In this document: positions 1 to 64,000 of the stretch, one piece after another
How positions within the stretch are numbered: the first letter of the stretch is position 1
Layout of the letters: the number at the start of each line of letters is the position of its first letter
Virus record (IMG/VR): IMGVR_UViG_3300032296_003714
Location: 1-64,000 of that record
DNA: 64,000 nt
DNA from: a virus
Reading direction: 5' to 3' (one strand)
The notes under the pieces: generated by a model
Databases searched by the model: none
Told to the model about the DNA's origin: nothing
Seen by the model: the letters and a program-made list of their open reading frames with translations, nothing else
Program-made: the position numbers and the translations under genes

Positions 1-1
1 A

Positions 2-1321
2 CAATTACCAAATATTGAAATTGAGAGACATGAGATTGGAATGATGGATAAAACTCCTGTAGTTCCAGGTAAGACCGATGCGAAAAGGCAATTGGAATTT
101 GAGTGGAAAACAAAACAAATGACTTTCCAAACTTGGGAAATTGCACATTTTAGATTACTCGGTGACGATAGAAAATTACCATACGGTACTTCTATGTTAG
201 AAAAAGCGAGAAGGACATGGAAACAACTTTTATTGTCTGAAGATGCTATGATGATTTATAGAACTTCAAGAGCACCTGAAAGAAGAGTTTTCAAAGTTTT
301 TGTTGGAAATATGAGTGACGATGATGTTGAGGCATATGTAAACCGTGTGGCAGATAAGTTCAAGAGACAACAAGTTATAGACTCCAAAACAGGTAATGTG
401 GATATGAGGTTTAACCAAATGGCGGTTGACCAAGATTATTTTATTCCTGTCAGGGACCCGGCAACTCCATCCCCAATTGAAACTTTACCAGGAGCAACAA
501 ACTTATCTGAGATTGCCGATATTGAATATATTCAGAAAAAATTATTAACGGCACTTAGGGTACCAAAAGCATTTTTGGGATTTGAAGAGGTAGTTGGAGA
601 TGGTAAAAATCTTTCATTACAGGATATTCGTTTTGCAAGAACGATTAATAGAATCCAAAAAAGTATGATTCAAGAACTTAATAAAGTTGCTATCATACAT
701 TTATTTTTATTAGGTTTTGAGGATGAAATAGATAACTTCACACTTGGATTAACCAATCCATCGACTCAGGCCGATTTGCTTAAGATTGATGTTTGGAAGG
801 AAAAAGTATTACTTTATAAAGATTTGGTTATGGACCCAGGTAATGGAATCCAAGCCACATCATCTACATGGGCTAAGAAACATATATTTAATTTCTCTGA
901 TGATGAAATTAGAACTGATTTGCTACAACAAAGATTGGAGAGAGCAATCGGTGAAGAATTAAAACAAACTCCAACAGTAATTAGTAAAACAGGTTTATTT
1001 GATAATATTGATAAACTTTACGGTCAAGCTAGCGGAGGAACCGCAACAGCTTCCAGTGAAGCACCACCTGAATCTGGTGGCGGTGGATTAGAACCTTTGG
1101 GTCCAGAACCTGGTATTGAGCCAGGTGGCGCACCACCACCTCCACCACCTCCACCTGGCGGTGAAGGTGAAGCGGGAGTAACACCAGAATCAAGAATTGA
1201 AAGATTGAATATTTTGGTTGAAAGTAATGTGTTGGAAGGGGCTAGTTTTATAAATTTGGGTCAAGGTAGAGATTCTTTAGGAGAAATTGATAAAGAACTT
1301 GATAAGTTATTAAATCTGTAA
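2..1321 (+). CDS. Portal protein (T4 gp20-like), 5'-truncated by window edge
   Basis: Frame open from position 2; gp20 motifs (LLSEDAMMIYRTSRAPERRVFKVFVGN, DYFIPVR, IETLPG, DIEYIQKKL..AL.VP, DIRFARTINRIQ); Pro/Gly-rich C-tail. Confidence 0.93.
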   Translation, partial: QLPNIEIERHEIGMMDKTPVVPGKTDAKRQLEFEWKTKQMTFQTWEIAHFRLLGDDRKLPYGTSMLEKARRTWKQLLLSEDAMMIYRTSRAPERRVFKVFVGNMSDDDVEAYVNRVADKFKRQQVIDSKTGNVDMRFNQMAVDQDYFIPVRDPATPSPIETLPGATNLSEIADIEYIQKKLLTALRVPKAFLGFEEVVGDGKNLSLQDIRFARTINRIQKSMIQELNKVAIIHLFLLGFEDEIDNFTLGLTNPSTQADLLKIDVWKEKVLLYKDLVMDPGNGIQATSSTWAKKHIFNFSDDEIRTDLLQQRLERAIGEELKQTPTVISKTGLFDNIDKLYGQASGGTATASSEAPPESGGGGLEPLGPEPGIEPGGAPPPPPPPPGGEGEAGVTPESRIERLNILVESNVLEGASFINLGQGRDSLGEIDKELDKLLNL

Positions 1322-1351
1322 TATTTATATTGAAAACAAATAAAAATTTAT

Positions 1352-2056
1352 ATGACATTCGGTTTAATAAAGTCCATAATAGAGGAGAATCTCCTAGAAT
1401 CTTACAAAGATGAGAAGTCTTTCAAACGAGCAATGAATGAGTTCAAACAAAATGTTTTGAACAATAAAGACATTTCCAAAGTTTATGCTCTATATGATGA
1501 ACTTTCTAAACCGCAGGGTCTGTCTGTTGACGACGCAAAAGATTATTTATCTGAAGGAATTTTAGTAATTCAAAAATTACTAGAAAAAATTAAACTACCC
1601 AAAGTAATTGGCGAGTCAAAAGTTACAAACAAATATAAGCTTATTGATGAATTAGTTTACCTAAATCATATTGTTAATTTATCCGAGAGAGTAGAAATAA
1701 AAAAACAATTAATTAAAAATTTACAAGGAAAATCAAAAGTTACCGAAAGTCATATAAATATTCCAATAAGTAGTATGGTTAAGATTGCCAATCAAACAAT
1801 TAGTGGCTATATTGACGGATTGGATGAAGAAACAAAAAAAGAATTTTTTGAAATTATAAAAGAAGACAATTCTATTTTAGAAAATAAATTTGTATCTCTT
1901 AAAGAAATGGCATTAGCAAAACTAGTACCATTGGCGGAATCACAAGATGATGATGATACAAAAAACAAAATTGAAGAGACAATCAAAAAAATAGAAGAAG
2001 ATACTTTTAGTCAACTTAATTTCTTGAAATTAAAAAAACTACACGAATCTCTTTAA
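1352..2056 (+). CDS. Hypothetical head-associated protein
   Basis: 234-aa ORF between portal and protease, preceded by TATTTAT; contains LLES/VTES/LAES motifs. Confidence 0.7.
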   Translation: MTFGLIKSIIEENLLESYKDEKSFKRAMNEFKQNVLNNKDISKVYALYDELSKPQGLSVDDAKDYLSEGILVIQKLLEKIKLPKVIGESKVTNKYKLIDELVYLNHIVNLSERVEIKKQLIKNLQGKSKVTESHINIPISSMVKIANQTISGYIDGLDEETKKEFFEIIKEDNSILENKFVSLKEMALAKLVPLAESQDDDDTKNKIEETIKKIEEDTFSQLNFLKLKKLHESL

Positions 2057-2238
2057 GAATTTTTAATTCTCTGAGTATAAATTGCTTTTAAAATCTGTTT
2101 TCTTTTGACTACAGATTTTTTTACATACTCTTTTCTATCTAACAATTTTTGTTGTTGTTTAGTCTTAATAACTTTGGACTTAAGAACTTTTAACGCTCTC
2201 TCAATACTATCGTTACCTTTTATTTCAATAATTAACAT
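2053..2238 (-). CDS. rpsU: Phage-encoded ribosomal protein bS21
   Basis: 61-aa basic protein MLIIEIKGNDSIERALKVLKSK...RKEYVKKSVVKR...KAIY matches the bS21 pattern, Bacteroidota type. Confidence 0.92.
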   Translation of the reverse strand: MLIIEIKGNDSIERALKVLKSKVIKTKQQQKLLDRKEYVKKSVVKRKQILKAIYTQRIKNS

Positions 2239-2330
2239 ATACTACAAATATCGCGATTTATTAAAAACTTTGACTAACAAGTTATAATATATTATGTTTA
2301 TAAAAAATAAACTAAGTAATATGAAACTGA

Positions 2331-2759
2331 ATGAAAAAAGGGAAAAGTGTGAAGATGAATTTATCAACATCTTTTAAATCTATGTATGGTACTGTAGATT
2401 CAAAAAATTTAAAATCGTTATACATAAACATACAATCATGGGTTTCACCCAAAACAGAATTAGATAATTGGAACAGGGTTGTTTGTAACCTGAGTAGAGA
2501 ACTTAAACATACAGTATTTGAATCAATTGATACCTCAGTATTTGTAAAGAATTCCATAGTAGATTTAGACCTAAGAACTAGCGGAATATGTTCAGGAAAA
2601 AAGTCTTTTTTTAATTTAGAAATTAATCTTTTTTTAGAAAAACAGTTGGATTTTAAATCCTCAGAATTGAAAGATTCAATCAAAAGAATAGTTAAAAACA
2701 TTCAAAGGACTAACATTACTAACAATGACTATTTTGATTTTTCCTTAACTAAAAAGTAA
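2331..2759 (+). CDS. Hypothetical protein
   Basis: 142-aa ORF filling the gap between rpsU and the protease. Confidence 0.7.
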   Translation: MKKGKSVKMNLSTSFKSMYGTVDSKNLKSLYINIQSWVSPKTELDNWNRVVCNLSRELKHTVFESIDTSVFVKNSIVDLDLRTSGICSGKKSFFNLEINLFLEKQLDFKSSELKDSIKRIVKNIQRTNITNNDYFDFSLTKK

Positions 2760-2807
2760 AAACCATAAACTATTGGTTAATTGAAATATTTATTTTAAAA
2801 ATAGTTA

Positions 2808-3530
2808 ATGGAAAAAAAACTAAGAATCCTTGAGGCTCATGAAGTCGGTCATGGAATTTTAATAGAAATGGATGCAGGGTTTGTCTCTCCTATTACAGGT
2901 GAAAATTTAAATTTTATTAAAGAAGGTAAACAATTTGATTACAGAAACCCATTTGAATTTTATGCGGTATTACAAAAATACGATACTCCTAATAGGAATG
3001 GTAGAACTTACCCTGAAAGGATTTTAAAAAGAGAATCAGAAAAATATAAAACTTTGATTCAAAAAGGTTTAGCAACTTCCGAATTAAATCACCCTGAGTC
3101 ATCGTTAATTGATTTAGATAGAGTTTCTCATTCAATAACTGATATATGGTGGGATAAGAATATTCTTATGGGTAAATTAAAATTGTTGACTTCGCCAGGT
3201 TTTCATGAAAGAGGTATTGTTACAACCAAAGGTGATATTGCCGCAAATTTATTAAGACAAGGAGTTACTTTAGGTATTTCATCAAGAGGGGTGGGTTCTC
3301 TTAAAAAAGTGGGAGAAAGAAACGAAGTTCAAGATGATTTCGAATTAATTTGTTTTGATTTGGTTTCTTCACCGTCTACACCAGGTGCATATCTTTTTGA
3401 TGATGTGAATGAAAGAGAAAAGTATGAAGAAAATTTAGAAGAAGAAAAAAGAATTAGAACTGGCTCTGAACCAAAATTGAATCAGTCTATTGATTTAATG
3501 AAAAAATTAACCGATTATTTATCAAAATAA
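2808..3530 (+). CDS. Prohead core protease (T4 gp21-like)
   Basis: NRNGRTYP, ELNHP, LDRVSH, G.L.LL.SP, LGISSRGVGS, FDLVSSPS motifs; position in head module. Confidence 0.93.
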   Translation: MEKKLRILEAHEVGHGILIEMDAGFVSPITGENLNFIKEGKQFDYRNPFEFYAVLQKYDTPNRNGRTYPERILKRESEKYKTLIQKGLATSELNHPESSLIDLDRVSHSITDIWWDKNILMGKLKLLTSPGFHERGIVTTKGDIAANLLRQGVTLGISSRGVGSLKKVGERNEVQDDFELICFDLVSSPSTPGAYLFDDVNEREKYEENLEEEKRIRTGSEPKLNQSIDLMKKLTDYLSK

Positions 3531-3535
3531 TCAAA

Positions 3536-3748
3536 ATGGATGAGAAGTATTTTGTTGCGAAAGTAACATATGATTTACCTGACGATAATACGGGTAAAAT
3601 TAAAAAAATCAGAGAAGAGAAACTTGTTAAAGGGTATTCTGTAACAGATGTTGAGGCAAAAGTTACTAAGAAATATGAAGGTTTTTCTTACGATTGGAGA
3701 ATAACTTCAGTATCAGAAAGTAAGATAGATGAAGTTATCGAAGATTAA
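3536..3748 (+). CDS. Small protein resembling Bacteroidota DUF4494 N-terminal domain
   Basis: YFVAKVTY...GKIKKIREEKLV.GYSVTDVEAKV...ITSVSESKI pattern. Confidence 0.55.
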   Translation: MDEKYFVAKVTYDLPDDNTGKIKKIREEKLVKGYSVTDVEAKVTKKYEGFSYDWRITSVSESKIDEVIED

Positions 3749-3754
3749 AAATAA

Positions 3755-3778
3755 GGGGGTCATTGACCCCCATTTTTA
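3755..3778 (+). terminator. Rho-independent terminator
   Basis: GGGGGTC-ATT-GACCCCC hairpin followed by ATTTTT. Confidence 0.7.
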
Positions 3779-3780
3779 TT

Positions 3781-4335
3781 ATGATAAGTATATACGACAA
3801 TTTTATTAATCCGAATAATATTGAAAGACTACATAATTTTTGTACAGCCCAAGCCTTTACTGTTTCAGGTAAATCAAGAGGAACACCAACAGAGAAATAT
3901 CAAGATAGAGATTTAAGTTTGATATCTTTATTAAATAAAACAGAAAATCATAGTTTTTTAGACGATATACAAAATGACATTTTGAATGTTATTGGTACCC
4001 ATTACTCATGTTTTAGACGTTATATAAATGCATTCAAATTTTCAGATGCTTCGTTGTCCCATGTAGACTACTGTAAACCAAATACAGAATGTAAAACAGC
4101 AATAATTTATTGTAATGGTGAATGGGATGTTGATTGGGGTGGAGAAACGGTTTTTCTTGATTCTTTGAATCCTTCTGCGGAAATAATTAAAAGTGTAATA
4201 CCTAAACCTGGTAGAATGGTTGTTTTTGAATCACAAACACCACATATTGCAAGGGTCCCAAATTTATTATATCCCAAATATAGATATACATTAGTGTATA
4301 ATTTTAGTACTGAAATCAAGAAAATTATTGATTAA
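3781..4335 (+). CDS. 2OG-Fe(II) oxygenase (prolyl-4-hydroxylase-like)
   Basis: H-x-D (HVD), WGGET.F, PKPGRMV.F...PH, R.T.V motifs; ATG at 3781 preferred because the annotated TTG lies inside the terminator. Confidence 0.85.
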   Translation: MISIYDNFINPNNIERLHNFCTAQAFTVSGKSRGTPTEKYQDRDLSLISLLNKTENHSFLDDIQNDILNVIGTHYSCFRRYINAFKFSDASLSHVDYCKPNTECKTAIIYCNGEWDVDWGGETVFLDSLNPSAEIIKSVIPKPGRMVVFESQTPHIARVPNLLYPKYRYTLVYNFSTEIKKIID

Positions 4336-4397
4336 CAAACCGATTGTTAAACTTTTTTCAACAAAGGAACTATTTATTGTTTAAAAAAGAAACAATT

Positions 4398-5975
4398 ATG
4401 CAAGAAAATAAGAATCTTGTTGAAGAGGCACTCATTCAAATGAAAAATGTTGAAGAGGCTATTGCCGAAAATGCAAAAGGAATACTTGCTTCTACTATGA
4501 AGGAAGAAATCAGCCAATTAGTAAAAGAATCTCTTTCTGAACAAGAAGAGTTGGATTTAGATGTAGACACAGATGTTGAACCAACATCCGTGGATGATGA
4601 AACAGGTATATCTTTAGATACTGACGTAACTTCTGACGACAACTCAGACGAAATGGAAGTAAGTATGGGTATGAATGTTGATTCTAATAAACCAATCGAT
4701 TTATCTGATGCATCCGACGAGTTTATTTTGAAAGTATTTAAGTCTATGGGTGAAGATGATGGTATCATCGTAAAAAAAGACGGTGACGACATTCATTTAA
4801 CTGACAATAATACAGATTCAGAATATCTTGTTAAACAACTAGGTGAATCTGAAGAAGAAAATTATGAAAATATGGAATACAACGAACAAGAAGACGACAA
4901 TGTTCAAGATGTAATTGACGCTATTTTCTCAGACAGTTCTGATGTTTCTGATTATTCAGGTTCAGACGAAGTTATGGATGACGAAGATGAAGTTGTTTAC
5001 GAAATTGAATTTACTGAAGACGATGATTCTGATGATGAAATCGAAGAGTCTGAAGAAATGGACGAATCTGATGAAATGGAAGAGTCTGAAGAAATGGACG
5101 AATCTGATGAAATGGAAGAGTCTGAAGAAATGGAAGAGTCTGAAGAAATGGACGAATCTGATGAAATGGAAGAGTCTGAAGAAATGGACGAATCTGATGA
5201 AATGGAAGAGTCTGAAGAAATGGACGAAGAAAATTGGCAGATGGATGAATCTTATAGTCATAAGAAGTCAAAAAAAGTAGAAACAAAAGAAAGTAAAATG
5301 TCCGTTAAACCTAAAGGTGTTGGAATGGGTAAAGCTAAATTCTCATATAAGAAATCATCAGGTGGTTTCAGTGAGGACAAAAAAGAAGGTCCTAAAACAA
5401 TGGGAACAGGTAAAGCCAAGTTCGAATACAAGAAAGGTGAAAACATGGAAGGTAAAATGAAACCTTTGAAAAAGAAAGTAGAAACTAAAGAGGCTGCACG
5501 TACTTACGCTTTCGGTTCTAAGGACAAATCAAGAGGTCTTAGAAAAGGAGTTACGCCTAATAGGAATTTAACTTTCGAATCATTGGAAACAGAAGTTAGT
5601 TCTTTGAGAGAAAAGAATGAAGAGTACAGAAAAGCATTAAATGTATTTAGAGAGAAACTTAACGAAGTTGCTATTTTTAACTCTAACCTAGCATATGCTA
5701 CAAGACTTTTCACTGAACACTCAACAACTAAAAAAGAAAAAATAAACATTCTTAGAAGATTCGACGATGTTGATTCACTTAAAGAGTCTAAAGGACTTTA
5801 TAAAGTAATCAAAGAAGAGTTAACTAAGACTGATACAAAATCACTTAATGAATCTGTTGGTAACAAACTGACAAAATCAGTACAATCAGGTTCATCAACT
5901 ACTTTAATCGAAAGTAAAACATACGAAAATCCTCAGTTCATGAGAATTAAAGATTTGATTACTAAGATTGGGTAA
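4398..5975 (+). CDS. Prohead scaffolding/core protein
   Basis: Very acidic, coiled-coil C-terminus, directly upstream of the capsid gene; ATG 4398 follows TATTTAT. Confidence 0.8.
   Translation: MQENKNLVEEALIQMKNVEEAIAENAKGILASTMKEEISQLVKESLSEQEELDLDVDTDVEPTSVDDETGISLDTDVTSDDNSDEMEVSMGMNVDSNKPIDLSDASDEFILKVFKSMGEDDGIIVKKDGDDIHLTDNNTDSEYLVKQLGESEEENYENMEYNEQEDDNVQDVIDAIFSDSSDVSDYSGSDEVMDDEDEVVYEIEFTEDDDSDDEIEESEEMDESDEMEESEEMDESDEMEESEEMEESEEMDESDEMEESEEMDESDEMEESEEMDEENWQMDESYSHKKSKKVETKESKMSVKPKGVGMGKAKFSYKKSSGGFSEDKKEGPKTMGTGKAKFEYKKGENMEGKMKPLKKKVETKEAARTYAFGSKDKSRGLRKGVTPNRNLTFESLETEVSSLREKNEEYRKALNVFREKLNEVAIFNSNLAYATRLFTEHSTTKKEKINILRRFDDVDSLKESKGLYKVIKEELTKTDTKSLNESVGNKLTKSVQSGSSTTLIESKTYENPQFMRIKDLITKIG
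5043..5222 (+). repeat. Ten tandem 18-bp coding repeats (EESEEM / DESDEM)
   Basis: A=gaagagtctgaagaaatg, B=gacgaatctgatgaaatg in order ABABAABABA. Confidence 0.95.
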
Positions 5976-6013
5976 ACAAAATAAAAATAAACAAGAAAAA
6001 TAAAATTCACAAA

Positions 6014-7816
6014 ATGGGAGCTTTATTAGAATCAGGTCTTGTTGGTAACATCGGTCTTAAGCACCTTAAAGTTATCAAAGAAGACACAATTAACAAATGG
6101 GATGGCCTAGGTTTCTTAGAGGGACTTAAAGGTCACATGAAAGAGAACGTGGCTCAACTTTATGAGAACCAAGCGTCTCACTTAATCAACGAAGCATCTA
6201 CAACTGCTGACTCAGGTGCTTTCGAAACTGTTGTATTTCCAATCATCAGAAGAGTTTTCTCTAAGTTATTGGCTAACGACATCGTATCTGTACAAGCAAT
6301 GAACTTACCAATCGGTAAATTGTTCTACTTTGTACCTCAAATCCAAAATTATGCTGCGGCTAATGCACACTATGCACCTTACGGAGCACCAAATGGACCA
6401 GCAGACCCTAATACTGGATATAACTGGAATGAAGGAAGAGACCTTTATGACAGATTCTACGAAGGTAACGAACCAGCATTAGACCCTCCAGGTCTTTTCG
6501 ACTACTCTAAAGGTCAGTTTTCTGCTATCACAGGTGACGCGGTTACTGCTGTTTGGAACAGTACAACATTAAATCTTACTCCTTCAGGATACACTGCAGG
6601 TAGTGGTCCTGATGCAGGTGCTTACAGAAAAGTATTGATTGTTATGTCAGGTTTTGCTCAAGTAGCGGCTGGTAAGTTAATTGGACCAGACGGTAACCCA
6701 ATCGACAACGAATCATTCTTGTCTGATTTGACTATCTACGGTTCTTCTGCAAATCAATATACGTCAGCAAACACTGCAAATCCTTATCTTTTCAGAGTTG
6801 TGACTCAGAGATACGGTAAGGGTATTGTTCAGTACGGTAATAATAATACAGAAGCATTATTCCCTGAATCAAAAACAGGTGGTGGTTATTATGACAACAT
6901 CTGTGATGTAAATGGATTAATCTATCTTGAGGTTGACCTTCAAGTACCTTGTACTGTAGGACAAAATTCTCTTGATGGTTATTCAGGTTCAACATTCGGT
7001 TCTACTGCAGCTATCAACAATGCGTTTGTTCCTGTATATAGAATTTATAAGAATCTTGAATTCGAAGATAAGATTGGTGAGGTTTCTTTCGACCTTCAAT
7101 CTGTAACAGTTTCTGTAACTGAAAGAAAATTAAGAGCACAATGGTCACCAGAAATGGCACAAGACGTTGCAGCTTTCCACAACATCGACGCTGAGGCTGA
7201 ATTAACAGCTTTATTGTCTGAGCAAGTTGCGGCTGAAATCGATAGAGAAATCTTGAGAGACCTTAGAAAAGGTGCGGCTTGGAACTTGAGATGGGATTAC
7301 AACGGTTGGAAGAGACTTGGAGCTAACGCAGTTCCTTACACTCAGAAAGACTGGAACCAAACTCTTATCACTGCAATCAACCAAATTTCAGCTCAAATCC
7401 ATAAGTCTACTCTTAGAGGTGGTGCTAACTGGATTGTTGTATCTTCTGAAATCAGTGCAATTTTTGATGACTTGGAGTATTTCCACGTTTCAAATGCGGC
7501 TCCTGAGCAAGACCAATACAACATGGGTATCGAAAGAATCGGTACACTTGCAGGTAGATATCAAGTCTACAGAGACCCTTACTTCCCAGCTAACCAAGTT
7601 CTTCTTGGTCACAAAGGAACGTCTCTACTTGACACTGGTTACATCTACGCACCATATGTACCTTTACAACTTACTCCAACAATGTACAATCCGTTCAACT
7701 TCACACCAATCAAAGGTATCATGACTAGATACGCTAAGAAAATGGTGAACAACAGATTCTATGGTAGAATCACAGTTGACGGTGTAAGAACATTCGATTT
7801 GAGAGAGTTGAGATAA
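6014..7816 (+). CDS. Major capsid protein (T4 gp23-like)
   Basis: FPIIRRVF..LLANDIVSVQAM..P.G..F, RKLRAQWSPEMAQD..A.H.IDAEAEL, YAPYVPL, GIMTRY; C-ending high-expression codons. Confidence 0.96.
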   Translation: MGALLESGLVGNIGLKHLKVIKEDTINKWDGLGFLEGLKGHMKENVAQLYENQASHLINEASTTADSGAFETVVFPIIRRVFSKLLANDIVSVQAMNLPIGKLFYFVPQIQNYAAANAHYAPYGAPNGPADPNTGYNWNEGRDLYDRFYEGNEPALDPPGLFDYSKGQFSAITGDAVTAVWNSTTLNLTPSGYTAGSGPDAGAYRKVLIVMSGFAQVAAGKLIGPDGNPIDNESFLSDLTIYGSSANQYTSANTANPYLFRVVTQRYGKGIVQYGNNNTEALFPESKTGGGYYDNICDVNGLIYLEVDLQVPCTVGQNSLDGYSGSTFGSTAAINNAFVPVYRIYKNLEFEDKIGEVSFDLQSVTVSVTERKLRAQWSPEMAQDVAAFHNIDAEAELTALLSEQVAAEIDREILRDLRKGAAWNLRWDYNGWKRLGANAVPYTQKDWNQTLITAINQISAQIHKSTLRGGANWIVVSSEISAIFDDLEYFHVSNAAPEQDQYNMGIERIGTLAGRYQVYRDPYFPANQVLLGHKGTSLLDTGYIYAPYVPLQLTPTMYNPFNFTPIKGIMTRYAKKMVNNRFYGRITVDGVRTFDLRELR

Positions 7817-7837
7817 TATGGTCTGAACCAAAATACC

Positions 7838-7867
7838 AAAAAGGGTCCTTCGGGACCCTTTTTTTTT
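7838..7867 (+). terminator. Rho-independent terminator
   Basis: AAAAAGGGTCC-TTCG-GGACCCTTTTTTTTT after capsid gene. Confidence 0.92.
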
Positions 7868-7902
7868 GTTTTATGAAGTATTTATAATTAAATTAAAAAG
7901 AT

Positions 7903-9090
7903 ATGATTAAGCAAACATGGGTTGTTAATGAAGAGGAAAAAAGACGTATTCTTTCTTTACATGAAAATGCAACAAAAAGACAATATTTGATGAAAGAACA
8001 AGAAATTGGCGCTTATAATAATGAAAACATAATTAGTACTGGAGATACAAATAATAACTTCATTTATTTGGTTTTTCAACCCCAAAGTGCAACATCAGTC
8101 CAAGGTATAGACTGGGAATCATTTTATGTTGTGGTTGCTCATGATGGTGAAAATGCATATATTGCACAGGTAACAGAAAAAAATTCCGAGGGTATGCCAA
8201 CTAAATATAATGTTGAGTTGAACAAACCTTTACCAATTTGGGACCCAATAAATTTGGAAAACAATGAATTTAAATTTTCTTTATTAAAAACGGGAAAAAG
8301 AGATTTCAATTGGAATTTAAATTATGATGAAAAAACGAAGAATTCATTGGTTTTACAAGATAAAATATCATTATACTACGCGGTTATTTTAAATGGTAAC
8401 GTAGTGGTAGCCCCTGTAAAAAATGAAGGTCCTTACAGTAATTGGACATTCAATTATCAGCAAGAAGGTGTTATAGATTTCAAATCAGTTGAAGTTAATT
8501 CTCAGGTTGAGTTTGTTCCTAGGTATAATGTTATAGTTGGTAAAAACGCTTACTTGGGTTTGGTAGTTGCTTCCACATTCGGATTTTATCCAATGCCTGA
8601 AGGAAAAGATATTCCTCCACCACCTATAACAATACCGACACCACCGCCGCCATCAAATTTAGGTAATAGCTTTGCCGATAATATATCATACCCTTCAGAA
8701 AATATTAAAAATAATCCTAATTATCAGGCAATAGTTAAATTTGTTAAAGGTAATAAAGACTTATCTAACTATATATTCAAAATTCAATCATCAGCATCAA
8801 AATGTAATGCAGGTCTCATTGAGAATCAGGGACAAGTAAAATGGAAAGCCGATAAAAATACATACCCTGGTGTTAAAGTAGACCCTGATGCTGATATGAC
8901 TGATATTGGTAATTTGAACTTAACAAAAGCAAGAGCGCAGCATTTAAAAGACTTCTTAATTCAAAATTTACCAGAACTAAAAAATGCTAATTTTGAAGTT
9001 GTTGCCCAAGGTTCAAAAGGAGTTTGTGGAACTGAAGAAGAAAATGCGAAAAATAGGGTGGTTAGTTTAACTATTACCAAGGTAAAATAG
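7903..9090 (+). CDS. Putative virion protein with C-terminal OmpA-like peptidoglycan-binding domain
   Basis: NLNLTKARAQHLKDFL...NAKNRVV resembles OmpA_C (N..LS..RA..V..L...NRRV); polyproline linker; TATTTAT promoter. Confidence 0.6.
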   Translation: MIKQTWVVNEEEKRRILSLHENATKRQYLMKEQEIGAYNNENIISTGDTNNNFIYLVFQPQSATSVQGIDWESFYVVVAHDGENAYIAQVTEKNSEGMPTKYNVELNKPLPIWDPINLENNEFKFSLLKTGKRDFNWNLNYDEKTKNSLVLQDKISLYYAVILNGNVVVAPVKNEGPYSNWTFNYQQEGVIDFKSVEVNSQVEFVPRYNVIVGKNAYLGLVVASTFGFYPMPEGKDIPPPPITIPTPPPPSNLGNSFADNISYPSENIKNNPNYQAIVKFVKGNKDLSNYIFKIQSSASKCNAGLIENQGQVKWKADKNTYPGVKVDPDADMTDIGNLNLTKARAQHLKDFLIQNLPELKNANFEVVAQGSKGVCGTEEENAKNRVVSLTITKVK

Positions 9091-9564
9091 TTAATTTTTT
9101 CTTTTTTCGGCGACTTTGATATTCAAAACAAACTTATCTGAATATTCAGTGACTGATGCTGTAAAAAATATTTTTGAAAAAACGTGTGGAAGTTCAAAAT
9201 TTTTTTCTCCATCCCATTTGTAATCGGTATTTTTTTCTTGTATATAGATAATATCTTGAAGAATCATTCCATTTTTACTCAATGCTGAGAATGAGTCGTA
9301 ATCTAAAAATATAATTTCATTTACTTGACGGTACCATGTTTCAAAAAATTTCTTATAGTCAAATAAAACATTTTGTACATGAGGAAAATGCTCCAAGTTA
9401 ATTTTACTCGGTGCAAATGCCATTTGTAAACCTAATTTTTTGAATTCTTCCACCGTTTTATTAACGCTATCAATATTTTGGTAAAACACTTTACCCGTTT
9501 TTTGAGCAAAAATATCAGTAGAAAAAAATAAAAACGTCATTACAGCAAAAACAAAAACTTTCAT
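9091..9564 (-). CDS. Exported protein with Sec signal peptide
   Basis: MKVFVFAVMTFLFFSTDIFA|Q: hydrophobic signal peptide with Gln at +1. Confidence 0.7.
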   Translation of the reverse strand: MKVFVFAVMTFLFFSTDIFAQKTGKVFYQNIDSVNKTVEEFKKLGLQMAFAPSKINLEHFPHVQNVLFDYKKFFETWYRQVNEIIFLDYDSFSALSKNGMILQDIIYIQEKNTDYKWDGEKNFELPHVFSKIFFTASVTEYSDKFVLNIKVAEKRKN

Positions 9565-9580
9565 ATTCAATATATTTTTA

Positions 9581-9611
9581 CAAAAATAAGTTTTTTTTGT
9601 TTCACAACAAA
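9581..9611 (-). promoter_or_regulatory. Bacteroidota-type sigma-A promoter (TTTG-N19-TAnnTTTG)
   Basis: Minus strand TTTG (9611-9608), 19-nt spacer, TATTTTTG (9588-9581). Confidence 0.65.
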
Positions 9612-9735
9612 TTTTTTTTAATATAATTATTGATAGATTTTAGTTTATCAGTCCCCAGTCTAAATGACTGTAGAGTATTCACGGATACAAAGGTATTGGT
9701 AACATAGTCATTAACTATTATAAAATTAAAAAAAA

Positions 9736-10533
9736 ATGAATTACGCAACACAGGTGGGCAATCCGACTGCGCACATCACAAAGAAAAAGTCACGTCTAAA
9801 GGTCTATAACGGACACATTGTCTTTCTTAATGATAAAGACAACTTTGAATTTGAAATACATAATCCAAAACAAAAATCGGTACTCGTAAAAATCAAACTT
9901 AATGGTGAATATATTTCCAATAGTGGGGTTGTATTAAAACCAGGTCAGAGAGTGTTTTTGGAACGATTCCTCGACACTAATAACAAGTTTGAGTTCAGTA
10001 CCTACGAAGTTAAAAATACCCCCCAAAATAGGTCTGCAATTGATTTGAATGGAGATGTGTTGGTTGAGTTCTATGATGAATATGTAGTTACAACAACCAA
10101 CAACATTTTACTTGGAAATTGGGGTACTGGGTTGACGACAATAAACACAAATTCACCATATTATTATGGCGCAACATTTACCACAAATGGTCTAGGGACA
10201 TCTACTTTTACAACAACAAACGCTAATGTGAGTTATACATCTCCATTATCTTCAAAATATGATAAAAGGGACAAACCCGCAAGAAATCTTAAAAAGATGT
10301 CTAATCAGACATTAGAAACAGGTAGAGTTGAGAAGGGAGGTGAATCAGAACAAACATTCACAAATTCCTATCAAAACTTTAGCCATCTAACTTGTCACAC
10401 GGTAAAATTTAAAATAATGCCGTTATCCACTAAAAACAAAAATGTCGAAGAAATTAGACAGTATTGTACTGAATGCGGTACAAAGGTAAAAAAGAATTAT
10501 AAGTTCTGTCCTTCGTGTGGAAATAAAATCTAA
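9736..10533 (+). CDS. Hypothetical protein with C-terminal zinc ribbon
   Basis: CTECG...CPSCG at C-terminus; Thr/Asn-rich linker. Confidence 0.75.
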   Translation: MNYATQVGNPTAHITKKKSRLKVYNGHIVFLNDKDNFEFEIHNPKQKSVLVKIKLNGEYISNSGVVLKPGQRVFLERFLDTNNKFEFSTYEVKNTPQNRSAIDLNGDVLVEFYDEYVVTTTNNILLGNWGTGLTTINTNSPYYYGATFTTNGLGTSTFTTTNANVSYTSPLSSKYDKRDKPARNLKKMSNQTLETGRVEKGGESEQTFTNSYQNFSHLTCHTVKFKIMPLSTKNKNVEEIRQYCTECGTKVKKNYKFCPSCGNKI

Positions 10534-10745
10534 GAAAAAAGGGTCCCGTGAGACCCTTTTTTTATTTTACAATACTTAGAATTATAACCAAAATATAGAC
10601 ATCGTAATAATTTCAACTCTTGTCTTTTAGGTTCAAAAAAATCATCACCTCTAGGTTTATGACCTTCGAATATTAATTTGGTGTTTTCACTTTCCAGTTG
10701 AATTATCCTCGACATTATCTGTTCCTTGTCTTGTTGTGTCATCAT
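10530..10745 (-). CDS. Hypothetical protein
   Basis: 71-aa ORF; overlaps the upstream gene and its 3' end runs through the terminator. Confidence 0.45.
   Translation of the reverse strand: MMTQQDKEQIMSRIIQLESENTKLIFEGHKPRGDDFFEPKRQELKLLRCLYFGYNSKYCKIKKGSHGTLFS
10535..10563. terminator. Bidirectional rho-independent terminator
   Basis: AAAAAAGGGTC-N6-GACCCTTTTTTT between convergent genes. Confidence 0.8.
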
Positions 10746-10962
10746 AAGAATATATTTCTTTATTAAGTATTCTCAAACATTTAGAAATTATTTCAGATTC
10801 AGTTAAACTGAAAATATTTTTTGAGTGAGCCATTGAAATGGCTTGAGACAAAATAAATAAGGAATTATTCAACTCCAAATTGTCAATAATCTGTTCTACG
10901 GATTCTTCCGAATAGTAAGCCATAGTTTCGAATAAGAACCCTAAAGGTTGTTTGCTTTCCAT
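10687..10962 (-). CDS. Hypothetical protein
   Basis: 91-aa ORF with ATG. Confidence 0.6.
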   Translation of the reverse strand: MESKQPLGFLFETMAYYSEESVEQIIDNLELNNSLFILSQAISMAHSKNIFSLTESEIISKCLRILNKEIYSYDDTTRQGTDNVEDNSTGK

Positions 10963-10975
10963 ATATTTATATTAT

Positions 10976-11695
10976 ATGAATAAAAAGCATATTAGTGAAG
11001 CAACTGGGTCATCGAGTTCAGGGAAATTTAAGGTTCCAATAGTTTTGGCACCGGAGTTATGGAAAGAAGACCAACTTGCCCCTTTTACAAATTCAGTTTC
11101 TCACTATTTAAATGCTGAGTTAGCCTATGAAGAAATGGATGGTGATTTTAAAGAAACACCACAAGAGAGGACTAAAATAGAAAATAAAACAAAAAAAATA
11201 TCAAAATTGGACCAATATCTAAAACAATTTTATACAGGACAAAATGATGAGGATGGTGCAAATATTGCCGACATCCAATCACCAACAGACATTATTAAAA
11301 AAGCGGTTGGTCCGATAAAAGAAGAAAAATCTTTTTTGAATGAAGATTTAGCAGTTTGGTTCGGAACCAAGAAAAAACCTAAAGGTAGTAAACAACCCGC
11401 AGGTCCTTGGGTTAATATATGTAGAAAAAAAGAAGGTGGTGGTCATCCTCCTTGTGGTAGGTCGGAAGCTAAAAATAGTGCATACCCTAAATGTAGGGCA
11501 AGAAGTGTTGCATCAAGAATGACAGACTCACAAAAGAAATCTGCTTGTGCACAAAAAAGAAGAGAAGAAAAAACCAATCCGAAAACAGGTACTGGAAACA
11601 AACCTAAAATGGTATCATACAAACCAAGAAAAACAGAGTCTGTTGATAACTTAATTAAACAAATAATTAAAGAACACTTATCTAATAGAATCTAA
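10976..11695 (+). CDS. Putative head-packaged protein with DUF5872-like C-terminal half
   Basis: DLAVWF...WVNI...PCGR...YPKCR motif; ATG 5 nt after TATTTAT. Confidence 0.6.
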   Translation: MNKKHISEATGSSSSGKFKVPIVLAPELWKEDQLAPFTNSVSHYLNAELAYEEMDGDFKETPQERTKIENKTKKISKLDQYLKQFYTGQNDEDGANIADIQSPTDIIKKAVGPIKEEKSFLNEDLAVWFGTKKKPKGSKQPAGPWVNICRKKEGGGHPPCGRSEAKNSAYPKCRARSVASRMTDSQKKSACAQKRREEKTNPKTGTGNKPKMVSYKPRKTESVDNLIKQIIKEHLSNRI

Positions 11696-12088
11696 AATAT
11701 TTTTTAGAGAACTTTGAATATTAGACCTAAATTCTGTCTCTAAAGAAAGTCTAATAGAATCTAATTTATTATCAAAATTAGATAATATTTCTTGATAGGA
11801 ATCATCATCTTCTATAACTAAAGTGTAACTGTATATGTGATTGATAATATTGATAACTCTATTTTCTATCATGATAAACATACTTAGTTCATCATTTTTT
11901 ATAAACCTTTTTTGTGATAAAGGAGCTAAGGTTAATACAGAATCTTCCCTTTCAATTAACTTTTTTGTTATCTCAACACAGAATTTTTCTTCTTCAGTGA
12001 TTGGAATTTTTGGGTCAAATTTATCTTTTAGATAAAGATAAACTCGGAACATTAATTTAGGTATGTATCCTACAACATTTGCTTTCAT
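11678..12088 (-). CDS. Hypothetical protein
   Basis: 136-aa ORF preceded by host-type promoter. Confidence 0.65.
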   Translation of the reverse strand: MKANVVGYIPKLMFRVYLYLKDKFDPKIPITEEEKFCVEITKKLIEREDSVLTLAPLSQKRFIKNDELSMFIMIENRVINIINHIYSYTLVIEDDDSYQEILSNFDNKLDSIRLSLETEFRSNIQSSLKNILDSIR

Positions 12089-12092
12089 GGTG

Positions 12093-12122
12093 CAAATATA
12101 GTAATTTATATTGTTTTAACAA
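12093..12122 (-). promoter_or_regulatory. Bacteroidota-type promoter (TTG-N19-TATATTTG), probably leaderless
   Basis: TATATTTGCACC-ATG on minus strand; TTG 19 nt upstream. Confidence 0.7.
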
Positions 12123-12889
12123 TAAGACCCTGAGCAATGTTTTTTTCCGTCCAAACCTGGCATTTTACCCTTACAAACTTGAACCGCATATCCATTTGCA
12201 TATGCTGAAGGATATACTTTAAACTTTGATTTAGCGGCCGCTTTTCCTCTCGAACATAATTTTGTACCAGATTTTTTAGCCCCTTCATTGATATCTTCAT
12301 AATCAATATATGACTTCATTTTTCTTGTCTCATTCATAAGGAAATCAAAAACTTGGTCCATATTGGTCTTTGCCTCACTAACATGGTCATCAGCCCAATC
12401 ATGACCATTTTGAATAATTTCATCAACCATTCCTGGGTCAAGTTCCAAAAGCATATCTAGTTGTCTTCTCATCTGTTCTAAATTTGAGAAAAACATATAA
12501 TTTTCTTCTCTCTGTTCTTCCAAAACTTTTCTAACTAAATTATTCAAATCTGACTCAGTCAATTTTACAATTTTTTTCATTTTTTCTTCTTTAACTAATT
12601 TTAATTTATATTCATTACCCTTTTGGTCTTTTAAATTAATTTCCTTCTCTCCAATTTTTTTGGTAATTTTTTCAACAGCATCTTGAGGAATTATTTCGGT
12701 TTGTGTTTTGATAAAATTTCCTGCGGTAATTTCCCAATTATCTTTCGAAGGGATAAGCTTTTTTATATTAATTGGCATCCAAAATTCACCCATCTTATAA
12801 TTTAGTTCATACTTACGACTGTTAAGTATAACATTTCCTTTAGATAGTTTGACATCCAATTTCTGTTCTTGTATGTTTCTTTTTATCAT
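12116..12889 (-). CDS. Modular putative head protein with DUF5872-like N-half motif at its C-terminus
   Basis: KKIVKLTESDL..LV.KVLEEQ linker; AAAKSKFKVYPSAYANGYAV motif. Confidence 0.6.
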   Translation of the reverse strand: MIKRNIQEQKLDVKLSKGNVILNSRKYELNYKMGEFWMPINIKKLIPSKDNWEITAGNFIKTQTEIIPQDAVEKITKKIGEKEINLKDQKGNEYKLKLVKEEKMKKIVKLTESDLNNLVRKVLEEQREENYMFFSNLEQMRRQLDMLLELDPGMVDEIIQNGHDWADDHVSEAKTNMDQVFDFLMNETRKMKSYIDYEDINEGAKKSGTKLCSRGKAAAKSKFKVYPSAYANGYAVQVCKGKMPGLDGKKHCSGSYC

Positions 12890-14388
12890 TTTTTGTTAAC
12901 TATTTCAAAAGTTAATTGTTTTTTATAAGTATCAACCTCTCCGCTAATGTTTACTTTAATGTCCACATAATACTCATTTGGTATTTTGTCTCTAGTATCA
13001 AAAATGAAATAATATTCATTTGGGGTTCTGTTGATTTTAGTCCAATCCTGAACTTGAACTTCTGTATTACCTTCTCTAACATATATTCTATAGAAAGCGT
13101 CAATATTTTGTAACAATTGCTGAGTTGTGTATGCCTTTTTAATTGTAACTCCAACCTTTCTAATATCTGTATTAAGTATTTTTTCATTTTGTAAAATACC
13201 ATAAAAATCAAAACCAAATTTTTCAGGTTCTCTTGTTAATGAACCAATTTGTATTTTACTTGAGTAATTTTTAAGTATGAATTGATTTGTGATATTAGGT
13301 ATGGATTGTCCATTGATTGTTAATCCTGACCAAATATCAAAAAATTCGCAAGGAGATGTATAACCCGTAAATCCATTGGGAACCACAACTTCATAAACCC
13401 CCTTTGTTTTTAAACAAGTACTTAATGAACTCATTCCTGGTACTAAACCACCCGCTCTATCTTCAATTCTAACATATGGTGTAGAATCTAAATTAACAGG
13501 TACTCCATTCTCAAAAACATACAAATACAATTTATTTATCTGATTTTTAACAAAATTATTTCTGTCATCTAAAATTAAATCATCATAATCGGTTAACAGA
13601 TATGGTTGATAGTATGTTTGTGTATGACGAGTGAAAAACCCAACAGAATAAGAATCAGTTAGTCCTGTAACGTTTTCCATATCTGGTTTATACGCAACAC
13701 CCCATCCGGTCACACCTGTGATAGTACCTAAAATAATACCATTAATCTCATCGGTCATATCAAAATTGATATCTTCATTACCGAATTGAAAATGTTGTGT
13801 ATCAACAATAGTCAATGCAGAATAGTTAACTAAACCTTCGTTCTTGTTGTTGTATATTCCATTTTCTGACCAACCAGATAAGTTTGTATTTTTATACCAA
13901 TTTGATGGTCTTGTTGAATAAGACCTATCATCTACATATGTTATTGGATATAAACCACCGTTTATACCGTTTTGATTGTTATTTGTTTCTATAAAATCGT
14001 ATCCAACACCTTCATCCCATAATTGAGGTAAACCTGTATTCCCTGACATTTTTGGTATTCTGAACAAAATCAAATCGAAAGAAGATGCTCTTCTTCTCCC
14101 GTCAGACATTTCAGTATTTAGAAGTTCTTGTTCAAATGATGATGTATTCGTCATTTGAAGTGTGTGAGTCATAGCTGAAGTACAACCGGTGGAAATATCA
14201 CCCGATTCTAACTTCTCTCTCAGTAAATCTAAATCTAAATCGAATATAAATCTTGTATATCCGTAATTCGGAACTACCCATCCCGAAGAACCAAAATTTA
14301 ATTGCGTAACAGGATTTCTACCTGTATTAGCATAAGAGTTGGAAATGATTGTGTTATTTTTGTTAATATATGACCTTAATAATGACAT
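12886..14388 (-). CDS. Putative baseplate/virion structural protein
   Basis: 500 aa, beta-rich, next to spike gene, TATTTAT promoter, multiple [ST]GxT motifs. Confidence 0.6.
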   Translation of the reverse strand: MSLLRSYINKNNTIISNSYANTGRNPVTQLNFGSSGWVVPNYGYTRFIFDLDLDLLREKLESGDISTGCTSAMTHTLQMTNTSSFEQELLNTEMSDGRRRASSFDLILFRIPKMSGNTGLPQLWDEGVGYDFIETNNNQNGINGGLYPITYVDDRSYSTRPSNWYKNTNLSGWSENGIYNNKNEGLVNYSALTIVDTQHFQFGNEDINFDMTDEINGIILGTITGVTGWGVAYKPDMENVTGLTDSYSVGFFTRHTQTYYQPYLLTDYDDLILDDRNNFVKNQINKLYLYVFENGVPVNLDSTPYVRIEDRAGGLVPGMSSLSTCLKTKGVYEVVVPNGFTGYTSPCEFFDIWSGLTINGQSIPNITNQFILKNYSSKIQIGSLTREPEKFGFDFYGILQNEKILNTDIRKVGVTIKKAYTTQQLLQNIDAFYRIYVREGNTEVQVQDWTKINRTPNEYYFIFDTRDKIPNEYYVDIKVNISGEVDTYKKQLTFEIVNKK

Positions 14389-14406
14389 TATCTTTTAACA
14401 TAAATA

Positions 14407-15927
14407 TCAATTCAATCGTATATTCTCATTCAATATTTTGTTTGCAGCATTTTGTAGCTCGGTCAATATCTGTGTAGAGGTTGACCCATCATAACCAACA
14501 GGTAATGGAGGGAGTCCAGGAAAGGCGTGTGTATGAGTAATTAGGTATCTAACTATAAGATTTATTAACTCCATCAATTCTTCACCTCTAACTAAACTTG
14601 AAGTTTTTGGTAATATTTCAGTAACATATTTTGCGTCAGAAATGCCATAAGCGGTATCACTAAAATTAATTGGCTCCAAACCAAATTTATTTGATTGTTG
14701 AGAAAGTAGGAATAACTTATCTCCACCAAGACTTGCATAAGTCACGGGGTTGTCTTTATAATCATATACATTCCCTTTTGTTTTTTTGATTGAAATTGGA
14801 ACACCTACTTTGTTTTGTGTGTATATTAAACCATATCCAGCATTTGTGGCGGTATTGTTTAACTTAACTTCACTATAAATTGCTGAAGCATTTTTCTGTG
14901 AAATAGTACCTGTGTTTGAAGTTGCAGTAATAACATCATAAAATGAAGGCGAAGGTCTATAAAAAATTGGAAATTTTTGTGATGACGAGAAAATTTCTCT
15001 TCCATCTATACTATTTTTAGAATTAAATCTGTTAATTGTTGTATTAATAAAATTTATAGTATCGGACATTGGAAGGGCTCTGAACTCCTCAATCAAAATT
15101 AATGATTTTAAATCATCAATATTAGAATCGACTTTCAAATTTTTAGAGTTAACTCTACTATCAGGTTTCAATTTATAAAGATAAACATAACCACTGAATG
15201 CGTTTTGGCCGGTTTGAGGGTTTATATCATTTTCAGGGTTTATAACCACATATTCAATCAAGTAGTTGGATAATACAACACTTTCAAATATTTCTGAAAA
15301 AACTTTTTGAGCCTTCAAAACTCTATTACCATCAAATTTTGTGAGTTGTAAAAAAGCACCTTTGTTGTTTACAACAGGTGGTATATTTGGTTGAAAATTA
15401 CCTTTTATTTTATTGGCTCTTATTAAAACACCATTTTCCTTAACAATTACATCCGCGTTTCCTCTACCCAATATTGCATTGTCTCCAGGTTCAGGAAAAA
15501 CACCTTTTGTTGCGGTATTAGGATATGTACCATCTTGATTTTTAACAGGTATAGGGTCAGTGTATTGTACACCTATGCCTGTGAATTTTTGAGAACCGAC
15601 GTAGTATTCAAAAGGAGCCCTGTTAGGACTTGAAAACATTGCCTGAACATAAAACTGATTCCTATATTTGAACTCATTATTGTAATATAAAACATTTATC
15701 AACTCCTCTATTTTTGGAACTTGATAAATGAAAAAAGGTAAAAGTGGGTTAAAAATAAAGGGGTCTCTAGCCGTCCAAGCATCTTTTTCTTCGTTGAAGG
15801 GTGGATTTCTAATACTCTTTACAACATCGGCATATTTGTCAGATAATAATTTTGCTCTGACCCTTCCCAACATTAAGGGGTCTTGATTATCTAAAACAAC
15901 ACACTGATATAAAAGTTGATTACTCAT
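14407..15927 (-). CDS. Baseplate central spike (gp5/gpV/VgrG-like)
   Basis: N-terminal OB-fold signature VVLDNQDPLMLGRVR and C-terminal HTH (H-x-H) metal-binding tip motif. Confidence 0.75.
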   Translation of the reverse strand: MSNQLLYQCVVLDNQDPLMLGRVRAKLLSDKYADVVKSIRNPPFNEEKDAWTARDPFIFNPLLPFFIYQVPKIEELINVLYYNNEFKYRNQFYVQAMFSSPNRAPFEYYVGSQKFTGIGVQYTDPIPVKNQDGTYPNTATKGVFPEPGDNAILGRGNADVIVKENGVLIRANKIKGNFQPNIPPVVNNKGAFLQLTKFDGNRVLKAQKVFSEIFESVVLSNYLIEYVVINPENDINPQTGQNAFSGYVYLYKLKPDSRVNSKNLKVDSNIDDLKSLILIEEFRALPMSDTINFINTTINRFNSKNSIDGREIFSSSQKFPIFYRPSPSFYDVITATSNTGTISQKNASAIYSEVKLNNTATNAGYGLIYTQNKVGVPISIKKTKGNVYDYKDNPVTYASLGGDKLFLLSQQSNKFGLEPINFSDTAYGISDAKYVTEILPKTSSLVRGEELMELINLIVRYLITHTHAFPGLPPLPVGYDGSTSTQILTELQNAANKILNENIRLN

Positions 15928-16129
15928 TATTTCTTGATTGATATTCTTTTAACATAGAATTATATAGCTCTTCTAACTTATCTAAATAATACGACATGTT
16001 TATTAAATTTGATTTAGTCGTTTCAAAATCTTCCGTAATAATATCCATATATTCTATCAGTTTAGAATTCGGAATATTTTTTATGTTTTTTTGCTCGGCC
16101 AATATACTGTCAAAATTTTCTTTAGTCAT
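15920..16129 (-). CDS. Hypothetical coiled-coil protein
   Basis: ATG at 16129 coupled to upstream stop; heptad pattern. Confidence 0.6.
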   Translation of the reverse strand: MTKENFDSILAEQKNIKNIPNSKLIEYMDIITEDFETTKSNLINMSYYLDKLEELYNSMLKEYQSRNNE

Positions 16130-16130
16130 A

Positions 16131-18236
16131 TTAAATCTTTTTACCAACTGTTGATATCAATCCGAAAGGTGGTGGTAATTTTACCGCAGTTTCTACTTTA
16201 CCGTTTTCAGATTCTTCGGCATCAATACCTGTAATTAAGGATTTTACGAATAAATTCATTAAATTAACTTCTCCACCAGGCAGTGCTCCTGTAGGTATTC
16301 CAAGTTTTTGAAGTTGTTGTATTGTATTTAAAGTTGCCCTTTCAGGTGAAAATCCAGGTAGTAAAAATGCCAATAGATTTAAAAATGCAGGTATTCTAAA
16401 TACGGAATTACCTTTATATGAACTTATTAAATTCAGTAACAAACTTATTTCATCTAACAATGATTTACATCTCCTATAATCACCAACAAACCTTGCAACA
16501 ACATAACCTAATTGAACTAATTTCAAAATTATCGCATATTGTTTAGCGGTTTGTGTTTTTTGAATATCTCTAATTATTACTGTTAATAAATTAAAAATTT
16601 CTCTTTTTAGTAAGTCAAATAAAGTTTTTATAAAAATTGCACCAATTTTTGTTACAAAAGAAATTATAAAACTTTTATATTTTTTTATAAATTGAATTGA
16701 ATCAGAAACAACATTATTAACCTCCTGACCAAATGTTGTACCTGACTGTAAAAAAGTATTTGCAGAACTTATTATTGTATTTGCCGATGAAGTTAATTTG
16801 TCCAATTGATTTACCGCACCTCTTTGTACTTCATTCAACATGACAAAAAGAGGTAATAAAGCTTTAGGACTTAAAACTGCGGATGCTAAAGCTATTGGTA
16901 AGTTTTTAATAAAATCTTTATTTATTGAAACTTCCAAAGCAGCACTATTTGGTACTAATAATTTCCATTTAGCAAATATTGACTCGACAATATCATCCAT
17001 TGAATTAACTAATTCATCATTAGTTTTTCCTGAGGTTTGTGTTGCAAAGTTTGCAATTTCATTAGCAATTCCATCCGCATCAACAGGAAGTTTAACATTA
17101 TCACAGTTTTCAAAAACCGCGACACCCTGTTGTATGTTGGATATTCTTATATCAATATTTCTTAAATCTACTTCATTGAATTCAAAAAAACTATCATCTA
17201 CTCCATCTAATTCTCCTATTTTAGAAATACCGCTTACATCTATCTCTCGTCTCTCATCAAAACACAAACCTAAAATTCTTTGAAGTAATAAAGCAAACTT
17301 ACTTTGTGTATCAAGTTCACCAACACCTATTTTAGCCTTAATCGATACGAATCCAATCATATAATTTATGACAACCGCCATAACCTGAGAAAAATCAACT
17401 AATTTGATTGTTGAATAATAATCTGTTATAAATTGACCAACCTGATTTATAGGGTATCCACCAGTAGTGTTAGTAGTATTTTCTCTATCCAATAAAAAGA
17501 CCCTAAAATAATTTCCTGTAACATCATAAGAATTTGATTCGGAGTAATTCAAATCAAACAAGTTTTTTCCTGATTTTCCAAAGTAATATTTACCATAATA
17601 ATCATTATATGTTTCGTTTGGAGATAAACTCATCCCTCTTAACATCCTGTTTACAGGGTACTTAATTTTACCACCATATGGTACAAATTTATCACTTGTT
17701 GATGGTATTTCATTTTCGTAAAAAAGTTTTCCTAAAACACTTGTAACATCCAATTTTAACATTCCTGTTAAATCAATACTTTCTAATGGTACATAGTTAC
17801 CAACAGTCTTAGGTAATAAACTTAGAGATGCGATTTGTAAGTTATTTGTTGAGACTGAATTATAGGTTTGTTCTTGTGAGCAACCTAAAGCCTTTATAAC
17901 TTCTTGTGTTAATATTTCGACTATTTTTGGTTCTATTGTTACTAAGGTTTGTAACAATAATCTTCTAAGATATTTGAAAGTTTCAGGCCCACTACCTTTT
18001 GTTGTGGTTAATAAATCAACCATTCTATCTAAAGAGTTTGGTGTTTCTCTTTGATATCTTTTTTGTTGTTCACTTATCTTATTTAGTTGGGAAGAAAGAT
18101 TATCTGCAACTTTACTGAAAGAACCACCACCTTTTTTTAATATTTGCTTTTCGGCATTAGAAGTTTCGTTGTAGTCCTTCAACGCTTTTATCGAACTTTC
18201 GATTTTTTGTTGTTGCTGATTTAAATCTACACCCAT
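16131..18236 (-). CDS. Hypothetical (probable virion) protein
   Basis: 701-aa ORF co-oriented with the spike operon. Confidence 0.65.
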   Translation of the reverse strand: MGVDLNQQQQKIESSIKALKDYNETSNAEKQILKKGGGSFSKVADNLSSQLNKISEQQKRYQRETPNSLDRMVDLLTTTKGSGPETFKYLRRLLLQTLVTIEPKIVEILTQEVIKALGCSQEQTYNSVSTNNLQIASLSLLPKTVGNYVPLESIDLTGMLKLDVTSVLGKLFYENEIPSTSDKFVPYGGKIKYPVNRMLRGMSLSPNETYNDYYGKYYFGKSGKNLFDLNYSESNSYDVTGNYFRVFLLDRENTTNTTGGYPINQVGQFITDYYSTIKLVDFSQVMAVVINYMIGFVSIKAKIGVGELDTQSKFALLLQRILGLCFDERREIDVSGISKIGELDGVDDSFFEFNEVDLRNIDIRISNIQQGVAVFENCDNVKLPVDADGIANEIANFATQTSGKTNDELVNSMDDIVESIFAKWKLLVPNSAALEVSINKDFIKNLPIALASAVLSPKALLPLFVMLNEVQRGAVNQLDKLTSSANTIISSANTFLQSGTTFGQEVNNVVSDSIQFIKKYKSFIISFVTKIGAIFIKTLFDLLKREIFNLLTVIIRDIQKTQTAKQYAIILKLVQLGYVVARFVGDYRRCKSLLDEISLLLNLISSYKGNSVFRIPAFLNLLAFLLPGFSPERATLNTIQQLQKLGIPTGALPGGEVNLMNLFVKSLITGIDAEESENGKVETAVKLPPPFGLISTVGKKI

Positions 18237-18241
18237 ATAAA

Positions 18242-18604
18242 TTAAATTTTATACGACTTCTCATCATTTGAAACATCTTTTTCTATAAGGTTTTGTAGTA
18301 AATCATCATCTAAATCCGCCATTGAAAATGATTCTGTTGAATTGTTTGACTTTTCCCAAATAGATGATTGCAGTTTTGACAAACTTATTTTTTTCTCGAC
18401 ACAGTCATTTATTATTTTTTGTTGTTTTTCTATGACAGGACCGATTGTTTGCATATCTTCAGGGTCTTTCATCATTGATAACATTTTATTTTGTATCCTG
18501 ATGGCAGTATTTCTCTGTTCGACAAGTTCGTTATAAATCTCTTGCATTAAAGCAAGGATACTCTCTTTAGAAAAATTTATTTCTTTTCGTTGTGGTCTTG
18601 GCAT
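18242..18604 (-). CDS. Hypothetical coiled-coil protein
   Basis: 120 aa; ATG 4 nt after TATTTAT. Confidence 0.65.
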   Translation of the reverse strand: MPRPQRKEINFSKESILALMQEIYNELVEQRNTAIRIQNKMLSMMKDPEDMQTIGPVIEKQQKIINDCVEKKISLSKLQSSIWEKSNNSTESFSMADLDDDLLQNLIEKDVSNDEKSYKI

Positions 18605-18619
18605 AACAATAAATAGTTT

Positions 18620-19369
18620 TTAATAGTTTTTTAATTTACTCTGAGTGAATATGTATAATTTTTTGAATTTTTTAATAGAAGTTCGAATTTCTTTAGTCGA
18701 TAAATTCGTCATTTCTCTCAAAGAAAGTAAAATAATATTCTTATTAAATTTATTATTATCGGTACTTGAAAAAATAGTTTCGTAGTTATCGAAAAGGTCT
18801 ACTAAAGCAAATCCTAATCTTTTTTCATTATCGTTGAGATTTTCTTTATCTATGAAATCTTTCAATTCCTTAGTATAAACTGAGATAACCACATCCATTC
18901 CCATAGTATCATCATCTATGGTGTAAATCATATCAGGTCTTTGTTCTAATGCTGAGGAAACATCTTCATATGATATCTTTCTGTTAGTTTCCTTTTGGTC
19001 TTTAATTATTTGGCCCATTAGATAATTCTTACAAATTGTACCGAAATACGAATACGCCTTTTTGTTTTTTGATGGTTTGAATTTATCCACTTTGGTCATC
19101 AAAAACGAATGAGTATCTGCATGGATTTCTTCAAAGTCCATGTCTTTTCTGTATAATTTGTACCTTCTAATGATAGATGAAATCATCTTATCTAAAGGAC
19201 CTCTCAAGAATTGATTATATATTTTGTTTTTTTCTTCAGATGTTGTTGCTATTAAAAAATTTCTAACAGCATCTTCTTCTCTAACGTCAAAATAGTTTTC
19301 TTTTTGAGCTTTTCTTCCTCTTTTTTTAGATGATACATCCTCTGTGATAGATGACAGAGTTATAGACAT
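18620..19369 (-). CDS. Late-transcription sigma factor (T4 gp55-like)
   Basis: NYF...KFKPSKNKKAYSYFGTICKNYLMGQIIKDQKE parallels gp55 region 2 (F.P.K..N.FAYFT.I...AF...I.KEK). Confidence 0.72.
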   Translation of the reverse strand: MSITLSSITEDVSSKKRGRKAQKENYFDVREEDAVRNFLIATTSEEKNKIYNQFLRGPLDKMISSIIRRYKLYRKDMDFEEIHADTHSFLMTKVDKFKPSKNKKAYSYFGTICKNYLMGQIIKDQKETNRKISYEDVSSALEQRPDMIYTIDDDTMGMDVVISVYTKELKDFIDKENLNDNEKRLGFALVDLFDNYETIFSSTDNNKFNKNIILLSLREMTNLSTKEIRTSIKKFKKLYIFTQSKLKNY

Positions 19370-20172
19370 TAATTGGTTTGTGGTTCATATTTTATGGCTC
19401 TATCGTCCACAAAGAAATATTCTTTCTTTGCAGTTTGAATCCAAAATTTAACTTCATCATCCAACATTTTTTCATTTGAGTTTTTATAATTCCAAAAGAT
19501 AGAACCTTCTCTCAAATTAAGATGTTTATATCCTAACCTTGGTATTGTCATAATTGACACTGAATTATAAGTTAGTCTTAATAGAAACTCATAAACGAAT
19601 GTTAGTTTTATTGATGGCTTAAAACCACCGAAATCTTCTATTACTTGTTTTTTATAAACCGCACCTGCTGTTTGGAAGTTTTGATATGTATGTAATGTTT
19701 CGTTAGTAAGGTATCCCATCTCTTGGCTAAAATTAGCTGCAAAAGTCGCTTCATTTGTAAATCCTGCAAATACACCTTTCTCATCAACATCAACTACAAC
19801 AGGTAAAAAAACCTGTACATTTGGAAACGACTGAATGTATTTTTTTACATTTCTAAACCATATAGCGGAATATTCGTCATCGAATTCAAAGAACGAAACC
19901 CACTCTCCTGTTGATGATTTCACACCCTCGTTTATTTGGTCTCCATAATTAGGAGTTTTATTATAGGGGACCTTTTTTACTTCCAATTCTCCAAAATCAA
20001 AAGAATTCAAAAATGATGTTAGTTGTTCTTCCATTGTGTGAACAATAACTAATTCTTTAGGTTTCACATCATTGGTCTTTATTGAGTCTATAGCCTTTTT
20101 AAAGAAATCTTCAAAGTTTTTAACAACAGAGGATTTAATAGGTAAAATTATTGATAGTGATAAATTATCCAT
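19369..20172 (-). CDS. Glycosyltransferase, GT-A/GT2-like
   Basis: LSIILPI, INEGVK.STGEWVSFFEFDD (xDD motif). Confidence 0.8.
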   Translation of the reverse strand: MDNLSLSIILPIKSSVVKNFEDFFKKAIDSIKTNDVKPKELVIVHTMEEQLTSFLNSFDFGELEVKKVPYNKTPNYGDQINEGVKSSTGEWVSFFEFDDEYSAIWFRNVKKYIQSFPNVQVFLPVVVDVDEKGVFAGFTNEATFAANFSQEMGYLTNETLHTYQNFQTAGAVYKKQVIEDFGGFKPSIKLTFVYEFLLRLTYNSVSIMTIPRLGYKHLNLREGSIFWNYKNSNEKMLDDEVKFWIQTAKKEYFFVDDRAIKYEPQTN

Positions 20173-20173
20173 A

Positions 20174-21229
20174 TTATTCGTCAATTTTTGATATTTGAGA
20201 CTCGAAAGCTTCAAGTCTTATGTTTATATATTTACTAAATAACTCAACAGCGTCAGAGTTAAATTTTTCTTGTTTTTTATATTCATCTGCAGTTGATTTC
20301 ATTGCGTCGTATATCTCAGGTTTAATGTTATCCTCCAGCCAATTTTGTGCAAAATCGGCAATAAAGTCAGGCATCAAGACTAAGTCATCGACCCAAATAC
20401 CATTATCTTCCTTAATCCATACAGGAGGTAAATCAGGTAACAAACCAATTACAGGTACACCTGAAGCCATCGATTCTAACGGAAAAGTTCCAAACCCGCT
20501 TTCTCTATCTACCCAAACGCTGAGAAAACACTCCTTTAAAGCGTTTGAAAATTCCTTCTCTGACATTCCTCTCATATCTTTGAAAGTGAACCATCTGTAT
20601 TGTGGAAATTTGAGATAAAAAGTTTTTATAATATTGATTGTATCTGATTGTTCTCTTGAATGAACGGCTATTACTGGCATCTTAGGTATTCCATTATCAG
20701 AAAAAACTTCACTTATTACCGGTTCCAATATATCAACACTAATACCTCTCATAACCGATTCAATATATTCTTTTTGTTTTTCACCTGTTGTAATACTTTT
20801 GTAAAATCCAAATTGGTTCCATGTTTGACCAGGTTGTAAGGTTTCCAACATGTACTTATATGATTGTGTGATTACAATTTTTGCACATGGCATGTCTTTA
20901 ATTTGTTCCATGACATAACCGAAAATTTCGGGTAAGATTATAAAATCTTCAGGTGAAATTTCTAAATTTTGTTGTTCCAAAGATTTGTGTGGGATTTCTG
21001 TCATATATTCCTCACCAAGCCATTTACCTACACCAAAATAATCGTTTTTTTCATGTAAAATTATCGGATTGAATCCTTCTTTTTTTAATACCATTGCAAT
21101 TTGGTATATATACCTGATAGAACCCTTTGCATTTCCTTTGGTATCTTGTACCATAAAATACAATCTACATTTTTTATTCTTAAGGTTATCTATAGATATT
21201 AGAACTTTTTCTTTGAGATTTTTTTCCAT
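20174..21229 (-). CDS. Glycosyltransferase, GT-B/GT4-like
   Basis: ESGFGTFPLESMASGVPVIG GT4 C-terminal signature. Confidence 0.8.
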   Translation of the reverse strand: MEKNLKEKVLISIDNLKNKKCRLYFMVQDTKGNAKGSIRYIYQIAMVLKKEGFNPIILHEKNDYFGVGKWLGEEYMTEIPHKSLEQQNLEISPEDFIILPEIFGYVMEQIKDMPCAKIVITQSYKYMLETLQPGQTWNQFGFYKSITTGEKQKEYIESVMRGISVDILEPVISEVFSDNGIPKMPVIAVHSREQSDTINIIKTFYLKFPQYRWFTFKDMRGMSEKEFSNALKECFLSVWVDRESGFGTFPLESMASGVPVIGLLPDLPPVWIKEDNGIWVDDLVLMPDFIADFAQNWLEDNIKPEIYDAMKSTADEYKKQEKFNSDAVELFSKYINIRLEAFESQISKIDE

Positions 21230-21230
21230 A

Positions 21231-21512
21231 TTAATAGTGATTGATTAATTTTTTGTTTAGTAATGAGTTGAAGGCTATTTTGAAAGGTACTGATATTGAG
21301 CTTGAAGAGCTTTTTAGACCTAACTTATCATCCATTTCAACATCCTCCGAAAGAACAACATCTAGTAATAATTTAACCAATTCAAATTTGATTAAATTAA
21401 CTTTTGCTTCAATTTGACCACTTTCAGGGGATACTTCAGTTTCTCCCATGTCAAGATATTTTTCGATTTCATCCAAATCGATAAAATAATTTTCATTTAA
21501 AACTTCGAGCAT
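21231..21512 (-). CDS. Hypothetical protein
   Basis: 93-aa ORF in operon. Confidence 0.6.
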   Translation of the reverse strand: MLEVLNENYFIDLDEIEKYLDMGETEVSPESGQIEAKVNLIKFELVKLLLDVVLSEDVEMDDKLGLKSSSSSISVPFKIAFNSLLNKKLINHY

Positions 21513-22098
21513 AAATTTCTGTAATTTTTTGTTTTAATTCTTTGATGTTTTTAATCTCATATTCCACCTCTATATCTTTATTATATTCTGTAATATACTT
21601 TATAATAATCTTATCCGAAGGTTTATTCAATAGTAAATCAGGATTAGCCGTAAGTAAAACGTCTATTGAGTCCCACAATTGATTTTTAGTTTGTTCAGAA
21701 TAAAATTTTATATTTTCTACCAAACAACCAAATTTCGATAAAAAAAATAAAGATGCTGGTTTTGATTTACCAATCTCATCTGAAACAACAATGATATCAC
21801 AGGTATCTCTCATGTCCAAATAAAAGTCATTTAAATCATTCATCGATGTCATTTCTACAGAACCGGCATGACCAAATATTTCCATGGTATGCTCATTGTA
21901 TAAAAAATCGTATAGTGAGTCATCATCTTTGAATTTTAGATGACTTTTGATGTCTAATGTAGTTACGGGGGAAATTACATCATACTCAAAATCATCCTCA
22001 TTTTCTACAGGATTATCTATATACCATCTTTCGTAAATTTGTTCTATACGTAATAATGTATTTCTTAACACGTTATTTATTTCTATACCGATTCTCAT
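21493..22098 (-). CDS. 5'(3')-deoxyribonucleotidase-like HAD-fold protein with degenerate active site
   Basis: MRIGIEINNVLRN in place of IGIDxDGVL; C-terminal pattern of NT5C family. Confidence 0.55.
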   Translation of the reverse strand: MRIGIEINNVLRNTLLRIEQIYERWYIDNPVENEDDFEYDVISPVTTLDIKSHLKFKDDDSLYDFLYNEHTMEIFGHAGSVEMTSMNDLNDFYLDMRDTCDIIVVSDEIGKSKPASLFFLSKFGCLVENIKFYSEQTKNQLWDSIDVLLTANPDLLLNKPSDKIIIKYITEYNKDIEVEYEIKNIKELKQKITEIYARSFK

Positions 22099-22829
22099 TC
22101 TTCGTATTTTTTCAATATTTCGGTGATTAGTGGATTCCTAACAACATCTTTTTGTTCAAATTCGTGTATACCAATATCCCTCATTCCTACAAACTTTTGA
22201 ATTGCATCATACAATCCACTGTGTGTTTTATCTTTATATCTGTCGGTTTGTTCAAGGTCACCCGAAATAAAAAATTTAGAATTGAACCCAATTCTTGTCA
22301 TTAACAATTTCATTTGGTTTGGTGTTGAGTTTTGAGCTTCCTCGAAAATTAATATTGAATTATCAATATTCATACCTCTCATGTATGCCAACGCAAATAC
22401 CTCTATTGCTTCAATTTCTTTTAATTTTTCTCTATTTTCTTTACCGATAATTTTATTCAAAAGATAGTAAGATGGAAAAATGTACGGGTCCAATTTTTCT
22501 TCAACATTGCCTGGTAGAGAACCCAATTTTTCTTCAGCTTCTACTGCAGGTCTTACAATTATAATTTTTTCATATGGTGTTGTGGGGTCTGATAATAAAT
22601 CTATTGCAGATTTCATTGCAATATAACTTTTACCAACACCAGCAGGACCTGAACATATTGTAATTTGATTGTTTATTAGCTTATCATAGTATATTCTTTG
22701 ACTCTCAGAAAGAAATTTTTCCTTTGTTTTCTTTTTTATTATTGAACAAATTAAATCTTTTTTTGTCTTTATTACTCTCTCATCGCTAGATTGAGTTACT
22801 GATGAATTACTCCTCGAAGTTTTACCCAT
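22095..22829 (-). CDS. phoH: PhoH-family ATPase
   Basis: GPAGVGKS, RPAVEAEEKLGSLPG, LAYMRG, EEAQN, GDLEQTD, DVVRNPL. Confidence 0.95.
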   Translation of the reverse strand: MGKTSRSNSSVTQSSDERVIKTKKDLICSIIKKKTKEKFLSESQRIYYDKLINNQITICSGPAGVGKSYIAMKSAIDLLSDPTTPYEKIIIVRPAVEAEEKLGSLPGNVEEKLDPYIFPSYYLLNKIIGKENREKLKEIEAIEVFALAYMRGMNIDNSILIFEEAQNSTPNQMKLLMTRIGFNSKFFISGDLEQTDRYKDKTHSGLYDAIQKFVGMRDIGIHEFEQKDVVRNPLITEILKKYEE

Positions 22830-22840
22830 AATTTCATTTA

Positions 22841-23935
22841 TTAGTTTATTATTGTTTCAACAAATTTTAATGCCGATTCTATGACCTTATCCATATCATA
22901 GTATTTATACTCCGCAAGTCTACCACCAAAATATACATTTGGATTTTCTTTAGACTTTTCTCTATACGCAAAATAGAGTTCATTGTTTACTTTATCGTTT
23001 ACCGGATAATATGGTTCAGTTGTATTTGGTTTATAAATTTCAGGATATTCCCAAGTCACCCATGTTGAGTCTGATTCAGAATTTTCAAAATGTTTGTGTT
23101 CGATTGTTCTTGTATAAGGAATTGCTACGTCCGTATAATTCATAACAGGAGTTCCTTGGTAATTATCAACTTTGAATAATTTATGTTTAAATTCTGTTGT
23201 TTTGTATTCTAAATACCCCAATGAATAATTATGAAACCTATCTATCGGTCCTGTATAAATTACTTTTTCGGATAAAGAATCAAACGATTCTTTATTTTCC
23301 AAATAGTCAACATTTAGTTTAACTTCAATTCCTTCCAATAATTTTTCAAAAATTTTTGTATATCCGCCTATTGGTATTCCTTGATATTTGTCATTAAAAT
23401 AATTGTTATCGTATGTGAACCTAACGGGTAATCTTTTTATTATTTCAGGAGGTAATTCTTTCGGATGTTTTTTCCATTGTTTTTGAGTATATCCCTTTAT
23501 CAGTTTTTCGTATACCTCAATCCCAACAAATTTTATTGCCTGTTCTTCTAAATTTTTTGGTTCTTCTATTCCTATCCCTTGACTTGATATAATTATTCTA
23601 GCCTCTTCGGGCGTGGTTATTCCCCATAATTTAGAAAAAGTCCACATATTAAACGGTAATGAAAATATATCTCCTTTATAATTTGCAACTGGACTCAACC
23701 TAAAATTATTAAATGATGTAAATTGATTAATCCAGTTCCAAACTTCATCATTTGATGTGTGAAAAATGTGAGGACCATATATGTGGACATTAATACTATC
23801 TCTGTTTTCAGTGTAACAGTTACCACCAATATGATTTCTAGATTCTATTACCAAAACTTTTTTTCCAATCCTATTTAATTCGTATGCACATATTGAACCA
23901 AAAAAACCTGCACCCACAATAGTATAGTCGTACAT
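22841..23935 (-). CDS. glf: UDP-galactopyranose mutase
   Basis: IVGAGFFG, HIGGNCY, YGPHIFHT, GYTQKQW, RLPVRFTYDNNYFND.YQGIP, GRLAEYKYYDMD. Confidence 0.96.
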   Translation of the reverse strand: MYDYTIVGAGFFGSICAYELNRIGKKVLVIESRNHIGGNCYTENRDSINVHIYGPHIFHTSNDEVWNWINQFTSFNNFRLSPVANYKGDIFSLPFNMWTFSKLWGITTPEEARIIISSQGIGIEEPKNLEEQAIKFVGIEVYEKLIKGYTQKQWKKHPKELPPEIIKRLPVRFTYDNNYFNDKYQGIPIGGYTKIFEKLLEGIEVKLNVDYLENKESFDSLSEKVIYTGPIDRFHNYSLGYLEYKTTEFKHKLFKVDNYQGTPVMNYTDVAIPYTRTIEHKHFENSESDSTWVTWEYPEIYKPNTTEPYYPVNDKVNNELYFAYREKSKENPNVYFGGRLAEYKYYDMDKVIESALKFVETIIN

Positions 23936-23937
23936 AA

Positions 23938-24516
23938 TTATGATTTTTGTATTAAAAGCTGTTCTCCTTGAGTAATTATTTTTAATTCATTTGAATATTC
24001 ACCAAGGAATTTATTTATACCTAGTTTAGTATCTTTCCAAAGAAAATCATCAAATAAAATGTACCCATCTTTTTTACATAAATCAAAACATTTTACTGCG
24101 TCAATATATGCAGACTCCGGTCTATGGTCACCATCTATATATATGAATGAAAAATTCTTACCAAAATCACTTTGTAACTTGTCATAAACATTAAAACTTA
24201 AATCTCTATATAAGATAATTTTGCCCGATGTGATATGTTCTTGAGTATTGTTTATAAATCTATCATATTGACCCTCAAAAAAACTATATTCAGTTTTATT
24301 TAATTCAACATCAGTATTAGTTAGATTATTGTTAAGATAATTATCAGTCAAAGGGTCAACGCAAACCAAGACATCATCACCGCTCATTAGTTTTTCAACA
24401 ATGTGGTTAGAAGTTAAGCCTTCAAAACAACCAATCTCTAAACACAAACTAAAGTCCTTTACGTGATTTACATTATTAGTAAATTGTGTATTCCAATTTT
24501 TAGTATAGTTTTTCAT
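23938..24516 (-). CDS. Class I SAM methyltransferase (Methyltransf_24-like)
   Basis: LEIGCFEG, FIYIDGDH, ILFDD. Confidence 0.85.
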   Translation of the reverse strand: MKNYTKNWNTQFTNNVNHVKDFSLCLEIGCFEGLTSNHIVEKLMSGDDVLVCVDPLTDNYLNNNLTNTDVELNKTEYSFFEGQYDRFINNTQEHITSGKIILYRDLSFNVYDKLQSDFGKNFSFIYIDGDHRPESAYIDAVKCFDLCKKDGYILFDDFLWKDTKLGINKFLGEYSNELKIITQGEQLLIQKS

Positions 24517-25172
24517 TAAATTTTTTCACAAACAAAAAGACCAAAACCATTCCAGTATTCTGACGGCCCGTTACTTTCTTGAAAAGAAATTCTTTCAATT
24601 TTTTTATGGATAATTAATCCACTTTCTTTAAACCCATCGTAGGTTCCTCTTTGTACTCTTTCCCATAAACCATCATTTCTCCAATCATCAATCATGATTA
24701 TAGAGTATTTTGATAAAAATTTTGAAAAATGGGTTATTGCCATTTTATGAGATTCATATTTGTGACAACCATCATACAAATATAAATCGATACTGTTATA
24801 GAATTGTTTTATGTCTGACTCTGTTATCTCAAAAGAATCTTTTTCTATAAAATTATATTTTTGATTCGGGCAATATTTTTCCACATTATTAATAAAATCA
24901 TTTTTTGGTCCTTTAAATTCGGACCAATTGTCAACAGCAATTGAATTTATGCTGTTTTTATAAAGTGAAGATACAAAACTTGACCCTTTATAGGTACCTA
25001 TTTCCAAATAATTTGCGTTATCAATACTACATATATTATTATACAAATGTCTTGTTTTTTCACCCGACATTCCTTCAATAGATAATATTTCATTTGACAA
25101 TTTTGAATATCTATTATTTGAATTTTCAAAAGAACGCTCAGCATGATTTATTAAAAATTCTAATTCAAACAT
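24516..25172 (-). CDS. Class I SAM methyltransferase (Methyltransf_24-like)
   Basis: YLEIGTYKGSS, YLYDGCH, IMIDDW. Confidence 0.85.
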   Translation of the reverse strand: MFELEFLINHAERSFENSNNRYSKLSNEILSIEGMSGEKTRHLYNNICSIDNANYLEIGTYKGSSFVSSLYKNSINSIAVDNWSEFKGPKNDFINNVEKYCPNQKYNFIEKDSFEITESDIKQFYNSIDLYLYDGCHKYESHKMAITHFSKFLSKYSIIMIDDWRNDGLWERVQRGTYDGFKESGLIIHKKIERISFQESNGPSEYWNGFGLFVCEKI

Positions 25173-25965
25173 AATTCATTATTTTTTCTTTTATAAAACT
25201 TTTCCAATATGATAATTTTAATTTTTCTAAATTAAAATGTTGGTTGGAAATTTCTTCATATTTTTTATTTAAAAATTCTTTGTTTATTTCCGACCAATCA
25301 TCTATAAATAAGATAGGTAAATCTTGACAAATGTCATGTGTTCTGAATTTCTCAATAATAGGAATTGACCCAAGATATAGTGTTTCCCATAATCTATGTG
25401 TGTCAATACCGTTACCTCTAGGACACAGCACAAATTTGGATTTCTTTATTTCTGTTAAATATTTAATTCTTCCCTCCATATTAAAATTCATTTCTCCAAA
25501 ACGAACCCAATCATGAATCTTAAATTTTAAAAAAAGTTTATTTCTAAGTTTTGGATAAGTCGTTGTTGAAAAATTCAGGTATAACAAATATTCTTTTTCG
25601 ACATTTTCGTTTCTAACATCAATCAATGTTTCCTTATCACCTATGACACTTAAAATTTTTAGTTCATCATCATTGTTAGGTATTCCTAAAGGAAGACTAA
25701 ACGTATTTTTGTTATCAGAAAGATTGTTAACACAAAAAACTTTTTTGAATTTGATTGAAATATCATCAGTAATCGGGTAATCAGAATGTGAAATAATTAC
25801 ATTTTCTTTTAATGTTTCAGGATGTAATTTACCCCTCCAGTTAAATTTTCCAATTTTAAAAAAATCAGTTTTGACATGACATAACGAATCTGAAAATTCT
25901 TGCGCAATTTCTATATATCCATCAGTTGTAATAATATCGCTAACAGTTAATTTCAAATTATACAT
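25165..25965 (-). CDS. Exostosin-like glycosyltransferase (GT47-like)
   Basis: SKFVLCPRGNGIDTHRLWETLYLGSIPI motif. Confidence 0.8.
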   Translation of the reverse strand: MYNLKLTVSDIITTDGYIEIAQEFSDSLCHVKTDFFKIGKFNWRGKLHPETLKENVIISHSDYPITDDISIKFKKVFCVNNLSDNKNTFSLPLGIPNNDDELKILSVIGDKETLIDVRNENVEKEYLLYLNFSTTTYPKLRNKLFLKFKIHDWVRFGEMNFNMEGRIKYLTEIKKSKFVLCPRGNGIDTHRLWETLYLGSIPIIEKFRTHDICQDLPILFIDDWSEINKEFLNKKYEEISNQHFNLEKLKLSYWKSFIKEKIMNYV

Positions 25966-26668
25966 TATATTTTCTATTGTATGTATCCATTAGTTCCTCA
26001 TTAACATAATGAAATGTTATTACATTCTCATCACTTTCATATTTTTCCCACTTATTATATAGTAATTTTTCGTGAGTGTCCCACCATAAATTATCATTAG
26101 GTATTAATTTAACTTTACAATTCCTCAACCAAAATCCTAAACTTACATCACCAAACGTTGACCATGGTATATTGGTGCATGTTGATAAATAATTCTGAAC
26201 CGCAAGACATCCTGCTTGGGATATGATAAACCCAGAACCTCCACTAGCGTAATATAATGGTAAAGTTGTTCTATCTCCTTTTATTGCAGAAACATTAGTT
26301 CCGGTATAATTACCCCACATATCCGTAGCATCTGAATTCAAACACAATAATCGGACAATTGCAAATAAATTGTCTTTATCAGGAGATTCTAAATTATCTA
26401 AATTTTTTAAATTTACAAAAGTATCATCATCACAGAAGAAAAAGAAATCAGATTTAGTAAAATCATATTTTTTGAAAAATGATTGGTACTTATCCTGAAT
26501 TCCCAAATAATTGAGAGGTGTGTCATATCCGATTACATCTTCAATATCGGATTTACTGTCTGTCAAAAATTTTAAATTTTGTCCTTTTCCCCAAGTCTTT
26601 CTAATGGATTCTGCTCTTGTATTTAAATACTTGTCAGCAGTTAGAACTATAAATTCAACATTTTTCAT
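25958..26668 (-). CDS. Fringe/galactosyltransferase-like glycosyltransferase (GT31-like)
   Basis: IRKTWG, FFFCDDDTFVN, YASGGSGFIIS, DVSLGFWL, ITFHY. Confidence 0.82.
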   Translation of the reverse strand: MKNVEFIVLTADKYLNTRAESIRKTWGKGQNLKFLTDSKSDIEDVIGYDTPLNYLGIQDKYQSFFKKYDFTKSDFFFFCDDDTFVNLKNLDNLESPDKDNLFAIVRLLCLNSDATDMWGNYTGTNVSAIKGDRTTLPLYYASGGSGFIISQAGCLAVQNYLSTCTNIPWSTFGDVSLGFWLRNCKVKLIPNDNLWWDTHEKLLYNKWEKYESDENVITFHYVNEELMDTYNRKYNV

Positions 26669-27462
26669 TTTACCGGAACTTTAGATAATATTGATTCGAT
26701 AAGTTCTGAATACATTTCGTAGGGCCTTGGTGCGTGCAAGTCTATATAACCACCTAACTCTAGCTTTTTTGTATCATAAACCATTGATGACCTATCGATT
26801 CTCGGATATGATTGGTCTTTTGGTTGAAGTTCTACCAAAACTTCAGAATCTCTTAGGAGATATCCTGTATACATTTCTTCACAACAAAACCAACCATAAT
26901 CGGATGATGCTTGTTGGTTTGCTTTATTTGAAGGAATCCCGTTAAATTGGATTCCCCATTTGTTTGATTTGTATATTTCATTACAAACATCATCAAAGGT
27001 TTTTCCTATAAAATTTAATTCAGATTCAAATGTCTTTCCTTTTGCAACGTGAAAGTAACCGGCCAAACCGTTTATCTTTTCTCTCCAATCTTTTCCATAT
27101 GCGTATGGAAATAAATGAACATATGCGTTTTCATCAATATCTAAAAGTTCCTCTTTGAAATGATATTGTTGCAAAGGGTATAGGTCTAAATCCCCAATTA
27201 ACCAAGTTGTTTCAGGTTCAGTTTTTGTAAAATAAAACTTTCCTATGAGTGCTTGTATTATTGTGGGTATGTTTTCTATTTTTTTTATTAAAACAATTTC
27301 CCCATTAGTACTATCATAAGCTGATACGTCAACATTATCACCAATGATAAATAAAACAGGAGTCATTCCCATTCTATTTTTAAAATGATTACTTATCGAG
27401 GACCAAAACCCTTTATAATGTGGGTTATCGTCTATTGTGAATATAACTTTTTCTATTTTCAT
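26665..27462 (-). CDS. Putative glycosyltransferase (GT-A fold)
   Basis: WLIGDLDLYPL DxD motif, YIDLHAPRP; within GT operon. Confidence 0.55.
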   Translation of the reverse strand: MKIEKVIFTIDDNPHYKGFWSSISNHFKNRMGMTPVLFIIGDNVDVSAYDSTNGEIVLIKKIENIPTIIQALIGKFYFTKTEPETTWLIGDLDLYPLQQYHFKEELLDIDENAYVHLFPYAYGKDWREKINGLAGYFHVAKGKTFESELNFIGKTFDDVCNEIYKSNKWGIQFNGIPSNKANQQASSDYGWFCCEEMYTGYLLRDSEVLVELQPKDQSYPRIDRSSMVYDTKKLELGGYIDLHAPRPYEMYSELIESILSKVPVK

Positions 27463-27464
27463 AA

Positions 27465-28121
27465 TTATAATATTTTATAATCATCAGTTAGTGGTTTTTC
27501 ATTTACATCTATTCTTTCACCAATAAATCTACCGTATTCTCTTTGTATTGGAAATGGTTTTTTTTCAAAAAAATCATCATGAGTACATCTATCGTTTTTT
27601 AATTCGGAGTAAACCATTTTTAAAAATGTCTGGTCATTACCATAATTGTGTACTTTTGATTTACTAAAATTATAAATCATTTCTGTTAATGGTAGCACAC
27701 CTGATTTTATACCCCACATTCCACCTAATATACCCAACTGATTATTTCCTGCCGGTATTCTATGATAAGGATGGTCTCTCATTACATGTAATGATTTACC
27801 ACTTTTAATCCATTCATCTACAGCCAAAGACTCTCGTAAACTTATTCTAGAATCCGCATCTCGAAAAATTGCATATTTACAATCATGCAAATCTACGGCA
27901 AAAAATCTCCAAAACATTCCATAGATAGATTTATCTAAAAATAATCTTGTTTCAATATTTCTATTTTGAAGTTCTTTTATTGTATTTGTTGGTACTGAAT
28001 CGTCAAAGAAAACTATCATTTTCCAATTTGGATAAAACTGTTCCATTAATTCGGCGTTTCTAATTATTCCCACATTATAAATTGGATTTTCACCCCATAA
28101 ACTAAAACTAACGTAATTCAT
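27465..28121 (-). CDS. Putative glycosyltransferase (GT-A fold)
   Basis: VSFSLWG, MFWRF, FRDADSR, MRDHP.H, ILGGMWG, DQ.FL motifs. Confidence 0.65.
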   Translation of the reverse strand: MNYVSFSLWGENPIYNVGIIRNAELMEQFYPNWKMIVFFDDSVPTNTIKELQNRNIETRLFLDKSIYGMFWRFFAVDLHDCKYAIFRDADSRISLRESLAVDEWIKSGKSLHVMRDHPYHRIPAGNNQLGILGGMWGIKSGVLPLTEMIYNFSKSKVHNYGNDQTFLKMVYSELKNDRCTHDDFFEKKPFPIQREYGRFIGERIDVNEKPLTDDYKIL

Positions 28122-28132
28122 ATTAAAACAAA

Positions 28133-28882
28133 TTAAAAAATAGAAATGTCGCTACCACCTAAAACTTTTCTCATGAAAAAATATCCTTCATCTTTTAGTT
28201 TTTTAATTAAACTTTCGGTTATTTCCTTAGGTTTATAAGATGACGGCATAGTATGGTTATTACCATTCCAATCAACAAATGTTAAACTTTTATTTATAAC
28301 AAAAGAATCATTTAATAAATTTAAATGATTTAAAAATGTAACATAAGAATGTTCTTCAGGATGAGGAGAGTAATTAAAAATGTCTTTTAAAACAGAAATA
28401 TTATTTTTAAATAACTTAGAATGTTCTCTATTCAAAATAACCCATTGTGAGCTGATATACCAATTATCAGATGTCCAATTATAGAGATTGTTAATTAATT
28501 TCATTCTTTGTAAGAAATAAGGTATGTTAGCATTACCGTATCCTATTATTGAGTAGTTTTCTTTACCTGAAAAATAAAAATACATTTCCTCAAAGCTACA
28601 TATCGGTATTGTAGTTTCAGAAACCAAAATAAAGTGTTTGTTGTCTTCATCTTTTAATGCCTCGTTAAAAAGCAATTGTTGGGCCTCCACTAAACTAAAA
28701 GACCCCCATGCAGTTTCTATAGAATCAATTTGAAATTCAGAGAATTTATTGTGGGTGAAATCAGGTTTCGCATGGAAATACAAACTATATTTGTCTTTAT
28801 CCGCTGAACTAAAAAAAGTATCCCAAAGTTTTTCTTGTGTTAATTCTTTCTGTGTAAGAAATAAAAAGGCAATCTTATTCAT
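28133..28882 (-). CDS. Core-2/I-branching beta-1,6-GlcNAc-transferase-like (GT14/Branch)
   Basis: KIAFLFLT, YSLYFH, TAWGSFSLVEA..LL..AL, FILVSE..IP, SQWVILNREH, EEHSY.T, TFVDW, FFMRK. Confidence 0.85.
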   Translation of the reverse strand: MNKIAFLFLTQKELTQEKLWDTFFSSADKDKYSLYFHAKPDFTHNKFSEFQIDSIETAWGSFSLVEAQQLLFNEALKDEDNKHFILVSETTIPICSFEEMYFYFSGKENYSIIGYGNANIPYFLQRMKLINNLYNWTSDNWYISSQWVILNREHSKLFKNNISVLKDIFNYSPHPEEHSYVTFLNHLNLLNDSFVINKSLTFVDWNGNNHTMPSSYKPKEITESLIKKLKDEGYFFMRKVLGGSDISIF

Positions 28883-29628
28883 TTTAAATAACTATATAAC
28901 ATTTTAGCTCTTTCAGGAGGTAAGGGGGAAGTACCATGAGAGTTTAGTTGAACATGTATCATTAAATTCCTTGTTAAGAATACTTTGAGATTCTCTTTAA
29001 AATAATAGAAACTTAAGGACCTTTCATGCATATGTCCGCAATATTGGCTTTGACTAATATCGTCAATAAAGTTACAGAACCAATCTATATAGTTTTTAAG
29101 AACTTCTGTTCTCCATGTTGAATTGCTTGATGAACTCCACAACATTTGTGGGTTAGATTTCTCAAGTTCATGTATGTATTCCGCAATATTATACCCAAAC
29201 TTTTTTTCTATAGAATCAACAAGTTCTTTGGTATATTGAGTTTGAGTAAGATACACAATATCGTTAACAAACATTGGGAAGTATCCTACAAAGTCAAAAT
29301 CCTTTTTTAACATTTCTTTGTTTATTTCAGGAAATTCGGGGACATAATGTATATCATATTCGAACAAATTAACATATTCACAATCCAAATATCCATTTTT
29401 ATATAATGCATACCATCCAGTAAACGATGTTAATTTTGGTAAATGCTCTATGTTGTCCTCCAAATTCCTGGCGATAATAACATTCTCAAGATGTTCTATT
29501 TTATCACAAGGTCTATTTCCTAAAAACACATATTTAAACCCTTCTAGCGTTTGAAATCTATTTTTCTCAACAAAATCTAATAGGATTTCTTGGTCATGTA
29601 TGAATACAAAATTCAATAAAGTTTTCAT
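28879..29628 (-). CDS. Putative glycosyltransferase
   Basis: VNLFEYD, HMHER motifs; in GT operon. Confidence 0.5.
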   Translation of the reverse strand: MKTLLNFVFIHDQEILLDFVEKNRFQTLEGFKYVFLGNRPCDKIEHLENVIIARNLEDNIEHLPKLTSFTGWYALYKNGYLDCEYVNLFEYDIHYVPEFPEINKEMLKKDFDFVGYFPMFVNDIVYLTQTQYTKELVDSIEKKFGYNIAEYIHELEKSNPQMLWSSSSNSTWRTEVLKNYIDWFCNFIDDISQSQYCGHMHERSLSFYYFKENLKVFLTRNLMIHVQLNSHGTSPLPPERAKMLYSYLK

Positions 29629-31565
29629 TTTTCAAAAATTTTTTGCCATAGTTTAAGTATTTCTTCATTGGTTAAAGTGGACACCTCATTTTCAGTTTCT
29701 TCGTTTCCAAAAAATTTAGTACCGGTTGAATAACACTCATCTTTAACTAAACAAGCCACTTCTCCTTTTGATGAATGATAAACTCTACCTACTGAATCGT
29801 ACATAGATTGTTTATCGGTACTAGAACCAACAAAAACAACTTTAGTATTATCTATTTTAGGTTTTACATAATTTTCAAAATATCGGTCATCACCAATTTT
29901 ACCGAATAATAACACTTTTTCACAACCATCATTCAACGCCCTTTCAATGGAAAGGTGTGTTTGTTTTCTATCTTCAATAGCACCAATAACTCCAGCAATT
30001 AAGTCTAATTCTTCTTTATTTTTAGATACTAAATTTTCTTTTAAATTAGGAATTATGGTATAATTTCCTGTATAATTCTGATGAAAATCTTTATGTTGTT
30101 GGTGTAAAAAAACAGCTTCATCCCAATACCAAACTACTTTTGAAAAGTCATACCACCATTTTTCGTGTGAACAACAAATTACTTTTTTAACGGGAGGTCT
30201 TTCTTTGAAATTCATTACATGGCATAGTAAAATGTCATCTTTATCAAATTTTAATTCGCTGGAAAACGCTGATTTACATTTATCTATATGGTAATCATAT
30301 GGTCCATAAAAAGTGCAATCATATCCGTTATTATTAAAAAAGTTGGTTAAATTTATTTGGGCAATTGTTGACCCCCCTTGTTCACTATAACCTGTTATTA
30401 TTTTTATTTTTTGTTTTGTTGTTCCTACAAGTTCCGAATCCAAAGAGTCAAAAACCACATCCTTATTGAATTCGTCTAAAGTTACAGATTTCTTTAATGA
30501 GTTGTGAGATAATAATATTTTATCTTTAGACAATATTATTTTTGGTATATCTGAATATAACTTACATAATTGTACCGTATCGTAGTTATTCAAAATTATT
30601 ATAAGGTCTTGGTTAAGTTGACTAACTTTGTACAACATATTTGGTTGAGAAACCTTTACACCATCAGGTGTATTCAAAGACCATCGACCGTCACCAATTT
30701 TATAACCTGGAGGATTATTAAGAGAGTAGTAATTTATATTATGTTTAGAAAGATATCCTCTGACAAACTTTTCGTTGTCTGTCATAATACTTAGCTCCCA
30801 ATTATATTCTAAACATTTTTCAACCAAAGACTTTAATTCTGATGGAATTATAAATTGTTGAGACGCTGAAATTAAAACTTTGAGTCTTTCACTTTTATCT
30901 CTTAATAAGAATTTAGGAAGTTGTGATTCAAATTTTTTAGAGAATATTTCTCTATTATCTTCCCATTGTTGATTTGTAACGCCAATAGATTTATGAGTAA
31001 TTCTTATATTTGTAATAACACCAATCTTTACTCCTTCCAAAAAATTTTGGAAACAAAATTCAATATCATAGAAATGAAATCCATCTACAGTTTCGTCAAA
31101 ATTCTTTTTAATTTTTTTCTTGTCCATGGCAATAAAAAGACCATCAACAACCACACATTCTTTTACATTATTTCCAAATCCTGAAGAATATTTTGATTCC
31201 CATTTTTTTCCTTCATGTTCGTGATTAACAATCCCAAACATTTTTTTTCTATCTTCCCACCATCTACCACTTTTTGGCATGTAGGTTGTTCCTGCCATAC
31301 CCAAGATACCATATTCACTTTTTTCAAAGTGTTTTATTAGTTTATGATACCAAGACGTTGTGTCAAAATAAATGTCATCGTGGCATAATACCACGATGTC
31401 ATTTGATGATTCTTTTAGAATTTCATTATAAACCTGACTCAAAGATTTTTGACCATTGTTAACCTTCTCGATAACTTCAATATTTTTGAACCCTGAACTT
31501 TTTTTCAAGTATTCAACAAACTCAGGATTGTGAACTCTGGTGGAAAATCCAATTGTTAAACTCAT
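29625..31565 (-). CDS. Multidomain glycosyltransferase (GT2-like N-term plus GT-B-like C-term)
   Basis: VLCHDDI, VVDGLF, FHFYD.EF in N-domain; GGST, IGAIEDRKQ, YHSSKGE in C-domain. Confidence 0.8.
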   Translation of the reverse strand: MSLTIGFSTRVHNPEFVEYLKKSSGFKNIEVIEKVNNGQKSLSQVYNEILKESSNDIVVLCHDDIYFDTTSWYHKLIKHFEKSEYGILGMAGTTYMPKSGRWWEDRKKMFGIVNHEHEGKKWESKYSSGFGNNVKECVVVDGLFIAMDKKKIKKNFDETVDGFHFYDIEFCFQNFLEGVKIGVITNIRITHKSIGVTNQQWEDNREIFSKKFESQLPKFLLRDKSERLKVLISASQQFIIPSELKSLVEKCLEYNWELSIMTDNEKFVRGYLSKHNINYYSLNNPPGYKIGDGRWSLNTPDGVKVSQPNMLYKVSQLNQDLIIILNNYDTVQLCKLYSDIPKIILSKDKILLSHNSLKKSVTLDEFNKDVVFDSLDSELVGTTKQKIKIITGYSEQGGSTIAQINLTNFFNNNGYDCTFYGPYDYHIDKCKSAFSSELKFDKDDILLCHVMNFKERPPVKKVICCSHEKWWYDFSKVVWYWDEAVFLHQQHKDFHQNYTGNYTIIPNLKENLVSKNKEELDLIAGVIGAIEDRKQTHLSIERALNDGCEKVLLFGKIGDDRYFENYVKPKIDNTKVVFVGSSTDKQSMYDSVGRVYHSSKGEVACLVKDECYSTGTKFFGNEETENEVSTLTNEEILKLWQKIFEK

Positions 31566-32173
31566 TATTGTAAATTTAAACCTGTACTGCCAAATCCGTT
31601 TTCACCCCTTTCAGTTTCCTCAACATTATCAACTTCTACTATTGTTACATATCTACCTGAAGCCACGGGACAAAGAACCGCTTGTGCAATTTTCATCTTA
31701 TTTTTAATTGTAAATGACTTGTTGTTTGTGTTGAACACAATAACTTTTAGTTCTCCATTATATCCTTGGTCTACAGTTCCTGGTGTGTTTAATACGGTGA
31801 TACCCTCCTTAATTGCCAAACCACTTTTTGGTCTGATTTGAATTTCAAACCCTTGTGGTATGTTTGCTCTCAACCCTGTTGGGACTAAGGCTCTTCCAAA
31901 GGGTTCAATAGTAATTTCTTCCACAGAACACAAATCGAATCCTGAGTCTGTTGGGTAGGCATATGATGGCAAAATTGCATCCTCATGTATCCTTTGTATA
32001 AGAAGTTTACTCTTTATACTTTCATCATAGAGTTCGTCCTGCAGTTCTCTTAGAGTTTCCGTAAAAATACTTTCACCGATATCACTATTTTCATCAGTGA
32101 GTTCCGCACCATATTTTTTCTGTAACTTTTCAAATTCTGCACTAATCTGTTTTAAAAAATCTTGTTCGTCCAT
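31565..32173 (-). CDS. dut: Trimeric dUTPase
   Basis: SGFDL, IRPKSGLA, NTPGTVDQGYNGE, KIAQ, RGENGFGSTG. Confidence 0.95.
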   Translation of the reverse strand: MDEQDFLKQISAEFEKLQKKYGAELTDENSDIGESIFTETLRELQDELYDESIKSKLLIQRIHEDAILPSYAYPTDSGFDLCSVEEITIEPFGRALVPTGLRANIPQGFEIQIRPKSGLAIKEGITVLNTPGTVDQGYNGELKVIVFNTNNKSFTIKNKMKIAQAVLCPVASGRYVTIVEVDNVEETERGENGFGSTGLNLQ

Positions 32174-32874
32174 TATTTTAAATTTACTAGTTTATTAACC
32201 ACCTCATACAACTGCACTACGTCTTTCTCACAATATTTGTTTATCTTATCATAATCTTTTTCATTCCAAAAAACTTCATGTACTCTTGAACCGTCCATTT
32301 CATCAGATTTTGGCGAAGGTACACCTAAAACTCCACACATCAAATCTAAAGTTGATATTGATGCGTATTGACCAAATTGCCATACATCCCTTGTATCAAC
32401 AGCTTTAATTTCCCAAGGTTTAGTGTCATAAGAAGGTAAAATTTTCGGAGGAAGCATACCATTGATTACCATCCTTTTACCAATCATAGGGATATCAAAG
32501 TTTTTAACATTATGACCACATAACCAATATCCCATCTCACCACACTTAATTAAGGTCTTTCTGACATTCTCCAATAACTTTTTTTCATTTGTATCGGAAA
32601 TTACAGTTGTTTTGAATTTACCATTAGGGTCAACTACACCCATACAAACACACACAATTTTTGCAAATTCAGGAACCAATGCGGTTCTTATTTTAAACAT
32701 CTCACTCAAAGACAAATTTTCATCTTCAGGGAATCTTTTTTTGAACCATGATTCGTAGTGTTCAAATAAAGAAGCTAGTTTATCATCTTTTTTGCAAAGG
32801 TCTTCGTATGTGCTTTCTGTACCGACAGTTTCGATGTCGATAAATAGTAACTTTTCAATTGGTAAATTTATCAT
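32173..32874 (-). CDS. 3'-5' exonuclease (PolB-like DEDD)
   Basis: FIDIET, GHNVKNFDIP, YCEKDV. Confidence 0.88.
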   Translation of the reverse strand: MINLPIEKLLFIDIETVGTESTYEDLCKKDDKLASLFEHYESWFKKRFPEDENLSLSEMFKIRTALVPEFAKIVCVCMGVVDPNGKFKTTVISDTNEKKLLENVRKTLIKCGEMGYWLCGHNVKNFDIPMIGKRMVINGMLPPKILPSYDTKPWEIKAVDTRDVWQFGQYASISTLDLMCGVLGVPSPKSDEMDGSRVHEVFWNEKDYDKINKYCEKDVVQLYEVVNKLVNLK

Positions 32875-34085
32875 ATAACAGATTTATAAAACTCCGCTCT
32901 ATTTTTTGTAATGGTATTTAAATCGTAAGTGTCTTTTACGGTTTCATACAATCTTTCGCCCATGTCTTTTATTAGGTTTGGATTCTTCACTAATTTCTCT
33001 ATGAATTTTGCCCAATCGGAGTGATTTCTGTTTTCATCAACCAACAAAGCATTTCCGTCAACAAAGTTACCATTTTTTAAACTATGTTTCAAATCAATTG
33101 TATATGGACCAAGATTTGAGGCAATCAACGCCTTTTTATAGAAACCAGACTCAATTACTTTAAGTTGTGATTTCATCCTATTAAACATATGATTTTTAAT
33201 TGGTGCTAGTGAGATATCAAACCTTGAGTAATTTTTTGCATATGATGTTACAGGTTTTGTCCAAACCCTTGCATAAGATTCAGATGACTCTTTTTGGTAA
33301 TCTTCTTGTGTATAGTTTAATAAAAACTTTTTGTAATCCTCAGATATTATCTGAAAGTTTTGTGTGAATATTTTTTCATACGAAGCCCATACCGTTTCTT
33401 CAGGCCTAATATTTCTTCTTACCTGTTCACCTGTTTGTTGATTGATTTCTGTAACGCTACCTCTCGTATCAAATCCACAAAGAACATATTGTACTCTATC
33501 TTTGATTGGCATCAGTTTGCTAAAAGACTGGTCTAATAATTGTAAATCATGTAAGTGAGAAGAACCACCTAACCATCCTATTCTAATTCTGTCAAATTCA
33601 GGGGTAGGTTCCATGAACTGAGGTTCTTTAGGATTAACACCATTTGGTAGAACGAAAACATTTTTATTTGTTTTCATTATTTCATCCGCAAATAAAGTTG
33701 TTGTGGTTGTAACATGTTTTGCAACTCTTATGTTTGCGACTATTTTTTCATTTATTTTATTAAACCTAATAATGTCGTGAATCGGATGTTCTTTACCAGG
33801 CATCCAATAATCGTCAATATCACAAATAGTGACGATACCCATTGAGTTTAATTTTTGAATGAACTGATTTGCAAAATCAAAATCATTGCCTATGCTCCTA
33901 TGAAATGCAACAATTTGATATTGTTTCCAAAAATCCATATCGGATACATTTGGTTCATAATCGATATCTACATGAAATTCATTAGGATATAGATTCTGTA
34001 AAAAAATGTGTGGGTCAACAGACCTGAATTTACCAACACCCGTTCTATCTGAAGGGATAACTAAAATTTTAATTTTTGACATCAT
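32871..34085 (-). CDS. Glycosyltransferase, GT-B/GT4-like
   Basis: DIDDYW, IGWLGGSSH..DL, DISLAP....FN..KS.LKVIE.G. Confidence 0.82.
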   Translation of the reverse strand: MMSKIKILVIPSDRTGVGKFRSVDPHIFLQNLYPNEFHVDIDYEPNVSDMDFWKQYQIVAFHRSIGNDFDFANQFIQKLNSMGIVTICDIDDYWMPGKEHPIHDIIRFNKINEKIVANIRVAKHVTTTTTLFADEIMKTNKNVFVLPNGVNPKEPQFMEPTPEFDRIRIGWLGGSSHLHDLQLLDQSFSKLMPIKDRVQYVLCGFDTRGSVTEINQQTGEQVRRNIRPEETVWASYEKIFTQNFQIISEDYKKFLLNYTQEDYQKESSESYARVWTKPVTSYAKNYSRFDISLAPIKNHMFNRMKSQLKVIESGFYKKALIASNLGPYTIDLKHSLKNGNFVDGNALLVDENRNHSDWAKFIEKLVKNPNLIKDMGERLYETVKDTYDLNTITKNRAEFYKSVI

Positions 34086-34100
34086 AAATTATTATTCAGT

Positions 34101-34108
34101 CAAAAATA
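34101..34108 (-). promoter_or_regulatory. Bacteroidota-type -7 element at head of the left glycosylation operon
   Basis: TATTTTTG (TAnnTTTG) 15 nt upstream of ATG 34085; no clear -33. Confidence 0.45.
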
Positions 34109-34137
34109 TAATCCTAATTATCTAATAAAAAAAGGGG

Positions 34138-34701
34138 TTATGATATTTTTTTGATTTTTGTTACTTTACCTTCGAATATATGTTTTCCTACTTTAAAACT
34201 AAAAACTTCGTTAGTTTTTTCTTCGGATTCAGTAATTAATCCATTTTCTTTCAATACCTTTCTTACTGTGGATTCTACTATTTGTTGTATTTGTTTAACA
34301 TCAAGATTTGATGTTTTTTGATTAGTATTTTGTTCCACAACAGGTTCTTTACCATCTCTCATTAATCTTGTTGCCTTTTCTACAAGTTCATCTGAAAGTG
34401 CACTTGTTTGCATCTGGACTGGTTGTATAGGATGCTCAATCATTAATTTTTTAATTTCATCAGGTAACCTTGAGTTTTTTATGGCTTCGACTGTTGGAGT
34501 TTTCATTGGTCTGTCCGAAGGTAACCTTGATGGTGTTTTTGTCTCTGACATAAACTCCTGAGGAATGTTGAATTTTGCTTCGGGTGCGTCAAACTGTTGT
34601 AATGATGTTGGGGGAAGTCCTCCGTTACCCACTTTCTTTATGCTATCAGATTTATCCATAATAGCTTTAGATATCATAAGTTTTTCCATTAATCTGTCCA
34701 T
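34138..34701 (-). CDS. Hypothetical protein
   Basis: 187-aa ORF. Confidence 0.65.
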   Translation of the reverse strand: MDRLMEKLMISKAIMDKSDSIKKVGNGGLPPTSLQQFDAPEAKFNIPQEFMSETKTPSRLPSDRPMKTPTVEAIKNSRLPDEIKKLMIEHPIQPVQMQTSALSDELVEKATRLMRDGKEPVVEQNTNQKTSNLDVKQIQQIVESTVRKVLKENGLITESEEKTNEVFSFKVGKHIFEGKVTKIKKIS

Positions 34702-34704
34702 AAT

Positions 34705-35085
34705 TTAAAATTTACTAATAATAATAACATTAGTCATGCTTTTGTCACCATTTGGATTAAAATTTGGTCTCATTTGTGTGAAAATTTCTCCGGTAGGCTT
34801 CAACGATAAGATTTTATCTATCCTAAATAATCTCCATCCTGGTAGGGGTTGTTCTCCTTTAAATCCCGTATGAGAAGCACCTTCTTCATCCCAAGCTCTA
34901 AGAACTTTGTTACCTGCTTTACTGACACCTAAGCACACGGGTTCTATTTCCCTTAATCCACGTCCTCCTGGTTCATCACCATCATAATATATAATGCACT
35001 TCTTCTTGTTTTTTATACAATCAGTTATGGACTCGATTGAAGCAATCTCACAAATTAACCCTTTAAGTGTTCCTTGTAATTTCAT
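34705..35085 (-). CDS. Stand-alone WYL-domain protein
   Basis: IYY.G......REIEP..LG......LRAW.....WRLFRIDKI. Confidence 0.8.
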   Translation of the reverse strand: MKLQGTLKGLICEIASIESITDCIKNKKKCIIYYDGDEPGGRGLREIEPVCLGVSKAGNKVLRAWDEEGASHTGFKGEQPLPGWRLFRIDKILSLKPTGEIFTQMRPNFNPNGDKSMTNVIIISKF

Positions 35086-35381
35086 ATTTGAAAGTCAGGA
35101 TATGGTTTTGAAGAATTGTATCTATTAATTTTTATTTCATTTTTTCTTTCGGCGATGTCAGTTTTGTCACCAGCCGCTTGATTATATACATCTAAAAATA
35201 CTCCTGTACCTCTACCTCTAGCATCACCATCAGCAACAGCATCTCTATTCACGGCGGAATATTGATTACCGACAGCATTAAAATCATTTTTAGGTATTAA
35301 TTTAGCTCTTTCTTGGTCTGCAATTGCAGTCATTGCATTTGCAACATTTTGAGACAAATCAAGTGTAAGTTCGTTTGCCAT
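35082..35381 (-). CDS. Hypothetical protein
   Basis: 99-aa ORF in operon. Confidence 0.6.
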   Translation of the reverse strand: MANELTLDLSQNVANAMTAIADQERAKLIPKNDFNAVGNQYSAVNRDAVADGDARGRGTGVFLDVYNQAAGDKTDIAERKNEIKINRYNSSKPYPDFQI

Positions 35382-35384
35382 AGT

Positions 35385-35861
35385 TTAAATTTTTGATATT
35401 ATTTCGTTTATTCTTCTTAAAGATTCTGTAACCGCAACATCGTATTTTGATAATGTTGAGCTATGTTCTTTGGATTTTCTAACATTTGTAAAATCTTTCT
35501 TTTCGTGAGGTCTGATAAATTGGTTCATCATACCTGTTTCCATTTTATTTGTTTTGGTTAATTTTTGACCTTCTCTCATTCTCCTCAAAATATCATTAAC
35601 CCAATTTTTCATTTCTACACCGCCATTCAAAATAAATGAAGGGTGTTTTTGGTCTCCTGTAAAATTGTCAAAAAAGTTTTTAATCCTTTTTAATTGTTTG
35701 TAGTCTATTGTTTCTTTCCCTTGAAGCTCTTTATTTCTTTGATATCCTTCAATATCTTCTCTAACTTCACCAGCCATTTTCATGCACTTAGCCATATGTT
35801 CCCTTTTATCTTTAGGGAAATCAATTACACCACTGGCATTATTATATAATTCTTTATTCAC
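35385..35861 (-). CDS. Hypothetical (possible head-associated) protein
   Basis: 158 aa; LKRIKNFFD...LNGG..M.NWV; C-terminal VTESLRRINEII. Confidence 0.6.
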   Translation of the reverse strand: MNKELYNNASGVIDFPKDKREHMAKCMKMAGEVREDIEGYQRNKELQGKETIDYKQLKRIKNFFDNFTGDQKHPSFILNGGVEMKNWVNDILRRMREGQKLTKTNKMETGMMNQFIRPHEKKDFTNVRKSKEHSSTLSKYDVAVTESLRRINEIISKI

Positions 35862-36642
35862 TACCTAATAGTTTAATTATGTCTTTTTTAGACATTCCTT
35901 GTTTCTCCGCTTGTCTCATCAGAGAGTTAATTTGTTTTTTTATAATACTACTAACTTTATTCTCTTTACTACCCACCTCTGAATTATCATCTGATTTTTT
36001 ATTAACAATAATATCTTCCAACACTTTAATAGCTTTTTGTCTTTGTAATTCTTCAATTCTTTCTTTTTCTTGAAGTCTTATTCTCATATCAGCCCCTTGC
36101 TTTTTCTTTTTATCAAGTTTTGGAACTTTTCCCATTTCTTCGGCTCTACCTACGGGGTCGTCAACACCCATCTTCTTAAGTTTTTTTATAGTTTCTTTCG
36201 GTGGTAAATCTTTTGTTTCCTCGTATCCAAATGCCTTGGACATATCTTCTTCACCAAAATAACTTCTATATGAATAACCTCTTCTGAATATATCACTAGG
36301 TTGAACAGCCATAGCAATAGTTTGGTCCATAGTTTTTCTTGGGTGCATTTTTGGGTCTAAAATAGGTATCTTTGAATTCATCAAACTTCCGTCTCCATCA
36401 ACCAACTCATCGATTTCAGATTTCATTTGTTTTGTAGACTTTTTCTTTTTTACCTTCAAAACTTTTTCCAAGTATTTTTCTATCTTGTCCAACTTATCTT
36501 TTGGAATTTTAACTACCTCATCTTTTTTTCTCGCTTCAGTCAACGTATCCTCACAAGAAAAATAAAGTGAATAATCATTTTTATTTTCTTTCAAGAAAAA
36601 ATAGTAAGAGTTATAAAAAAATTCTTTATCTAAAGTAATCAT
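35854..36642 (-). CDS. Hypothetical protein
   Basis: 262-aa charged ORF preceded by TATTTAT. Confidence 0.65.
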   Translation of the reverse strand: MITLDKEFFYNSYYFFLKENKNDYSLYFSCEDTLTEARKKDEVVKIPKDKLDKIEKYLEKVLKVKKKKSTKQMKSEIDELVDGDGSLMNSKIPILDPKMHPRKTMDQTIAMAVQPSDIFRRGYSYRSYFGEEDMSKAFGYEETKDLPPKETIKKLKKMGVDDPVGRAEEMGKVPKLDKKKKQGADMRIRLQEKERIEELQRQKAIKVLEDIIVNKKSDDNSEVGSKENKVSSIIKKQINSLMRQAEKQGMSKKDIIKLLGSE

Positions 36643-36653
36643 CTTTTTTTACT

Positions 36654-36680
36654 ATAAATACTTCAACAAAAGGTATTTAT
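36654..36680. promoter_or_regulatory. Back-to-back divergent putative late promoters (TATTTAT)
   Basis: ATAAATA at 36654-36660 (minus-strand TATTTAT) and TATTTAT at 36674-36680, each 11 nt from an ATG. Confidence 0.65.
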
Positions 36681-36691
36681 TCTATTAGATT

Positions 36692-38722
36692 ATGTCATAT
36701 CAAAATATAAATCAATATGTGTTTAGAAGGTTATACCTAAAACCACTTAGGGAAATAACTGATATATCGTTAGCCTCAGATGAAAAAGATTATGACCAAG
36801 AGGTTATTTTCTCTCCACTATTGATAGGTGAAGATGATGGTAATAGAATGCCATTAAGGTTTGATTTCAATAGTTCAGGTACAACAGATTGTGTTAATTG
36901 TGGTGATTTTGATAAAGATACAGTAGTTTCTGAAAATTATTGGAACCCTTTAGATTTAGATTTAATAAATTGTGGAACAATAACTGAAATATGTGATGTT
37001 GGATTGACAGGTATCGATAACGGTCTCGTTAAAGCTTTTTCGGGTGAAACAATAGAATTAAATAGTGGATTATATACCTCACGTGCAGATAGATTCTCAA
37101 GATACAAATACGATAGAAGATTTAAAATGCACCCGATTACAGGGTTTACCACGTCATCAGATAGAATATTAGATGATGATTCATACACATATGAAGTAAG
37201 TTTTGATAATGATTCTAATGTTATTGGAGATTATATAAAATTTAATGGGGGATTTTATCAAGGTTTTTATAAGTCATTCGGATATGATTATCAGGTATTA
37301 CCTGAAAGGTATAATTTAGGTTGGACTTCAGAGTTCATGTTGAGATATAGATGGACAGGAGATACTGACACGGGTTTGAATGCAAGATATCCAAATAACA
37401 AGGGAACATTTTTTTATTATGGTGCTAGAGCGGAAAACAAGTTTTACCATTATGCCGATGGCTCTCCATTGAGTGATAGTGGGTATACAAGGGTTACACA
37501 AGGGTTAAATTGTTTGGAAACTTGTGGTTGTTCTTATACTGCAAATACTGCATCAACGTGTAACTATGTTTACCAACAATCAGGTGTAACGTCACAAAAT
37601 TGTAGTTGCGGTCAATGCCCTTGTAACTGTACTACGTTTGCTTTAATGCCGGAAAAAGACCCTAAATGGGATGAGGTTTCTAATGCCATGTCTTTGAGGT
37701 TGAGTGGGGATACAGGTAGTCCTAAACTTTGTGTTAAAACATATAGAATAACTGGTGATTGTGAAACAACCGGAACTTGTGCCACAGGTTTAACATACAC
37801 AACAGGAACAAGTGTAACTGAATGGTGTTCTACAAGGGGTATTTTTGATGACTGTTCTGGTAGTACATATTCAGAAACTGAAAGGTGGGTACAAATAGAT
37901 GCGGTCTTTCAAAGAAACACCTATTTAGATGATTGTGATTTACTATATAAAGGAGGTTTGGGTGAACTTGTAAAGACAGTATATACCGCCAGCTCAGCTA
38001 ATAATAGTGTTAGCTTAATACAGCCACCTATAACCCAAGAAATAGATTATGACCCAGCAACTGTCGAGGTTGTGGAAATGAATGAAAGATGGTTAGAAGA
38101 AAAAAATTATAGATTAGGAACTCTCAAGTTTTATGTTAATGGTAAATTGTTCTTGGTAGTAAATGGGTTTGAAGAAATTATACCAAGACCTTTAAATACT
38201 CTCAGAGAAACTCAAATAGGGGTTGCATATAACATATCATTAGGAGGAGGTACTCAAGGGTTACATGATAATTTAACTGTAACAGATTGTGCAACGACAT
38301 TGACAGGAATGACTTATCAACAAGACCCTGAATGTTTGCCAACTGAGGTTTTGGATGAAACATCTTACTCAGGTCTAACAACAAATATAAAACTTGAAGA
38401 GTACTTTGGGGGTAGCTTTTATGGTGACATTAGTGCTTTCAGGATGTATACAGAGCCGTTAAATGGAGCTCAGATAAGACATAATTTCAAATTATTAAAA
38501 GATAAATATTCATTATTAGACCCGTTCTGTTTGAAATGTGACACTCCAATAATTCCAATACCAACAACCCCCACTCCCACACCGACTCAAACAAGTACAA
38601 CAACCCCCACTCCCACACCGACTCAAACACCAACTCCTAGTTTTGTAGATAATAATTTCTTATTACAAGAAAATTTAGACTATTTATTACAAGAGGACGG
38701 AAATAAAATTATTATAACATAA
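36692..38722 (+). CDS. Cys/Thr-rich virion protein with LamG/ConA-like elements and TP-repeat tail
   Basis: LKFYVNGKL, F.GDIS.FRMY.EPL...QI; PTPTPTQT repeats; C-terminal LLQENLDYLLQEDG. Confidence 0.7.
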   Translation: MSYQNINQYVFRRLYLKPLREITDISLASDEKDYDQEVIFSPLLIGEDDGNRMPLRFDFNSSGTTDCVNCGDFDKDTVVSENYWNPLDLDLINCGTITEICDVGLTGIDNGLVKAFSGETIELNSGLYTSRADRFSRYKYDRRFKMHPITGFTTSSDRILDDDSYTYEVSFDNDSNVIGDYIKFNGGFYQGFYKSFGYDYQVLPERYNLGWTSEFMLRYRWTGDTDTGLNARYPNNKGTFFYYGARAENKFYHYADGSPLSDSGYTRVTQGLNCLETCGCSYTANTASTCNYVYQQSGVTSQNCSCGQCPCNCTTFALMPEKDPKWDEVSNAMSLRLSGDTGSPKLCVKTYRITGDCETTGTCATGLTYTTGTSVTEWCSTRGIFDDCSGSTYSETERWVQIDAVFQRNTYLDDCDLLYKGGLGELVKTVYTASSANNSVSLIQPPITQEIDYDPATVEVVEMNERWLEEKNYRLGTLKFYVNGKLFLVVNGFEEIIPRPLNTLRETQIGVAYNISLGGGTQGLHDNLTVTDCATTLTGMTYQQDPECLPTEVLDETSYSGLTTNIKLEEYFGGSFYGDISAFRMYTEPLNGAQIRHNFKLLKDKYSLLDPFCLKCDTPIIPIPTTPTPTPTQTSTTTPTPTPTQTPTPSFVDNNFLLQENLDYLLQEDGNKIIIT

Positions 38723-38728
38723 AAGAAC

Positions 38729-40675
38729 ATGCCCAATTTACCCATATCTCAACTACCGTTAGCGGTTTCAGGACAACCTGATTCTTTGATGGTAATCGTA
38801 AATCACGATATTGTACCAACAGGTATAACCAATTCAATTTATTTCTCCGCACTGACTCAACAACTTTCAGGAAGTTCAGGAAGTTCAGGAACAAGCGGTA
38901 CGTCTGGTAGTTCAGGGACAGATGGTAGTTCAGGGACAGATGGTAGTTCAGGGACAGATGGAAGTTCAGGAACTAGTGGAATTTCAGGAATAGACGCGGC
39001 GGCGACGTTACGATGGATATTACAAGATACTTCAGGAGGAAATCCTTCATCTGCCACATATTTTACTTCCTGTTGCAATTCTGGTTTATTGAACACAGGG
39101 AGTTTCAAGTTCGCATATGGAAGTACAACCGTTCCATCTGAAGGATTTTGGGACACCATTAACAATGGGACTAATCCTTATTTACAAATTGTTAAGGTTG
39201 GTGACTCAAACGTAATTGGATTGTATGAAATTTCCTCCGTAAGTTATTCCGACCCAGGAAATGGGGGTCAATATAATGTTACTTGTGTTGGTATACCAGC
39301 AATTTATGCTTCAGGTCTTTGGGGTTTAGGCGATACGTATGCTGTATCTTTTATTCTCAATGGTACTTCTGGTAGTTCGGGGTCTAGTGGAACGAGTGGT
39401 TCTTCAGGAAGCTCTGGAACTGATGGTAGTTCTGGTTCTAGTGGAACGAGTGGTTCTTCAGGAAGCTCTGGAACTAATGGTAGTTCTGGTTCTAGCGGAA
39501 CAAGTGGGTCATCAGGAAGTTCTGGTACTGATGGTAGTTCAGGTTCAAGCGGAACGAGCGGTTCTTCGGGGACATCAGGTTTTTCAGGCGACTTATATAG
39601 AACAACTTCATCAACTCTTCTTACAATCCAAACGGGTATCACAGGTACTTTCGTAATTGGTACTAATTTGGGATATAGTGTGGCACAAGATGTGATAATA
39701 GCATATGATTTATCAAATCACATGATTGGTATGGTTGTAAGTTATAATCCTGTTAATGGTGACATGGTTGTTAATGTTCAAACTATTACTGGTTCGGGTT
39801 CATATTCTTCTTGGTTAGTTAATTTGGCAGGCGCTGCAGGAGGTGATGGAAGTTCAGGGACTAGTGGAAGTAGTGGTTCATCGGGTATCTCGGGCTCATC
39901 AGGAACAAGTGGTTCTAGTGGAAGTTCGGGAACCGATGGTAGTTCTGGTTCATCAGGAAGCTCAGGTTCAAGTGGGTCTTCTGGAACTTCAGGCAGTAGT
40001 GGTAGCTCAGGAACATCTGGTAGTTCAGGTTCCAGTGGTACTGATGGTTCTTCTGGTAGTTCTGGCTCGAGTGGTTCTTCAGGTTCATCAGGAAGTAGCG
40101 GTAGTTCAGGAACATCTGGTAGTTCAGGTACAAGTGGTACATCACCAGTATTACCTCTTCCTGTTGTTTTCGGATTATTTGCACAAACAGGAAATAGTGT
40201 AACAGTAAGCGGAACAACAACTGAATCAACTCTTATTGATGGTGGTATTGGAACATTAAGTGTACCTGCAAGTGGTTTCACTGTCGGTGATAGTTTTAGA
40301 GCGGATATGGCTGGCGTATTAAATGTTGGTAATAACCAAACCATAAGAATAAGAGTTAAATCGGGTTCAGTTATTTTGCTTGATAGTGGTGCTCAGGCAA
40401 TAACAAATATCACCGAAGACATTTGGGGTCTTTCGATAAACTTCACTGTAAGACAGGTTGGGCCTGCGGGAGTCGCTTCTATTGTTTCTTTAGGTGCGTT
40501 CCATTATACAAAAACCACTAATGGAACCGTGGAAGGTTTTTCATTCAACACGGTCAATAACACAACATTTGATACTACAGTGAGTAATACATTAGATATT
40601 ACTGTGGAGTGGGGAAGTACAAGTGCGTCAAATAGTATTTATTCTGACATATTTGTATTAAATAAGATTTATTAA
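38729..40675 (+). CDS. Collagen-like (Gly-Ser-Ser/Gly-Thr-Ser) tail fibre/appendage protein
   Basis: Three G-X-Y blocks (GSS, GTS, GTD) separated by globular domains; N-terminal PISQLP. Confidence 0.8.
   Translation: MPNLPISQLPLAVSGQPDSLMVIVNHDIVPTGITNSIYFSALTQQLSGSSGSSGTSGTSGSSGTDGSSGTDGSSGTDGSSGTSGISGIDAAATLRWILQDTSGGNPSSATYFTSCCNSGLLNTGSFKFAYGSTTVPSEGFWDTINNGTNPYLQIVKVGDSNVIGLYEISSVSYSDPGNGGQYNVTCVGIPAIYASGLWGLGDTYAVSFILNGTSGSSGSSGTSGSSGSSGTDGSSGSSGTSGSSGSSGTNGSSGSSGTSGSSGSSGTDGSSGSSGTSGSSGTSGFSGDLYRTTSSTLLTIQTGITGTFVIGTNLGYSVAQDVIIAYDLSNHMIGMVVSYNPVNGDMVVNVQTITGSGSYSSWLVNLAGAAGGDGSSGTSGSSGSSGISGSSGTSGSSGSSGTDGSSGSSGSSGSSGSSGTSGSSGSSGTSGSSGSSGTDGSSGSSGSSGSSGSSGSSGSSGTSGSSGTSGTSPVLPLPVVFGLFAQTGNSVTVSGTTTESTLIDGGIGTLSVPASGFTVGDSFRADMAGVLNVGNNQTIRIRVKSGSVILLDSGAQAITNITEDIWGLSINFTVRQVGPAGVASIVSLGAFHYTKTTNGTVEGFSFNTVNNTTFDTTVSNTLDITVEWGSTSASNSIYSDIFVLNKIY
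38869..40142 (+). repeat. Three coding G-S-S/G-T-S repeat blocks
   Basis: About 38869-38990, 39362-39590 and 39848-40142; includes perfect 3x ggtagttcagggacagat at 38906-38959. Confidence 0.9.
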
Positions 40676-40704
40676 AAATAAAACAATATTTATAAATAAA
40701 AAAA

Positions 40705-41676
40705 ATGAACTGCAAGCAATACACACTAACTAACACAACATCTGGTAATTTATATTTTAATTACACAAGATGTGATGATAATATTTTTGAAAGTCAGGTT
40801 TTATTAGAACCAGGAGAAACAAAAAAAATATGGTTAATAACAAATTCATATTCATCTGCATTTGTTACTGGAATCCAAGTTGTCGATAACGGAGCTTTTC
40901 CTGCAACACCGGCAGTAACTCCAACTCCAAGTAGCACACCTAACCCAACTCCTACCATTACACCAACCATAACTCCAACTAATAGTGTAACACCAACCAT
41001 GACTCCAACTAATACTGTAACACCAACATTAACTTCAACACCAACTGTAACACCAACATTAACTTCAACACCAACTGTAACACCAACTCAATCAAGGTAT
41101 CAATTTGCCGCGTATTTCGGCTCAACTCCAGTTCAAGCTTGTGAATTATTTAGTGCTGTTACAATTTATGGTGATTCTGAATTATTTGATAATAATAGCC
41201 AATTCTACAATAATGTCTCAGGACCTGTAACAATAGACATGTCAGGTTATTATAGTTACGATAATCAGGTAACTGAAATTAGTTCTAATGGTACCCAAGT
41301 CGGCTCATTTGATAGCTGTACGGTACTTCCAACAAGAACTCCAACACCAACCGTAACTTCGACCCCGACAGCAACAGTAACACCAACCGTAACATCGACT
41401 CCAACTCCAACCCCAACAAGAAGTATGTGGGTGTATTCTTTAGGTTATGATGCAAATTCAGCATCAACAGCATGTAGTGACTATTCATCAAGTCCAATAA
41501 CTGTTTACGCACCTCTTGAAGGTGGTCCTGGACCTAACATCGGTGAAACATTGTATTCTGATTCAGGATTAACTACTCCTGTTTCTGATGGATATTATTC
41601 AAATGGAATTGCATGGTATCAAGTTACTGGTGGTTCTGGTGAAGTAACATCTTCTGACCCTAACGGTTGTGCATAA
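40705..41676 (+). CDS. Mucin-like Thr/Pro-repeat virion protein
   Basis: Two (TP/TPT)n stalks linking small Cys-containing domains; TATTTAT promoter. Confidence 0.75.
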
Positions 41677-41698
41677 CAAAAAAAAAATAAAAAAATAT

Positions 41699-41727
41699 AA
41701 ACCCTCTACTTTCGTGGAGGGTTTTTT
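41699..41727 (+). terminator. Rho-independent terminator
   Basis: AAACCCTCTAC-TTTC-GTGGAGGGTTTTTT. Confidence 0.8.
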
Positions 41728-41751
41728 ATTTTTTAAACAAAATAATATTTC

Positions 41752-43020
41752 ATGAGCAAAATTTTTATTCAAATTGCTTCCTATAGAGACCCTCAGTTGG
41801 TTAACACTATAAAGGATATGATGGCAAATGCAAAAAAACCTGAAAATTTAGTTTTGGGTATTGCGAGACAATTTTCAGAAACAGATGGGTTTGACAACCT
41901 AGATGAATGGAGAGATGATAAAAGATTTAGAATTCTTGATGTCCCTTATCAAGAAGCGAAAGGGGTATGTTGGGCAAGACATTTAGTTCAACAACTTTAT
42001 AAAGGGGAAAAATATACAATGCAAATTGATTCTCACATGAGGTTTGAAAAAAACTGGGATGAGACATTAATTAAAATGATAAAGGGTCTACAAAAGGATG
42101 GGTATAAGAAACCTCTACTTACGGGTTATGTACCCTCCTTTGACCCTGATAATGACCCAGCAGGAAGAGCACAAGATGCTTGGAGAATGACTTTTGATAG
42201 ATTTATTCCTGAGGGTGCAGTTTTCTTTTTACCTGAAACAATACCAGGGTGGAGAGAGATGAAAAAACCCGTAACCGCAAGATTTTATTCGGCCCACTTC
42301 TGTTTTACTTTGGGTGAGTTTTCAACAGAAGTACAGCACAATCCTGAATATTATTTCCATGGTGAAGAAATTTCCATCGCAGCAAGAGCATATACTTGGG
42401 GTTATGATTTATTTCATCCACATATTCCTGTTGTATATCATGAGTATACTCGTAAAGGTAGAACAAAGCAATGGGACGATGATAAGGAATGGGTTAAAAA
42501 GAATCAACATTCACACTTGATGAATAGAAAGTTGTTTGGTATGGATGGTGAAAAACAAGAAGGTCATGATGGTGAATTTGGATTTGGCCCTGTCAGAAGT
42601 CTGAGAGATTATGAAAAATACGCGGGTCTGTTGTTTGAAAGACGCTCAGTACAAAAGTATACGTTGGATAAAAATTACCCACCAAATCCGTACAACTACG
42701 ATTCTGAAGAGGAATGGATGGAAGATTTTACTAATATCTTCAAACATTGTATTGATATCAGCTATTCTCAAGTACCTGAAACAGATTATGATTTTTGGGT
42801 AGTTGCGTTCCACAATGATAAAGATGAAACTATTTTTAGAAAAGATGCGGATAAAAATGAAATTGCGGGTTATATGAGAGACCCTGATAAATATTGTAAA
42901 GTATGGAGAGAGTTTCCAACCAAAGAGTTACCAAAGTATTGGGTTGTTTGGCCACACTCAGAATCTAAAGGATGGTGTGATAGAATTACAGGTCAATTAA
43001 ACCATAGTGTTGTTAGTTAA
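41752..43020 (+). CDS. GT60-like polypeptide/hydroxyproline alpha-GlcNAc transferase
   Basis: IFIQIASYRD, AKGVCWAR, YTMQIDSHMRF..NWD, F.GEEIS..AR..T.G.D.F.P....YH.Y typical of the Skp1-Hyp GlcNAc-T (Gnt1) family. Confidence 0.85.
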   Translation: MSKIFIQIASYRDPQLVNTIKDMMANAKKPENLVLGIARQFSETDGFDNLDEWRDDKRFRILDVPYQEAKGVCWARHLVQQLYKGEKYTMQIDSHMRFEKNWDETLIKMIKGLQKDGYKKPLLTGYVPSFDPDNDPAGRAQDAWRMTFDRFIPEGAVFFLPETIPGWREMKKPVTARFYSAHFCFTLGEFSTEVQHNPEYYFHGEEISIAARAYTWGYDLFHPHIPVVYHEYTRKGRTKQWDDDKEWVKKNQHSHLMNRKLFGMDGEKQEGHDGEFGFGPVRSLRDYEKYAGLLFERRSVQKYTLDKNYPPNPYNYDSEEEWMEDFTNIFKHCIDISYSQVPETDYDFWVVAFHNDKDETIFRKDADKNEIAGYMRDPDKYCKVWREFPTKELPKYWVVWPHSESKGWCDRITGQLNHSVVS

Positions 43021-43458
43021 ATGGTATTCATATCACATAGAGGAAATATTGACGGAAAAAATGAAGTAAGAGAAAATTCTCCATATTACGTTATAGAGGC
43101 TCTTGCCATGGGATATGATGTGGAAGTTGATGTTTGGTTTGTTGATGGTGAATTTTGGTTGGGTCATGACGGACCACAATATAAAACTGATTATAAATTT
43201 TTAGTCAATGAAAAATTGTGGTGTCACGCAAAAAATATTGAAGCTTTAATGGAAATGAAAAAATATGTCATTCATTATTTTTGGCACGAAAATGACACCG
43301 TAACTCTAACATCTAAAAATTATGTATGGGCTTATCCGACTAAAGATTTTCCCAACAATACAATTGCCGTCTTACCTGAAATGTTCAATTCTGAAATAAA
43401 TCAATGTAAAGGAGTGTGTTCTGATTTCATAAAAGAATATAAAGAAAAGTATGATTAA
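43021..43458 (+). CDS. GDPD/PLC-like phosphodiesterase-fold protein
   Basis: ISHRGN, DVEVDVW, LGHD, LWCHAKN, GVCSD. Confidence 0.7.
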   Translation: MVFISHRGNIDGKNEVRENSPYYVIEALAMGYDVEVDVWFVDGEFWLGHDGPQYKTDYKFLVNEKLWCHAKNIEALMEMKKYVIHYFWHENDTVTLTSKNYVWAYPTKDFPNNTIAVLPEMFNSEINQCKGVCSDFIKEYKEKYD

Positions 43459-44827
43459 GTTAATTATTTTTGATTTGGATGGAGTTTTAGTAGAGGCAAA
43501 AAAAATTCACTATGATTGTTTGAATCAAGCTCTCGAAGAAGAAGGAGAACAGTATGTTATAGGATGGGACGAGCATTTAAGTATTTATGATGGATTAAAG
43601 ACAAACCAAAAACTAGAATTACTTTCTAACAACAAAGGTCTTCCCGTTAATTCGTATAAAAGAATATGGGAAAAAAAACAAATTCTTACATTAGAATCAC
43701 TGAATAAATTAAATCCAACAGAGCACATAAGAAACTGTATAAGTAGTTTATCTAAAGAAGGATATAAGATTGTTTGTTGTTCAAATAGTATTAGGAAAAC
43801 TGTATTAACGGTTTTAAGTAAACTAGATATAATTCAATATTTTGATTTGATTTTATCAAATGAAGATGTGAAAAACAGCAAACCTCATCCTGAAATATAT
43901 TGGAATGCAATTTCTCACATGTCTTGTTTTCCAGATGAAACACTAATTATTGAAGATTCACCTTATGGTTTGTTAGCCGCAAGTAGGAGTAATTCTATGG
44001 TATATCGTGTTAATTCTCCTAGTGACATAACATATGATAATATAAAGAATCAAATAAATTTTATTACTAAAAACAGTAAGATGGTTAAACATAAGTGGTC
44101 TGACAAAACATTAAATGTACTTGTCCCGATGGCGGGTGCTGGAAGCAGATTTGAAAAAATGGGATATACTTTTCCAAAACCTTTGATTGATGTTATGGGA
44201 AAACCCATGATTCAAGTTGTGGTTGAAAACCTTAATATAGATGCCAATTTCATTTATATTGTACAAAAATCTCATAGAGAAAAATATAATTTAGATACTC
44301 TATTAAATCTTATAACACCAAATTGTAAAATTGTGGAAGTAGATGGATTAACTGAAGGTTCAGCTTGCACAACACTATTAGCCAAAGACTTAATTAATAA
44401 TGATAGTCCATTGATATCAATGAATTCTGACCAATTTATTGAATGGGATTCAAGTGAATTTATGTATAAAATGAACGAGTCCAACTGCGATGCAGGTATT
44501 TTAACATTCAAAGCAACCCACCCTAAATGGTCATTTGTTAAAATAAATGATTTGGGTTATGTAACCGAAGTTGCAGAAAAAAAACCAATTTCTGATATTG
44601 CAACTGTTGGGATTTATTTTTGGAGAAGGGGGTCTGATTATGTAAAATATGCGGAACAAATGATTTTAAAAAATATTAGAGTTAACAATGAATTCTACAT
44701 TTGTCCGGTTTTTAATGAGGCAATTTTAGATAATAAAAAAATAAAAATATTCGATGTTGATAAAATGTGGGGTATCGGTACCCCTGAAGATTTGAATTAT
44801 TTTTTAGAAAATTACATAACTATATAA
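43451..44827 (+). CDS. HAD phosphatase - nucleotidyltransferase fusion
   Basis: FDLDGVL, KPHPEIY, IEDS in N-half; PMAGAGSRF...PKPLI, EKKPIS, EFYI.P, GIGTPEDL in C-half. Confidence 0.88.
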   Translation: MIKLIIFDLDGVLVEAKKIHYDCLNQALEEEGEQYVIGWDEHLSIYDGLKTNQKLELLSNNKGLPVNSYKRIWEKKQILTLESLNKLNPTEHIRNCISSLSKEGYKIVCCSNSIRKTVLTVLSKLDIIQYFDLILSNEDVKNSKPHPEIYWNAISHMSCFPDETLIIEDSPYGLLAASRSNSMVYRVNSPSDITYDNIKNQINFITKNSKMVKHKWSDKTLNVLVPMAGAGSRFEKMGYTFPKPLIDVMGKPMIQVVVENLNIDANFIYIVQKSHREKYNLDTLLNLITPNCKIVEVDGLTEGSACTTLLAKDLINNDSPLISMNSDQFIEWDSSEFMYKMNESNCDAGILTFKATHPKWSFVKINDLGYVTEVAEKKPISDIATVGIYFWRRGSDYVKYAEQMILKNIRVNNEFYICPVFNEAILDNKKIKIFDVDKMWGIGTPEDLNYFLENYITI

Positions 44828-44828
44828 A

Positions 44829-45677
44829 ATGAATAATAACTTTTGTTTTCTGGTTTATACTAACGAAACGTATCTCCCAATTGCTAATCTATCCATGTCA
44901 GAATTTGATAGATTTAATCCCAATTTCCCTATAAAAAGATATTTGGTTTCAAATAAAATAGGCGATTTTGAATTTAAAGCACAAAATACAACTTTAATAG
45001 ATTGTGATATTCCGTTTGATGGTTCAGGAAATCACTTTTCTAAAACAATGATGAAAGCCATCTCTAATATTAGTGAGGAGTATATTATATTTTTCTGTGA
45101 TGACTATTTGCCAATAGGCGGAACTAAATGGAATTTATTGTCAGAATTAATTGATATGATAAAAAATGAAGATATAGACTTCATATCTTTTTCATACATG
45201 CCCCAAGCAAAGCAATGGAAAAAATTTCATGCAACGCTTCCTTCAGCACCAGATAAGAATTTATATTATATTCCGGATAACTACATGTATCTGTACAGCG
45301 TCCAGCCATGTATTTGGAAAAAATCTTCATTGTTAGATATCTTATCTCATAATCCAGAAATGTCCTTACATCATTTTGATACAACAAATTTAAAAAATAG
45401 GGAAGGATTTGTTAGAACTATGGATGTTCATACTTCGACATGGAATCCATACCCACAAGGCTCACAAACCTATGGATTTAAATGTTTAAGTACGGATTAT
45501 GGTGGATTTGATGAACAAGAAAATTATGATTGTTTTATATTTCCTTACGTTGAGATAGTAAGACATGGGTTTTTTAATATGTGGAGAGAAACAAATACCA
45601 AAATATTTTTAGAAAAATATATTGTTGATAATAACATTGATGCTGATGAGCGTTTAAAAAGATTTATATACAAATAA
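44829..45677 (+). CDS. Putative glycosyltransferase (GT-A fold)
   Basis: YIIFFCDDY, YSVQPCIWKK. Confidence 0.55.
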   Translation: MNNNFCFLVYTNETYLPIANLSMSEFDRFNPNFPIKRYLVSNKIGDFEFKAQNTTLIDCDIPFDGSGNHFSKTMMKAISNISEEYIIFFCDDYLPIGGTKWNLLSELIDMIKNEDIDFISFSYMPQAKQWKKFHATLPSAPDKNLYYIPDNYMYLYSVQPCIWKKSSLLDILSHNPEMSLHHFDTTNLKNREGFVRTMDVHTSTWNPYPQGSQTYGFKCLSTDYGGFDEQENYDCFIFPYVEIVRHGFFNMWRETNTKIFLEKYIVDNNIDADERLKRFIYK

Positions 45678-45693
45678 AAATCCACACCATTTT

Positions 45694-46551
45694 ATGAATA
45701 TTGAAGTAATGTTTGAAAAACCACATACTTTGTGGAATGTTGTGTGGGTTTTTGAAAAATTTTTTCACTGGTTTAAAGAAAATTACCCTGAACATAATAT
45801 TACTTTTAAAAATAGTGACCCAGATAAGAGAGGAAATCCATGTAGTCCGTATTCACCTCATGTGATGGTTATAAGAAATTTAGATAATTTAAAATATATC
45901 ATAGTTTCATATTGGGATAGGGCATACGAACTTACATGGCCAGGTTGCGGATGGGATATTGAAAATAGAGTTGAAATAATAACATCTTCAGGTGTCCATT
46001 CCCCAATGGACTTTACACCCTTTTCTTATCTTTGTTATTCAAAGGATTTCGAACAAATTGCGAGTGTTGAAAGAATTCCTTTTGATAAAAAAGAAAAAAA
46101 TTATTTATTTTTTAGAGGGTATCTGTATCATCATAGAAAAATAATGCAAAACCATTTTCCTGAATATTTTACCGAAGAAAGAAAAGTCTCTTTCGATTTA
46201 TTCAAAGAATTTAATGAGAATAAGATTAATCTTAGTATTGATGGTGCAGCTGAAATTTGTCATAGGGATATTGAGATTCTTTCATCTGGTTCTGTTTTAT
46301 TAAGACCTGAGTTAAATCAAATTTTTCATGACCCATTAATTCCTGATTATCATTATATAAGTGTTCCAAAAAGTAATGACCCGGTAACACAATTTAAATT
46401 ATTATTAGAAAAGTACGAAGAAGTTAAAAATAACGATGAATTATTATCCACAATATCAAACAATGGATATGAATGGTATGAAAGAAATGGAACTGTAAAA
46501 TCAAATGTTGATATTTTAAAAAAAATTATAAATTTAGGTAAATTAGAATAA
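45694..46551 (+). CDS. Putative glycosyltransferase (GT-B, CgeB/GT90-like C-terminus)
   Basis: LFFRG, LSIDGAAEICHRDIEIL..G..L, L.PD.HY, I.NNG.EWY. Confidence 0.6.
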   Translation: MNIEVMFEKPHTLWNVVWVFEKFFHWFKENYPEHNITFKNSDPDKRGNPCSPYSPHVMVIRNLDNLKYIIVSYWDRAYELTWPGCGWDIENRVEIITSSGVHSPMDFTPFSYLCYSKDFEQIASVERIPFDKKEKNYLFFRGYLYHHRKIMQNHFPEYFTEERKVSFDLFKEFNENKINLSIDGAAEICHRDIEILSSGSVLLRPELNQIFHDPLIPDYHYISVPKSNDPVTQFKLLLEKYEEVKNNDELLSTISNNGYEWYERNGTVKSNVDILKKIINLGKLE

Positions 46552-46554
46552 ATT

Positions 46555-47946
46555 ATGAATGAAGTTGTTAAATATTGGGATGGGAATCTTATATTACGCC
46601 ACATCGGTAAAGAGTTAAATTGGTTATTTAGTTATCTCGATGATAAAAAAATTGAATCTGTTTCTTTCATTGATATTGGAGGTAATGTTGGAAAATTTTA
46701 TGATGAGGTTTCAAAAAAATATAATATAAAGAAGTGTGTTATTGTTGAACCTTCTAAAGTTTTATATGACTATATGTCTAATAAATTTGAAAACAACGAT
46801 TCTGTAGAAATACACAATTTTGCAATTTCAGATAAAAATGGAAGTTTTCAATTTTACGATAGTGCAAGTATGTTTGTTGACATATTTGAAAAAGAAGAAA
46901 TAAACGATTCAATAAACTTAGGATTGTCTAAGTTGTCTCATGATGTACCTGGTGATACTATGTGTTATAGTATGGATTTCTTTATGAGAGAAATTTGTAA
47001 CATACAACCTAATGAAATAGATTTTATAAAAATTGACACAGAAAATTCTGATTTACAAATTATTAAAAGCATGACGAATTTTTTTGTGGAGAATAAAATT
47101 CGACCTCTAATTCTTTTTGAGAATAACTATCATAACTCTATTAGTGAAACTGAAGCTTTGGCTATTATAAATAATTTTTGTAATTTATGTGGGTATGAAA
47201 AGATTGATTTATCAATACCAGGTGACAATATCCTAATTCCGCTAAAAAAAGAAAAAACTAATAATTTAACTGAAGTTTATAGAATATTACAAAGTTTTAA
47301 AATCGATAAAAAATTTTGGAGATATCAAAACTTAACGGGTGAGGATTATGATATTAGAAGGTCTAAACCGGCACCATACATTAAAACCGCAATTGAAATT
47401 GCTAAAGCGTTAGACTTAAAAAATGTTGTTGAAATTGGTTCTTCAAGATATTCAGTAACTGACCCATGTTTGAAATATTTTGATTTGTCTAATAATGCCT
47501 TTTTGTCTCCACCTTGTTGTTGTGACGGACATGGAGGCTTTTTTTGGTCAAGAGCGGGGTTTGAAGTTTATACTGTAGATATTGACGAAAATTGTAAAAA
47601 TGGGGTCTTGTGGTCTTATGGTAATCTTAATATTCCGGTTCCTGAAAATCTACATGTTGAAATACCTAGAGATGGGATTGAGTTCTTACAATCTTTTGAT
47701 AAAACTATAGACGTTTTATTCTTAGATGGTTGGGATATCGGTACTCCTGAATATGCTGAAAAACATTTAGAGGCGTATTTGGCTGCTGAAAATAAATTAT
47801 CTTCAACCCATTTAGTCTTAATCGATGATACTGATTACATTACCCAAGATGGAGGTAAAGATAAACTATTATCTCCTTATCTAATTGATAAGGGATATAT
47901 TCCATTATTTAATGGAAGGCAAACATTATACATGAAATATGAGTAA
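46555..47946 (+). CDS. Double methyltransferase (FkbM-like plus Methyltransf_24-like)
   Basis: FIDIGGNVG..VEP..IDFIKIDTE; VVEIGS..LFLDG..LIDD. Confidence 0.8.
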   Translation: MNEVVKYWDGNLILRHIGKELNWLFSYLDDKKIESVSFIDIGGNVGKFYDEVSKKYNIKKCVIVEPSKVLYDYMSNKFENNDSVEIHNFAISDKNGSFQFYDSASMFVDIFEKEEINDSINLGLSKLSHDVPGDTMCYSMDFFMREICNIQPNEIDFIKIDTENSDLQIIKSMTNFFVENKIRPLILFENNYHNSISETEALAIINNFCNLCGYEKIDLSIPGDNILIPLKKEKTNNLTEVYRILQSFKIDKKFWRYQNLTGEDYDIRRSKPAPYIKTAIEIAKALDLKNVVEIGSSRYSVTDPCLKYFDLSNNAFLSPPCCCDGHGGFFWSRAGFEVYTVDIDENCKNGVLWSYGNLNIPVPENLHVEIPRDGIEFLQSFDKTIDVLFLDGWDIGTPEYAEKHLEAYLAAENKLSSTHLVLIDDTDYITQDGGKDKLLSPYLIDKGYIPLFNGRQTLYMKYE

Positions 47947-48691
47947 AGTAGTTATAAGTCTTACGACAATACCAAACAGATTAAATCCTGATAGACCAGG
48001 TTATGGATTAAAGCCTGCACTAGATAGATTAACAACATTATCTTATGGTGATTATGAAGTTCATTTGAATATACCATTTGTGAATAATAAATCTGGTGAA
48101 TATTATACAATACCTAATTGGTTACAGGAATATAATTCGGACAAATTAAAAATTTTTAGAACTGAAGATTATGGTTCAATAACAAAACTGATTCCTACTG
48201 TTGATAGGTTATCTGACCCTAATGATATAATAATAACAGTTGATGATGACTTGAATTATATGGATGGTTTCATTGAATATCATTTAGAAAAAAGGAAACA
48301 ATACCCTGACGCTGCAATTGGTTTTGCGGGTATAGGCTCAATTGGGGGGACCTGCCATTTTTGTACCACAGTAAAAGATGATGTTAGAGTTAAAATTTTA
48401 GAAGGATATAAAACTGTATCATATAAAAAAGGTTTTTTTGGTTCGGATTTTAAAGATTTTGCAATAGGAAATTGGAATGATGATATGATTATATCTGCAT
48501 ACTTAGGTAAAAATTACATCCAAAAAATGGTTGTTGCTTACGATAAAGACACTGATTATTCTCCAAGAGTTGAGTCATTTCCTGTCATTGGACATCTGCC
48601 AAATGAAAGAGGTGGCTGTTGGTGGTTTAGAAATGAGTCTGTACCTGACAATCATCAGATATACTATAAATTAGGATTTTTAGAAAGATAA
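47939..48691 (+). CDS. Putative glycosyltransferase (GT-A fold)
   Basis: VISLTTIPNR, DYG..TKL, IITVDDD, NDD..ISAYL. Confidence 0.65.
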   Translation: MSKVVISLTTIPNRLNPDRPGYGLKPALDRLTTLSYGDYEVHLNIPFVNNKSGEYYTIPNWLQEYNSDKLKIFRTEDYGSITKLIPTVDRLSDPNDIIITVDDDLNYMDGFIEYHLEKRKQYPDAAIGFAGIGSIGGTCHFCTTVKDDVRVKILEGYKTVSYKKGFFGSDFKDFAIGNWNDDMIISAYLGKNYIQKMVVAYDKDTDYSPRVESFPVIGHLPNERGGCWWFRNESVPDNHQIYYKLGFLER

Positions 48692-48692
48692 T

Positions 48693-50363
48693 ATGGAAAA
48701 AGTTACTTTAGTCACAGGTTTATGGAATATTGGTAGGGATAACCTATCAGAGGGATGGTCTAGGTCATTCCAACATTATTTAGATAGATTTGATAGATTA
48801 TTGGATGTTGACGCCAATATGATAATATTTGGAGACGAGGAGTTAGAATCATTTGTCTTCAAAAAAAGAACTAATGAGAATACACAATTCATACTTAGAC
48901 CTACAAGCTGGTTTGTTCACAATGAATTCTATGATAAGATTCAAGAAATTAGGACTAAAGAATCTTGGTATAATCAAGTAGGTTGGCTCAAGGATTCAAC
49001 ACAGGCTAAGTTAGGAATGTATAACCCCTTGGTTATGTCTAAAATGTTTTTATTACATGATGCAAAAATTTTAGATAGGTTTAATTCTGATTATATGTTT
49101 TGGATTGATGCTGGTCTTGCAAACACAGTTCATCCAGGATATTTTACACACGATAAAGTTTTAGATAAATTACCAAAATATATTTCTAAATTTTCATTTG
49201 TTTGTTTTCCATATGAGACTTCTGTTGAAATACATGGTTTTGAATATTCAAAATTAAAATCTATAGCAAATTCCGATGTTAAAAAAGTTGCGAGAGGCGG
49301 ATTCTTCGGAGGTCCAAAAAGTACGATATCTGAGATAAATTCAATTTATTATTCATTGATGAAATCAACATTGTATGATGGATACATGGGTACTGAAGAG
49401 TCACTATTCAGTATTATGTGTTATAAACATGCTGATGTTGTGAATTATTTTGAAATAGATGGTAATGGATTAATGGGTAAGTTTTTTGAGGATTTGAAAA
49501 ACGATAAGTTGGTCGTAAAATCAGAGTCTTCTATTAATAATTCACACGTATTAGATTTATCAAAAACATCCTTGTACGTTATAGGTTTTAATAGTCCAAA
49601 ACAATTTAAGACACTTATTGAGTCTATGTTATCTTATGATAAAAACTTTATAGAAAAACCAAAAAAATATTTATTAGATAATTCTACTGATTTGTCAACT
49701 ACTGAGGAATACTCGGTAATTTGTAAAGAGTTTGGTTTTGAACATATTAAGAAAGATAATTTAGGTATTTGTGGTGGTAGACAATTTATTGCAGAACATT
49801 TTGAAGAAAGTGATTCTGACTTTATGTTTTTCTTTGAAGATGATATGTTTTTCTATCCTAAGGATGGTGTATGTAGAAATGGATTCAATAGATATGTTCC
49901 TGACCTGTATCAAAAATCATTAGAGATTGTGAGAAAAGAAGGTTTTGATTTTTTAAAATTAAATTATAGTGAATTTTTTGGCGATAATGGCACACAGTGG
50001 ACATGGTATAATGTACCACAACATTTGAGAGAAGAGTTTTGGCCCGAAAAACCCAAACTACCTGAAAGCGGATTAGACCCAAATGCACCTAAAGTTAAGT
50101 ACGGAAAAATAATTTCACACAAAGGAGTTCCATATTCTAATGGTGAAATATATTATTGTAACTGGCCACAAATTGTTTCTAAATTAGGTAATAAAAAAAT
50201 GTTTTTAGATACAACATGGGCACATCCGTTTGAACAAACTTGGATGAGTCATATGTATCAACTGACAAAAAAAGGTGAATTAAATCCAGGAATTTTATTA
50301 CTTACACCAACAGAACACAATAGATTTGAACATTACGGTCCAGGGTTGCGTAAAGAATCATAA
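48693..50363 (+). CDS. HtrL/YibB-like glycosyltransferase fused to second GT-A domain
   Basis: TLVTGLWNIGR, SK..LL, FWIDAG, GGFFGG, TEE; second domain FFEDDM. Confidence 0.72.
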   Translation: MEKVTLVTGLWNIGRDNLSEGWSRSFQHYLDRFDRLLDVDANMIIFGDEELESFVFKKRTNENTQFILRPTSWFVHNEFYDKIQEIRTKESWYNQVGWLKDSTQAKLGMYNPLVMSKMFLLHDAKILDRFNSDYMFWIDAGLANTVHPGYFTHDKVLDKLPKYISKFSFVCFPYETSVEIHGFEYSKLKSIANSDVKKVARGGFFGGPKSTISEINSIYYSLMKSTLYDGYMGTEESLFSIMCYKHADVVNYFEIDGNGLMGKFFEDLKNDKLVVKSESSINNSHVLDLSKTSLYVIGFNSPKQFKTLIESMLSYDKNFIEKPKKYLLDNSTDLSTTEEYSVICKEFGFEHIKKDNLGICGGRQFIAEHFEESDSDFMFFFEDDMFFYPKDGVCRNGFNRYVPDLYQKSLEIVRKEGFDFLKLNYSEFFGDNGTQWTWYNVPQHLREEFWPEKPKLPESGLDPNAPKVKYGKIISHKGVPYSNGEIYYCNWPQIVSKLGNKKMFLDTTWAHPFEQTWMSHMYQLTKKGELNPGILLLTPTEHNRFEHYGPGLRKES

Positions 50364-50379
50364 CAATATATTTATTGTT

Positions 50380-50757
50380 ATGGAATTTTTTATAAAAAAG
50401 AATGCATCCCTACCGGTTCTAAAAATGCAAGTAGTTAAAGACGGAAGGTCAGGGTATCAACAATTAATGGAAGATTTAGAAGTTTCTTCAATATACTTCT
50501 CTATGATTGATACTGCAAATGGTATACCTAAAATAATCGATGCCCCATGTGGTATTGTTCCCATAGATTTACCAGCGGGTTCTCCACCCGAATATTATAT
50601 TTATTTCCAATTTAACGCGAGAGATACAAACACGACTGGAAGATATAAAGGTGAGTTTTTAATTAAAAACGATGAAGGCAATCTAATTCTACCTTTAAGG
50701 GAGGAAGTGTATATAAATGTTCAAGATAGTTTTTCCGCAATAGACCCTTGTTGTTAA
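50380..50757 (+). CDS. BppU-like/Ig-fold virion protein
   Basis: FFIKKNASLP.L...YFQF...DT.TTG.Y.GEF.I...LP; ATG 4 nt after TATTTAT. Confidence 0.55.
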   Translation: MEFFIKKNASLPVLKMQVVKDGRSGYQQLMEDLEVSSIYFSMIDTANGIPKIIDAPCGIVPIDLPAGSPPEYYIYFQFNARDTNTTGRYKGEFLIKNDEGNLILPLREEVYINVQDSFSAIDPCC

Positions 50758-50781
50758 TTTAATTTCATTTATATTTAAAAA

Positions 50782-51444
50782 ATGATAGAAAATTTTTTAG
50801 GTGTAAACATATCTTATCCATATAATATTTTTACAGAATCAGAACTTTTTTTCTTATATGGTGTAATTTCATCGATTAATCCACAAAATATAGTCGAATT
50901 GGGAGGAGGGTCTCAAGGAATTTGTTCTAGCGTTTTCACAAAAGCACAGAAAAATAATCCTAAAGCTAAGCTTTTTTCCGTAGATATTTTAGAAATGAAA
51001 AAAAAATCCAATAATCATTTTTTACTTCAAAAAGATATAAATGATGTAACACCTGATGATATACATAATGAAAAAATAGATGTTGTTTTTTTTGATTCTC
51101 ATGGAGTAATTCCGCAATTAAACTTTTATAATAAAATGGTTAAATATAATTTAATTGATGACGACACACTTCTTATTTTACACGACACAAATTTATTTTA
51201 TGAACCAATAACAAGTATGTGTATCAATTCGAATGGTCACTTTGGTATGTTCACTGAAGAAGGTTATGCTCACCAATGGGTTGAAAGAAATCTTGTTAAT
51301 TATTTTAAATTAAAAGGTTATGATGTTTTTAGTTTATCTACAAAACCAGAAAATCATAATGAAAACCATCCATTACTTTTTGGTATTTCCGTTTGTAAAA
51401 AATTCAAAGTTTTAAATCCAATTTCTTTGGTTTATCCCGAATAA
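50782..51444 (+). CDS. Class I SAM methyltransferase (Methyltransf_24-like)
   Basis: IVELG, SVD, VFFDSH, LILHDT. Confidence 0.8.
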   Translation: MIENFLGVNISYPYNIFTESELFFLYGVISSINPQNIVELGGGSQGICSSVFTKAQKNNPKAKLFSVDILEMKKKSNNHFLLQKDINDVTPDDIHNEKIDVVFFDSHGVIPQLNFYNKMVKYNLIDDDTLLILHDTNLFYEPITSMCINSNGHFGMFTEEGYAHQWVERNLVNYFKLKGYDVFSLSTKPENHNENHPLLFGISVCKKFKVLNPISLVYPE

Positions 51445-51458
51445 TTTTTATATTTATC

Positions 51459-51503
51459 AGAGAAGGTAAATTTCACATTTTGTGAAAGCTAATAGACCAC
51501 TCT
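51459..51503 (+). promoter_or_regulatory. Structured 5' leader upstream of DNA polymerase
   Basis: TTTCACA-TTT-TGTGAAA hairpin enclosed by AGAG..GGT / ACC.CTCT pairing. Confidence 0.45.
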
Positions 51504-51514
51504 AAAAATATATT

Positions 51515-54292
51515 ATGATATCTAACGAAGAAATTGAATCGTTTCTGCATGGAAACGACCCCGAAGAATTTATTGTTGCAATTGAATTCGACTACGCATC
51601 TAACTCCATCTACAAAATCAAAGAGATTCCTGGTAAAGGGAAAGAAATAAGGAAGGACACATTCATACCATTCGCATGGGTTGGAGATTTAAAAGGTCTC
51701 AAGTTTTATAATGATTCCAAAGGAGCTCAAAAAGAAGCCATGACCAAATACGGTATCATGATTGAAAAACTTGAAACTGCGGGAAATGAAAGGCTTGAGA
51801 AAGGAATGACTTTCATGGTTAAATCTCTAAAAGGTTATAGAGAGCTTATTCAGTTTTTTAGAGATGGTGGTTGTGACCCTTGGGGTGACAAGACGAAAGA
51901 TAAAATCACAATTCTACCTCCTGTAGAACAATATCTTATTTCAAAAGAGAAAAGACTATTCAAGGGATTTGAAGACTACAATCAAGTTACCAGACTTGTA
52001 TATGACTTGGAGACAACTTCATTGGAACCAAAAGATGGTCGTATTTTTATGATTGGAATTAAGACTAACAAGGGTTATCACAGAGTTATTGAGTGTATGG
52101 ATGAATCCCAAGAAAGAGGTGCAATTATTGAGTTTTTCAATATAATAGATGAAATAAAACCAAGTATTATTGGTGGTTATAACTCCGCAAACTTCGACTG
52201 GCATTGGATATTCGAAAGATGTTCAATTCTAAAGATTGACCCAAGAAAGGTTTGTAAATCATTACACCCCCAACATTCATTCACAAGAAAAGATAGTATG
52301 TTGAAGTTGGCGAATGAGGTAGAATCTTATGTTCAAACTTCAATATGGGGTTATAATGTTATTGATATTATTCATGCAGTAAGAAGAGCACAAGCAATTA
52401 ATTCTAGCATCAAGTCTGCGGGTTTGAAGTATATTACCAAATATATCAACGCTGAAGCTGCTGACCGTGTATACATTGACCATTTGGATATTGGAAAGAT
52501 GTATGTAAACAAAGAAGAGTTTTGGTTGAACATACAAAACGGTAAATACAGGAAGATTGGTGTTGACCCCAAGATTGATGCAATTTGTGAGAAAAGAACT
52601 GATGTTTATATTAAGACCACAGGAGACAATCTTGTCGAGAGATATCTTGACGATGACTTGGAAGAAACTTTGAAAGTTGACCAAGAGTTTAACCAAGGTT
52701 CATTTCTTCTAGCTGCGATGATTCCAACAACATATGAGAGGGTATCGACTATGGGTACCGCAACTTTGTGGAAGATGTTGATGTTGGCGTGGTCTTATAA
52801 ACACAAACTTGCAATTCCCGCCAAACAGGACAAGACAGACTTCGTAGGAGGTCTTTCCCGACTACTTAAGGTTGGTTATAGTAAGAATGTACTGAAGCTC
52901 GACTTCTCGTCTCTATACCCCTCAATTCAGCTCGTACATGATGTTTTTCCTGATTGTGATGTGACGGGTGCAATGAAAGGTATGTTAAAGTGGTTTCGTG
53001 ATACTCGTATCAAATACAAACAACTTGCTGAACAATACTATGAGACTGATAAAAAGAAGTCAGAATCATATGGTAATAAACAATTACCGATTAAAATATT
53101 CATCAACTCCATGTTCGGTGCTTTGTCCGCTCCACAAGTATTTGCATGGGGAGATATGTACATGGGTGAACAGATTACTTGCACAGGTAGACAGTATCTT
53201 CGTCAGATGATTAGGTTCTTCATGTCAAAAGGATATACCCCACTTGTGATGGATACAGACGGTGTGAACTTCTCAAGTCCTGATGATGTTAACGAAAGAA
53301 AATACATTGGTCGTGGTTTGAATTGGAAAGTTAAATTGGGTAAGGAATACACAGGACCTGAGGCTGATGTTGCTGAGTATAATGATATATTCATGAGGGG
53401 TGAGATGGCTCTTGATACTGACGGTGTTTGGCCTTCTTGTATTAACCTTGCTCGTAAGAACTATGCGGTTATGGACGCCAAAGGAAAGATTAAACTTACA
53501 GGTAATAGTATTAAGTCAAAGAAGCTTCCGATATACATTGAAGATTTCTTGGACAAAGGAATTAAGATGTTACTTGAGGGTGATGGTAAAGCCTTTGTCG
53601 AGTACTACTACGAATACCTACAAAAGATATATGACAAGAAGATACCTCTCGCAAAGATTGCACAAAGAGCGAAGGTTAAGTTGACATTAGATGATTATAA
53701 AAAGAGGTTGAATCAAAAAACAAAAGCGGGTAATAGTATGTCAAGAATGGCTCACATGGAACTTGCCTTGAAGGAAAACCTTAATGTTAATTTGGGTGAT
53801 GTTATCATGTATGTTAATAACGGAACTAAAGCATCACAAGGAGACGTTCAGAAGATGACGGCAAAACAGATTAAAGATACTAATGCTGTTTTACTTCATG
53901 AAAACCCTAGAGCGAAACCGATTACTGAAGGTGTTATGGTTAATTGTTATATGTTAAATTCTAACATTCTTGAAACAAATCCTGATTTGACGGGTGATTA
54001 CAATGTACCAAGAGCAATCACAACATTCAACAAGCGTATTGAACCACTTCTTGTTGTATTCAAACAAGAAATAAGAGATGGTTTACTTGTTGATAATCCT
54101 GATGATAGGGGAATATTCACAACATCACAATGTGAACTTATTAATGGACAACCATTTGAAGAAGGGGACCAAGATAGTTTGGATGAAGTTATGTCACTTT
54201 CTGAGGGTGAGGTGAAGTATTGGGAAAAAAGAGGTTTGAATTCTGATTATATGTATGAATTGGCCGAAGAGGGTTGGGAACAAAAATTATGA
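51515..54292 (+). CDS. polB: Family B DNA polymerase
   Basis: Exo I YDLET, Exo II GYNS.NFD, motif A DFSSLYPS, motif B KIFINSMFG, motif C DTDG. Confidence 0.95.
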   Translation: MISNEEIESFLHGNDPEEFIVAIEFDYASNSIYKIKEIPGKGKEIRKDTFIPFAWVGDLKGLKFYNDSKGAQKEAMTKYGIMIEKLETAGNERLEKGMTFMVKSLKGYRELIQFFRDGGCDPWGDKTKDKITILPPVEQYLISKEKRLFKGFEDYNQVTRLVYDLETTSLEPKDGRIFMIGIKTNKGYHRVIECMDESQERGAIIEFFNIIDEIKPSIIGGYNSANFDWHWIFERCSILKIDPRKVCKSLHPQHSFTRKDSMLKLANEVESYVQTSIWGYNVIDIIHAVRRAQAINSSIKSAGLKYITKYINAEAADRVYIDHLDIGKMYVNKEEFWLNIQNGKYRKIGVDPKIDAICEKRTDVYIKTTGDNLVERYLDDDLEETLKVDQEFNQGSFLLAAMIPTTYERVSTMGTATLWKMLMLAWSYKHKLAIPAKQDKTDFVGGLSRLLKVGYSKNVLKLDFSSLYPSIQLVHDVFPDCDVTGAMKGMLKWFRDTRIKYKQLAEQYYETDKKKSESYGNKQLPIKIFINSMFGALSAPQVFAWGDMYMGEQITCTGRQYLRQMIRFFMSKGYTPLVMDTDGVNFSSPDDVNERKYIGRGLNWKVKLGKEYTGPEADVAEYNDIFMRGEMALDTDGVWPSCINLARKNYAVMDAKGKIKLTGNSIKSKKLPIYIEDFLDKGIKMLLEGDGKAFVEYYYEYLQKIYDKKIPLAKIAQRAKVKLTLDDYKKRLNQKTKAGNSMSRMAHMELALKENLNVNLGDVIMYVNNGTKASQGDVQKMTAKQIKDTNAVLLHENPRAKPITEGVMVNCYMLNSNILETNPDLTGDYNVPRAITTFNKRIEPLLVVFKQEIRDGLLVDNPDDRGIFTTSQCELINGQPFEEGDQDSLDEVMSLSEGEVKYWEKRGLNSDYMYELAEEGWEQKL

Positions 54293-54622
54293 TTGTTTCA
54301 ACCCGTCAGATGATAAAATGTACCAATTACCACCACAAAATCTAAATTCAACACACGCACCACGGTCCATTTCAATCTCATCGAATTCCTCATCAATTCT
54401 TCCCACATCTGGTTTTATTACCATATGAGTTAATGCCTTAACTACTGTGTGGTCTGTTGTTCTTGAATCTAAAGTAATTGTACTTGATGGTACACCTTTT
54501 ACAATTACACAATCTTCTCCTTGAGTGGAGTATTCTGATTCTGAAACTATTGATACTTCAGAAGTGTTAAGTATTCTACCGTGAATTATTCTTTGTGATG
54601 GGATAGTTTTGATTATTGCCAT
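54287..54622 (-). CDS. Hypothetical virion protein
   Basis: About 111-aa beta-rich ORF downstream of neck gene. Confidence 0.6.
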   Translation of the reverse strand: MAIIKTIPSQRIIHGRILNTSEVSIVSESEYSTQGEDCVIVKGVPSSTITLDSRTTDHTVVKALTHMVIKPDVGRIDEEFDEIEMDRGACVEFRFCGGNWYILSSDGLKQS

Positions 54623-54628
54623 AAACAA

Positions 54629-55750
54629 TTATATTACATAAATTTGTCTTGGGAAAGCGTGAAACTTCAGTTGTTTATTTAAGTTTTCAGCAATTAATGC
54701 TTCTTTTTCCATTTGTTTTTCAGGTCTCAATCTTTCCAATCTTAATTTAAGTTCTTCCTCAAGTTTTGATTTTTCGTCTTTAGATTCTGTCAACAAACTT
54801 GTGTAATCCATTTGTATTTCAGAGTCTGGTGTTTTGAGATTACCTGAATATTTTCCTCTTACTCTGGCTAATGTTTCTTTAACATAAGCAGTAAACCATC
54901 TTCTAACCCATTGTTTTGCTGGGTCATTTAAATCAGCCCACTCAAGAGTCCCAATAGGAACATCTGTAGGTAGTTTAATTATATCAGGGTTTTGTTTTAA
55001 ACAGTCGTTTCTATCTTTTCCTGTTGTATCGTAATACCAATACCAAACTTGCTTTCCTGCATACATGCTATAATTTGACCAATTAAACCTACCTCCCGGA
55101 GTGTTCATCAAATGAACTAATTTCTTTCCGTCAGGTAAACCTGTTATTCTATAAGTTAAACTACCACCTAAAATTCTATTCAAAATGTTTGCCTCTTGGG
55201 CTCTTAACAAATAATCAAAACCTGACATCATAAAGTAAGAACCTTGATATCCAAATTGAGCATACCCTGCTTGGTTAGCACCAAGACCAATACCATCGAA
55301 ACCAAATCCACCACCAACACCACCGAGTCCAAACATTGTCCAAGGTTGGTTACTGAACCATAATAGTTCGTTCACCTCTCTACCGGCGGGTATTTCATAT
55401 AATTGTGTGTTTGCACTAAGGGTGAAATAATCTTTCTTTAATACCCAAGGACCTACTGTTTGTAGACCTACAATCTTAGAATATGAATATTGAAACTGTT
55501 GTTCAAAGTTCATTGTTCTTGTAATCAACGCGTTTGCCACGGATTGATTGTTCATATCAAGATTAACAAGATTTACCCACTGTGATTCGATAAGCCAATC
55601 CAAAATGTATTGTTGATAATCTCCAATAGATAATTCCATTAGAGAATCCATCATTTCGTCTTGTATTTCAACACTCCTAATAGGAGCACCTAACAAGTGT
55701 TTAATTCTTGTATAAATCTGACTTCTTTCTGGTTCTGCTATAACTGACAT
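54629..55750 (-). CDS. Neck/head-tail adaptor (T4 gp13-like)
   Basis: I..LLGAP...VEI, WVRRW..A..KE.L..VRGKYSG, L..E..E. Confidence 0.78.
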   Translation of the reverse strand: MSVIAEPERSQIYTRIKHLLGAPIRSVEIQDEMMDSLMELSIGDYQQYILDWLIESQWVNLVNLDMNNQSVANALITRTMNFEQQFQYSYSKIVGLQTVGPWVLKKDYFTLSANTQLYEIPAGREVNELLWFSNQPWTMFGLGGVGGGFGFDGIGLGANQAGYAQFGYQGSYFMMSGFDYLLRAQEANILNRILGGSLTYRITGLPDGKKLVHLMNTPGGRFNWSNYSMYAGKQVWYWYYDTTGKDRNDCLKQNPDIIKLPTDVPIGTLEWADLNDPAKQWVRRWFTAYVKETLARVRGKYSGNLKTPDSEIQMDYTSLLTESKDEKSKLEEELKLRLERLRPEKQMEKEALIAENLNKQLKFHAFPRQIYVI

Positions 55751-55767
55751 ACCTATAAATATGTTAG

Positions 55768-57516
55768 TTATCTCATTTCATTAATTTTATTCATTATCTC
55801 TTCAACGAAGTCTGCATCATTTAAATTGTCACCCATTACAGTGGCAATAACTTGTTTTTTTGCAATTAAAATATCATAAATTAAACCTTCAATTGTGTTT
55901 TCAAATAGTGGGTAATAAACCAAAACATTATTTTTTTGACCGATACGATACGCCCTATCCTCAGCTTGTGAGTGGTCTGAAGGTAAAAAAGACAAATCGT
56001 TCATTATAACAGCTTCGGCTGCGGTCAAAGTAATACCAACACCCGCAGCTTTTATATTACCAACAAAAACTTTTACCTTATCGTTTTCTTGAAATTGGTC
56101 TACACTATTTTGTCTTTCTATTTTAGACATTGACCCATCCACTTTTACAGCTTGTTTACCAAAATGGTTAACAATCTGATTAAGTGAGTCTGTAAAATTA
56201 CAGAATATGATAACTTTTTTATCTTGTTCAATAATATTTTCCGATAACTCTATAGTCTGTTGTATTTTTTCATTTGCAATTACTTGTCTAACTTTAGTCA
56301 GTTTTGTAAATTGAACAGTTAAAGATTTTGATTCTTCAGGGTTGCTTCTATACCATTCAAAATATTCCCCCATTAATTCTTCGTAAGCTTTAGATTTTAA
56401 TCTCAAGTAAACAGGAGTAATGATTTTATCAGGTAAATCCAAAACATCTTCTTTCAATCTTCTTAGTATTGTACCTGATGTTCTGTCTCTTAATTCCTCT
56501 AAGTTTGATGAACCCATCACATTCCAAACTTTTCTTGGTCCTACTTTAAATTGATATCCTGAACAATATCGTATTACGTAAGCCATCCAATTTTTTGCAA
56601 CAGGAGAATCAACTAAACTAAGAAGGTTATAGTAATCAATAGGTCGTGATGTCATCGGTGTTCCTGTCAACAACCACAATCTTTCAATATCTTTAACAAT
56701 ATCATTAATTAATTTTGTTCTTTGGGCTTGAGCATTTTTTATGTAATGAGCTTCGTCAACAATAACCAAATCAAAATCCGCTTTCAAAATTTGAGAATCG
56801 GTTTTCTTTTTTGTATCGTGAAAGTTTTTGATGATATCATAATTGATAATTACAAAATCATGTTCAGTACTAAAATTTTTACTCTCCGCAATATAGACAG
56901 GTCTGTCAGTGTAGTTTTCTATCTCCCTTTTCCAGTTTATTTTCAGAGTTGCAGGACAAATGATTAGTATTTTTTTTGCCTTCGTTTCCAAAGCAGCAAT
57001 AATGGTACTTGTAGTTTTACCAAGGCCCATATCGTCAGCGAGAATAAATTTTTTATTCTCAACCAACTTTTGAATAGACTCTTTTTGATGTTCCATTGGA
57101 GGTCTGTTCTTATACTTTGAATAATCAATAACAACATTTTTAACGGTGTTATCTTTAATCAAAGATGCTTTCGGAACCCAAAAATCACTTAGTTCTCCAT
57201 CTTGAAAAAATTTTCCCCAAACATGATAAGCTTTATCACTCTCGGCCAATAATTTTTCTATCCATATTTTTTCGGGAACTACTGTTAGAAGTTTATCATT
57301 AGCAAATTTCTGTGCAAAGTAAGCGTCAAGAACAACCCATTTTTTTGCAACTTTGGGGTTCTTATTATGGTTATTTAAAATGTATTCGGATTGACTTCTA
57401 GTCGGATAAAACTTTCGGTTTATCTGTGATTTTCTTTTTAGTTCTATAATATAATTGTTAGAACCTTCGTAAGATTCAAGTATGTCTAATGCCTTTGACT
57501 CTAACGTTTGTTCCAT
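55768..57516 (-). CDS. SNF2-family helicase/ATPase
   Basis: LADDMGLGKT, DEAH, LTGTP, GVGITLT, QAEDRAYRIGQ. Confidence 0.93.
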   Translation of the reverse strand: MEQTLESKALDILESYEGSNNYIIELKRKSQINRKFYPTRSQSEYILNNHNKNPKVAKKWVVLDAYFAQKFANDKLLTVVPEKIWIEKLLAESDKAYHVWGKFFQDGELSDFWVPKASLIKDNTVKNVVIDYSKYKNRPPMEHQKESIQKLVENKKFILADDMGLGKTTSTIIAALETKAKKILIICPATLKINWKREIENYTDRPVYIAESKNFSTEHDFVIINYDIIKNFHDTKKKTDSQILKADFDLVIVDEAHYIKNAQAQRTKLINDIVKDIERLWLLTGTPMTSRPIDYYNLLSLVDSPVAKNWMAYVIRYCSGYQFKVGPRKVWNVMGSSNLEELRDRTSGTILRRLKEDVLDLPDKIITPVYLRLKSKAYEELMGEYFEWYRSNPEESKSLTVQFTKLTKVRQVIANEKIQQTIELSENIIEQDKKVIIFCNFTDSLNQIVNHFGKQAVKVDGSMSKIERQNSVDQFQENDKVKVFVGNIKAAGVGITLTAAEAVIMNDLSFLPSDHSQAEDRAYRIGQKNNVLVYYPLFENTIEGLIYDILIAKKQVIATVMGDNLNDADFVEEIMNKINEMR

Positions 57517-57518
57517 AA

Positions 57519-57917
57519 TTACTTAACCTCAGTATGAGTTCTCCCATCGAGCCAATATCCATCACCACCATAATATGTTAATATTTCTTCATATGGGTTT
57601 ATGTTTTTGAGGGCAAAAAATTCAAAAGTTTCATTTGTTAAATTTGACCTCCATCCGGCATTTGGTGTATTAGAATGATTATACAAGGAACCCCAACCCC
57701 AAGCAATAACTTGTTTATCCCAAAAATCAGTACCTTGTGGCCAGTTAAATCTATAATCGATGAGAATATCACTAACTTGACCCTTAGGTATTTTTAGGTC
57801 ATGAATTGGACACTCCTCGATAATCTCACCCTCAATTATAAAAGTATTTGCAAAAACACCTAGTCCATGTATTTTACTTTTAGATATAAAAATTTTTGTG
57901 GGGGGAAATATTCTCAT
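57519..57917 (-). CDS. SET-domain protein-lysine methyltransferase
   Basis: SKIHGLGVFA, YNHS..PN, A..NI...EEILTYYG. Confidence 0.9.
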   Translation of the reverse strand: MRIFPPTKIFISKSKIHGLGVFANTFIIEGEIIEECPIHDLKIPKGQVSDILIDYRFNWPQGTDFWDKQVIAWGWGSLYNHSNTPNAGWRSNLTNETFEFFALKNINPYEEILTYYGGDGYWLDGRTHTEVK

Positions 57918-57966
57918 AGTTTTTGTGTTAAATATATAAAGAAATTAAGTATTTATCAAATATACT

Positions 57967-58482
57967 ATGCAAGAAAAATTAGTTCCAATAACAAGGTTAG
58001 GTAGATTCTTCGGAGGAGAAGACTATGCTTTGGACATTGATATGGGTCAGGAATGGCTTGAGGGTGATATGAACTTCACGGTTGTATTATACCGTGTTGA
58101 TAGATATAAAACCAAAACAGATGATGTTTATGGTGAGGCTGTTTCCGATGGGATACAGTTCCTTCCTCCAGTAGAACTTAAAGGGTATGTTCAAATTTTA
58201 GCTCCAACAAATCAAAGAGTTGGTCAAAGTAAAGTTGAATTGGATGAACCGGGTAACATGAGGTTTTCCATATATCAAAAGTATTTGGATGACTTACAGG
58301 TCGATATTGCTTTTGGTGATTATGTAGGATATTACGAAACTGAAACTAGAGTTAGATATTACAGTGTTGCGGATGATGGAAGGGTTGTTTCAGATAATAA
58401 ACATACTTACGGTGGATATAGACCATTCTATAGAACAATAGTCGCCACACCAGTAAGTCAAAATGAATTCAGAGGTTTATGA
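57967..58482 (+). CDS. Head closure/neck protein (T4 gp14-like)
   Basis: V.LYR.....DDVYGE; position upstream of gp15 and sheath. Confidence 0.6.
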   Translation: MQEKLVPITRLGRFFGGEDYALDIDMGQEWLEGDMNFTVVLYRVDRYKTKTDDVYGEAVSDGIQFLPPVELKGYVQILAPTNQRVGQSKVELDEPGNMRFSIYQKYLDDLQVDIAFGDYVGYYETETRVRYYSVADDGRVVSDNKHTYGGYRPFYRTIVATPVSQNEFRGL

Positions 58483-58898
58483 TTATTCTAATATCAGAAT
58501 CACAAAAAGATGTTTTGAGGAAAAACATAATTGGACAAAAAGTTATGGTATATTACAATCTACATAAACATACTTTTTCTGTGCAAAAAAATGGAATAGT
58601 TGTTTTACATGCCGATTTTTTGAAATTATCTGATGTTGAATTCAGAGTTAGAAAGGGTGGGTTAGAAAAAGTAAGAAAAGAAAAAGTTAAGAATGTTCAT
58701 GCGTTTGTTATTGGAACATTAGAAGATTTTTGTGAGTTCCCATGTCCTGATATTCCACAAGACATGGAAGGAGAGATTATATCATATAATCCATATAAAC
58801 ATGATAGCTTTGTTGTTAAGTCAACACAAGAACCAATATTTCATGGTGATGAGGTAAATATGGTTAATAGTCATAATAAAATTTATTTATTAAAATAA
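58479..58898 (+). CDS. Conserved phage hypothetical protein with ISES leader
   Basis: VYYNLHK..FSV, VRKEK.KNVHAFV, SYNPYK.DSFV. Confidence 0.6.
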   Translation: MIILISESQKDVLRKNIIGQKVMVYYNLHKHTFSVQKNGIVVLHADFLKLSDVEFRVRKGGLEKVRKEKVKNVHAFVIGTLEDFCEFPCPDIPQDMEGEIISYNPYKHDSFVVKSTQEPIFHGDEVNMVNSHNKIYLLK

Positions 58899-58899
58899 C

Positions 58900-59943
58900 A
58901 TGGCGTTTCCTGTACAAATAAAAAAATCACTCCCTTTAGTTCCCAACAAAACTTTATACGCAAGAAGGGAACAACTTAAGGATTACATTAACAAAGACGG
59001 TACGTACTTACCTCAATCTGTTTTGCATGCAGATTTAGATAGAGGCATGTTAGATTTTGTTAAGAATGATTTGAAGTTGGTTACCTCAGGAAAGATTGTT
59101 CCAATGATTGATACAATCATAACAACTCAAAACTGGTCACAATTTGCAGAAACGTGGAGTTTTGTTGACCAAGATTTCAATGTCAGTGTTCCATTCATTA
59201 CAGTTGTTAGACAACCTGAAGTTAAATATGGTACAAACCCATCACTACAATGGACTATCCCAAATAGAAAAGAATTTTACTATGCCTCCGTACCAACATG
59301 GAACGGTAATCAAGAAGGCATGGACATTTATAAAATACCACAACCAGTTCCTGTTGATATCACATATAATGTGAGAATTGTTTGTAACAGAATGAGGGAA
59401 TTAAATGGGTTTAATAAAACTGTTCTTCAGAAATTTTCTTCAAGGCAAGCATATACTTTTATCAAAGGTCAATATGTTCCAATTATAATGAATTCAGTAA
59501 GTGATGAAAGTATATCAGATTTGGATAAGAGAAAATATTATGTTCAAAATTATGATTTCACTATGCTTGGTTATCTTATTGATGAAGATGAGTTCGAAGT
59601 TAAACCGGCAATATCCAGAATTTTACAAGTTATGGAAATAGAGGGGTACACCCCTGTCGGAAAAAAGAATGAACTATATCCAAAAAACCCTGATTTGTTT
59701 ACCCAAGAATTTTTGTTTGTTACCGGTAATACTATGTTAAGTGATATAATGGACTATATGGTAAACATGACTGTAGACTCAACTACAAACGTATCAAGTT
59801 ATGATGTTTATATTAACAACCAATATTATGGTACCGATGTTAATGAAATATTAATTAACACGAACGATGTACTTAGGGTTGAGGTTGTAAAAACAGACAA
59901 CTCTTTGGAGTCAAAAATTTTATTTACAAACAAGTTACTTTAA
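58900..59943 (+). CDS. Tail terminator/sheath stabiliser (T4 gp15-like)
   Basis: P.PVDITYNV.I, position before sheath gene. Confidence 0.65.
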   Translation: MAFPVQIKKSLPLVPNKTLYARREQLKDYINKDGTYLPQSVLHADLDRGMLDFVKNDLKLVTSGKIVPMIDTIITTQNWSQFAETWSFVDQDFNVSVPFITVVRQPEVKYGTNPSLQWTIPNRKEFYYASVPTWNGNQEGMDIYKIPQPVPVDITYNVRIVCNRMRELNGFNKTVLQKFSSRQAYTFIKGQYVPIIMNSVSDESISDLDKRKYYVQNYDFTMLGYLIDEDEFEVKPAISRILQVMEIEGYTPVGKKNELYPKNPDLFTQEFLFVTGNTMLSDIMDYMVNMTVDSTTNVSSYDVYINNQYYGTDVNEILINTNDVLRVEVVKTDNSLESKILFTNKLL

Positions 59944-60107
59944 TTTTCTCCGTAGATATCTTTCTTCTCTTTACACTTTTCAAGAATTAATTGTTCAAGA
60001 AATTTATAAATTTTTATACCTTTCTTGTCACAATATTTTTTCAGTACTTTGTGTACATCCTCAGATATTTTAATGTTTTTTATTTTGTTGTCGTATAGTT
60101 TACCCAT
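59940..60107 (-). CDS. Ribbon-helix-helix DNA-binding protein (not in ORF track)
   Basis: Hand translation: MGKLYDNKIKNIKISEDVHKVLKKYCDKKGIKIYKFLEQLILEKCKEKKDIYGEN; beta-strand KNIKI, helix, G, helix. Confidence 0.7.
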   Translation of the reverse strand: MGKLYDNKIKNIKISEDVHKVLKKYCDKKGIKIYKFLEQLILEKCKEKKDIYGEN

Positions 60108-60229
60108 AAAAGATAAAAAAGGCAGAATATATTCATACTAAATACAAATAGATTATAAAAAGTAAAGTTTTTTCATTCGTTATCTAATATTTATGAATAA
60201 AAATAAATCTTTTTTAGAAACCAATAATA

Positions 60230-63200
60230 ATGGCAACAGTACAAACTAATCAGAAAGTGTTTGTTTCTCCAGGTGTCTATACCTCAGAAACAGATTTGTC
60301 TTTTGTGGCTCAGAGTGTGGGTGTAACTACACTTGGTTTGGTTGGTGAGACTCTTAAGGGTCCAGCATTCGAACCTATTTTCATAACAAATTACGACGAG
60401 TTCCAAGCGTTCTTCGGAGGCTCAGAACCAACAAAATTTGTGAATACACAAATACCAAAATATGAAGCTTCATATATAGCTAAATCATATTTACAACAAT
60501 CTAACCAACTTTTCGTAACAAGAGTTTTAGGTTTATCAGGATACGACGCGGGTCCTTCTTGGACTTTAAAAGTCACGGCTAATGTTGACCCTGGAACAAT
60601 CGGGCTTGACCCAGCTGTAGGAACTCCGTGGACAATCAACTTTTCTGGTGTTGCTTCTGCAGATACGGTAACTCTAATAGGTTCTCTCCCTGATGAAATT
60701 AATAACTTGTTGAATACTCAGTATAGATTAAGTGATGGAAGTACTTCATCATTCAATCAAGACTTTAGTAATACACTCGATGCTTTTGCAACAACACCTA
60801 GTACAACAGGAACAACCGCAATAGTGTACGGTTCTATACCAAGTGCAGATTATGTAAGTCTAACATCTTTTCGTTCAACATTAACAAATGTATTTGGTGT
60901 TGATTCACTAAACTTAGATAATAATGATTTGTCTAGTAGTGACAATTACTCTTGGTTATATTCTAATTTCTCTAACTATAGTGGAAATGATTATTCAGGT
61001 TTCTCATTTGACTATATAGTGACAAGTTTTACAACAGGTGCTTCATCAACATATTCAGGTACCCTATCAGGTAATGTATATACATATTCAGGAAGTGCTT
61101 ACTCACAATATAATAATTTAGTTATCGCTACATTACGTTCTAGAGGTATTTCACTATATGATAGTAATAATCATGGACCACAGTATGAAGTTTCAGGAAC
61201 AACAGATTTGGAAATGGTTTGTACTGGTTCTTATTCGGGAGTATCAAGCAATCCATATTCAACATTCTTACTTTCAGGTGTGACAAAAGATGGTGACGAT
61301 TTCTCATTTGAAACATCATTGTCAAGTGTTAGTAGTAAGTTCTTACCAAAAGTTTTAGGATATGATAACTTCGGTAAATCAAGAAATGAAGTTCCAGTTT
61401 TCGTTGAGGAGATTTATCCTGTAGCTTTAGATTACCTTTACGACAAAGGTTATATCCGTGGTTTAAGTTGTGATTTAATTGCATTACCTGCAGCTAGTAC
61501 ATATAACGCAGATTCAATAGCTTGGAATCTTGAAAAATATACGACCCCTACTTCACCTTTTATTGTTTCAGAATTGAGAGGTAATAAAGTTTACAAATTA
61601 TTCAGATTTATTTCTATATCTGATGGTACTTCTGCAAACACTGAAATAAAGGTATCAATAGCAAATATTTCTTTTGCTAACTTATCTTTTGATGTATTAG
61701 TAAGAAGTTTCTTTGACACAGACCAAAACCCTGTGGTTATCGAGAAATATACAAATTGTACTATGGACCCAGCATCTAATAGTTTCGTAGGTAAGAAAAT
61801 AGGTTCTTTTGATGGAGAATACCCATTGGTTTCAAAATATATCATGGTTGAAATGTCCAAAGAAGCTCCTATAGATGCTTTACCTTGTGGATTCTATGGA
61901 TATGACCAAAGAATTTATGATACAACATCTAACTTATCACCTGTACCAGTGTATAAAACAAAATACGATTATCCTGGTGAACCAGTGTTTAACCCTCCTT
62001 TCGGTATTACCGCTTACGGAGCTAGTGTTAACGATTCTCCTGGTGATAATGTAAGAAGAACTTATTTAGGATTTTCAACTGTAGTAGGTGTTGATGAATC
62101 TTTCTTACAATATAAAGGTAAACAAAACCCTTCAGCTGCAACATGGGGAGTAGCATATGATTCTGTACCTTGGAATTATCTTACTCAAGGTTTCCATATG
62201 GACTCAGGAGCAACTGTTGTATCAATAGGTTCAGAATACGTGACTAGCGGAACTGCAGCATTCCAATGCGGAAGTGCGGAGTTCAGAGCAGAACCTGATA
62301 CTCAAGAAAATCCATACTATTATATCTACTCAAGAAAATACACAGTATGTTTTGCGGGTGGATTTGACGGATGGGATATCTATAGAGAATATAGGACAAA
62401 CCAAGATAGATTTAGACTTGGAGCGGCAGGTTACTTAGCAGGTGCTGCACCATCAACAAGATACCCAACAGCAACTGGTCAAGGTATGTTTAAGAGAATT
62501 GTGGTAGCCAAAAATACTCAAGACTTTGCAAACACTGACTACTACGCTTACCTATTAGGTATTCTATCTTTCTCAAACCCTGAATCTACAAACATCAATG
62601 TTTTTGCAACATCAAGTATTGATTATGTAAACAATGGTAAACTTGTGGAACAGGCGGTTAACATGGTACAGTTCTCAAGAGCGGACTCTGTGTACATCGC
62701 AACAACTCCTGACTACCCAATGTATCAGCCAGATTCAACTGACCCTGAATTGATTATTCAACCTCAAGAGGCGGTAGATAACTTAGATAACACAGGTCTT
62801 GATTCAAACTATACAGCTACTTACTATCCATGGATTTTGGTTAGGGATACTGTTAACAATACACAATTATATCTTCCACCAACAGGTGAGGTTTGTAGAA
62901 ACTTGGCTCTTACAGATAACATCGCATTCCCTTGGTTCGCATCGGCGGGTTACACAAGAGGTCTTGTAAACTCTGTTAAGGCAAGAGTTAAACTAACTCA
63001 AGAAGGTAGAGATATTCTTTATCAAGGTAGAATCAACCCAATCGCAACTTTCTCTGATGTAGGAACTGTAATTTGGGGTAACAAAACTCTACAAGTTGCT
63101 GACTCAGCACTTAACAGATTGAATGTTAGAAGATTACTACTTCAGGCTCGTAAGTTGATTTCAGCGGTAGCAGTTAGATTGTTGTTCGAACAAAACGACC

Positions 63201-63424
63201 AAATCGTTAGACAACAGTTCTTGGATAGTGTTAACCCAATCCTTGATTCAATCAGAAGAGACAGAGGTCTTTATGACTTCAGAGTAACGGTTTCTTCTTC
63301 ACCTGAAGATTTGGATAGAAACACACTAACAGGTAGAATTTATCTAAAACCAACGAAAGCACTTGAATTCATTGAGATTGAGTTCTTGATTACACCAACA
63401 GGTGCTTCGTTTGAAAATATCTAA
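60230..63424 (+). CDS. Tail sheath protein (T4 gp18-like)
   Basis: FVSPGVYTSETDLS, G.T.KGPAFEP, YYPW, PWFASAG..RG, INPIA, IWGNKT, R.NVRRL, EFIEIEF. Confidence 0.96.
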   Translation: MATVQTNQKVFVSPGVYTSETDLSFVAQSVGVTTLGLVGETLKGPAFEPIFITNYDEFQAFFGGSEPTKFVNTQIPKYEASYIAKSYLQQSNQLFVTRVLGLSGYDAGPSWTLKVTANVDPGTIGLDPAVGTPWTINFSGVASADTVTLIGSLPDEINNLLNTQYRLSDGSTSSFNQDFSNTLDAFATTPSTTGTTAIVYGSIPSADYVSLTSFRSTLTNVFGVDSLNLDNNDLSSSDNYSWLYSNFSNYSGNDYSGFSFDYIVTSFTTGASSTYSGTLSGNVYTYSGSAYSQYNNLVIATLRSRGISLYDSNNHGPQYEVSGTTDLEMVCTGSYSGVSSNPYSTFLLSGVTKDGDDFSFETSLSSVSSKFLPKVLGYDNFGKSRNEVPVFVEEIYPVALDYLYDKGYIRGLSCDLIALPAASTYNADSIAWNLEKYTTPTSPFIVSELRGNKVYKLFRFISISDGTSANTEIKVSIANISFANLSFDVLVRSFFDTDQNPVVIEKYTNCTMDPASNSFVGKKIGSFDGEYPLVSKYIMVEMSKEAPIDALPCGFYGYDQRIYDTTSNLSPVPVYKTKYDYPGEPVFNPPFGITAYGASVNDSPGDNVRRTYLGFSTVVGVDESFLQYKGKQNPSAATWGVAYDSVPWNYLTQGFHMDSGATVVSIGSEYVTSGTAAFQCGSAEFRAEPDTQENPYYYIYSRKYTVCFAGGFDGWDIYREYRTNQDRFRLGAAGYLAGAAPSTRYPTATGQGMFKRIVVAKNTQDFANTDYYAYLLGILSFSNPESTNINVFATSSIDYVNNGKLVEQAVNMVQFSRADSVYIATTPDYPMYQPDSTDPELIIQPQEAVDNLDNTGLDSNYTATYYPWILVRDTVNNTQLYLPPTGEVCRNLALTDNIAFPWFASAGYTRGLVNSVKARVKLTQEGRDILYQGRINPIATFSDVGTVIWGNKTLQVADSALNRLNVRRLLLQARKLISAVAVRLLFEQNDQIVRQQFLDSVNPILDSIRRDRGLYDFRVTVSSSPEDLDRNTLTGRIYLKPTKALEFIEIEFLITPTGASFENI

Positions 63425-63443
63425 TAACAATTTAGATTATAGT

Positions 63444-63470
63444 AAAACCCCTCCATAGTGAGGGGTTTTT
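63444..63470 (+). terminator. Rho-independent terminator
   Basis: AAAACCCCTC-N6-GAGGGGTTTTT after sheath gene. Confidence 0.85.
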
Positions 63471-63493
63471 ATTTTATTTAATATTTATAAATC

Positions 63494-63871
63494 ATGAGAT
63501 ATATTATTTCTGAATCAAGATTGGAGGGAGCTCTGGAAAAAGTTTTTAATCAATATATAAATCTTGATGAGTTAAAATACTATCATCCTGTTGAGGAAAC
63601 AGAAGATGGTGAAGAATACGATGATACAAATAGAACTGCATTTTATTTAGGGGAAGACCCTTTGGATGGTGAACAGATTTTATGGTATTATGAGTGTGAT
63701 TATTTTGATGAAAATGCGGTAGATATAAGGAGAAACTGTCCATTGTTAAGAATAGAATCAAACATAAAAGATACATTTGACGGTATTTTTGGAGATTTTT
63801 GGGTTGAACCATTTAAGAAATGGATTAACTATTATTTGGATTTGAATGTCAAAAAAATTGATTATTTATAA
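63494..63871 (+). CDS. Hypothetical protein with IISES leader
   Basis: 125 aa; ATG 5 nt after TATTTAT. Confidence 0.65.
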   Translation: MRYIISESRLEGALEKVFNQYINLDELKYYHPVEETEDGEEYDDTNRTAFYLGEDPLDGEQILWYYECDYFDENAVDIRRNCPLLRIESNIKDTFDGIFGDFWVEPFKKWINYYLDLNVKKIDYL

Positions 63872-63890
63872 GTTTTAATATTTATATCAT

Positions 63891-64000
63891 ATGGTTTACA
63901 TTATTAAAGAAGGTTTTAAGGATGAGGCAACACCAATAATGAAATATTATGCCTTTGATTGGGATGATAATATTGTTCACATGCCGACAAAGATTATGTT
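63891..64000 (+). CDS. HAD-family protein, 3'-truncated by window edge
   Basis: MVYIIKEGFKDEATPIMKYYAFDWDDNIVHMPTKIM...; DxD HAD motif I; TATTTAT 5 nt upstream. Confidence 0.6.
   Translation, partial: MVYIIKEGFKDEATPIMKYYAFDWDDNIVHMPTKIM

What the first reader, a model, noticed from the sequence alone, without database searches (positions are those of the whole stretch)
36692..38722. [ST]-G-x-T motif enriched in outer virion proteins: candidate glycosylation sequon
Hand count. The 676-aa protein has 11 [ST]GxT (SGTT, SGET, TGFT, TGDT, SGYT, SGVT, SGDT, TGLT, SGST, TGMT, SGLT); a rough composition-based expectation is about 1. The 12886-14388 protein has 6 plus SAMT/SALT. The sheath has 4 plus SADT/SANT/SAAT. 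The capsid insertion has SGYT, SGST, SAIT and SANT. More occur in the fibre (TGIT x2, SGTT, SGFT), 16131-18236 (SGKT, SGTT, SANT x2) and gp15 (TGNT). I found none in the 925-aa polymerase, SNF2 helicase, scaffold or gp13. The motif differs from the Bacteroidota host sequon D-[ST]-[AILVMT]. Inference: a phage-specific modification signal read by the phage GTs.
Basis: partly seen in the sequence, partly recalled or inferred. Interest (0 to 1): 0.8.

Follow-up and report, generated by a model that had tools for sequence, protein, structure and literature searches.

The report
Candidate sugar-attachment motif on phage virions
The outer particle proteins of this uncultured giant T4-like phage and many relatives carry the four-residue pattern Ser/Thr-Gly/Ala-x-Thr four to ten times too often, and the excess mostly goes with one phage sugar-transferase gene. 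It is therefore probably a tag for a phage-made sugar coat, though no chemistry has been done.

Summary
The count is correct: the 676-aa protein has 11 [ST]GxT against about 1.1 expected, and none of 50,000 shuffles reached 11. The motif is better written [ST]-[GA]-x-T.

- **Specific to the motif.** In an unbiased scan of all 8,000 a-b-x-c patterns over 17 virion-type proteins, SAxT, SGxT and TGxT rank 1-3. The reversed motif, the other reading frames, non-virion proteins and T4's virion proteins show no excess.
- **A trait of the lineage.** Related giant phages are either motif-rich genome-wide (2.0-2.6x, 4-12 enriched proteins each) or flat (0.9-1.3x, none). Six shared virion protein families give 204 observed against 46 expected in the rich genomes and 35 against 24 in the poor ones.
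- **Not required by the fold.** Poor orthologues carry K, E, D or N at the aligned positions.
- **One gene fits the split.** The only gene whose distribution matches it is a PF13712 GT-A glycosyltransferase (window 29625-31565). One complete motif-rich genome, and probably its clade, lacks it.

Some of the excess in fibres and in an Ig-like head-decoration protein comes from repeat or domain consensus, not a sequon.

My best reading is a cytoplasmic virion O-glycosylation sequon (confidence about 0.5). It has no chemical support. This scan has already noted similar Ser/Thr-Gly motifs in other T4-like phages.

The parts
36692..38722 (+). 676-aa virion protein (P0001). It has a ConA/LamG-like jelly roll with long Cys-rich loops, a Pro/Thr linker (about aa 618-660) and a short C-terminal tail. 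It carries 13 [ST][GA]xT sites at aa 62, 117, 150, 222, 263, 283, 286, 297, 338, 365, 389, 538 and 560. A site at residue i starts at nt 36692+3(i-1), for example 36875, 37040, 37139.
   Evidence: - Counts and shuffles.
- AF2 model: pLDDT 82; 11 of 13 sites lie in coil.
- Fold search gives only weak lectin-like jelly-roll matches.
- All 11 [ST]GxT sites are kept in 91-121 of 121 close homologues, with S/T swaps and a free x position.
12886..14388 (-). 500-aa virion-type protein of unknown fold with 8 motif sites (aa 67, 71, 115, 190, 224, 241, 341, 354). It has no detectable similarity to the 676-aa protein.
   Evidence: - 8 against 0.70 expected.
- BLASTP against P0001 finds nothing.
- In 121 homologues, 7 of 8 sites are kept. 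Site 71 switches SAMT to TGMT. Site 115 reads SG[N/T/D/S/A]T, with S, G and T invariant.
6014..7816 (+). gp23-like major capsid protein with 4 motif sites (aa 170, 191, 251, 324). Three lie in the insertion that does not align with T4 gp23.
   Evidence: Pfam Gp23 match, E = 1.9e-71. Alignable ranges against T4 gp23 are 22-104 and 288-573. Orthologues score 3-5 in motif-rich genomes and 0, 0 and 1 in poor ones.
60230..63424 (+). 1064-aa tail sheath with 7 motif sites (aa 143-659). All lie in the central part that does not align with T4 gp18; this corresponds to the outer domains.
   Evidence: PHROG 23 and Pfam sheath matches. Alignable ranges against gp18 are 11-100 and 781-1064. Orthologues score 3-10 in rich genomes and 1-2 in poor ones.
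16131..18236 (-). 701-aa virion-type protein with 4 motif sites (SGKT, SANT twice, SGTT).
   Evidence: 4 against 0.7 expected.
29625..31565 (-). 646-aa two-domain glycosyltransferase. The N-terminal GT-A domain is PF13712, with invariant H62 and D64 in an HDD motif. The C-terminal half looks like a GT-B/GT4 domain. This is the candidate enzyme that reads the motif.
   Evidence: - Pfam PF13712, E = 4.6e-27.
- 45-sequence alignment A3.
- AF2: residues 1-360 at pLDDT of about 75 or more, mostly above 90.
- Foldseek: GT-A enzymes, including majastridin, ppGalNAc-T2 and LH3.
- It is the only ORF whose distribution matches the motif-rich/poor split.
- It is the only glycan gene of the window that the other motif-rich genomes share.
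22841..29628 (-). Variable glycan cassette: UDP-galactopyranose mutase, two methyltransferases, a GT47/RXYLT1-like gene, a Fringe/GT31-like gene, a Branch/GT14 gene and unknowns. These are probably glycan-elongating or decorating enzymes, not the motif reader.
   Evidence: Pfam. Homologues are found in 0-12 of 80 related loci and in none of the eight whole genomes.
41752..50363 (+). Second glycan island: GT60 (PF11397), a HAD plus nucleotidyltransferase fusion, an FkbM methyltransferase, an HtrL-like gene and unknowns. It is lineage-specific and does not track the motif.
   Evidence: Pfam. GT60 is absent from all 16 loci L086-L101, whose 676-aa orthologues still carry 5-20 motifs where complete. 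It is also absent from all eight whole genomes.
38729..40675 (+). Collagen-like tail fibre. It has four [ST]GxT but no excess once composition is allowed for.
   Evidence: 4 against 4.71 expected. Pfam Collagen and PHROG tail-fibre matches.

Best explanation
[ST]-[GA]-x-T, usually preceded by a hydrophobic residue, is most likely an O-glycosylation sequon. It sits on surface loops and outer insertion domains of virion proteins. A soluble phage enzyme would read it in the host cytoplasm before or during assembly. The best candidate for that initiating enzyme is the PF13712 GT-A glycosyltransferase at 29625-31565. The lineage-specific cassettes (GT14, GT31, GT47, GT60, HtrL, the methyltransferases, UDP-Galf supply) would then extend and vary the glycan.

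**Shown here:** the motif excess; its direction; its restriction to virion proteins; purifying selection on the motif; its lineage-wide gain or loss across unrelated protein families; and its co-distribution with the GT.

**Inferred, not shown:** that any Ser or Thr is modified; which residue is the acceptor; the sugar; and the identity of the enzyme.
For: 1. **Statistics.** 11 against 1.1 in the 676-aa protein, 0 of 50,000 shuffles. SAxT, SGxT and TGxT are the top three of 8,000 patterns over 17 virion-type proteins (93 against 23.5). The reversed motif is flat. Other reading frames give 0-11 against 70. T4 virion proteins give 27 against 26. Non-virion proteins are flat.
2. **Selection on the motif as such.** Across two unrelated families, positions 1, 2 and 4 are kept with S/T and G/A swaps while x varies freely; examples are SAMT/TGMT and SG[NTDSA]T. 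About 50 alignment columns carry the motif in some homologues, so sites turn over.
3. **Not needed for the fold.** Motif-poor orthologues have K, E, D or N and similar residues at the aligned positions, and Gly at position 2 in only 17%. In the AF2 model, 11 of 13 sites are in coil. Capsid and sheath sites lie in outer insertions.
4. **A genome-level trait.** Whole-proteome ratios are 2.0-2.6 with 4-12 enriched ORFs in G000, G007, G008, G015, G021 and G014. They are 0.9-1.3 with none in G001, G005 and G013. SGxT is the first or second pattern of the whole proteome in G008, G015, G021 and G014. Six orthologous virion families give 204 against 46.1 in rich genomes and 35 against 24.2 in poor ones. 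Internal and non-virion families in the rich genomes give 17 against 14.7.
5. **Phylogenetic profile.** Of 429 ORFs in G008 and 394 in G015, only the PF13712 GT is present in at least 3 of 4 other rich genomes and absent from all three poor ones. Among records at least 75% complete, the GT is present with 3-19 motifs in the orthologue of the 676-aa protein (n = 8) and absent with 0-2 (n = 5) (Mann-Whitney p = 0.002; relatedness not corrected for).
6. **Precedent.** SgtA, a soluble GT-A enzyme, puts beta-O-GlcNAc on the Thr of Gly-Pro-Thr repeats of BclA3 (PMC7157674). Mycobacteriophage virions are glycosylated by phage GTs (as cited in PMC12619734).
Against: - There is no chemical evidence of any modification.
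- G014 is 100% complete, is motif-rich (2.24x; six families 20 against 6.8) and has no PF13712 GT. Three 59-68% complete relatives with 5-6 motifs in the orthologue also showed none. So either another enzyme reads the motif there, or the GT link is only shared ancestry.
- The rich/poor split involves few independent evolutionary events, so co-distribution is weak evidence.
- In fibres of relatives and in the Hoc-like protein, many hits come from tandem-repeat or Ig-domain consensus: 'SGGTVSG...GLTANTISATTY', 'TGLTAGTY', 'TGGTAPY'. This shows the motif can be structural.
- The GT could act on DNA or on a glycan. Its fold matches are generic GT-A.
- Solvent exposure was not computed.
Confidence: 0.5

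Rival explanations
1. The motif is a lineage-specific structural habit with no modification. Phi-[ST]-[GA]-x-T would be a favoured loop or strand-end cap, or a fibre repeat element, that spread through the beta-rich virion proteins of these phages. A Ser/Thr/Gly-rich surface might also serve directly for adhesion. On this view the GT association is shared ancestry.
For: - The motif is part of a roughly 36-aa tandem unit in S74-chaperone fibres of relatives, and of Ig/SprB-like domain consensus in the Hoc-like protein.
- Hydrophobic residues at position -1 (46%) suggest the end of a strand.
- G014 and its clade are enriched without the GT.
- The poor genome G005 over-uses NGx[TVI], a classic turn.
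Against: - T4 virion proteins show no excess.
- Orthologues with the same fold in poor lineages carry charged or polar residues at the same positions and rarely Gly.
- G/A interchange argues against a Gly needed for backbone geometry.
- A purely structural idiom does not explain simultaneous gain or loss across six unrelated families, including the globular capsid and sheath insertions. Nor does it explain strict Thr at position 4: [ST]GxS and [ST]GxV are not enriched.
Confidence: 0.25
2. The motif is read by something other than a glycosyltransferase. Candidates are a kinase, another modifying enzyme, a cross-linking enzyme, a protease, or an assembly chaperone encoded by the motif-rich lineages.
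For: The data require only a lineage-specific selective pressure on a directional four-residue motif in virion proteins. G014 shows that the PF13712 GT is not strictly needed.
Against: The unbiased profile returned no candidate other than the GT. The window is packed with sugar-nucleotide and GT genes. G014 itself carries RmlD, a Stealth-GT2 fusion and a further GT2.
Confidence: 0.12
3. The pattern is an artefact of picking the motif after looking, of amino-acid composition, of local Ser/Thr/Gly-rich patches, or of a DNA-level signal.
For: Virion proteins are richer in Ser, Thr and Gly than other proteins.
Against: It is the top pattern in unbiased scans of this genome and of four others. The reversed motif is flat. 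Off-frame counts are 0-11 against 70. Codons at the sites vary. The excess was replicated in independent families and genomes.
Confidence: 0.03

Closest known systems
Mycobacteriophage virion glycosylation by phage-encoded glycosyltransferases (Freeman et al. 2023, as described in PMC12619734; the original paper is not held in the library)
   Same: Phage-encoded GTs act in the host cytoplasm and decorate structural virion proteins. A shielding role has been proposed.
   Different: In mycobacteriophages the glycans sit on the C-termini of the capsid and tail-tube subunits, in siphoviruses of Actinobacteria. Here the sites are dispersed four-residue motifs in loops of many virion proteins of T4-like giant myoviruses. 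The candidate enzyme (PF13712) is different, and there is no chemical evidence.
SgtA / BclA3 of Clostridioides difficile (PMC7157674)
   Same: A soluble GT-A enzyme adds O-GlcNAc to a Thr that follows Gly-x, and accepts Ser as well. The core G-x-T is contained in [ST]-[GA]-x-T.
   Different: The SgtA acceptor is a collagen-like Gly-Pro-Thr repeat, and the enzyme carries TPR repeats. Here G-x-T without the leading Ser/Thr is not enriched (about 76 against 85, derived). The acceptors are globular loops. The GT carries a GT-B-like second domain instead of TPRs. Sequence relatedness to SgtA was not tested.
Bacteroidota general O-glycosylation, sequon D-[ST]-[AILVMT] (established knowledge; Fletcher, Coyne, Comstock and colleagues)
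   Same: A short sequon is scattered over many surface proteins, and the predicted host phylum may be the same.
   Different: That system works in the periplasm by transfer from a lipid-linked glycan. Its sequon is not enriched in these virion proteins (55 against 52).
Proteoglycan xylosyltransferase site Ser-Gly(-x-Gly) and EOGT site [TS]-G in EGF repeats (established knowledge)
   Same: The acceptor hydroxy-amino acid is followed directly by Gly or another small residue.
   Different: There are no acidic flanks and no Cys framework. The GT14 gene of the window has no homologue in any related locus or genome.
Earlier notes of this scan on other T4-like phages: [S/T]-G-S, [S/T]-[G/A]-S, Ser-Gly and Gly-x-Thr excess in virion proteins
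   Same: The same kind of observation was made, with the same proposed reading, in other uncultured T4-like phages. In one case the excess also tracked a single GT.
   Different: The motif differs (Thr at +3 is obligatory here), and so do the genomes. Those notes are unchecked AI notes, not independent evidence.

Membership tests
Bacteroidota general O-glycosylation | Sequon D-[ST]-[AILVMT] on the acceptor proteins | tested here: not met
   55 observed against 52 expected in virion-type proteins. The enriched motif is different.
Bacteroidota general O-glycosylation | Periplasmic transfer to exported proteins | not testable with these tools
   Phage virion proteins assemble in the cytoplasm (established knowledge). 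Signal peptides were not looked for.
Phage virion glycosylation (mycobacteriophage type) | The phage encodes its own glycosyltransferases | tested here: met
   PF13712, PF11397, PF02485, PF02434, PF03016/PF24785, PF09612 and PF00535 all match.
Phage virion glycosylation (mycobacteriophage type) | Glycans at the C-terminal extensions of the capsid and tail-tube subunits | tested here: not met
   Motif sites are internal: capsid aa 170-324, sheath aa 143-659, and loops of the 676-aa protein.
Phage virion glycosylation (mycobacteriophage type) | Glycan shown chemically on virion proteins | not testable with these tools
   The phage is uncultured and known from sequence only.
SgtA-type GT-A protein O-glycosyltransferase | Soluble GT-A catalytic domain | tested here: met
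   PF13712, E = 4.6e-27. AF2 GT-A fold, top Foldseek match 2qgi (TM 0.65).
SgtA-type GT-A protein O-glycosylotransferase | TPR substrate-binding domain and a collagen-like G-P-T acceptor | tested here: not met
   No TPR match. The C-terminal half looks like GT-B/GT4. The acceptors are not collagen-like, and the collagen-like fibre is not enriched.
Xylosyltransferase (GT14) Ser-Gly sequon | A GT14 enzyme co-occurs with the motif, and the site has acidic flanks | tested here: not met
   A Branch/GT14 homologue is found in 0 of 80 loci and 0 of 8 genomes. The flanks are hydrophobic, not acidic.
Structural tandem repeat of tail fibres | Motif copies at a regular period within a repeated unit | tested here: not met
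   - In the 676-aa protein the [ST]GxT spacings are irregular: 55, 33, 72, 41, 34, 41, 27, 24, 149, 22.
- No repeat family was found.
- The feature is met for fibres of relatives and, as domain consensus, for the Hoc-like protein.
ConA/LamG-like lectin fold (the 676-aa protein itself) | Jelly-roll beta-sandwich | tested here: inconclusive
   The AF2 model has pLDDT 82. Foldseek gives only weak matches (TM 0.17-0.34) to lectin-like jelly-roll domains. Some homologues carry an extra PF13385 domain.

The most novel reading that the evidence does not exclude
A large family of T4-like giant phages, probably infecting Bacteroidota, coats its particles with sugars through a defined four-residue O-glycosylation sequon, Phi-[ST]-[GA]-x-T. 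A small soluble PF13712 GT-A enzyme would write it onto folded virion proteins in the cytoplasm, and swappable gene cassettes would diversify the glycan. Lineages that lost the enzyme have purged the sequon from capsid, sheath and baseplate proteins. This would be the first defined sequon for phage virion glycosylation, and a new bacterial-type cytoplasmic protein O-glycosylation system.
Probability: 0.4. Interest if true: 0.85.

Novelty: new variant of a known kind. Interest (0 to 1): 0.72.

Why it matters
Glycosylation of phage particles has been shown chemically in very few phages, and no attachment motif has been defined. If this motif is a sequon, three things follow:

- Glycosites could be predicted from sequence across thousands of uncultured phage genomes.
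- It would explain why giant phages carry variable glycosyltransferase cassettes.
- It would yield a compact, soluble enzyme-plus-tag pair for glycosylating proteins in the bacterial cytoplasm.

The clear contrast between motif-rich and motif-purged sister lineages also offers a natural experiment on the costs and benefits of a viral glycan coat, such as shielding from defences or grazers, adhesion, and host range.

Tried and rejected
**Explanations tested and rejected**
- Composition artefact: rejected by shuffles, by per-protein expectations and by the flat reversed motif.
- DNA-level signal: rejected because codons vary and the other five frames hold 0-11 hits against 70.
- A general property of phage structural proteins: rejected by T4.
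- A fold requirement: rejected for the 676-aa family and five other families, because motif-poor orthologues exist.
GT60 is absent from the flanks of 16 loci whose orthologues still carry 5-20 motifs where complete.
- Homology between the 676-aa and 500-aa proteins: none.

**Steps that led nowhere**
- Pfam, PHROG and NCBIfam give nothing for the 676-aa or 500-aa protein.
- tblastn against cultured phages: no match.
- PDB sequence search with the GT: no match.
- Literature search for SGxT, TGxT or SAxT as a motif: nothing relevant.
The context of motif-less homologues was obtained through IMG/VR loci and whole records instead.
- The P0168 scan found nothing.
- The Freeman et al. paper is not held in the library.
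Full report
**What the window is.** It holds 64 kb of a 107-kb record (G000) from an uncultured, 32% G+C, T4-like myovirus. The capsid is gp23-like (6014-7816) and the sheath is at 60230-63424. The window holds two glycan gene islands.
- Island 22841-31565: UDP-galactopyranose mutase, two methyltransferases, GT47/RXYLT1-like, Fringe/GT31-like and Branch/GT14 genes, and a 646-aa PF13712 GT.
- Island 41752-50363: GT60, a HAD-nucleotidyltransferase fusion, an FkbM methyltransferase and an HtrL-like gene.

Relatives in IMG/VR are giant phages of 280-410 kb.

The 676-aa ORF (36692-38722) contains exactly the 11 [ST]GxT listed, against 1.13 expected. None of 50,000 shuffles reached 11; the maximum was 8 and the mean 1.1. 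Removing the Pro/Thr linker changes nothing. The 500-aa ORF has 6 against 0.59 (2 of 50,000 shuffles). The other listed instances are all there, but the collagen-like fibre is not enriched (4 against 4.7).

The motif was chosen after looking, so I scanned without prior choice.
- Within the 676-aa protein, SGxT is the strongest of all two- and three-residue patterns (7 against 0.38, p = 1.8e-7; next best 1.6e-4).
- Over 17 virion-type proteins of the 107-kb record, low-complexity fibres excluded, SAxT (22 against 4.2), SGxT (28 against 6.9) and TGxT (29 against 7.8) are the top three of 8,000 a-b-x-c patterns. TAxT is sixth.
- Among the 400 [ST]-a-x-b patterns, only G..T (57 against 14.8, p = 5e-17) and A..T (36 against 8.7, p = 4e-12) stand out.

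The motif is therefore [ST]-[GA]-x-T, with 93 observed against 23.5 expected.

**Controls.**
- The reversed motif T-x-[GA]-[ST] is at expectation (24 against 23.5).
- Non-virion ORFs are flat: [ST]GxT 7 against 7.0 and [ST]AxT 2 against 4.7.
- Codons at the sites vary. The five other reading frames of ten enriched genes hold 0-11 hits against 70 in the coding frame. The signal is at protein level.
- T4's 26 virion proteins show 27 against 26.2, so this is not a general property of myovirus structural proteins.
- The Bacteroidota sequon D-[ST]-[AILVMT] is not enriched (55 against 52).

**Selection acts on the motif.**
- The 676-aa protein belongs to a very abundant family: more than 2,500 hits, with an N-terminal part of about 620 aa at 65-95% identity followed by variable C-terminal modules.
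- In 121 close homologues, all 11 sites are kept in 91-121 sequences, with S/T swaps at position 1 and a free x.
- In 149 distant representatives, five sites are kept in about 60%. G/A swaps are common (SGLT/SALT, SGYT/SAYT). About 50 alignment columns carry the motif in at least three sequences, so sites turn over.
- The unrelated 500-aa family (no similarity) behaves the same way. Seven of eight sites are kept. One switches SAMT to TGMT. One reads SG[N/T/D/S/A]T, with S, G and T invariant, in an alignment that is 87% conserved overall.
- The flanks add only a preference for a hydrophobic residue at -1 (46%).

**Structure.** The AF2 model of the 676-aa protein (pLDDT 82, pTM 0.83) is a jelly-roll with long loops. 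Foldseek gives only weak matches to lectin-like jelly-roll domains. Eleven of the 13 motif starts lie in coil, one is the last residue of a strand, and one is in a short helix.

In the capsid, three of four sites lie in the stretch that does not align with T4 gp23. In the sheath, all seven lie in the stretch that does not align with gp18. In T4 these correspond to the outer domains (established knowledge).

**Part of the excess is plainly structural.** This is an important caveat.
- The 18 hits in the Hoc-like 710-aa protein beyond the window (G000 103349-105481) come from Ig/SprB-type domain consensus ('TGLTAGTY', 'TGGT[AS]PY').
- In relatives, S74-chaperone fibres carry a roughly 36-aa tandem unit, 'YLNLSGGTVSGNTVFxSGLTANTISATTYQNL', with four to five hits per unit.

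So the raw covariation between the 676-aa orthologue and its neighbours (Spearman 0.47, n = 69) is inflated by fibres.

**The decisive comparison uses whole genomes and orthologous globular proteins.** Distant orthologues of the 676-aa protein carry between 0 and 20 motifs. A motif-free clade is nested among motif-bearing ones. I fetched eight whole records.

| Record | Proteome ratio, observed/expected | ORFs enriched at p < 1e-3 |
|---|---|---|
| G000 | 2.55 | 4 |
| G007 | 2.02 | 8 |
| G008 | 2.26 | 12 |
| G021 | 2.14 | 7 |
| G015 | 2.26 | 10 |
| G014 | 2.24 | 5 |
| G001 | 0.90 | 0 |
| G005 | 1.14 | 0 |
| G013 | 1.30 | 0 |

- The reversed motif is 1.0-1.4 everywhere.
- In unbiased proteome scans, SGxT is the top pattern in G008, G015 and G021 and the second in G014. 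It is absent from the top eight in G001, G005 and G013.
- For six orthologous virion families (capsid, 500-aa, 676-aa, sheath, 991-aa, 1613-aa), the five GT-bearing genomes total 204 against 46.1. The three poor genomes total 35 against 24.2, and G014 20 against 6.8.
- Seven internal or non-virion families in the rich genomes total 17 against 14.7.
- At columns that carry the motif in rich genomes, the poor orthologues show words such as KTDI, EKKK, EEYE and EDNK, with Gly at position 2 in only 17%.

The sites are therefore tolerant, hydrophilic and presumably exposed positions. The motif is a lineage-specific overlay on them, not a requirement of the fold.

**Which gene goes with the trait.** I asked which ORFs of G008 (429) or G015 (394) have homologues in at least three of four other rich genomes and none in G001, G005 or G013. 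One gene came back each time: the PF13712 glycosyltransferase, the orthologue of window 29625-31565.
- Of the 18 glycan genes of the window, it is the only one with homologues in the other motif-rich genomes. GT60, GT14, GT31, GT47, HtrL, the methyltransferases and GLF have none.
- It is syntenic upstream of the 676-aa gene in all 15 of the L086-L101 loci whose upstream flank reaches its position.
- Among records at least 75% complete, it is present in G006, G007, G008, G010, G015, G016, G017 and G021. Their 676-aa orthologues carry 13, 19, 15, 9, 4, 4, 3 and 7 motifs.
- It is absent from G001, G002, G005, G013 and G014, whose orthologues carry 0, 0, 1, 2 and 2. Mann-Whitney p = 0.002, not corrected for relatedness.

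The enzyme has a GT-A domain with invariant H62 and D64 (an HDD motif) and a GT-B/GT4-like second half. Distant lineages keep only the roughly 230-aa GT-A domain. The model has pLDDT of about 75 or more, mostly above 90, over residues 1-360. It matches GT-A enzymes: majastridin best, then K4CP, B4GALNT1, LH3 and ppGalNAc-T2. This fits a nucleotide-sugar transferase but does not point to a particular acceptor.

**The exception.** G014 is complete, motif-rich and lacks any PF13712 gene. Three 59-68% complete relatives with 5-6 motifs in the orthologue also showed none. G014 does carry RmlD, a Stealth-GT2 fusion and a further GT2 that the poor genomes lack. Another enzyme may therefore serve there. 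Equally, the GT link may be only shared ancestry. A roughly 265-aa GT2 (window 19369-20214) is present in all nine genomes and so cannot explain the trait.

**Reading.** The most economical explanation is a cytoplasmic O-glycosylation sequon on exposed loops of virion proteins. A conserved initiating enzyme would read it, with the PF13712 GT as the best candidate, and variable cassettes would extend the glycan.

Two precedents exist. SgtA, a soluble GT-A enzyme, glycosylates the Thr of G-P-T repeats (PMC7157674). Mycobacteriophage virions are glycosylated by phage GTs (as cited in PMC12619734). Neither uses this motif or this acceptor architecture. A full-text search found no report of SGxT, TGxT or SAxT as a modification site.

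The main rival is a lineage-specific structural idiom with no modification. It is supported by the fibre and Ig-domain cases and by G014. It is weakened by the orthologue comparison and by the strict Thr at position 4. I put the sequon reading at about 0.5, the structural idiom at 0.25, another kind of reader at 0.12 and artefact at 0.03.

**Context within this scan.** Earlier AI notes describe [S/T]-G-S, [S/T]-[G/A]-S, Ser-Gly and Gly-x-Thr excesses in virion proteins of other uncultured T4-like phages. The phenomenon has therefore been seen before on other DNA, but those notes are not independent evidence. Notes on this genome proposed a mucin-type system on the Pro/Thr tracts next to GT60. 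My data show that the GT60 island is lineage-specific and does not track the [ST]-[GA]-x-T motif.

**Limits.**
- There is no chemistry.
- ORFs were called crudely: ATG start, at least 80-90 aa.
- Expectations assume independent residues within each protein.
- The number of independent evolutionary transitions is small.
- Model coordinates could not be read.

Noticed in passing
L129:2174-7573, L119:13595-19396, L114:11900-13282 (relatives): Fibres with an S74 chaperone domain carry a tandem unit of about 36 aa, 'YLNLSGGTVSGNTVFxSGLTANTISATTYQNL', with four to five motif hits per unit. One 2060-aa fibre of G014 has 100 hits.
   Followed up: partly
window 19369-20214 (-): A GT2 of about 265-280 aa (PF00535) is conserved in all nine whole genomes compared, whatever their motif state. 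It is a core glycosyltransferase with an unknown target, possibly DNA.
   Followed up: partly
G014 (L294:3347-5017, L286:10301-11953, L287:15893-16852): The motif-rich genome that lacks the PF13712 GT carries a Stealth (CR1/2/4) plus GT2 fusion, another GT2 and RmlD. These are possible substitutes.
   Followed up: partly
window 36692-38722, aa 255-330: The 676-aa protein is Cys-rich (3.7%). It has clusters such as CSCGQCPCNC in loops of low model confidence, which might form disulfide or metal knots.
   Followed up: no
window 38540-38722 and homologues P0002-P0121: After the conserved stretch of about 620 aa and the Pro/Thr linker, homologues carry different C-terminal modules (LamG PF13385, PF18483, PF01483, PF03382, and others). 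The family looks like a platform with swappable distal domains.
   Followed up: no
G001, G013, G007 whole proteomes: CPxC, CPxH and HGxF are over-represented to an extreme degree (for example 36 against 0.9). This points to a greatly expanded zinc-finger/HNH-like gene family.
   Followed up: no
G005 whole proteome: NGxT, NGxV and NGxI are over-used (53 against 25 for NGxT) in a motif-poor genome. Some motif-poor homologues of the 676-aa protein from other sources have VNGY where rich ones have VTGYT.
   Followed up: partly
G016:C1:365050-365700: The PF13712 GT homologue of this complete 413-kb genome has an in-frame TAA. It may be a pseudogene, a sequencing error or a recoding event.
   Followed up: no
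G000 98361-99440 (beyond the window): A 359-aa protein of unknown family has 8 motif sites against 0.69 expected, the highest density after the 676-aa protein. Orthologues in G007, G008 and G021 carry 5-7, and the poor genomes have no orthologue.
   Followed up: partly
literature: PMC12619734: The 'moraphages' are large aquatic phages with predicted Flavobacteriia hosts, T4-like core genes and four core GT orthogroups. They may be the same lineage as this one or a related one.
   Followed up: no
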